From IMG/VR virus record IMGVR_UViG_3300028591_000172: DNA of 20,000 nt. The stretch is one strand, 5' to 3'. Below the pieces are notes generated by a model. It had not been told where the DNA came from. It worked only from the letters and a program-made list of their open reading frames with translations, and did no database searches. Position numbers and translations under genes: made by a program. This document shows positions 1 to 20,000 of this stretch, in pieces. Every line of letters begins with the position of its first letter. Positions within the stretch are counted from its first letter, which is position 1. The stretch is from an uncultured virus (IMG/VR IMGVR_UViG_3300028591_000172) (taxonomy: Duplodnaviria > Heunggongvirae > Uroviricota > Caudoviricetes).

Positions 1-1
1 T

Positions 2-3000
2 GAAGAATTGTTCGCAAAGAATATAGAACGTTATTTAAACGATATTACAGATCCACAAGAAAAAGTTAAAGCTGTTGCCGCAATCTTAAGATATCACGCA
101 CTTTCAGGAGAACGTGGAAAGAATTTACAATTCGCTTTGCTTGGCAGTGATGAATACTTGAGTGGTTTAAGAGATAGTTATTTAAAAGATCCAATCAAAC
201 CAGGCCAATTCTCTGTTGATGGAAGACAATATGATGCCATTAAAGAAGTTGGTAAAGGTAAGAAGATTGTTTCATTAGACTTGGAAAACTTCTACAAAGA
301 CGTTAAAGGTGATGAAAAGATTTACGAAATTGGTTTTGCTATGTTCGACGGCAATGATGAATTAGATTTCGACGCATCTAAACCAACTCAATATAGAATA
401 TTAATTAAGTATGATGATGAAGAATACTTAGAAGACACTATTAAAGGTTATAGAACATTGGCTTCTGATTCCACAGATTCAAGAAAGAAAGCATCATTTA
501 AAAACTATGTCGACAATACAAATCTTACTAGAGATAGATTAGTAAAGAATTCTGATGGACAATACATTTATGTTATTCATATTTCATCAGGAGTGAATGC
601 TAATGAAGTATTTACCAAAGCTATAAACAAAATATTATCAATGGCAGGAAATGACTATGTTGTATTAGGTCACAATACTAAAGGTCAAGATTCTGACTTT
701 GATAAGATTAGAAATCAATTCGGAGTTGATATGTATAAGTTACTTAATGGAAAACTTAACATAGATACTTTAATCGATGTAGCTAAAAACGGTTATGCTA
801 CAGATGCTAAGATTAATGAATCATCATTGTCATTAGAAAACTTAGCCAAACAAATGGGAATCGAATACGACGCACACTCCGCTGTAGATGATGCTATATT
901 CACCTATCAATATTTCTTATGGAAAATGAAAAATCAAATCGATGTTGACAAGATGAAGTCAGGATTATATGAAGAATTCGAACACATCTTAGAAAAAATC
1001 GGAGCACAAGATATTGACAGAGATCAACTCAATAGAGAACTTTCTAAAATCAAAGTTGATGGTCAAGAAGTTTCGTTTGCTGATTTCTGGCAAGGTGATG
1101 AATTTAAAGATACATATGAGAAGTATGGAACAAAACTTACTAGTGATATAATTCAAAACTTAATTAATTATAGAAACGCTGTATTCAATAGCGATGAAGC
1201 TAGTTACATTAGAAAGAGAGCAACAAACGTTGAACATGATTTGATATATGAAGCTCAATCTGCACATATAACTTGGTTATCTCACCATGATCAAAATGGT
1301 AATAGTAACTTAGATAATTTCAGAGAAAGAATCAGTTTGTTTATTAAACCAAACGAAAATGGTCAAGTAACAAGAACTGAATATACTAACGGTATGAAGC
1401 TATTAAATTCTGTCTTCTTAGATTACAGAACAAGAAAGATGGATGGAGATAGAAACTTCAGAATAGAAGATTTCTTAAGAATGGACACCGATGAAATAAT
1501 CGATGCCGCAAGAAACAAACTTCCTGAATTACATATAACAAAAGAAGAATTAACAAATTATGTTAACGCTTATACATCTTCTCAAGAATTTGAAGATAGT
1601 AAACTAACATCAGAAAAAACATTTGCTTCTAATGCTATATATAACATTTATGATGAAATAGGAAAAACTATTGGATTAGATGGTTTTGATGACGGAACAA
1701 AGATTCTCTTATTTGATATCATGTCTGGTCTTAAGACTGGTAATTTTGCCGAAGCATTTAGAACTAATGCTAATGGCCAAAAAGAATTCATTGTTAAATA
1801 TAATGGCCCAGCTTACGAAAAGAGTTATTATGTTAAGTCATTAGAAGATGCCATTAATGATTTCGCAGCATCTGTTGATGTCCAAAGAGAATGGACGATG
1901 CCTTCAGGTGTAATTCCTGGTCAAACTGTAAAATTAGAAAATGGTGATGATTATAGTTTCAAATCTACAGATGTAGGTATGACACGTCAAAAGTTCCAAG
2001 AATTATTTGGTGGAGCAACTATTGAAGATTATAGAGAATCATTAGGACTATCTGATGGCGATGATTTATTCATACAATTATACAGAGTTCCTGGTGTTGG
2101 ACAAAACGTTATACATACATACAGAGTAAGGATATTAGATAGCAACAAATATGATAATGTTCTTCTTGCTCATGATATATTCGCCGCATACCATAGTGGT
2201 GACTTTGATGGTGACAAAGTTATAATTTTAAAACCAACAAAGTATTTACAAAAAGTCGGTAATCAATTAATGAATTCAACCGATAAAATATGGGAAGTTT
2301 CTGATAAGATAATTTCCAAACTATATAGCGACTCAGCTTATGATTCAGCAAGAGATGACCAAGTAGTTAATAACTTCGCAGATTACTGTGAACAAGAATT
2401 TGGCTTACAAACAACTTTACAAAAAGTTTTCGATTACGCTAGAGATTCCTCTTCAGTTAATCCAACAGAAAGAGATGCTTATGAAAAAGCTTTAGCATAT
2501 GCGTTAGATCAAGAGTTAATTAACAAAGTTAACGCCAAAGAATATCCAACCTTATCCACAGATGAGACTTCTAAACAACTTTATTATTCTGATTTCCTCA
2601 CCGATAAGTATTCAGATGAAGTGGTGAGAAGACTTTCATTAGATACAAAATTCTTAATCGACCAAATTATTTCAGTTAAAGACTCAGCTACAGGTTTCGC
2701 ATCTAAAAAATACAAACCATTATTAGAAGGTTTTAGAAAAACAGTAGAAAATGCCGCTGACTTATTTACATATAATCAAGTTGCTTTATCAAAAACAACT
2801 AAGTTAAGACTAGCTCAAGCTATAGAAAATGACGCCGATAATGTTTTCAAATTTATTAAACAATCAATAGGCGAAACATATTCAGCTAAAATCTTTACAT
2901 CAATAGATGAATATCTTGATGACGTATTTAATGATTCAACATTATCTTCAAAACAAAAAGCACAAGGAGTTATCAATGCTTTGAAGATGGCTGAATTATT

Positions 3001-6000
3001 ATACAGAGGAACAGATGAATTTAATGACATGTTCAATAAATTAACTGATGACATGATTAATAATGCTGATTTATCTGACGAGAGAACTAAAGTTAAAAAG
3101 CTTATTGAATACGCTTCATATAACCAAGTTGATACTAATGGTAGAACAATCGAAGATGTAGACAGATTGTCATTAAATGATTTAACAAATCTTAAATATA
3201 ATATAGTTAATAATCTAGATCCAATGATGAGTAGCAGAAGATTCATGGCCACATCTGGAGATACACATCTATCAAGCAATATAGTAACAAACATCAGGTC
3301 ACAAATTAGTAAGTTGACTGATGCTTCTAAAATTAAATATATTGACGCTGACAATTCAACCAACTGGTTTGCTCCAGAAATACTTTTAGCTACAGGAATG
3401 GTTAGAAAACTTACTCCTGATACATTTGCCGAAATAAGTGGAAGATTTACTTTAGCAAGTTCAAGAACCGTTAATGTTAATATTGGTGATTTATCAGAAG
3501 ACCAATTACCAAAACTCAGTGCTGCTTTCTCTAAACGTTTACATGGTTCGATAAAAATCGGAGACCAAGTAATAGTTAGACCAGGAGAAAAAGTTTTATC
3601 AGCAGATGATAAATATGGTAATCACTATACAAATATATTCGATGAGGACGGTGAACTATTAGTTGACCTTAAAGATATTGTTTCTTTGAACGTACAAAAA
3701 GAAATTTCATTGTTTGGTAACAAACTAGGCATCTTAGGTTCAGGCGACATGAAAGGAACACAAGAACTTTCAGTTGCTCATTCAAGAAATAATTATGGTA
3801 TTGGTTTGGATATAGAATCGTTAAATCAATATAGAGAATTGTTAGGTTCTTACTATTCAATAATAAATTCATTTATTGAAACAATAGAACAATCAAAAGG
3901 TAAAATACCTGGAGAAAAATTGACACAATTAAAAGATTTAAATACAAGATTACATCAAGCATCTCAAGAACAAGCACAGCTTACAGCAGATTATAAGAAA
4001 GCTAGAGATGAATTTGATGCTGACCAAATTGCTCATGGTGAACCAACATGGGACCAATTAGCAGCAATGTTCCGTTCAGCAAGTGAAGAAGAAAGAGATG
4101 AAATTAGATTACTACATAAATCCGTAAGTATGTTTTATCAACCAGATATACAGAAATCTATTAATTTACAAAACTCAATCCAAGATCAAATAGATAATTT
4201 GTTATCTGAATTAGGATTCAAAAATAAAGAAGCGTTATATAAACAATTAAATGAATCAAAAGAAAAGATTCAAGAATTAAGAAGAGCAATGAGACAACAA
4301 ATTGGAGAAAGACAAATTGCTCAAAGAGAAAAGAACTTACTTAAAGATTCAGTTGATTTAAAAGAACGAACAATGCTTTATGATTTGATATCAGATATCG
4401 GAATTGATCCAGCTATGTATGATATAGACAATATGGATATCAAAGATGTCAGAAATCTTTATAAAGAATTTAAAAAGATTGACTATGTCGCATCAGAAAA
4501 TTTACTTTCTTATGCCAAGCAAAGTGCCAATATGCCTGGATACGAAATCATTTATCTCGATGAACACATGAATCCTATTGATGATCCAAACAAAGCTGTG
4601 TTTACAAAAATTAAATGTAGAATGTTCTGCCCAGAAGCATTTAAGTTCTGGGATACTAGTGCTGATACATCTAAAATTGACACAATCAGTTATGTCAATG
4701 ATAGAACAAATCCTGATTCATTAGTTCAATTACATGGCAAATGGTATAGCAAAGCAAAAGATGGTAACGGTAATTGGGTTTACGTTTATGATTCCACGAA
4801 AGAAAATGAAATTAATAACGTAATATCAAAAGCTAATACGCCATGGGCTAGCTCAACAAATGGAACTAGAGTGTATAGAACATTGTTGGCTAAGGTACTC
4901 TATGAAAATTGTTCAGCAGCACAAGCAGAATTAAAGGACATCAATGTTTTAATGAAACAAATGCTTGATGGTAATTCTACATCAGGTTCTTTAGGTGCCG
5001 GCATTATCAATAAAATATTCACAATGATGACTGATGATGAAGTTAGAAAACTTTATACATCAGATGATCCATATATTAAATTTATTCTAAATAAAATGAG
5101 AAGCTTTATGCCTAAGCTTACAGCTACAGACGCTAAAGAATGGGCTGGCTCACAAAAATTATTATCTAAAAACAAGGCTAAAGAATTAGCTAAAAACAAA
5201 ACGCTTCTTTACTACTACACAAAAGCTATTGGAAATATTTTAAATGACCAGGCTTTCTTAAGTGATCAAGAAGCAATGAAAAACGGATATCCATTATTAG
5301 ATAACTCTGATACATATTATCCATTAGAAAAATTGATTGCTGAATTAGCTACAGTATCAGGTGTCAAAGACAGTTATGTGAAATCATTCTCACATAATGT
5401 TAATGACTATACTCTTATGGGATTGCTTAACTTCGTCAATGGTAGAAGTGGCAATCAATCTAACGAATTTAATCCTCAATCAAACTGGGATAGTATTGTT
5501 TATCCAAGAAAAGAAGCAGCAATTGCTGGTCCTGCTGGAGGAAAACTTGGCGATACTGCTGAAGGTCAAAAAGGAATTACTCCAGACCAACAAATCATGT
5601 CTCAATATTACGGTGCCAATAGAACTCTTTCTGAATTATTAGGAATGAATAAAGGAAATAATATTTCTCAATCAAGGGATAGTTTCTTACACGGTGACTT
5701 TGCTACTAGATTCACAGATGAAAATAGATCTAGAGAATTAAGCAAAGAATATTATCCACAAAAAATGGGTGATGACCTTGCCGCTTATGCTAGCGATACT
5801 CCAAATAGATTAGCAAAAGCAAGAATGTTAACAACCAAAGAAGACAGAATGATAGCAGATATTGCTCCTCGTTTCCTTGGTGTTGACAGTAATCTTGGTA
5901 TTTCATATACATCCAAGCCACAAATGTTTGATGGAACTTATGGAGATTATGCTAATGAAGCTACATCAGAAATCTATGGCTGGGCTAGACACGATATGAT

Positions 6001-9000
6001 TCAACCAATAGTAGATAGTATTAAACAATCAATCGGTGACACAGAAACATTAGGTAAAAATTTCTTATCAAGCGGAGAAGAAATGGACATGGATGACGTT
6101 TCTGAACTCGCAAAAGGTATCAATAAACCATCTCTTAATGATATTGATAATTTATCTAAAGAGGATTTGGAAGATTTAAGATACATTCAAGGTTATAACG
6201 TTTCTGATCAAGCAACCTCTTTATACAATACTGAAGGTGACCAATACGATAAAGCTATCGAATCGTTAATGAAATCTAAAGCCATTGCTGATTTTGATAT
6301 AGATAGATTAGCATCAAGTAATATCAAACAACCTGGTATGGACAGAGCTATAGTTTCTTATAACATAAATGTAAAAACATATAGAAATCAATTGCTTGGA
6401 AAAGAATTCATTGAAGTTTATAACTATTTAGATTCAAACACTTCATTAAAGAATGGCTATAACGAATACACAAGAATTAAAAATTTATTGTCATCATTAC
6501 AATACTGTGATGAAAAGTTAGAAAAATTAAATTCATTTACAGACAAGAGAGCTGACAGCAGCATTAAATACTACACAAATACAAGAGCCGAAATACTTAA
6601 AGCATTAAATGTTACTGATGAAGCTCAAATAGAAACTGTTAAACAAAATGTAGAAAGATATCATAAACTCTACGCTAATGTAGACACCATGATTTCTACA
6701 GTTTGTGAAAGACTTTATGCAGCTCAAAAAGCTTATTGTAACGCAACTGGTCAAGTCTGTCCTTCAAGAGAAAGATTCTTCTTGCCTACAGGTGTTAATG
6801 GAAACTCTAACCAAGAAAGAAAAGAAAATGCTTCCATATTATTCGCAGGAACGGCTAAATATAATACAAATCCATTTGCTATAAGAAAAGAAACAACTGG
6901 TTTGAATCCAGCTAATGCTTATACTGAATTTGATGCGTTAAAAAATATAGCATCAGTAGCAACAGAAGTTGGAAAGCTTCAAGCTATATTAACTTATAGA
7001 GAAGAAGCAAAATCAAACGGTGCTATGAATAACGCTTTATCATTTGATGAAACATGTAAAGTTGTTAATAAACTTATTACTGTTGATTCAATGAATAATT
7101 CAGGAGCAACAGAAATCGATAGCGTAGAATATAAAGGATATTCATTCTTCACAACATCTGTATTGGATCAATTGGGAATGAATCACTTCTCAGAAAATCC
7201 AAACGCTAAAACATCTTGTGCTAAATATGCTCATCTTTATAACAGTATTTACAATCAACTTATTGCTCCATTAAAAGAAACTTACGGCGACATTACATTT
7301 GGAAACTTAATGTCAATGTATTTAGCTAATCCACAAGATAAAATTCTTGATAGAGCATTAAAAGGTTATGCCGCAATGATGGACATAGTTGGCAAGATAA
7401 CAACTATTCAAATTGAACGTGGTGAAAAAACAACTGTTACAGATGAAATCTATCAAGCAATAACCAAATATGCTAATGAACATGACTTAGCAATAGTTGA
7501 CCAATTCGGTAGAAAATATGATAAAGACTTATCACAATTTAAAGCATTAACTCCATTTGCTACAGATGACTATATATTCAGAGCTACTCATGGTGGTTTA
7601 GCAACTGAAGGAACTTATGAACAAAACGTAGCTCTTGATGCTTTGCGTGGTGACTTATACTTCATGAATAGAACTGTTGCTGATGCTACACAAAAAATGT
7701 TCTACACAAGAGAACCATCTCAAATTAGTAAATTTGCCAACACAGTTAAGAGTTATGCTACAAGATTGATTATGGCAAATCCTGCTAAGTTTGTTTCTCG
7801 TATTATTAACTTCTCAATGTTTGACTTGAACAGTTCATTGCTTACAGGAAACTGGAGTATGGTCAAAGAACTTCCGAAAATTACAAAAGAACTTAGTGGT
7901 TATTTACAAAGCAATGGTGAATATTGCCCTGACTCATTAAGAGAATTCATGAACGTTACAGGAATTGATCCACTAAAAGACCAACAAGTTTTCTATGGTG
8001 AAACAATTGGTGGAGCTAAAACGGCATACGGAAAATGGATTGGCAAACAATTCACAGCTCAGCATTTAGCTAACAGATATGCTTTATGGTTAAGTATTAA
8101 AAACACAATTGATAACGAAGGTATTGATTCTGTTTACAGTAAACTTGGAAACTCATATTATCTCAAAGACCAAATAAAAGAAATGTATGAGAATATGAAA
8201 ACCACAGAATCAGAAGATTCATTAAGTTCATCAGCATCTGCTAGAATTGCCGCTATGGTAGTTGCTAATCAATATGGAACATACAATGATATGCCAGGAT
8301 TAGCGGGAAGTATGAGCCAACATGGATTTATGTTTACAACTTTCCCAATGGCTTTACTAAGATTTGCTAAAAATGAAATTAGATCTGGTGCGTTTGCTAT
8401 TAAAGAAATATTCACAGGAGCAGCCGATACAGCAACTCTTAAATATTTAGGCAGACAACTTGGTTCATTAATTAGTGTTGTAGCAATTCAAGCAGCATTA
8501 CAAATATTGCCAGCATTGTTAATCGCTAATGGTGATAAAGATGAAGAAAAGGAATTAGTTGAAGAAGTCATAAAGAACGATACTTCATTAGATTTATTCC
8601 AATCCATCCTTCTAAACGATGCTGTATATAATACATCAACATTATGGAATCCAATCTATGGTGTTAAATCTATGGTTGCTAATCCAATAATTGATGCTGT
8701 CGAAAAGAATAAAGACAATACATCTGATGGAAAAGCATTACAAATATTTGGAGATGCACTTGCTACATACTTCAATCAAAACATTTGGAATAGAATTAAT
8801 CCATTGGTAACAACAATTCCTAATATCGTTATTCCTAAAAATGATTGGATAAATCCATATGGTAATCAAGGAACTGACTTCTTTGATAACTTAGCTAGAA
8901 AGACATTGTCATACGCACTAGGTACAAATGGTGCTAATGCGTTTATGAATACAGTTGATTCAGCTAAATATGATGACGATGCTAACTTCATAAATACCTT

Positions 9001-9811
9001 AGGCAATGGTTTGAACAATGCCTTAAGAGAAGAACTTGGTAATTCTAAATCTTATAAATCAAGTTGGAAGAATTATAATAATGCTATCAGTATCATCTAT
9101 GATTACAAGAAAGCATCTGATTCTTCTTCATATGATGTTACATCGGCTAACTTTGATAAGAACTTATATTCTGGTTTAAAAGCAAAACTTAAAAATGCGA
9201 TGAAAATAAAATCATCACCTGTTGTTATTTATAATATAATTAAAGAAGCGTTAGATCAGAATGTTAGTAAGAACGAAATCAAATCAGCCATTGCTGCTGT
9301 ATCTGTAAGAATTCAAATTCAAAGATTAGCTAATAAGCAAGACTTCTTCAATTCACTTTCACAAAAAGATTATAATTCTGTGAAGTCTGCTCTAGCTTAT
9401 GAAGATAGTATATTCCCTAACTTAGATGATCTTTATGTCGAGACAGTTGAACAAGAACAACAACATAAGATAAATACTTCTACTCCATCATTCTCATATA
9501 CAAGTTCATTAAAAACTTATGGTTATAACTATCCAACATATCAAACTTATTCAAGTAATAATTACAGACGCTCATACAAAAATAATTACTATAATAATTT
9601 GAGCAACTGGAATACAAATACTTATAAGAAAAAATATCAATACAATCAACAATGTTCAAATCCAATAAATACTTATAATCAAGCTATGAACAATATTAAT
9701 TATGGTGTTTCAACTGACATCTGGGGTAATCAAACAAGACATTACACTGATGGAACTGAGTATACCGTAAGACAACAAGGTATGCCTTTCCCAGGAGGAA
9801 ATAAAAAGTAA
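2..9811 (+). CDS. Giant multidomain virion protein (5'-truncated, >3,267 aa): DEDDh exonuclease + two-barrel (DPBB) RNA polymerase + helical ejection-protein-like C-terminus; putative virion RNA polymerase
   Basis: The frame is open from the window edge (GAA GAA TTG at 2-10) to TAA 9809-9811, so the true start is probably upstream. Motifs seen: DLE / GHN..D / HSAVDD (DEDDh); LYRVP...AAYHSGDFDGDKV (beta'-like catalytic loop); GNKLG..MKG (beta-like). It sits directly upstream of the terminase-portal-capsid genes. Confidence 0.85.
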   Translation, partial: EELFAKNIERYLNDITDPQEKVKAVAAILRYHALSGERGKNLQFALLGSDEYLSGLRDSYLKDPIKPGQFSVDGRQYDAIKEVGKGKKIVSLDLENFYKDVKGDEKIYEIGFAMFDGNDELDFDASKPTQYRILIKYDDEEYLEDTIKGYRTLASDSTDSRKKASFKNYVDNTNLTRDRLVKNSDGQYIYVIHISSGVNANEVFTKAINKILSMAGNDYVVLGHNTKGQDSDFDKIRNQFGVDMYKLLNGKLNIDTLIDVAKNGYATDAKINESSLSLENLAKQMGIEYDAHSAVDDAIFTYQYFLWKMKNQIDVDKMKSGLYEEFEHILEKIGAQDIDRDQLNRELSKIKVDGQEVSFADFWQGDEFKDTYEKYGTKLTSDIIQNLINYRNAVFNSDEASYIRKRATNVEHDLIYEAQSAHITWLSHHDQNGNSNLDNFRERISLFIKPNENGQVTRTEYTNGMKLLNSVFLDYRTRKMDGDRNFRIEDFLRMDTDEIIDAARNKLPELHITKEELTNYVNAYTSSQEFEDSKLTSEKTFASNAIYNIYDEIGKTIGLDGFDDGTKILLFDIMSGLKTGNFAEAFRTNANGQKEFIVKYNGPAYEKSYYVKSLEDAINDFAASVDVQREWTMPSGVIPGQTVKLENGDDYSFKSTDVGMTRQKFQELFGGATIEDYRESLGLSDGDDLFIQLYRVPGVGQNVIHTYRVRILDSNKYDNVLLAHDIFAAYHSGDFDGDKVIILKPTKYLQKVGNQLMNSTDKIWEVSDKIISKLYSDSAYDSARDDQVVNNFADYCEQEFGLQTTLQKVFDYARDSSSVNPTERDAYEKALAYALDQELINKVNAKEYPTLSTDETSKQLYYSDFLTDKYSDEVVRRLSLDTKFLIDQIISVKDSATGFASKKYKPLLEGFRKTVENAADLFTYNQVALSKTTKLRLAQAIENDADNVFKFIKQSIGETYSAKIFTSIDEYLDDVFNDSTLSSKQKAQGVINALKMAELLYRGTDEFNDMFNKLTDDMINNADLSDERTKVKKLIEYASYNQVDTNGRTIEDVDRLSLNDLTNLKYNIVNNLDPMMSSRRFMATSGDTHLSSNIVTNIRSQISKLTDASKIKYIDADNSTNWFAPEILLATGMVRKLTPDTFAEISGRFTLASSRTVNVNIGDLSEDQLPKLSAAFSKRLHGSIKIGDQVIVRPGEKVLSADDKYGNHYTNIFDEDGELLVDLKDIVSLNVQKEISLFGNKLGILGSGDMKGTQELSVAHSRNNYGIGLDIESLNQYRELLGSYYSIINSFIETIEQSKGKIPGEKLTQLKDLNTRLHQASQEQAQLTADYKKARDEFDADQIAHGEPTWDQLAAMFRSASEEERDEIRLLHKSVSMFYQPDIQKSINLQNSIQDQIDNLLSELGFKNKEALYKQLNESKEKIQELRRAMRQQIGERQIAQREKNLLKDSVDLKERTMLYDLISDIGIDPAMYDIDNMDIKDVRNLYKEFKKIDYVASENLLSYAKQSANMPGYEIIYLDEHMNPIDDPNKAVFTKIKCRMFCPEAFKFWDTSADTSKIDTISYVNDRTNPDSLVQLHGKWYSKAKDGNGNWVYVYDSTKENEINNVISKANTPWASSTNGTRVYRTLLAKVLYENCSAAQAELKDINVLMKQMLDGNSTSGSLGAGIINKIFTMMTDDEVRKLYTSDDPYIKFILNKMRSFMPKLTATDAKEWAGSQKLLSKNKAKELAKNKTLLYYYTKAIGNILNDQAFLSDQEAMKNGYPLLDNSDTYYPLEKLIAELATVSGVKDSYVKSFSHNVNDYTLMGLLNFVNGRSGNQSNEFNPQSNWDSIVYPRKEAAIAGPAGGKLGDTAEGQKGITPDQQIMSQYYGANRTLSELLGMNKGNNISQSRDSFLHGDFATRFTDENRSRELSKEYYPQKMGDDLAAYASDTPNRLAKARMLTTKEDRMIADIAPRFLGVDSNLGISYTSKPQMFDGTYGDYANEATSEIYGWARHDMIQPIVDSIKQSIGDTETLGKNFLSSGEEMDMDDVSELAKGINKPSLNDIDNLSKEDLEDLRYIQGYNVSDQATSLYNTEGDQYDKAIESLMKSKAIADFDIDRLASSNIKQPGMDRAIVSYNINVKTYRNQLLGKEFIEVYNYLDSNTSLKNGYNEYTRIKNLLSSLQYCDEKLEKLNSFTDKRADSSIKYYTNTRAEILKALNVTDEAQIETVKQNVERYHKLYANVDTMISTVCERLYAAQKAYCNATGQVCPSRERFFLPTGVNGNSNQERKENASILFAGTAKYNTNPFAIRKETTGLNPANAYTEFDALKNIASVATEVGKLQAILTYREEAKSNGAMNNALSFDETCKVVNKLITVDSMNNSGATEIDSVEYKGYSFFTTSVLDQLGMNHFSENPNAKTSCAKYAHLYNSIYNQLIAPLKETYGDITFGNLMSMYLANPQDKILDRALKGYAAMMDIVGKITTIQIERGEKTTVTDEIYQAITKYANEHDLAIVDQFGRKYDKDLSQFKALTPFATDDYIFRATHGGLATEGTYEQNVALDALRGDLYFMNRTVADATQKMFYTREPSQISKFANTVKSYATRLIMANPAKFVSRIINFSMFDLNSSLLTGNWSMVKELPKITKELSGYLQSNGEYCPDSLREFMNVTGIDPLKDQQVFYGETIGGAKTAYGKWIGKQFTAQHLANRYALWLSIKNTIDNEGIDSVYSKLGNSYYLKDQIKEMYENMKTTESEDSLSSSASARIAAMVVANQYGTYNDMPGLAGSMSQHGFMFTTFPMALLRFAKNEIRSGAFAIKEIFTGAADTATLKYLGRQLGSLISVVAIQAALQILPALLIANGDKDEEKELVEEVIKNDTSLDLFQSILLNDAVYNTSTLWNPIYGVKSMVANPIIDAVEKNKDNTSDGKALQIFGDALATYFNQNIWNRINPLVTTIPNIVIPKNDWINPYGNQGTDFFDNLARKTLSYALGTNGANAFMNTVDSAKYDDDANFINTLGNGLNNALREELGNSKSYKSSWKNYNNAISIIYDYKKASDSSSYDVTSANFDKNLYSGLKAKLKNAMKIKSSPVVIYNIIKEALDQNVSKNEIKSAIAAVSVRIQIQRLANKQDFFNSLSQKDYNSVKSALAYEDSIFPNLDDLYVETVEQEQQHKINTSTPSFSYTSSLKTYGYNYPTYQTYSSNNYRRSYKNNYYNNLSNWNTNTYKKKYQYNQQCSNPINTYNQAMNNINYGVSTDIWGNQTRHYTDGTEYTVRQQGMPFPGGNKK
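263..925 (+). other. DEDDh (DnaQ/RNase T-like) 3'-5' exonuclease domain within the giant ORF
   Basis: ExoI IVSLDLE (D91 at 278, E93 at 284) is followed by IYEIG. ExoII is VVLGHN...DSDF (H222, D230), then IDTL and SLENLA. ExoIII is AHSAVDDA (H290, D295). Numbering follows the track translation. All catalytic residues are present in canonical order. Confidence 0.9.
1870..2240 (+). other. beta'-like double-psi beta-barrel of a two-barrel RNA polymerase, with catalytic DFDGD
   Basis: DVGMTRQKFQELF ... FIQLYRVPGVGQNVIHTYRVRIL ... VLLAHDIFAAYHSGDFDGDKVIILKP parallels bacterial RpoC CGLPKKMALELF ... [22 protein letters not shown] ... [25 protein letters not shown] (recalled sequence). DFDGD is encoded at 2201-2215 and the conserved Arg (R693) at 2084. 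Confidence 0.88.
3370..4520 (+). other. Candidate beta-like double-psi beta-barrel of RNA polymerase, split by a coiled-coil insertion
   Basis: EILLA...PDTFAEISGRFT resembles RpoB VAF...EDSILVSER. IKIGDQVIVRPGEKVL resembles the flap segment IGAEV.GGDILV. VQKEISLFGNKLGILGSGDMKGT resembles KRRIQPGDKMAGRHGNKGV (K1239 at 3722, K1249 at 3752). IDYVASEN at 4478 may match VDIVLNP. Confidence 0.62.
9793..9798 (+). promoter_or_regulatory. Shine-Dalgarno AGGAGG for terminase, inside the last codons of the giant ORF; TAATG stop/start overlap
   Basis: ccAGGAGGaaataaaaagTAATG; TAA 9809-9811 overlaps ATG 9811-9813. Confidence 0.75.
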
Positions 9812-11391
9812 TGGCTCAAACTCTTGAAGTAATCCCTAATTATAGACCTAATCCAAAACAAGTGCTCCTTCACAATGCTCCTGTATCTTATGATGATATC
9901 TGGATCATTCTCTACGGAGGAGCACGTGGTGCTGGTAAGTCTGCTGGTATCTTAGCAGATGCCGTTCAATTCTGTATGACTTATCCAGGAGCAAAGTGTT
10001 GTATTATCCGTGAAACATTAGATGCTGTTAAGCAATCATTCTTAGATAAGCTTCCTACACTTTTCCCTCAATATGTAAATGGTGTGAAGATATATGACTA
10101 TCGTGAAAAGTCCACGTCTTTCTATCCATCACGATGTATCATATTTCCTAATGGAAGTTACATAACCTTACAACGTGTTGCTGATTACAAAGAAGCAATC
10201 GCCAAGCAAGGTTGGGAATTCCATTACCTCGCAGTTGATGAAGTTACCAAGCATGAAGAACGCACTATCAACTATCTATTGACCTGCGTTCGTTCTGCTG
10301 TTATCACAAATAAATACACAGGAAAACCTCTTCGTATTCCTACGAAAGTTGTTTTCGGTTGTAACCCTGGTGGCATCGGTCACAAATGGGTAAAAGAAAG
10401 ATTCATCGACACAACAGTCGTAAAATATAATGAGCACAAAACTCCTATTCAAACTAAAGACCACATAGAAGTTATTGAAGATCCACATAAGAAAGGTGTC
10501 TTCGTTAAACGATTCATCAGATTCATTCCTGCTACATACTTAGACAATCCATTCTTAAACCAATCTTATGTTGCTAACTTAGATTCTCTTCCAGAGCATC
10601 AAAAGCAATTAGATATGTATGGCAACTGGGATGTTGTCGCTGGAAAATACTTCGACTTACATCCTGAACAGATTGTTGAGCCTGGTATGGTCGCACAAGA
10701 TTTACGTAAGTTCTCAGGTCACGTTGAAATCTTCTGTTCCATCGACTGGGGTTATCAACCATCAGCCGCTTGTTGTTTGTGGCACGCTGTCTTTCCAGAC
10801 CATAGAGTAATAACATTCAAAGAGTTGTATACTCGCGATATGGTATTCGAAGATTTCGTTAAACAAATTGCTGAAGATTCTAGAGATATGGAAATCTCTG
10901 CCATCTGTTTACCACACGATATGTTCAGACACGGTGATAGATACCGTGATGATTCAGGAAAGATTATCGGTGAAATGAAATCCGACGTCTTTGAATATTA
11001 TGGTTTACCTCCTGTTGGAGTTGAATCTGGTAAAGGTAAAGTCAGTCTTCGTTACGACAAGATACATTCAGCTTGCTCCCTAAGACACGAAGATGGTGTT
11101 TACAAATTTAGAATTTCTAAAGCATGTGTAAACTTATTAGATGAAATGGATCATGCGGTTCATGATGATGTTGATCCAGTCGTTCTTAAAGGTAGCGACC
11201 ACGCAATTGATGCTTACGGTCACTTCTTAGTTTATTATTCTGATGATATTGAACCATTAGGATTTGAATCTCTAGTAAAGGATAACCGTTCTTATCTACA
11301 AAGATTAATGGATGAAGATGAAGAACGTTTAGAACAAGAAGAGGAAGATGAACTTTCGGTTGCGATTGATAGTATTTATGACGTGTGGTAG
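9811..11391 (+). CDS. terL: Phage terminase large subunit
   Basis: Adenine-binding PNPKQ, Walker A LYGGARGAGKS, Walker B YLAVDE, coupling motif GCNPGG, FIPATYLDNPFL, RNase H-like nuclease IDWG and C-terminal DHAIDA. Confidence 0.96.
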   Translation: MAQTLEVIPNYRPNPKQVLLHNAPVSYDDIWIILYGGARGAGKSAGILADAVQFCMTYPGAKCCIIRETLDAVKQSFLDKLPTLFPQYVNGVKIYDYREKSTSFYPSRCIIFPNGSYITLQRVADYKEAIAKQGWEFHYLAVDEVTKHEERTINYLLTCVRSAVITNKYTGKPLRIPTKVVFGCNPGGIGHKWVKERFIDTTVVKYNEHKTPIQTKDHIEVIEDPHKKGVFVKRFIRFIPATYLDNPFLNQSYVANLDSLPEHQKQLDMYGNWDVVAGKYFDLHPEQIVEPGMVAQDLRKFSGHVEIFCSIDWGYQPSAACCLWHAVFPDHRVITFKELYTRDMVFEDFVKQIAEDSRDMEISAICLPHDMFRHGDRYRDDSGKIIGEMKSDVFEYYGLPPVGVESGKGKVSLRYDKIHSACSLRHEDGVYKFRISKACVNLLDEMDHAVHDDVDPVVLKGSDHAIDAYGHFLVYYSDDIEPLGFESLVKDNRSYLQRLMDEDEERLEQEEEDELSVAIDSIYDVW

Positions 11392-11417
11392 AATCAAAAT
11401 TAGAAAGGACTTTTAAT

Positions 11418-11699
11418 ATGGGTAGATATTTATTAAAATTAAGTCAGGATGTGCCTAATGCTGGCGGTTTTAGAAACATGATTCGAGTTGGTCTTCCTGT
11501 CCAAGAAGATATGGAGAACAATATTTGTATCGTAGCAATAGGTTCTTACGAATTTGTTCCACTTAACAGAAACGTTTTACGTGACGCACTTCTTTCTTCT
11601 CCTGAATTTTGTAAACAAATCTTAGGTTTAGAAATTAAAGATGCTACAATTAAAGAAGAAAAGAAACCAATCAAAAAAGAAGGAGTTAAAAAGAAGTAA
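11418..11699 (+). CDS. Hypothetical phage protein, about 93 aa, lysine-rich C-terminus
   Basis: ORF between terL and portal. ATG 11418 preceded by AAAGGA (11404-11409) is preferred to the track's GTG at 11385. Its stop overlaps the next start (TAATG). Confidence 0.75.
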   Translation: MGRYLLKLSQDVPNAGGFRNMIRVGLPVQEDMENNICIVAIGSYEFVPLNRNVLRDALLSSPEFCKQILGLEIKDATIKEEKKPIKKEGVKKK

Positions 11700-12007
11700 T
11701 GGAAACAGTTATTATTGTTGTTGTTATTACATTGGCTGTCGTTATTGCTTTCATTCTTGGTTTATTAGGAATTCTATTCTACAATAAAATGCTAGCCGAC
11801 AATGAATTAAACAAAAGATTAATATTGATAGCTAAAGAATCAATAGATAAAGAACGTTCCACACAAGAGGAACTTCAACAAGCTTTACTAGATTTAGATA
11901 GAGCTACAAATGAAAATCAATCTGGAACTCCAGCAAATATACAAGAGGACGTAACACCTGATGAACCGTTTAATCCTCATACATATTCTGAAGATTTCGA
12001 GGGTTGA
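11699..12007 (+). CDS. Small membrane-anchored protein (N-terminal TM helix, coiled coil, acidic tail)
   Basis: AGGAG at 11681-11685. Hydrophobic run VIIVVVITLAVVIAFILGLLGILFY, followed by a heptad-like helix. Confidence 0.8.
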   Translation: METVIIVVVITLAVVIAFILGLLGILFYNKMLADNELNKRLILIAKESIDKERSTQEELQQALLDLDRATNENQSGTPANIQEDVTPDEPFNPHTYSEDFEG

Positions 12008-12032
12008 TATTAAAACATAAAGGAGTGGCTGT

Positions 12033-13964
12033 ATGAGAGGTAATGCTAAAGATATAGCCACTTATATCGAAATGTTTGTTGATGATTCAATGTCCCAATT
12101 AAATCCATACATTTTACAGGGCAAGCTCAACAACGAATATATAAGTGGGAACCAAAATAAAAAGATTAACGTAAGGCATTTAAAGATTGAAGAAAAGAAA
12201 CCTGATCCACAGGTCTATACAGAAAAGAAAATCTTCAATCGTATTTTGCCTATTTATTTAACTCGTTATGGTATCCTCACACAAAACATGCCAATCCCTG
12301 GAATTATTCCAACAGGTTACGCATCTAAAGATATAGAAGACGCAAACAATGTAAACATCTTTGTTCCTAAGTTTATGAATGACATTGGATACAAAGACAT
12401 ATATAAAAAAATTATTAAATGGACAGACATCTATGGCATCTCATGGATTAAAACCGGTATTGACTGGAGCTATGGTGATGAAATTTGTCGTATTGAAAAT
12501 ACTAAAATTGGTGACACCACTGGAACATTGGTCCTCAAAGAAGGCTCCACATTCCTAACTTTCTGTCCTATCCATGAAATTTTTGTTGATTCATATTATG
12601 TTGAAACAATGGAAGATGTTAATGAATTAGTTCATAGACGTGTCTTCCCTATCGAATACATTAAAAAACGTTGGGGATTTGAAGCAGAGAAAGAAAGCAT
12701 TAATGATGCTAAGCTCTCTACTTATCCTCGCTATTCAAACTTTGGTTTAGCGCAAGCTGGCACTATCGAATACGCATATGTATATGAATATTATAGGAAA
12801 CCAGATGCGTTATATCCTGAAGGTAGATACACAATCTGTTGTAATAAAAAAATAATTTATGACGGAAAACTTCCTTACATAAATGCTGAAAATGATAAGA
12901 GAGTTATACCATTTGACTTCGTAACAATGCAGTCTATTCCAAATAAACTAGTTGGTGTTACAGTATATTCTCAAATCATTCCTATCCAAGATACTTATAA
13001 TTCAATCAAGAACCGTTACCTTGAATACGTTAACCACATTGCTATTGGTCAACTCTATTATTGGGAAGGTTCGTTAGTAAACAAAAATAATTTCACAAAT
13101 AAGCCTGGTAAGCTCATTGGCTTAAAGCGTAATGCCAAAGCTCCACAACCAGTTCAAAAAGATAAACTTTCAAATGAATTCACTGCTTACTTAAAAGCAC
13201 TTGAAGATGACATGTTAGTTACAGCAGGTCTATCTCCATTAACAGCATTCGGCGAAAGCAAATCAAACGTCAGAACTGACGGTGTTGTCGATAAGATGAG
13301 TGAGTCTGATGACAACAAATTAGTTAACGCTATAGATAATTTATCCGAACTTACAGTGAGGGTATTTAAGAAGGTGTTATATCTTGAAAAACAAAGATAT
13401 GATACACTACATAAACAACTCGAACTTGCCAAGAAGGATACTTCTATCTTAAAATATAATCTGCAAGGAGTAGATCCCGAACAATTGTCCATTATTAATC
13501 GAGAATTTTTGATGACAAGTGACCAAGTGTTCGACAAGAAACTACAACAAGCAGGTCAATTCGGTTTATACAATCCTCAATCTGGTTTGTCCTACCGTGC
13601 TAAGAAACAAGTGCTCGACTCTATGAAAGCCTCGTATCTCATTGATACATTGGATCCACAGGAACGAGCTACTTACGACTTATGTATGGATGAGCAACGT
13701 CAGTGGATGGATGGTAAACTGCCTGAAGTGTTCGAATATCATGAACACGCTCGACATATTGCTGAACATAATATATTCAGAATTAGTCCTGAAGTTAGGT
13801 GCCTTAAAGACAAGGACGAGAAAAAGTGGAAACTTCTTCAGGAAGCTCTGGATGCTCATATTAAGGAACATCAGAAATATTTAGAGCAAAATCAACAAAG
13901 TGACGTAATTGCAAATGCCAAGGAAGCACTTAAAGGTACAACTAAAAGAAATAGTCAAGGCTAA
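12033..13964 (+). CDS. Portal protein (podovirus/P22-like size class)
   Basis: AGGAG at 12021-12025. The 643 aa ORF lies between terL and scaffold/capsid. Portal-like segments include IFNRILPI, YGISWIKTGID, CPIHEIFVD, VYEYYRKP..YPEGRY, IIPIQDTYNSIKN and TNKPGKLI. Confidence 0.87.
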   Translation: MRGNAKDIATYIEMFVDDSMSQLNPYILQGKLNNEYISGNQNKKINVRHLKIEEKKPDPQVYTEKKIFNRILPIYLTRYGILTQNMPIPGIIPTGYASKDIEDANNVNIFVPKFMNDIGYKDIYKKIIKWTDIYGISWIKTGIDWSYGDEICRIENTKIGDTTGTLVLKEGSTFLTFCPIHEIFVDSYYVETMEDVNELVHRRVFPIEYIKKRWGFEAEKESINDAKLSTYPRYSNFGLAQAGTIEYAYVYEYYRKPDALYPEGRYTICCNKKIIYDGKLPYINAENDKRVIPFDFVTMQSIPNKLVGVTVYSQIIPIQDTYNSIKNRYLEYVNHIAIGQLYYWEGSLVNKNNFTNKPGKLIGLKRNAKAPQPVQKDKLSNEFTAYLKALEDDMLVTAGLSPLTAFGESKSNVRTDGVVDKMSESDDNKLVNAIDNLSELTVRVFKKVLYLEKQRYDTLHKQLELAKKDTSILKYNLQGVDPEQLSIINREFLMTSDQVFDKKLQQAGQFGLYNPQSGLSYRAKKQVLDSMKASYLIDTLDPQERATYDLCMDEQRQWMDGKLPEVFEYHEHARHIAEHNIFRISPEVRCLKDKDEKKWKLLQEALDAHIKEHQKYLEQNQQSDVIANAKEALKGTTKRNSQG

Positions 13965-13991
13965 GCATTACAGCAAGAAAGGATTAATTAC

Positions 13992-14624
13992 ATGACTTTG
14001 GAAGAAGCATTAGGGAAGATAACTGATCCCGAAGTTAAGGCCTTCTTTAGTAAGATGGTCGCTAACCAAAACAGTTACATCACACAGTTGGAAACGCAAC
14101 TAAAAGAACTTAAAGCAACAGGTAATCCTGGTGCAGCATCAACTGGTGATAGCATTACTCAAGAATACATCCGTAAAAAGATGCGTGAAGAAGTTATTGC
14201 TAAAGCCACATTATTAATCATCGAAGCTGTCGGTCAAGAAATCTTCAATGCAGTAAAGCCTGACTTTGATGCCTTCCTTGAGAAAAATTTAAAACCTGAA
14301 AACACAAGAGAAGATTATGTCATCGATGCGTTCAATCTTGTGTATGGCAGATGCCTAACCAAAAAAGATCATCCAGTTCACCAAGTTGGCAAGGCCGCTA
14401 ATCCTGGCGGAACACCATCTCCTACAAGTGCTGGCACAAATGGTCAACAAGTTGCTGTGGTTCAAAACGTTATTTCGGGCCAACCTCCAGTTATGAGTGG
14501 CACTGATACTAGTGCTGGTCAAGGAGTTCCTGGAACTTCAGGTACTCCAGTCAAAAATACTAGAGATGCGTTCTCTAGATTAAAAGACAGATTCGCAAAT
14601 AGTGGAGGTAATAGGTTCCAATAA
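13992..14624 (+). CDS. Capsid scaffolding protein (putative)
   Basis: Lies between portal and capsid, with AAAGGA upstream. It has an N-terminal coiled coil, a G/P/S/T-rich linker and a short C-terminal amphipathic helix (TRDAFSRLKDRF), as is typical of scaffolds. Confidence 0.7.
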   Translation: MTLEEALGKITDPEVKAFFSKMVANQNSYITQLETQLKELKATGNPGAASTGDSITQEYIRKKMREEVIAKATLLIIEAVGQEIFNAVKPDFDAFLEKNLKPENTREDYVIDAFNLVYGRCLTKKDHPVHQVGKAANPGGTPSPTSAGTNGQQVAVVQNVISGQPPVMSGTDTSAGQGVPGTSGTPVKNTRDAFSRLKDRFANSGGNRFQ

Positions 14625-14651
14625 ATTAAATCGTAGGAGGATTTAATTATT

Positions 14652-16268
14652 ATGACCAATGATAAAATTGAATCTGGCCTCTATATGGGCACAGAAGTTG
14701 GTGGCGGCAACTACAACGCCAAACAAGTTATTGAAGACTTTATGAAAACCGAATATGAAGAAGGTTTCCGTAATGAATTCAACGCATTAGATGCTTTAAT
14801 CAATAAGCTTCCAAAAGATACCATTAAGGGTAAGAAGAAATATAAATCCTTCAAACTCGGTATCTCCGACAATATTAGAGCTGTCGGTTCTGGCACATTC
14901 GATAGATACGAACTCGGTATGGAAGATTTCTCTGGCCGTGGTGGTGAAACAGTCGATGCAGAATTCGACACCACAAAATTAATGGCTACATTCTCCATCA
15001 CTGATGAAGCAATCTTAAAAGGCACAGGTGATGGTTCCTTAATCGATGTGTTAAAAGATCAATTATCCGATATGGAAATTGGTATGAAACACACAATGAA
15101 CCGTTACACATATGGCGCAGCCAATGGTAAAATTGGTTCATTAGCATATGACGGTGGCAAATTAATTAACATCGTTGATGTCTCTGGTATTACAGCTGCT
15201 TCTCAACAAATTAGTGATACTGCCTTAGACTTCGGTCGTGATGTTCGTGGTGTTTATCACAATATGTTTAGATATGGCAAAGCACCAAAGGTTATCTCCT
15301 TCAAGATGCTCAACTCCCATTCCTTAATTGCTGGTATGGGTGCCTTAATCCAATACCAAGCTGGTAGCACACTTGCCGCTAACGACTTAAGAGTTGTTGG
15401 TTATATCTGGCAAAAAGACAACACTGAAATTCACAGTGAAAAAGTCTTATTCATCGTTGAAGCTGTTTATAAATACAGTGGTTCTGCTTGGGTTAAAGAA
15501 TCCGATTTCTCAACATTAGCATCTGCTCTTCCAGCATCTGGCACAAGTGCAGTGGCAATTGTCTATTCCAGACAATTAGATGATAAAGGTGCTATTGCTA
15601 AAGAATACACCGGCTTAGAAGATATCGTTGTTACACAAAACAATACAATCTTCGGTGTCAACAGAAACATCTATCGTTCATTAAACTGCACAGCAGTTGA
15701 CTTAGCAGACAGCCAATTCCTCAACGAAGAACTCTTAAGAGATATGACAGACCACTTAGCATTATCTTCTCCAGAAGGCACATCCATTACATTATGCTGT
15801 GCCAACCACAGAATCATCTCCCAAGTTGAAAAGTCCTTATATCAATTTAAGAACTACAACTTAACAGATGTTGGCCAAGGTATGCAACTCGGTGGTGGTT
15901 CCGAACTCAGATTCGACAACTATGTCTTACATAAAGACGCATTCGCAAGAGACAACAACCTCTACTTATTAGACCAAAATAAGATTGGTGAATTAGTCCG
16001 TAGAGACTTCACATGGATTACATCTGGCGAAGTCAATGGTGTCTTACAACGTAGACCAGGTACAGAAATGTATGAAGGTATCATGAACAAATACGCCGAT
16101 ATGTATATCGACGCATGGAGATGCCACGCTGTCATCAAACACTGTAAAGTTACAACTCCAGGTTCCTTCTTCAGCTATCAATCCAACGGCTTACCAAAAG
16201 GTGTTGGTGACACAGCTCAAGTCGAAATCACCGGCGTTGCTGATGGTGTTAAATTCCCAGCTGAATAG
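14652..16268 (+). CDS. Major capsid protein (HK97 fold, putative, with central insertion)
   Basis: Strong AGGAGG at 14635-14640 and high-expression codon bias (many TTC/AAC/ATC/TCC). Capsid-like segments include ATFSITDEAILK, MNRYTYGAANG, EYTGLEDIV..TIFGVNR and LYLLD. It is followed by a terminator. Confidence 0.85.
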   Translation: MTNDKIESGLYMGTEVGGGNYNAKQVIEDFMKTEYEEGFRNEFNALDALINKLPKDTIKGKKKYKSFKLGISDNIRAVGSGTFDRYELGMEDFSGRGGETVDAEFDTTKLMATFSITDEAILKGTGDGSLIDVLKDQLSDMEIGMKHTMNRYTYGAANGKIGSLAYDGGKLINIVDVSGITAASQQISDTALDFGRDVRGVYHNMFRYGKAPKVISFKMLNSHSLIAGMGALIQYQAGSTLAANDLRVVGYIWQKDNTEIHSEKVLFIVEAVYKYSGSAWVKESDFSTLASALPASGTSAVAIVYSRQLDDKGAIAKEYTGLEDIVVTQNNTIFGVNRNIYRSLNCTAVDLADSQFLNEELLRDMTDHLALSSPEGTSITLCCANHRIISQVEKSLYQFKNYNLTDVGQGMQLGGGSELRFDNYVLHKDAFARDNNLYLLDQNKIGELVRRDFTWITSGEVNGVLQRRPGTEMYEGIMNKYADMYIDAWRCHAVIKHCKVTTPGSFFSYQSNGLPKGVGDTAQVEITGVADGVKFPAE

Positions 16269-16296
16269 TCTTTGGACTATAATAATCCTTAAAACT

Positions 16297-16328
16297 AAAG
16301 GCTCACTTGAAAGAGTGAGTCTTTTTTT
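16297..16328 (+). terminator. Rho-independent terminator after the capsid gene
   Basis: Stem GGCTCACTT / GAGTGAGTC (two G-U pairs) with a GAAA tetraloop at 16309-16312, followed by 7 T at 16322-16328. Confidence 0.9.
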
Positions 16329-16335
16329 ATATGAT
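16307..16335 (+). promoter_or_regulatory. Candidate sigma70/sigmaA promoter overlapping the terminator
   Basis: TTGAAA (16307-16312), a 17 nt spacer and TATGAT (16330-16335); each box is 5/6 to consensus. It precedes GAGGT (16344-16348) and ATG 16353. Confidence 0.45.
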
Positions 16336-16352
16336 AAATAATAGAGGTAAGT

Positions 16353-16736
16353 ATGAATTACAAAGATATAATTAGAGTTAAACCTTGGCTTAAACTTTAT
16401 AATGTTGGAAATTTATCCACACGTTTATTAAAATCAACTAACGGAAACGCATTCATAGTGTATAATAATATTCAGCAAGAATATCAACTACATACAGTCC
16501 AAGCAGAGCTTATGTCTGGTGATTCTACTAACGCTAATATTCCTCAAGAAGTTCTCAACCAATGGATTATTGAGGACTATAATAGCACTGACTTTGAAAA
16601 ATATGTTGATGACATAATGAGTGTCCATCAAATAAATGAATATGTCCACAATGAAAAGTTCTCAGACGAGCACAGAAGAATGGAACTATCACATCAACTT
16701 GAAACAATAGAAAGGGTAATGGGAACTAAGATATGA
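16353..16736 (+). CDS. Hypothetical protein (127 aa), probably virion-associated
   Basis: GAGGT RBS and an ATGA overlap with the next gene at 16733-16736. No motif recognised. Confidence 0.75.
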   Translation: MNYKDIIRVKPWLKLYNVGNLSTRLLKSTNGNAFIVYNNIQQEYQLHTVQAELMSGDSTNANIPQEVLNQWIIEDYNSTDFEKYVDDIMSVHQINEYVHNEKFSDEHRRMELSHQLETIERVMGTKI

Positions 16737-17437
16737 AATTGTATGATTTATACTTAAGAGTTCTTGGCACTACTGGGTTAGATGTCATGGATTTAAATTC
16801 TCTCCACGCCGCTGTTAGTAACTGTATGGCTGACTTAACCAGCCGTGGTTATAAAATTTTTAAAGAACTACATTTGGAAGATTTCGACAAAGATAAAATT
16901 GAAGTTCATGATCATTTAGTTATTCTTCCTGCTCCTAAAGATATTCGCAAAGCAGTGTTTTTAAGATTGTTCTTTGACCAAGACGCAGACCTAGCAACAC
17001 GTGTTTCATTATCTAATCCTCGTGTTCAATGTAAATATATTGATGGAATATTCAGAAGTTACTTAGAACCAAATCAATCCATTTATTACATCAAAGATGA
17101 TAAGATTTATATTGAATGGCATGATTCATTGAGACCTGTTTTAAATGAATTGTCTTTTGGTTACTATCAAAAGCTTTATTGTCCAGATAATTTTCCAAGA
17201 GATCCAAATAATTCTGACGAAATGAAACAAGTTGAAATAGATATTCGTCCTGAATTCGATGACGCTTTAGTTCTTTATGCTGCGTATTTCTATATCTCTA
17301 GATATTTGAAAGACACAGATAAGATTAATTTAGCATTATCAAACTACAAATATTATGTTGAAGATATCATCCATGAACTTTCTTATGAAGATGAATTCAA
17401 TGAAGAAGATGCTGTTATTAAAGTAGAGGAAGATTAA
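16733..17437 (+). CDS. Head-tail adaptor / tail tubular protein A-like (putative)
   Basis: 234 aa with N-terminal helices, a beta-rich middle and C-terminal IDIRPEFDDALVLYAAY, resembling podovirus adaptors. It lies just before the nozzle-like gene. Confidence 0.65.
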   Translation: MKLYDLYLRVLGTTGLDVMDLNSLHAAVSNCMADLTSRGYKIFKELHLEDFDKDKIEVHDHLVILPAPKDIRKAVFLRLFFDQDADLATRVSLSNPRVQCKYIDGIFRSYLEPNQSIYYIKDDKIYIEWHDSLRPVLNELSFGYYQKLYCPDNFPRDPNNSDEMKQVEIDIRPEFDDALVLYAAYFYISRYLKDTDKINLALSNYKYYVEDIIHELSYEDEFNEEDAVIKVEED

Positions 17438-17438
17438 T

Positions 17439-20000
17439 ATGCCAACCAGAACAAAAGACTATCCTATATATACGTATGATGAACCTGCTGTATACAAGGA
17501 TTTTTCTGGTGGAATAAATACTGATCCTAGTAATGATCATCTATTAGATACAGAATTAAGAGACTGTGTTAATATGACATACTTTTCTGGTGCCTTAGTT
17601 AAACGTCAAGGTGCTAAAAAAATATGTGATGTTGTATGTGAAGATAGTTTATTCAACATTCAAGGAGTATTTCTATTCACATATAAAATTACTTATTTAA
17701 TTGTTGCCGCCGATGGCAAACTTTACCAGGGAATTTATAATGAAGATACAACAATTAGATTAAACAGACTGTATATAAAATACACTAAGCCAACCGAAGA
17801 CAAAGTTTTCGATGAACTTAATGTATTCTCAGGCGTAGAAGAAATAGATTCTAACGATTATATAAAGAGCACAAACCATGAAGGATATGTCCAAACATTT
17901 TTTAGAAACATCCAAACAGACGAAACATTCACTAAAAATCTAAGAGGAGATTTTGACGACATTACTGGTGGTGCTGTTAATGTTGGTGATGTTTTTATTT
18001 CAAATAATACATTTAGATATTTATGTATTAAAAATTTTGTAAAAGAATTCTGGTATCCAAGTGTATCTCAAAAGTGGGAATTATTAGCTTATACAGGTTC
18101 AGAAGCAGAGCCTGGAAGTATTTTTAAATACGTTGAAGACGGCGTTACATATACAATACAAGCTGATGATCCAAGCGTTGAAGCAAAAATAAACGCAATT
18201 ACTTCATCAAATAATGTTCATATTTTTGATATAGATGACAATAGAGTTTGGTACGCTAATGACTTTTGCTATTACGATGGAAAATTTTACAAGTGTAAAG
18301 TAACTCATCAAAATATGCACAACGCTTTAATGAATAACGAATACTTTATTGACTTAACAAATTTAAGCGGAACAAATTTTGTAGAAGAATCATTCTTTGT
18401 TTTCCAAAACTATAGAAAAATTGAAGCCGCTACATTAAATAACAAATTATATATAGCAACAGGAACAAGAATAATTGAAGTTTCTATGTTCGCAAACAAT
18501 CTCGTTGCCCGTCCTATTACTCCGTATCTTTGTAATTATACAGAAATCACAAAGATTGGTTACAACTATATGTCACCATATCCTGAACTTGCTGTCGCTA
18601 GTCAATTAAATACAGTTACAACAAGCATTACAGGAATCAAAGTCACAAAGAAAATTGCTGGTAATTTCTTATTAACTCCAATTATGAATATACAAATAGG
18701 TGACTCAGTTGATAACTATTATTATCGTTGGGAGAAAAATATTAATGGAACCTGGTATACTGTTGTTCCTTTCGCAGCACAACGTCAAGCGTTTTTACCA
18801 TCTGGAGATGGAACATCAATACCAGTAGAAAGAAAAAATTATTATTATATAGAAGTTGATGATGCCGATAAATATACTTATCGTTGTACATTCGCTAGAG
18901 CTTTTGAAACAACAACAGATGTAGTTGAACCATGGAATATGGCATCCAATTATAAAATTGGCGATGTTGTTTCTATAGATCAAAGAATTTTTAAATGTAT
19001 AAATTCACATAATGCTGAAGATATTGTGTATCAGAACAATGTATTTGATTTATACGGATATAAAGCAATTACATCTAATGGCGAAACTAATTACGAACGA
19101 ATTCAATTATGGGAAGAAGTATATAATTTAGAATTATTACTTTATATCCACAAAACAATTAATCAAAGTGGTGAAGTAGTTAATACTTTTACAACAGTTT
19201 ACGATTATAAGATTGATAAAGTTACTGGTGAATATTATGGTTCAGCCACATCAGTTTTGTTTGATAATGAATTAGGAATAAATGATAACTTCTTAATGAT
19301 TCAATCATGTACCAAGGTTATTGCTGATGGTAATAAATTATTATTCTATGCCGACAGATTCAATTCAGGTATGTGGTTCAAAACAATTATAAATAATCCT
19401 GGTTATGTAACTGATAGAGGTAATCTTTCATTCAAAACAAATAAGAATGAAGCAGTTATCAAAGTTATTCCATTCCAAGGGAATATACTTGTGTTTGCTA
19501 ACTCAGATGAAATTGGTGGATCTATTCATTTAGTCCAAGGTAACGGCGATGACTATGACGATCAATCAGGATATTATTCACCATACCAAAGGAGAACAAT
19601 CAATGCGTCCATTACATCATCGAATGCTGACTCTATTCAAATTTGTGACAACATCATTGTGTTTAAATATTTCAATAGAGTTTACTACATTAATGCTAGC
19701 GATCTTAACAATGATACGGTTAAAGTAAATCCTTGTAATGACAGAGTTCTTAACAATGAAGGCGATGTTAAAATTCCTTGGGATGATGATGATTGTATTT
19801 CAGAAGTAACCAAAGATTACTATGCTTTATTATGGAAAGAAAAATACGCACTAGATTCAAGTGGAGATTTAATTCAAACTCATCCTGGTATGCGTGTAAA
19901 AATGTATTACAAAATGTCTGTTCAATATGATGACAACACATATGGTATGCCATGGTTAAGAGATGAAGGAAAAATATTCGACACTAACTTTATTTTATAC
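17439..20000 (+). CDS. Tail nozzle / tail tubular protein B-like beta-propeller protein (3'-truncated, >854 aa), absent from the ORF track
   Basis: ATG 17439 follows GAGGA. My translation shows no stop before the window end: MPTRTKDYPIYTYDEPAVYKDFSGGINTDPSNDHLLDTELRDCVNMTYFSGALVKRQG... The DFSGG..N..GAL.KR.G N-terminus is typical of T7 gp12/P22 gp10-like proteins, and propeller-like strands follow (NKLYIATG, NKLLFY, GNILVF). Confidence 0.82.
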   Translation, partial: MPTRTKDYPIYTYDEPAVYKDFSGGINTDPSNDHLLDTELRDCVNMTYFSGALVKRQGAKKICDVVCEDSLFNIQGVFLFTYKITYLIVAADGKLYQGIYNEDTTIRLNRLYIKYTKPTEDKVFDELNVFSGVEEIDSNDYIKSTNHEGYVQTFFRNIQTDETFTKNLRGDFDDITGGAVNVGDVFISNNTFRYLCIKNFVKEFWYPSVSQKWELLAYTGSEAEPGSIFKYVEDGVTYTIQADDPSVEAKINAITSSNNVHIFDIDDNRVWYANDFCYYDGKFYKCKVTHQNMHNALMNNEYFIDLTNLSGTNFVEESFFVFQNYRKIEAATLNNKLYIATGTRIIEVSMFANNLVARPITPYLCNYTEITKIGYNYMSPYPELAVASQLNTVTTSITGIKVTKKIAGNFLLTPIMNIQIGDSVDNYYYRWEKNINGTWYTVVPFAAQRQAFLPSGDGTSIPVERKNYYYIEVDDADKYTYRCTFARAFETTTDVVEPWNMASNYKIGDVVSIDQRIFKCINSHNAEDIVYQNNVFDLYGYKAITSNGETNYERIQLWEEVYNLELLLYIHKTINQSGEVVNTFTTVYDYKIDKVTGEYYGSATSVLFDNELGINDNFLMIQSCTKVIADGNKLLFYADRFNSGMWFKTIINNPGYVTDRGNLSFKTNKNEAVIKVIPFQGNILVFANSDEIGGSIHLVQGNGDDYDDQSGYYSPYQRRTINASITSSNADSIQICDNIIVFKYFNRVYYINASDLNNDTVKVNPCNDRVLNNEGDVKIPWDDDDCISEVTKDYYALLWKEKYALDSSGDLIQTHPGMRVKMYYKMSVQYDDNTYGMPWLRDEGKIFDTNFILY

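Follow-up and report, generated by a model that had tools for sequence, protein, structure and literature searches.

The DNA analysed here, a stretch of 20,000 nucleotides referred to below as the window, carries a single operon on the plus strand (Table 1). It begins with a giant open reading frame (ORF) that is open at its 5′ end and comprises 3,269 codons (P0001), followed by the gene for the large terminase subunit, two small ORFs, the portal gene, an ORF of 210 amino acids, the gene for the probable major capsid protein, two further ORFs and an ORF with a CBM5/12 module. The stop codon of the giant ORF overlaps the ATG of the terminase gene by 1 nucleotide, and several genes of the window are preceded by GGAGG-type ribosome-binding sites. 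In a relative, L001, the same layout of giant ORF and terminase gene is repeated and again followed by portal and capsid genes. A preliminary description of this DNA had proposed that the giant gene is coupled to a head-assembly operon, and this agrees with its position at the head of the operon, with the overlap and with the arrangement in L001.

Table 1. Features of the window. Residue numbers refer to the window ORF.
Feature	Coordinates	Strand	Basis
Giant ORF, C-terminal part	2..9811	+	ORF scan; match to P0003
DEDDh-type (RNase T/DnaQ-like) exonuclease insert, putative, residues ~60-316	179..949	+	Pfam RNase_T; motif residues
Ser-Asp-Glu...Lys word, residues 396-405	1187..1216	+	S, D, E and K invariant in 4/4 members
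β′-type aspartate barrel (DPBB-A), predicted, residues ~630-745	1889..2236	+	hhalign, PF00623, BLASTP
DFDGD metal-binding loop, predicted, residues 734-738	2201..2215	+	Motif; Asp conserved in relatives
Strongly conserved helix, possible bridge-helix equivalent, residues 876-910	2627..2731	+	Conserved in 4/4 members; predicted helical
β-rich segment with Asp 1140, GNK 1239-1241 and KGT 1251-1253	3329..3766	+	AlphaFold2 strands; candidate barrel B
Hydrophobic, membrane-helix-like segments, residues 2775-2844	8324..8533	+	Hydropathy scan; within the most conserved part
Tyr/Asn-rich low-complexity stretch near the C-terminus	9488..9646	+	Present in 4/4 family members
Terminase large subunit	9811..11391	+	Pfam Terminase_3, E 6.3e-10; phrog_979, E 7e-37
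Portal protein (P22/SU10-like)	12033..13964	+	Pfam P22_portal, E 7.6e-10; SU10_portal, E 9e-9; phrog_156
Probable major capsid protein, 538 amino acids	14652..16268	+	phrog_9953, E 4.1e-8
Large ORF, open at 3′ end, with CBM5/12 carbohydrate-binding module; probable fibre/spike	17439..20000	+	Pfam CBM_5_12, E 5.8e-7

The giant ORF had already been pointed out in the preliminary description. It is real: an exhaustive protein search identified it as the back 3,269 amino acids of P0003, a protein of 5,771 amino acids encoded on a contig of 78,398 bp, whose N-terminal 2,502 amino acids lie outside the window. Residue n of the window thus corresponds to residue n+2502 of P0003, and unless stated otherwise we use the window numbering throughout. 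The residue positions given previously are lower by two, because that numbering began at a TTG codon at base 8.

Proteins of this kind are very rare, and the collections searched yielded four of them, with lengths of 5,525-5,917 amino acids, plus one fragment. Word-indexed searches of 5.8 billion proteins returned P0002 (5,525 amino acids), which is 45% identical over window residues 317-3269, and P0006 (5,917 amino acids). The remaining member, P0004, is a 5,870-amino acid ORF on a single IMG/VR contig of 77,211 bp (G001) and is 89% identical to P0006 across the C-terminal 3,700 amino acids. The fragment, 5 kb in length, comes from the JGI metagenomes. An exhaustive phmmer search of 1.84 billion representatives with residues 560-1290 recovered the query itself only, a 'shorter' protein search gave none, and neither a query of IMG/VR with the single protein nor one of the GTDB genome contigs returned a family member. 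Likewise, tblastn searches of the GenBank phages with residues 501-1700 and 1501-3269 found no match. Full-text searches of the literature retrieved no description of such a giant-protein family or of a single-chain polymerase with reversed domain order.

Conservation along the protein is uneven. According to a conservation profile, the best-conserved parts of P0003 are its residues 100-600 and 2200-2300 and its last 900 residues, and the region discussed below as a polymerase is among the less conserved ones. Membrane-helix-like segments and the Tyr/Asn-rich tail fall within these best-conserved parts. Apart from an RNase_T region and an aspartate barrel, no Pfam or PHROG family matched the giant protein. 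At E ≤ 0.01, PHROGs gave nothing for the window ORF or for six pieces of P0004 of 870-1,000 amino acids each; Pfam found nothing in four pieces of P0004. A phmmer search of the PDB sequences with the whole window ORF was also negative, and the family HMM produced four PDB matches with E values of 0.47-1.8, none of them a polymerase.

We next consider the phage that carries this gene. The capsid protein encoded in the window is 79% identical to its homologue in G001, and tblastn against 50,697 GenBank phage records gave no match for it. The terminase matched 914 records, all at less than 60% identity; the 20 matches listed are 24-31% identical, and no crAss phage is among them. Judged by these two marker proteins, the phage falls outside Crassvirales. 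Across the entire window ORF, Pfam returned RNase_T only and no T7-type RNA_pol domain (PF00940). The earlier view that the phage resembles neither crAss nor N4 is upheld by its unmatched capsid protein and distant terminase.

Since the capsid gene matches both ends of the G001 contig with overlapping residues, the genome appears to be circular or permuted, with a size of about 77 kb; CheckV estimated the completeness of G001 at 71%. Among the 43 ORFs scanned on this contig, replication functions are represented by a family A DNA polymerase, a DnaG primase, a D5-like helicase and an SNF2 helicase. Other genes encode a PD-(D/E)XK nuclease, an AAA_5 and VWA pair, a Cpn60-like chaperonin, two radical SAM proteins, and collagen and CBM5/12 fibre proteins. 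No other RNA polymerase was found among the 43 ORFs or by six-frame searches with PF00562 and PF00623.

Near the N-terminal end of the window ORF, residues 60-316 look like a DEDDh exonuclease inserted upstream of the polymerase barrel. The Pfam family RNase_T aligned here with an E value of 2.2e-4 and 22.3 bits (cut-off 24), covering the last third of the profile only; for the whole ORF the E value was 0.0031. Candidate catalytic residues are D93 and E95 (Exo I), D232 (Exo II), and H292 and D297 (Exo III, Hx4D). The insert is present in three of the four members, all of which keep these motif columns, and is replaced by a clean gap in P0002. No PDB sequence was matched by this region in phmmer at E ≤ 1.

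The preliminary description had interpreted the giant protein as a single-chain RNA polymerase with two barrels, on the basis of individual residues that are all present in the sequence: R695, DFDGD at 734-738, D1140, K1241 and K1251 in the present numbering. From the amino acid composition, DFDGD would be expected by chance 0.0037 times in 3,269 residues. Its three aspartates are invariant in all four members, as are the words flanking the motif on both sides, whereas the fourth position is Gly in the window and Ser (DFDSD) in the three other proteins. Loss of DFDGD in homologues had been named in advance as evidence against a polymerase; for the aspartates no such loss is seen, since they are kept in all four proteins. 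Over the polymerase region the members are only 32-47% identical to one another, and the invariance of the aspartates and their flanking words at this distance points to a loop kept under selection as part of the active site.

For a comparison at the profile level, we used a seven-sequence alignment of the polymerase core of crAss-like phages, consisting of phi14:2 gp66 and sequences from six phages out of 141 tblastn records. When the four-sequence family core was aligned to it with hhalign, barrel A was the top match, with the metal-binding loop in register (E 9.5e-4, score 41.3), and 14 controls, two reversed and 12 block-shuffled, scored at most 21.1. At the domain level, barrel A of the crAss gp66 family was matched with an E value of 6.2e-5 and a probability of 65%. 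Cellular enzymes gave weaker signals: PF00623 aligned in register at an E value of 0.029 with 15 bits (cut-off 25.3), as did a 79-sequence bacterial β′ profile at 0.03. The β′ score of 28.9 is no better than that of its reversed controls (26.6 and 25.3), and the crAss-like enzyme is therefore the nearest known family at the profile level. The best local BLASTP alignment to gp66, again in register, falls at gp66 residues 1258-1372 with an E value of 0.26. A search of the ESM Atlas with residues 600-1290 pointed to the eukaryotic RdRP family PF05183 with a score of 0.85, which is below the trust level of the tool and serves as a lead only.

Taken together, these comparisons support the assignment of residues ~630-745 as a β′-type aspartate barrel akin to that of the virion RNA polymerases of crAss-like phages. 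The preliminary description had gone further and suggested a possibly new lineage of virion RNA polymerases. The part of this suggestion that concerns the phage, which is not crAss, was borne out; the barrel itself is closest in profile to the crAss-like enzyme and would therefore be a divergent branch of that kind instead of an unrelated lineage. On sequence criteria, the giant protein belongs to a rare, unannotated family with a crAss-type catalytic barrel outside Crassvirales.

A two-barrel polymerase also needs a counterpart to the β subunit. The β-like motifs named previously, the Asp of an xDTF motif, GNK and KGT, are present and invariant in all four members. They lie about 400 residues after barrel A and would thus imply a reversed barrel order. 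In the accessible parts of two reports, the single-chain two-barrel polymerases compared have the order barrel B, connector, barrel A (PMC10770324; 10.1101/2020.03.07.982082), and for gp66 the connector is given as about 140 residues (10.1101/2020.03.07.982082).

We searched this downstream segment for similarity to known β barrels. With a gammaproteobacterial β profile (81 sequences), the best match had an E value of 0.4 and was located elsewhere. A more diverse β profile, built from 15 sequences with jumbo-phage subunits among them, gave the segment a score of 15.7, less than the 17.0 of the reversed control, and with the crAss barrel-B profile the hhalign score was 10.2. Pfam found nothing in the segment at E ≤ 10, the ESM Atlas returned only chance-level porin-like clusters (≤ 0.82), and a full-length scan of the 5,771-amino acid family alignment revealed no β-like match anywhere. 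Of the two-barrel architecture proposed earlier, the aspartate barrel is thus backed by profile comparison; for the second barrel, profiles, Pfam and fold comparison gave no support.

Two AlphaFold2 models, covering residues 590-1290 and 317-1009, were computed from three-row alignments, and both have a mean pLDDT of about 52. Barrel A is predicted as strands and short helices with a pLDDT of ~55-74, falling below 50 at the Asp loop. In the downstream β-rich segment the strands reach 50-75, and the motif loop stays below 50. With these low-confidence models, Foldseek found no match at E ≤ 0.001 in either the PDB (best E 8.6e-2) or BFVD, and VIA-align retrieved no polymerase. The preliminary description had proposed profile and fold comparisons as checks; the profile comparison gave the domain-level match to crAss barrel A, and the fold searches with models of low pLDDT matched no polymerase. 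Downstream of barrel A, we infer from the conservation of residues 876-910 and their predicted helicity that this helix could be an equivalent of the bridge helix. Its likeness to the crAss consensus was seen by eye only, and in hhalign the bridge-helix region of the crAss enzymes stayed unaligned with it.

Upstream of barrel A, residues 426-526 are modelled as confident helices (pLDDT ~80) and residues 317-421 with low confidence, below 50 at the conserved Ser-Asp-Glu word. A barrel B at this word was considered but found no support, as the crAss barrel-B profile leaves the word unaligned. The wider candidate, residues 317-435, scored no better than reversed controls with the β and crAss barrel-B profiles; to crAss barrel B it aligned through a helical stretch only, at a score of 19.7 compared with 16.2 for the reversed control.

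One reading of these data is a two-barrel polymerase in reversed order, with the β′ barrel at residues 630-745, a helical domain of ~360 residues and a β barrel at residues ~1,110-1,255 that contributes Asp 1140 and Lys 1241/1251. It would account for the invariance of Asp, GNK and KGT in all four members while their neighbours vary, and for the strand-rich domain that AlphaFold2 places at these motifs. The 300 residues upstream of barrel A, moreover, are predicted to be helical, in part with good confidence, and a barrel on that side would have little space. Against such an arrangement speak the β and crAss barrel-B profiles, Pfam and the ESM Atlas, all of which lack a match to the segment, as well as the order of barrel B before barrel A in the single-chain enzymes compared in the accessible part of PMC10770324. 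On balance we consider the reversed order rather unlikely, but the strongest of the alternatives.

The failure of the β and crAss barrel-B profiles to detect a second barrel also fits a different explanation, in which the giant protein is a structural or ejection protein without a working RNA polymerase and the aspartate barrel is a relic or has another role in nucleotidyl transfer or nucleic acid binding. The polymerase region ranks with the less conserved stretches of the protein, conservation is highest in the two terminal regions, which carry membrane-like helices, and three of the four members have exchanged Gly for Ser at the fourth motif position. This exchange loses weight in view of gp66, whose motif is DFDID: its fourth position is likewise not Gly, and the enzyme is experimentally active, as described in the accessible part of 10.1101/2020.03.07.982082. 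For the same reason, Ser at this position in the three members fits the crAss-like family. A relic would also hardly be expected to keep three aspartates and their flanking words invariant at only 32-47% identity, and we regard this explanation as improbable.

The reading that we prefer, and hold to be probable, is that of an internal virion (ejection) protein, delivered by the virion, whose RNA polymerase core lies on one chain and is of the crAss type (phi14:2 gp66). The aspartate barrel is shown by sequence comparison and the place in the operon by gene order; packaging, ejection and early transcription are proposed by analogy to characterized phages. The giant protein would be an ejection protein of a podovirus-like phage of ~78 kb, and its middle, window residues ~320-1,100, would form the gp66-type polymerase core, in which the three conserved aspartates would hold the catalytic Mg2+. 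The second barrel of this core may be situated either shortly before barrel A, where the model has low confidence, or in the β-rich segment after it. Like gp65-67 of crAss-like phages, gp50 of N4 and gp96 of P23-45, it would be made late together with the head genes and packed into the capsid. During infection it would enter the host along with the DNA, perhaps aided by its conserved hydrophobic ends, and there the first phage genes could be transcribed without the host polymerase.

The position in the head operon is no proof of incorporation into the virion, so that the enzyme could instead be active but unpackaged, a polymerase made late, for example a late or middle non-virion enzyme, whose adjacency to the terminase is incidental. 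Phage P23-45 indeed has both virion and non-virion enzymes of the two-barrel kind, according to the accessible part of PMC10770324. Yet a chain of 5,771 amino acids with hydrophobic ends, heading the head operon in two relatives, resembles the packaged giants of crAss-like phages, N4 and P23-45. Furthermore, an enzyme made late could not start an infection unless it was carried in, and the scans of G001 described above revealed no other polymerase that could do so. We therefore judge an unpackaged enzyme to be very improbable.

The preferred reading of a virion-delivered polymerase can be extended to a more specific one, which we think unlikely in its full form: three crAss cargo proteins would be merged into one chain of 5,771 amino acids that combines a two-barrel polymerase of reverse order with a DEDDh exonuclease, an injected transcription machine for a host with Shine-Dalgarno sites, outside Crassvirales. 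A crAss-type catalytic barrel, with a putative nuclease domain inserted alongside, would occur in a phage of ~78 kb that looks unrelated and has Shine-Dalgarno sites. If the enzyme is active, injected two-barrel polymerases would extend to further hosts and phages; if the second barrel lies downstream, this ancient active site would tolerate a swapped domain order.

The closest known systems are phi14:2 gp66 (PDB 6VR4) and gp50 of crAss001, with which the giant protein shares a DFDxD motif in a β′-type barrel, the location within a giant protein and the setting among structural genes. The summed length of gp67, gp66 and gp65, which neighbour one another in phi14:2 and belong to its virion, is 5,398 amino acids and thereby close to that of the present protein, and in the crAss phage cr1_1 (Suoliviridae) the polymerase lies inside a fused CDS of 4,551 amino acids. 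Differences are seen in several respects. A single chain of 5,771 amino acids is found here. Detectable similarity to gp66 is confined to barrel A, and the putative DEDDh exonuclease inserted upstream sets the window protein apart from the crAss-like ones. The genome has ~78 kb compared with ~100 kb in crAss phages, the capsid protein is unmatched in GenBank phages, and the terminase is 24-31% identical to non-crAss phages among the matches listed. GGAGG ribosome-binding sites, too, distinguish this phage from crAss phages, whose Bacteroidota hosts, to our knowledge, generally lack them. Compared with the RNA polymerases of cells and jumbo phages, the context of DFDGD resembles the loop of bacterial β′, but no match to the profiles of their β subunits was obtained.

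The virion RNA polymerase of N4 is T7-like and not of the two-barrel type; gp50 has ~3,500 amino acids, its catalytic domain lying in the centre and its end domains serving ejection and packaging. As a giant packaged polymerase (described in the accessible part of PMC13434306), gp50 of this coliphage (Schitoviridae) offers a functional analogy only. Giant virion polymerases with two barrels have been described for crAss-like phages and the Thermus phage P23-45 in the accessible parts of two sources (PMC10770324; 10.1101/2020.03.07.982082). In P23-45, gp96 fuses a polymerase of the two-barrel type into a virion protein of ~5,000 amino acids that must traverse the tail, with the polymerase at the N-terminus and the remainder forming the tape measure of this long-tailed phage, as far as the accessible part of the source describes it (PMC10770324). 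We liken our protein to gp96 by description only: its barrel lies in the middle of the chain, and the portal protein encoded nearby is of the P22/SU10 type.

The giant protein P0003 carries an insert upstream of its polymerase region, a probable DEDDh-type exonuclease domain separated from the Asp barrel by ∼300 amino acids. Three of the four family members have this insert and the fourth, P0002, lacks it by a clean gap, the pattern of a module that is mobile or optional.

Comparison of three lineages revealed that the ends of the giant protein (P0003 residues 100-600, which lie outside the window, and window positions 8000-9811) are much more conserved than its polymerase region, with 0.45-0.66 versus 0.16-0.30 of the residues being invariant. 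A low-complexity stretch rich in Tyr and Asn is found near the C-terminus in all four family members; as a guess, it might serve as a packaging or aggregation signal.

Among the neighboring head genes, the probable capsid protein shares 79% identity with its counterpart in an IMG/VR relative, and a tblastn search of 50,697 GenBank phage records gave no match for it. Neither of the two small ORFs between the terminase and portal genes matched a Pfam or PHROG family.

Features of the window and of L004 and L005, two stretches of the related phage contig G001
Feature	Location	Remark
Probable DEDDh-type exonuclease domain	window 179-949	insert in giant protein
Tyr/Asn-rich low-complexity stretch	window 9488-9646	close to giant protein C-terminus
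Two small ORFs	window 11385-12007	104 and 102 aa; terminase-portal interval
Probable capsid protein	window 14652-16268	538 aa
AAA_5 ATPase, VWA/CobT-like protein	L004:9256-13615	the latter two ORFs on
Cpn60-type chaperonin	L004:17073-18614	
Two radical SAM proteins	L005:13193-15132	adjoining

In the crAss phage cr1_1 (Suoliviridae; L010, record 64854-78509), the polymerase resides within a single CDS of 4,551 amino acids, annotated as “hypothetical protein”. Fused forms several thousand residues long therefore already exist within the Crassvirales.

Follow-up and report, generated by a model that had tools for sequence, protein, structure and literature searches.

A giant gene next to the terminase

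The window, the 20,000-nucleotide stretch of DNA analyzed here, opens within a giant phage gene that is followed directly by the gene for the terminase large subunit. The features referred to below all lie on the plus strand.

2..9811, + strand, the C-terminal 3,269 codons and stop of the giant phage gene (protein of 5,771 amino acids), a reading frame open at its 5′ end
239..1000, + strand, predicted DEDDh (DnaQ-like) 3′-5′ exonuclease domain, residues 80-333 of the window translation (P0001), corresponding to residues ~2582-2835 of the full-length protein (P0003)
278..286, + strand, ExoI motif D-L-E with Asp-93 and Glu-95 (codons 278-280 and 284-286), invariant in 16/16 homologs
695..697, + strand, ExoII aspartate Asp-232, preceded by GHN, invariant in 16/16
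875..892, + strand, ExoIII motif H-S-A-V-D-D with His-292 (875-877) and Asp-297 (890-892), the His and Asp invariant in 16/16
2084..2236, + strand, putative β′-type barrel core, R695-V-P697 ... G733-D-F-D-G-D738 ... P745, identified from conservation, PF00623, and hhalign
3722..3760, + strand, K-x9-K-G-T motif (Lys-1241, Lys-1251, and Thr-1253), with Lys-1241 and Thr-1253 conserved in 16/16 and Lys-1251 in 15/16
8459..8533, + strand, hydrophobic transmembrane-like segment, P0003 residues 5322-5346 (Kyte-Doolittle 19-residue window mean up to 2.27)
9811..11391, + strand, terminase large subunit (phrog_979, E = 7e-37; PF04466, E = 6.3e-10)

The 5′ part of the giant gene falls outside the window. 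The 5,771-residue protein P0003 is 100% identical to the window translation and shares its C-terminal end, residue 1 of P0001 (counted from base 2) being residue 2503 of P0003. The window therefore holds the C-terminal 3,269 of 5,771 residues, and the exonuclease domain is internal and not close to the N terminus, which overturns the view of an earlier note on this DNA that the open reading frame begins in the window. The catalytic residues named in that note (Asp-91, Glu-93, Asp-230, His-290, and Asp-295) were counted from a TTG at position 8; they are Asp-93, Glu-95, Asp-232, His-292, and Asp-297 when counted from base 2 and Asp-2595, Glu-2597, Asp-2734, His-2794, and Asp-2799 in full-length P0003.

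The related giant proteins range from 5,254 to 6,088 amino acids and are mutually ~27% identical, in patches only. The gene is very fast-evolving, with 29% identity in the giant protein where the terminase is 89% identical. A second transmembrane-like segment is present beyond the window at P0003 residues 462-480. The giant protein matches no PHROGs family, and an ESM look-up of its N-terminal region returned leads that all score <0.9.

The start of the terminase gene overlaps the stop of the giant gene by one base, and the giant gene adjoins the genes for the terminase, a P22-like portal, and the capsid, placing it in the structural block and not in the replication block. Because the portal is P22-like, the giant protein need not be a tape measure. 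The terminase is ≤30% identical to those of Arthrobacter, Pelagibacter, and Roseobacter phages and is not crAss-like. A family A DNA polymerase (PolA) is encoded in the records of three of five relatives; as these carry their own PolA, the barrel described below need not be a replicase.

Four different tblastn queries gave no match among GenBank phages, and a word-indexed search of 5.8 billion proteins returned nothing for P0001 (the self protein lying just beyond the length band) and only the self protein and P0005 for P0003. A phmmer search of 1.84 billion representatives recovered the self protein and P0004, a spurious LamG-repeat protein. The IMG/VR locus search with the exonuclease protein was empty, profile A3 added no IMG/VR contigs to those already in the set, and a metagenome scan with profile A4 found none. 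Further relatives were reached through the terminase.

The DEDDh exonuclease domain

The alignment of 16 homologous exonuclease domains (A6) has a mean column identity of 24%, and its invariant columns are the five catalytic residues only. The sequence contexts of the catalytic sites are IVSLDLENFY for ExoI and GHNTKGQDSDFDKI and YDAHSAVDDAIF for the others. An AlphaFold2 model built on this alignment (mean pLDDT 80.5, pTM 0.81) adopts a predicted RNase H-like/DnaQ fold. At E ≤ 0.001 a Foldseek search with this model retrieves 147 PDB chains, all of the matches listed being DEDD-type exonuclease domains; the fold match spans model residues 2-233, equivalent to ~242-937 of the window. The exonuclease domains of Pol α and Pol ε are among the top fold matches, and the nearest structural neighbors comprise DNA enzymes (TREX1/2 and Exo I) together with RNA enzymes (3′hExo, ERI2, and CAF1). 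As both kinds are represented, the fold does not tell which nucleic acid is cut.

Sequence comparisons point in the same direction and are driven, in Pfam and the PDB, by the ExoIII motif. The best Pfam match of the window domain is RNase_T (PF00929), with 22.5 bits against a cut-off of 24 (E = 1.8e-4); the same family is the top match in 4/16 members (E ≤ 0.01), and the summed pieces of the relative G002 score 25.3 bits. In the PDB profile search exonucleases account for 8 of the 10 matches to the domain, Exo I among them (E = 0.0054), and the H-x4-D of ExoIII aligns with the H-x4-D of Exo I, ε, RNase T, and Orn. A six-sequence profile compared by hhalign with the single Escherichia coli dnaQ, rnt, and orn sequences aligned at ExoIII alone (P = 0.007-0.009 versus 0.34-0.92 for the controls), and a single-sequence phmmer search of the PDB returned only chance rows for this region. 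Compared with TREX1/TREX2, 3′hExo/ERI1, ERI2, E. coli Exo I, and PolC/ε, the sequence likeness is confined to the ExoIII region. In a further difference from the known DEDDh exonucleases (PF00929), the phage domain has an insertion of ~50 amino acids between ExoI and ExoII and is embedded in a protein of 5,771 residues. The A6 profile found no stand-alone relative at E ≤ 0.001 among proteins of 124-494 amino acids. Two extra stretches gathered in the fifth HMM iteration (L035 2014-2180 and L033 1408-1561) do not contain the catalytic motifs and are attributed to profile drift. Taking the modeled fold and the five conserved residues together, the window probably encodes a catalytically competent DEDDh 3′-5′ exonuclease module.

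Conservation of the fusion

The exonuclease domain is present in 17 of 18 distinct related giants, which come from independent contigs, so an artifactual join during assembly, which the earlier note had named as a possible refutation, does not explain the fusion. The note's statement that one polypeptide carries both a complete DEDDh set and DFDGD is upheld, the set being conserved in 16/16. In all 17 carriers the exonuclease lies roughly 400-530 amino acids upstream of the DxDxD motif. The spacing in the window from Asp-297 to Asp-734 is 437 residues and not the "about 330" given previously, a figure that agrees roughly with the distance from the end of the fold to the start of the conserved barrel at Arg-695. 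The remaining relative, L021, is collinear with the others, has both flanks and DFDGD, and has lost the exonuclease by a clean deletion, which indicates that the rest of the protein can do without the domain and that the polymerase part can exist in its absence. In agreement with the earlier note, which knew of no characterized two-barrel RNA polymerase with a fused DEDDh domain, our literature search found no paper describing a fusion of DEDDh and RNA polymerase-type domains.

The polymerase-type barrel

The GDFDGD sequence lies at 2198-2215 of the window, and the region upstream of DxDxD is almost devoid of conserved columns. Within the barrel core Arg-695 is conserved in 15/16 members, and Pro-697, Asp-734, Asp-736, Asp-738, and Pro-745 are conserved in 16/16. 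PF00623 (Rpb1 domain 2) is the sole Pfam family matched by more than one member (4/16 at E ≤ 0.1), scoring 26.6 bits in the relative G001 against a cut-off of 25.3; the window itself gives E = 0.11, and the match is absent at E ≤ 0.1 in a 731-residue context. All seven weak PDB matches of profile A3 are RNA polymerase largest subunits aligned at NADFDGD, and by hhalign the family profile lands on residues 390-492 of E. coli β′ (P = 0.001; reversed control, 0.076) in an alignment of 96 columns that runs from the R-x-P motif through DFDGD. The long profile of 735 positions has no RNA polymerase among its nine PDB matches, and a single-sequence phmmer search of the PDB found no match for the polymerase region. 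PDB search, conserved-column scan, and hhalign did not reveal a second barrel, a bridge helix, or a trigger loop. These comparisons support homology to the β′-type barrel at the level of the family only. The "RNA polymerase catalytic barrel" of the earlier note is therefore retained in this restricted sense, as a family-level β′-type barrel, and a second barrel was not found.

We also considered a reversed barrel order, with the β′-type barrel first and a β-type barrel carrying K-x9-K-G-T after it. The K-x9-K-G-T motif has no PDB match and gives P = 0.66 against rpoB in hhalign, so neither search lends this arrangement support.

Comparison with virion RNA polymerases

PDB sequence and profile searches matched no chain of gp66, gp96, or the N4 virion RNA polymerase, with no sequence similarity detected to P23-45 gp96 and no sequence match to 6VR4. 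Virion RNA polymerases of the gp66, gp96, and N4 types are too divergent for such sequence searches. According to the available text on Thermus phage P23-45, gp96 is a 5,002-residue virion protein in which a two-barrel RNA polymerase is fused to a tape measure, and a conserved DFDGD is its sole sequence-level link to RNA polymerases (PMC10770324). The phage giant resembles gp96 in being a very long chain with transmembrane or transmembrane-like segments and other enzymatic cargo in which the polymerase, putative in the phage giant, is one module (PMC10770324). The two differ in that the polymerase is N-terminal in gp96 and the putative one central in the phage giant, and in that the phage giant has a nuclease, which the available text does not mention for gp96 (PMC10770324). 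In the accessible accounts gp66 of the crAss-like phage phi14:2 is a large virion-packaged single-chain RNA polymerase with an Asp triad (bioRxiv 10.1101/2020.03.07.982082; PMC7886860), and it shares with the phage giant an extreme divergence and a giant multidomain gene (bioRxiv 10.1101/2020.03.07.982082; Yutin 2021, PMC7886860). An exonuclease domain, present in the phage giant, is not named for gp66 in the text, as distinct from the figures, that was available (bioRxiv 10.1101/2020.03.07.982082; PMC7886860).

Proposed role and alternatives

The reading we favor, which we hold with about even confidence, is that the DEDDh exonuclease sits beside the β′-type barrel in a virion-carried, ejected giant and works in cis with a single-chain RNA polymerase. 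The giant would bring this polymerase into the cell (compare crAss-like gp66, P23-45 gp96, and N4 gp50), and at the start of infection the exonuclease next to it would remove 3′ nucleotides from the nucleic acid that the polymerase handles. The entering DNA end might be resected to expose a single-stranded template, or the 3′ end of the transcript might be trimmed or rescued. The position of the domain, conserved at 400-530 amino acids before DxDxD in proteins of 5,200-6,100 amino acids, argues that exonuclease and polymerase form a unit. If a two-barrel RNA polymerase has a conserved, active-looking exonuclease at a fixed distance, this class of enzyme would gain a new accessory, implying either exonucleolytic RNA proofreading or an injected polymerase that prepares its template from the entering genome end.

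To our knowledge, every characterized two-barrel RNA polymerase uses its own active site, assisted by Gre or TFIIS, to cleave transcripts that need correction or rescue. It is doubtful, although conceivable, that the DEDDh domain replaces this assisted endonucleolytic cleavage as an exonucleolytic proofreader or backtrack-rescue device, the misincorporated or extruded 3′ end of the transcript being removed by the neighboring exonuclease. The only well known case of exonucleolytic RNA proofreading of which we are aware is that of the coronaviruses, in which the DEDDh exonuclease nsp14 ExoN takes 3′ nucleotides off the RNA made by the viral polymerase; this exonuclease serves a right-hand RNA-dependent RNA polymerase and not a two-barrel enzyme, and processing releases it as a polypeptide of its own. 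This proofreader for an RNA polymerase of another fold was left out of the earlier survey of DEDDh roles. If the phage domain were a proofreader it would be the DNA-phage counterpart of nsp14 ExoN and would give the first exonuclease-proofread two-barrel RNA polymerase.

A different reading, possible but with the lesser share of our confidence, takes the exonuclease as an independent injected effector for which the giant is only the means of delivery, its targets being nucleic acid or nucleotide signals of the host or of competitors, in host take-over or counter-defense. The clean loss in L021 with the rest collinear marks the exonuclease as a separable and dispensable module, and the rapid divergence of the giant gene relative to the terminase is of a kind often seen in conflict genes. 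Unrelated enzymes are known as cargo of giant ejected proteins, and gp96 of P23-45 has a metallopeptidase in the available description (PMC10770324). An independent effector could sit anywhere in the chain, however, and the domain keeps its place before DxDxD in all 17 carriers.

It is unlikely that the DxDxD region belongs to some other metal-binding domain, which would leave the giant as a structural or ejection protein whose exonuclease stands alone. The marginal PF00623 value of the window, the long profile devoid of RNA polymerase matches, and the second barrel that was not found would fit such a protein; set against them are the PF00623 score above cut-off in G001 and its recurrence in other members, the 96-column β′ alignment, and the A3 matches, which fall on RNA polymerase subunits at exactly that motif in 7/7 cases.

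A two-barrel enzyme that makes DNA, as PolD does, or primers, with the DEDDh domain as its proofreader, is very unlikely. DEDDh domains classically proofread DNA polymerases, and the Pol α and Pol ε matches to the fold are in keeping with this. The DP1 subunit of PolD has a different fold (Mre11-like). Archaeal PolD resembles the phage pairing in that a two-barrel polymerase (DP2) is accompanied by a proofreading 3′-5′ exonuclease (DP1), and it differs from the phage fusion in that its exonuclease is a subunit of its own and its product is DNA, as far as the accessible text describes it (PMC4996933). The Pfam and PDB matches of the phage barrel are nevertheless to Rpb1 domain 2 of RNA polymerases and not to PolD, the relatives' records include a family A DNA polymerase, and the giant gene lies among structural genes. 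That the exonuclease is a catalytically dead structural remnant is hardly credible, since nearly all of it has diverged except for the five catalytic residues, which are invariant, and no point in its favor was found, the loss in L021 showing only dispensability.

The same relative, with its precise deletion of the exonuclease, provides a natural control within the family, and the domain is small (about 250 amino acids) and expressible alone.

The Giant Protein and Its Gene Neighborhood

The window is phage DNA in which the edge truncates a giant ORF lying immediately upstream of packaging and head genes, arranged as follows.

2..9811, + strand, giant ORF, 5' end open
Downstream of the giant ORF, large terminase (phrog_979, E 7e-37; PF04466)
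Between the large terminase and the portal, two small ORFs
After the two small ORFs, P22-like portal (PF16510, E 7.6e-10)
After the portal, 210-aa ORF
After the 210-aa ORF, 538-aa ORF, weakly capsid-like
After the 538-aa ORF, further structural-size ORFs, one with a CBM_5_12 module

The CBM_5_12 carbohydrate-binding module (E 5.8e-7) belongs to an ORF of at least 854 aa at window 17439-20000 that leaves the 3' end of the window and is perhaps the gene of a tail fibre or spike. Among 1.84 billion representative proteins, the search retrieved P0003, a protein of 5,771 aa with 100% identity over the query; its last 3,269 residues are exactly the window translation, so that window residue 1 corresponds to P0003 residue 2503. 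The observation in the earlier note of exonuclease and polymerase-type motifs on one polypeptide is confirmed and strengthened except in the extent of the protein, of which the window holds the C-terminal 3,269 residues. At window 9811 the terminase start codon shares one base with the stop codon of the giant gene, and the equally tight junction in relatives suggests coupled expression. The giant protein ends in a low-complexity tail of ~130 residues (window ~9400-9808) rich in Tyr, Asn, Gln, and Ser. Two transmembrane-like segments are present, P0003 462-480, which lies outside the window, and 5322-5346, a strongly hydrophobic stretch of 25 residues (window 8459-8533) close to the conserved C-terminal region; both may be parts with which an ejection protein inserts into membranes.

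With the terminase as query, 8 IMG/VR loci and 25 metagenome loci were found, and a giant ORF adjoins the terminase in every locus with sufficient upstream DNA. Full-length relatives have 5,254, 5,608, 5,877, and 6,088 aa, with a further one, P0005, of 5,917 aa. Divergence among the giants is extreme: G004, the closest to the window's protein, shares 47% identity with it, and alignments to the rest are confined to the last ~700 aa (26-28%) and a short segment around DFDGD.

The Exonuclease Domain

The DEDDh residues are D93, E95, D232, H292, and D297 in window numbering (D2595, E2597, D2734, H2794, and D2799 in P0003), with codons, checked directly, at window 278-280, 284-286, 695-697, 875-877, and 890-892, and GDFDGD at 2198-2215. 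The set reported earlier as D91, E93, D230, H290, and D295 is the same, its numbering being shifted by a count from the TTG at base 8. RNase_T (PF00929) is the best Pfam family of the whole fragment (E 0.0031, 18.5 bits), and the isolated domain scores 22.2-22.5 bits in an alignment covering the ExoIII part only, both under the cut-off of 24. Single-sequence searches of the PDB (phmmer), GenBank phages, PHROGs, and large protein collections gave no usable match. An HMM started from the window and G004 and then iterated recovered the domain at iteration 4 in 18 sequences, which are 17 distinct proteins because the locus L042 and the relative G001 are one contig. Sixteen domains were aligned, leaving out this duplicate and P0005 (92% identical to G004 in the exonuclease region).

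At a mean column identity of 24%, the sole invariant columns of the alignment are D14, E16, D153, H213, and D218 (window-fragment numbering), exactly the five DEDDh residues. The AlphaFold2 model calculated with the 16 domains (mean pLDDT 80.5, pTM 0.81; 49.5 with two sequences only) has a DnaQ-like order of strands and helices. Foldseek matched it to 147 PDB chains at E <= 0.001, and all matches listed are DEDD-type exonuclease domains, including those of Pol alpha and Pol epsilon, a Streptococcus DnaQ domain, Pop2/CAF1, TREX1/2, QIP, Exo I, and 3'hExo. The profile of the alignment matched 10 chains among PDB sequences at E <= 1, eight being exonucleases (Exo I at E 0.0054) and two unrelated, and in language-model features the domain adjoins DEDDh_C clusters (0.93, 178 of 256 features in common). 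The domain, we conclude, is genuinely of the DEDDh type, with an active site under strong purifying selection, and the complete DEDDh set noted from the single sequence is borne out. Late HMM iterations also marked second stretches in the L035 (aa 2014-2180) and L033 (aa 1408-1561) giants; these match the non-catalytic middle of the profile and are probably due to profile drift or composition bias.

Conservation of the Fusion and Its Absence in One Lineage

The exonuclease lies ~400-530 aa upstream of DxDxD in all 17 carriers, and GD[FVL]DGD is present in all 14 of the giant fragments from metagenomes that reach 2,715 aa or more, shorter ones ending ahead of its position. As the contigs are independent and from different assemblies, a chimeric join is ruled out, and the fusion on one polypeptide that the earlier note described is real and conserved. 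Almost no conservation is seen between the exonuclease and DxDxD.

The metagenome locus L021 has the terminase most like that of the window (89% identity), yet the 955 aa preceding DFDGD contain no exonuclease domain, and none occurs elsewhere in the 21.5 kb of this locus. Its giant is collinear with that of G001 in two blocks (L021 3-528 with G001 2392-2926, and L021 524-960 with G001 3177-3683), and the skipped block is exactly the G001 exonuclease domain, 2943-3177. The collinear flanks and exact skip indicate a discrete module, lost or never gained in one lineage. L033 ends at a contig edge and is uninformative on exonuclease presence. A search limited by word sharing and extreme divergence revealed no relative of the domain that stands alone. 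The L021 giant (3-9998) is only ~29% identical to that of the window (2-9811) in the last 950 aa despite the terminase identity; by this comparison the giant gene apparently changes far more rapidly than the packaging genes or undergoes exchange separately from them.

The Polymerase-type Barrel

The polymerase evidence is weaker than that for the exonuclease and holds at the level of the family. Around the motif, R695 (15/16), P697, G733-D734-x-D736-G737-D738, and P745 are conserved, the two prolines and three aspartates being present in all 16 giants, and the pattern resembles that from R-x-P to NADFDGD in beta-prime. PF00623 (Rpb1 domain 2) is the sole Pfam family matched by more than one member (4/16 at E <= 0.1, best 1.8e-6), with G001 at 26.6 bits, above the 25.3 cut-off. 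A five-sequence profile matched seven PDB sequences at the DFDGD motif, each an RNAP largest subunit, but at E 0.26-1.2 only. With hhalign the 16-sequence barrel profile aligned to E. coli beta-prime residues 390-492 (96 columns, P 0.001) and found that position again when run against full-length beta-prime (P 0.0063), the controls giving 0.076 (reversed sequence) and 0.13-0.19 (rpoB). A K-x9-K-G-T motif (K1241, K1251, T1253; window 3722-3760), invariant or nearly so in the 16 aligned giants, follows GDFDGD at a distance of ~500 aa; the PDB search gave no match for it, and hhalign against the rpoB barrel (P 0.66) gives no support for a beta-type barrel.

Discussion

The architecture would be that of a virion-type giant polymerase protein to which an exonuclease module has been added. 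In the earlier interpretation, of an exonuclease joined to an RNA polymerase, both the exonuclease domain and its fusion are confirmed and the polymerase identity is probable. Full-text literature searches turned up no description of such a fusion. The protein would be virion-carried and ejected, bringing its own polymerase; the gene beside packaging and head genes, the size, the two transmembrane-like segments, and the precedents of P23-45 gp96, phi14:2 gp66, and N4 gp50 fit this view. The accessible text of the gp96 paper (PMC10770324) and of the gp66 preprint (10.1101/2020.03.07.982082) contains neither "exonuclease" nor "nuclease." The running text of Yutin 2021 (PMC7886860), whose Figure 3 shows transcription-block domains, lacks "exonuclease," and the accessible part of a jumbo-phage overview (PMC7824862) describes an RNAP subunit with a fused HD domain and mentions no DEDDh.

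The fixed exonuclease-barrel distance despite near-unrecognisable divergence suggests that both work as one unit on a shared nucleic acid, and we give even odds to the exonuclease acting in cis with the polymerase. It could resect the 3' strand of the entering DNA, leaving a single-stranded template, or remove the 3' end of the transcript in trimming, proofreading, or rescue of backtracked complexes. The nearest fold neighbours are both DNA and RNA enzymes, so the substrate is not decided by the fold. A rather unlikely alternative, kept alive by the clean loss in L021, which argues for an accessory function, is that the exonuclease is independent cargo, co-delivered and acting on host nucleic acid.

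That the DxDxD region is not an RNAP is improbable. The window's own sequence matches PF00623 at E 0.11 only, none of nine PDB chains matched by a 735-position profile is an RNAP, and a second barrel was sought and not found, so that the RNA polymerase barrel claimed earlier stands as beta-prime-type homology of the family, in which PF00623 recurs and passes its cut-off in G001. A DNA-synthesising barrel proofread by the exonuclease is very improbable; three of five related records encode a family A DNA polymerase and none a family B enzyme, and the barrel thus need not be a replicase. A dead exonuclease is scarcely credible given five invariant catalytic residues in so divergent a domain. The DxDxD region is probably a polymerase, and the preferred reading is an ejected polymerase protein carrying an active exonuclease.

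A poor first model (window 239-1000) had the Neurospora QIP exonuclease domain as its best Foldseek match; QIP ranks 13th with the good model, so the match is a curiosity only. QIP acts in one RNA-silencing pathway with QDE-1, a eukaryotic relative of the phage single-chain two-barrel RNAPs.

Follow-up and report, generated by a model that had tools for sequence, protein, structure and literature searches.

The 20,000-nucleotide stretch of uncultured viral DNA analysed here (IMG/VR IMGVR_UViG_3300028591_000172; hereafter the window) opens inside a giant reading frame. The question raised by this frame is whether it encodes an RNA polymerase in which an aspartate-bearing, beta'-like barrel precedes a lysine-bearing, beta-like one, as the original prediction proposed. 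An exhaustive phmmer search identified the full protein as P0002 (5,771 aa), with the window encoding its C-terminal 3,269 aa, the back 57%. Window residue numbers are those of P0002 minus 2502, and the N-terminus predicted to be missing therefore does lie upstream of the window, as 2,502 residues of P0002. Among the 1.84 billion representatives searched with phmmer, the sole match was P0002 itself. There are two full-length relatives (5,917 and 5,525 aa), to which P0002 is 40% and 33% identical, and six further giant ORFs were obtained from metagenome and IMG/VR loci. The relatives at these loci were sought with the patterns GDFD.DK and DIFxAYH; of 90 IMG/VR stretches bearing a pattern, 1 was verified as a relative, as were 5 of 273 from metagenomes. 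The resulting family has nine members, P0003 and P0004 having been found by other means. The source phage genome is ~78 kb.

Searches with the giant protein returned four weak Pfam families with no polymerase among them, no PHROGs family and no PDB sequence match, and tblastn against 50,697 phage records found no match; a PDB search with the family profile gave a single, irrelevant match. The protein's conserved C-terminal region is shared with L003, L004, L005 and L006 (BLAST E 1e-45 to 1e-64). As listed in Table 1, the predicted layout of the region of interest is a DEDDh exonuclease-like domain, followed by a barrel with an R-x-P loop and a DFDGD-K motif (barrel A), followed by a conserved helical module. 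As a side observation, the nearest Pfam-bearing cluster to window aa 600-1600 in a protein atlas is RdRP (score 0.82), which is only a lead.

Table 1. Features of the window, in nucleotides counted from its first letter.
Feature	Coordinates	Strand	Window aa	Basis
Giant protein, C-terminal part	2..9811	+		ORF open at window 5' end
DEDDh-type 3'-5' exonuclease-like domain	263..931	+	~88-310	Motifs, weak Pfam RNase_T match
Predicted beta'-type catalytic double-psi barrel (barrel A)	1874..2251	+	~625-750	Motifs, hhalign
Conserved helical block, candidate bridge-helix region	2627..2791	+	876-930	Conserved columns
Beta-like candidate	3368..3871	+	1123-1290	Colinear motifs, weak profile matches
Helical-bundle or coiled-coil insert	3788..4348	+	~1263-1449	AF2; P0002 subgroup only
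Second family-wide conserved block after barrel A	4553..5104	+	1518-1701	BLAST, invariant columns
Conserved C-terminal region with hydrophobic segments, then Asn/Tyr-rich tail up to stop	7235..9700	+		BLAST
Large terminase subunit	9811..11391	+		PHROG 979 E 7e-37; Pfam Terminase_3 E 6.3e-10
Portal protein, P22-like	12033..13964	+		Pfam P22_portal E 7.6e-10; PHROG 156 E 2.2e-14
Probable major head protein	14652..16268	+		PHROG 9953 E 4.1e-8, partial match

The assignment of barrel A as a beta'-type catalytic barrel is well supported by motifs and profile comparisons. The DFDGD motif named in the original prediction is present at window aa 734-738 (nt 2201-2215) rather than 732-736, and all the motifs named there lie two residues later than written. 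It forms part of a longer signature, R695-x-P697, H731, G733-DFDGD-K739 and P745. R695, P697, H731, G733, D734, F735, D736, D738, K739 and P745 are kept in nine of nine members, an invariance that for the pattern residues is partly by construction, because six of the nine members were retrieved via GDFD.DK or DIFxAYH; R695 and P697, also kept in all nine, lie outside these patterns. The R-x-P loop lies 39 aa ahead of the Asp loop, compared with 35 aa between R425/P427 and D460 in E. coli beta' and an R-to-D spacing of 45 aa in QDE-1. In the available part of a published comparison, this loop is called invariant (Rpb1 R446/P448, QDE-1 R962/P964) and is found 33-45 aa before the Asp loop (PMC2919709). 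In hhalign comparisons, barrel A aligned to gp96 (P 0.00071), phi14:2 gp66 (P 0.00083), rpoC (P 0.0023), YonO (P 0.0037) and gp64 (P 0.023), with reversed templates giving P 0.06-0.38, and the gp96, gp66, rpoC and YonO alignments placed the catalytic motifs in register. For four enzymes the comparison is P 0.0007-0.004 against 0.06-0.31 for reversed templates, and with the R-x-P loop upstream the Asp loop is more than a chance likeness, which supports the beta'-like half of the original prediction. Pfam RNA_pol_Rpb1_2 (PF00623) was matched by one of seven family members at E 0.0024, short of the gathering cut-off, and the window protein itself gave no match to it. The full signature is retained across the family at 17-40% identity, which argues for catalysis, and in the polymerase reading the three aspartates of barrel A would hold the catalytic Mg2+. 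Taken as a whole, the giant protein probably carries a barrel of beta' type from the two-barrel RNA polymerase superfamily.

The regions flanking barrel A are also conserved. Eight or more of the nine members retain columns D894, G898, A900, K902 and Y924 of the helical block, and an F-T-Y motif lies 188 aa past the first Asp of barrel A; the corresponding distance for an F-T-Y in gp66 is 186 aa, which places it within the bridge helix given as 1529-1559 in the available part of its description. The block is by this analogy a candidate bridge-helix region, and barrel A taken together with the helical module gave hhalign P 0.006-0.007 against gp66, gp96 and rpoC. Ahead of barrel A, the exonuclease-like domain displays D-x-E at window aa 93-95 (Exo I), H-N..D at 224-234 (Exo II) and H-x4-D at 292-297 (Exo III), and columns N225, D232, H292 and D297 are conserved in eight or more of the nine members. 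Its match to Pfam RNase_T (PF00929) is at E 0.00049 (21.1 bits, under the 24-bit cut-off), and that of the L001 relative at E 0.00028; two of the seven members scanned matched this family, and P0004 is without the domain. Between the exonuclease-like domain and barrel A, E399 is the only residue that eight or more of the nine members retain.

In the two-barrel enzymes, the second barrel supplies two basic residues and one Asp (K979, K987 and D837 in Rpb2; K1065, K1073 and D814 in beta). The leading candidate for this lysine-bearing partner is the region at window aa 1123-1290, which would put barrel A before barrel B; we consider this reversed order at this region somewhat less likely than not. 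Its elements are acidic motifs at aa 1122-1132 with D1140, a hairpin at 1184-1199, and a strand followed by G-N-K1241 .. K1251-G-T. Among the motifs of the original prediction, PDTFAEISGRF occupies aa 1139-1149 and contributes D1140, the flap-like IKIGDQVIVRPGEKVL occupies aa 1184-1199, GNK (aa 1239-1241) contributes the first Lys, K1241, and MKG (aa 1250-1252) the second, K1251. PDTF, IKIGD and GNK..KGT fall 400-520 aa downstream of DFDGD, and the claimed motif order holds, with the Asp loop first and the Lys motif ~505 aa later. By eye, the series of acidic strand motif, flap-start-like hairpin and strand with G-[DN]-K..K-G is colinear with E. coli beta (F812-E813-D814 .. E825-D826, flap start, G-D-K1065 .. 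G-N-K1073-G), the two lysines being spaced by 10 here and by 8 in E. coli beta. The Lys motif is invariant in three independent close relatives, and K1241, K1251 and either D1140 or E1127, invariant in the close subgroup only, are the candidates for the two basic residues and the acidic one; a count of invariant lysines in 9 of 9 members is circular, because the segments were centred on a regex made after the motif was seen.

The original prediction is thus supported in part, through its beta'-like half, whereas its assignment of aa 1120-1500 as beta-like is tentative. In favor of that assignment, besides the colinearity, the first, acidic element aligned to rpoB by hhalign at P 0.0075 (reversed template 0.64), and an unanchored profile-profile comparison aligned K1241 and K1251 with the lysine pair of a motif in the compact relatives L003, L004 and L006 at P 0.071 (reversed 0.47). 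The lysine half, on the other hand, gave no alignment to rpoB (P 0.32 and 0.46), HMMs of the Lys motif built from one subgroup failed to find the motif in the other, and BLAST to five distant relatives returned no segment over P0002 3560-4020. No P below 0.14 was obtained by hhalign for the candidate region against gp96, gp64, gp66 and YonO, the gp96 value being 0.14. A Lys motif profile searched against the PDB found no polymerase, its best match (E 0.93) falling in MsbA, on a stretch that is Walker-A-like, and Pfam RNA_pol_Rpb2_6 (PF00562) found no candidate in a related contig. No test run gave significance to the likeness of the Lys motif to beta.

Structure prediction added no evidence for either barrel fold, both AlphaFold models being poor. 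AF2 model 1, spanning barrel A and the beta-like candidate, has a mean pLDDT of 53 and a pTM of 0.29, with both loops of low confidence: the first half of barrel A (model residues 40-90) is at pLDDT 70-80 and the Asp loop (within model residues 116-137) below 50, and window aa 1144-1233 form a beta-rich fold at pLDDT 61-78, with the lysine loop (K1241..K1251) below 30. AlphaFold model 2 has a mean pLDDT of 37.6. The insert at aa 1263-1449 is modelled as long helices (pLDDT 70-80), and VIA-align returned helical-bundle matches (Z 8-10) over model residues 660-846; barrel A and a P-E motif are separated by 796-825 aa in the P0002 subgroup versus 527-640 aa in the compact relatives. Neither PDB nor BFVD gave a Foldseek match at E <= 0.001. 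The best PDB match of model 1 was gp96 (8h2n_A, E 0.37), with gp66 at rank 10 (E 1.5) and Pol IV placed 23rd, 32nd and 50th; these polymerase matches are only a hint, because all have E >0.3. In BFVD, model 1 matched tape-measure-like helical proteins, the best at E 0.007.

BLAST conservation of the downstream Lys-motif region is limited to the close subgroup, as might be expected if the G-N-K..K-G-T region were a lineage-specific accessory domain and the canonical order were kept. The Lys/Arg barrel would then lie upstream, outside the window, in P0002 2154-2228, some 1,000 aa before DFDGD, with the exonuclease-like domain and a helical region inserted into the connector. An upstream barrel is what the original prediction had set against its own reading, and what was found there is a conserved block: P0002 2154-2228 is one of just four BLAST segments shared with L004 (E 9e-5) and is also covered by the longer matches to L002 and L005. 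All eight sequences compared retain Y2211, and R2225 is Arg in L001, L002, L003, P0002, P0003 and P0004, Lys in L004 and ambiguous in L005. By eye the block resembles the strand-loop-Arg motif of YonO (aa 143-160), but the YonO hhalign alignment misses that motif, and comparisons with the B-barrel regions of YonO, gp66, gp96 and gp64 and with rpoB gave P 0.18-0.93. The block also offers one conserved basic residue rather than two, and its distance of ~1,000 aa from DFDGD compares with ~220-350 aa in gp96 and gp66. We consider this placement unlikely.

Neither of the two candidate B barrels reached significance, and large stretches of the giant protein are helical or hydrophobic; together with the tape-measure-like BFVD matches, this is what would be seen if the chain held no second barrel. 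Barrel A would then pair with a separately encoded partner, or be a relic, or a Mg-binding module that serves some other purpose in a giant protein of the ejection or tape-measure-like kind. The two versions are, even jointly, rather improbable, as the retention of the full barrel A signature argues for catalysis, the 44 ORFs of a related 77-kb contig include no other RNA polymerase PHROG, and gp66, as far as its available description goes, likewise shows only barrel A by sequence. Least probable is a reversed order in which the partner occupies window aa 1518-1701, the block where conservation past barrel A is strongest (matched in BLAST by L002 and L005; E1545 and N1620, P0002 E4047 and N4122, kept in 9 of 9; five beta strands then helices in AF2 at low to middling confidence; an invariant Glu after a hydrophobic strand, by eye like E. 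coli beta E813/D814), since it has no invariant basic pair, its lysines being out of register between members, yielded no profile or fold match, and could just as well represent the C-terminal clamp element located after the trigger loop of known enzymes.

The gene neighborhood is that of a virion gene block. The giant gene lies directly upstream of the terminase, portal and head genes, and the terminase start overlaps its stop. An ORF of 527-536 aa immediately follows the giant ORF in five of six loci, the sixth ending too early; in the window the ORF in this position is the terminase. This terminase matched 695 phage records, all at <60% identity, and the best 12 of the 695, with 26-30% identity, come from phages of Arthrobacter, Pelagibacter and Roseobacter; none of the 695 is a Crassvirales record with a close terminase. 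By analogy with gp66 and gp96, the giant protein may be an RNA polymerase that is packaged in the virion, ejected with the DNA, and able to transcribe the first phage genes.

Among known systems, the multisubunit RNA polymerases share with P0002 the R-x-P .. DFDGD arrangement (E. coli beta' R425, P427, D460, D462 and D464), but carry beta and beta' on separate chains instead of one, and no other conserved beta or beta' domain was detected in the giant protein. Eight residues are called invariant in all two-barrel enzymes in the available part of one account (PMC2919709), and five of these, the R, P, D, D and D of barrel A, are present here, while the three of barrel B have only tentative positions. 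The crAss-like virion RNA polymerase phi14:2 gp66 (PDB 6VR4) is likewise a giant protein in a virion-gene block with a P22-like portal, and both have an R-x-P loop and a DFDxD-K-hydrophobic-P loop (DFDID in gp66, DFDGD here). PDB sequence searches with the protein or the family profile did not match gp66, the sole signal being the barrel A hhalign alignment. gp66 is shorter (2,180 aa), and its published description, in the part available, gives barrel B, a connector at 1095-1238 (~140 aa), barrel A, the bridge helix and the trigger loop in that order and reports no exonuclease domain; here, in contrast, a DEDDh exonuclease-like domain is present and the 400 aa upstream of barrel A contain no conserved basic motif. 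A further comparison is P23-45 gp96 (PDB 8H2N), described as a virion RNA polymerase fused to a tape measure protein in the accessible portion of its report: in both, the polymerase core, putative here, is embedded in a protein of ~5,000 residues. That report places the gp96 core N-terminally (aa 327-1124), whereas here it would begin after ~3,100 residues, and the gp96 gene follows the tail genes, while the giant gene here sits just ahead of the terminase. By eye, G-D-G-A-L-G-I-L .. G-L-K-G-T of gp96 (aa ~507-560) resembles G-N-K-L-G-I-L .. M-K-G-T here, but the gp96 stretch lies ~220 aa upstream of DFDGD (aa 779) and the one here 505 aa downstream. QDE-1 and YonO are, like P0002, single chains, and the statement that the lysine barrel comes first in known single-chain forms proved true of each one checked: the lysine/arginine barrel leads in QDE-1 (D709, R738 and K743, then R962, P964 and D1007-1011, in the available part of its description), in YonO (DNDGD at aa 535 of 839) and in PolD DP2 (K386, R389 and K392, then D956 and D958). 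If window aa 1123-1290 are the partner barrel, the order in P0002 would be opposite to that of all the described single-chain forms checked.

The longest ORF in the window, which is open at its 5' end, encodes the C-terminal 3,269 residues of a giant protein that, to judge from its sequence, probably carries an RNA polymerase core. When 1.84 billion representatives were searched exhaustively with phmmer, the sole match to aa 400-1599 was P0002, the full-length form of this protein (5,771 aa), whose residue numbers are those of the window plus 2502. Two full-length relatives, P0003 (5,917 aa, 40% identity) and P0004 (5,525 aa, 33%), both derived from Logan, were found in a collection of 5.8 billion clusters. 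Pattern scans confirmed one relative among 90 stretches from IMG/VR (L001, close to P0003) and five among 273 from metagenomes (L002-L006), the latter 24-31% identical in barrel A, the beta'-type Asp barrel bearing R-x-P and DFDGD. Pfam returned four weak matches to the giant protein, none to a polymerase; PHROGs returned no match, PDB sequences (phmmer, hmmsearch) no polymerase match, the phage collection (megablast, tblastn) no match and genome contigs no relative. Protein-collection searches (1,797-5,721 aa; family alignment, 1,979-5,000 aa) brought no gain, and a protein atlas yielded only an RdRP cluster (score 0.82), with porin-like noise for candidate B, the proposed beta-type Lys barrel. 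The best-conserved part of the protein family-wide is its C-terminal 820 aa (BLAST E 1e-45 to 1e-64), which contains hydrophobic segments and an Asn/Tyr-rich tail at its end. This low-complexity tail, also rich in Lys, precedes a conserved Gly/Pro-rich terminus, and much of its sequence is kept in all three full-length proteins. Upstream of the window, P0002 has a Gly/Ala-rich hydrophobic stretch, within a conserved N-terminal block common to L002 and L004, that recalls the membrane-inserting segments of ejection or tape-measure proteins.

The giant gene ends in a stop codon that overlaps the start ATG of the large terminase gene, which suggests co-transcription and possibly translational coupling. 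The terminase is matched by 695 phage records, all at less than 60% identity, and the 12 matches listed are 26-30% identical. In five of six loci the giant ORF is directly followed by an ORF of 527-536 aa, and the sixth locus ends too early. GC content of the window is 30-40%. A CBM_5_12 carbohydrate-binding module (Pfam E 5.8e-7) is encoded by an ORF of 854 aa or more that is open at the 3' end; its product is probably a tail fibre or spike. L095, a 77-kb IMG/VR contig from a related phage, has genes for a DNA polymerase, primases, a helicase, a Sak4-like protein, a GroEL-like chaperonin (PHROG 5725, E 8e-79), tail fibres and two radical-SAM proteins; no RNA polymerase PHROG was found among its 44 scanned ORFs of at least 110 aa, and a PF00562 search of it gave no candidate.

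Features of the giant gene, its neighbours and related sequences
Feature	Sequence	Residues (aa)	Nucleotides	Strand
Gly/Ala-rich hydrophobic stretch	P0002	~400-620		
Upstream block, unlikely site of the partner barrel	P0002	2154-2228		
Same block in L004	L004	2222-2296		
Giant ORF	window		2..9811	+
DEDDh exonuclease-like domain	window	88-310	263-931	
DFDGD of barrel A	window	734-738		
Element 1 of candidate B	window	1122-1142		
Candidate B (tentative)	window	1123-1290		
PDTF	window	1139		
Beta-rich domain predicted by AF2	window	1144-1233		
IKIGD	window	1184		
Element 2 of candidate B	window	1184-1199		
G-N-K	window	1239-1241		
M-K-G	window	1250-1252		
Helical-bundle/coiled-coil insert	window	1263-1449	3788-4348	
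Family-wide block, improbable site of the partner barrel	window	1518-1701		
Second DFDID (rejected)	window	2097-2101	6290-6304	
Asn/Tyr/Lys-rich tail and Gly/Pro-rich terminus	window	last ~120	~9450-9808	
Giant gene stop and terminase ATG (both at 9811)	window		9808-9814	
Large terminase, start overlapping giant gene stop	window			+
P22-like portal, then probable major head protein, downstream of terminase	window			+
ORF of probable tail fibre or spike	window		17439-20000	
GroEL-like chaperonin and two radical-SAM proteins	L095		1075-2586; 17196-19132	-

Every motif named in the original prediction occurs in the ORF, at a position two residues higher than the one it gave. In barrel A, residues R695, P697, H731, G733, D734, F735, D736, D738, K739 and P745 are identical in all nine members; six of these were retrieved with the patterns GDFD[SG]DK or DIF[AM]AYH, so that the invariance of the pattern residues is partly by construction, R-x-P, Y707 and P745 lying outside both patterns. 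When the barrel A columns of the family were compared with single sequences by hhalign, P values of 0.00071 and 0.023 were obtained for the P23-45 polymerases gp96 and gp64, 0.00083 for gp66 (the phi14:2 virion RNA polymerase), 0.0023 for RpoC and 0.0037 for YonO, with the catalytic motifs aligned in all five runs and reversed templates at P 0.06-0.38. Pfam Rpb1 domain 2 was touched by one of seven members (E 0.0024). The Arg-to-Asp distance of 39 aa compares with 35 aa for E. coli beta' and with 45 aa for QDE-1 (PMC2919709). A conserved helical block follows (D894, G898, A900, K902, Y924), and its F-T-Y lies 188 aa from the first Asp, the corresponding distance in gp66 being 186 aa. The gp66 F-T-Y falls within the bridge helix as delimited in 10.1101/2020.03.07.982082, and we infer that the two are equivalent. 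At the level of sequence, barrel A is well supported as a real beta'-type barrel, and the giant protein is therefore probably the virion RNA polymerase of a phage lineage that is new. A second DFDID, in the exact gp66 spelling, is not conserved in P0003 and P0004 in a three-way alignment and is thus probably due to chance.

A GDFDGDK coding-pattern scan of IMG/VR returned one and then 48 loci, including two further groups of giant ORFs (L117, L119, L122, L124, L125 and L134; L113, L118, L121, L132, L136 and L144) with R-x-P 38-41 aa before GDFDGDK. In the first group the ORFs run on into tape-measure-like sequence ~1,100 aa downstream. Both groups are likely to be further cryptic virion polymerases of different families, unrelated to that of P0002, and they added no depth to the P0002-family alignment. 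Alignments A6, A8 and A9, of short fragments with a full-length relative, were misaligned and left out.

Just upstream of barrel A, the same chain has a domain that resembles DEDDh 3'-5' exonucleases and in which all three motifs are present. RNase_T matches this region at E 0.00049 and 21.1 bits, below the 24-bit cut-off, and matches two of seven members. The domain occurs in most of the family, is absent from P0004 and is not recognisable in L005.

For the partner barrel, the downstream region singled out in the original prediction is a live but unproven placement, which we hold tentatively and which would put the beta'-type barrel before the beta-type one. By eye, three elements of candidate B are colinear with E. 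coli beta: an aromatic-acidic strand motif plus D-x-F with F812-E813-D814 and E825-D826-R-F, a V-x-V-x-G-E-x-V hairpin with the start of the flap, and a hydrophobic strand, G-N-K1241 and K1251-G-T with G-D-K1065 and G-N-K1073-G. The Lys region also resembles the gp96 stretch G-D-G-A-L-G-I-L .. G-L-K-G-T. With a profile built from 80 fragments of gammaproteobacterial RpoB as template, hhalign aligned the first two elements of the family (P 0.029 for the whole region, 0.0075 for the N-half alone, 0.64 reversed). When the P0002 subgroup (P0002, P0003, L001, P0004) was aligned by hhalign with the compact relatives L003, L004 and L006, from DFDGD+200 as far as the P-E motif and with the lysines not used as anchors, the two lysines K1 and K2 of each set came into exact register with their counterparts (P 0.071; 0.47 for the reversed control). 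AF2 predicted a beta-rich domain at pLDDT 61-78. Because only E399, of the residues that separate barrel A from the exonuclease domain, is kept in at least eight of nine members, a canonical barrel B within ~400 aa upstream appears to be lacking.

The Lys half did not align with RpoB (P 0.32; compact subgroup P 0.46 and 0.10). The motif order of the original prediction is borne out and its beta'-like barrel supported, while its beta-like barrel stays unproven. With reversed controls, candidate B gave no P below 0.14 against the B-barrel templates of gp96, gp64, gp66 and YonO, and a Lys-motif profile found no polymerase in PDB. HMMs of the Lys motif from one subgroup miss it in the other, their best matches falling elsewhere in the proteins; hhalign left L002 and L005 unaligned at the motif, and none of the BLAST segments between P0002 and five distant relatives lies over P0002 3560-4020. 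The apparent invariance of the lysines in nine of nine members was discarded as circular, the segments having been centred on a regular expression written after the motif was seen. A Walker A P-loop was also rejected for the Lys motif (best PDB match MsbA, E 0.93; G-x4-G-K-[ST] spacing unmet).

The AF2 model of window aa 604-1733 (eight sequences) had a mean pLDDT of 53 and pTM of 0.29, with the Lys loop at pLDDT 22-30, and that of L003, a compact relative (aa 3120-3480, five sequences), was unusable at a mean pLDDT of 37.6. No match at E <= 0.001 came from Foldseek searches of the model in PDB and BFVD. The candidate B domain gave no fold match, its searches being filled by a ~190-aa helical insert, and two VIA-align runs returned helical-bundle matches to the coiled-coil insert only, uninformative on the barrels. 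An ESMFold2 complex of the barrel A module with the candidate B domain, run without controls, scored 0.00. The insert (~190-215 aa), which follows the Lys motif and dominated every fold search, occurs only in the P0002 subgroup, the compact relatives being without it. Since barrel B of gp66 is itself reported to be weakly conserved in sequence (10.1101/2020.03.07.982082), these negatives leave the beta-like reading of candidate B standing.

A partner barrel in the canonical position, in a block of P0002 upstream of the window, is rather unlikely. P0002 and L004 have just four BLAST segments in common, this block among them, and it also lies inside the L002 and L005 segments; it has Y2211 in eight of eight members and R2225 as R in six and K in L004, and by eye it is like the strand-loop-Arg motif at YonO aa 143-160. 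However, hhalign lent it no support (P 0.18-0.93), and its conserved basic residues number one, not two. A giant chain holding no second barrel seems distinctly unlikely. It is improbable that the partner lies at another downstream site, such as the family-wide block in which E1545 and N1620 are invariant, and there is little room for any reading of barrel B beyond these.

With the partner barrel tentatively placed in candidate B, P0002 and an undescribed lineage of phages of ~72-78 kb may carry a single-chain two-barrel RNA polymerase in which the Asp barrel is followed by the Lys barrel, fused to a DEDDh exonuclease of the proofreading type so that both belong to a single ejected chain of ~5,800 residues; this composite picture is offered with reserve. 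Giant virion proteins that conceal a cell-type RNA polymerase are already known from crAss-like phages and P23-45, and the P0002 lineage, which no library recognises and whose metagenomic relatives are few, would be a further, independent example of a transcription enzyme brought in by the phage. New, if they hold, would be the exonuclease-like domain just before the polymerase core in the same chain, which might give a transcription enzyme a 3'-5' nuclease of its own, and the possible Asp-first order. If that order is true, a two-barrel active site would have been assembled by independent fusion or permutation. Barrel order bears on whether such sites arose from one barrel duplicated and fused or had more than one origin, and a natural permuted form would directly test which inter-barrel connections are dispensable. 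Only the Asp barrel is secure, and therefore no evolutionary claim is made from the window alone.

The Lys/Arg barrel comes first in every described single-chain two-barrel enzyme checked. Thus gp66 has its connector at 1095-1238, DFDID at 1361, bridge helix at 1529-1559 and trigger loop at 1598-1636 (10.1101/2020.03.07.982082); QDE-1 has D709, R738 and K743 before R962, P964 and D1007-1011, Orf6 is arranged as Rpb2::Rpb1 and NCgl1702 as beta::beta' (PMC2919709); and PolD DP2 has K386, R389 and K392 before D956 and D958 (PMC4996933). In YonO, DNDGD is found at aa 535 of 839. A full-text literature search of limited coverage found no two-barrel or DPBB enzyme with an opposite or permuted order. 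The Asp-first order, if real, would be opposite to that of QDE-1, YonO, gp66, gp96, gp64, PolD DP2, Orf6 and NCgl1702.
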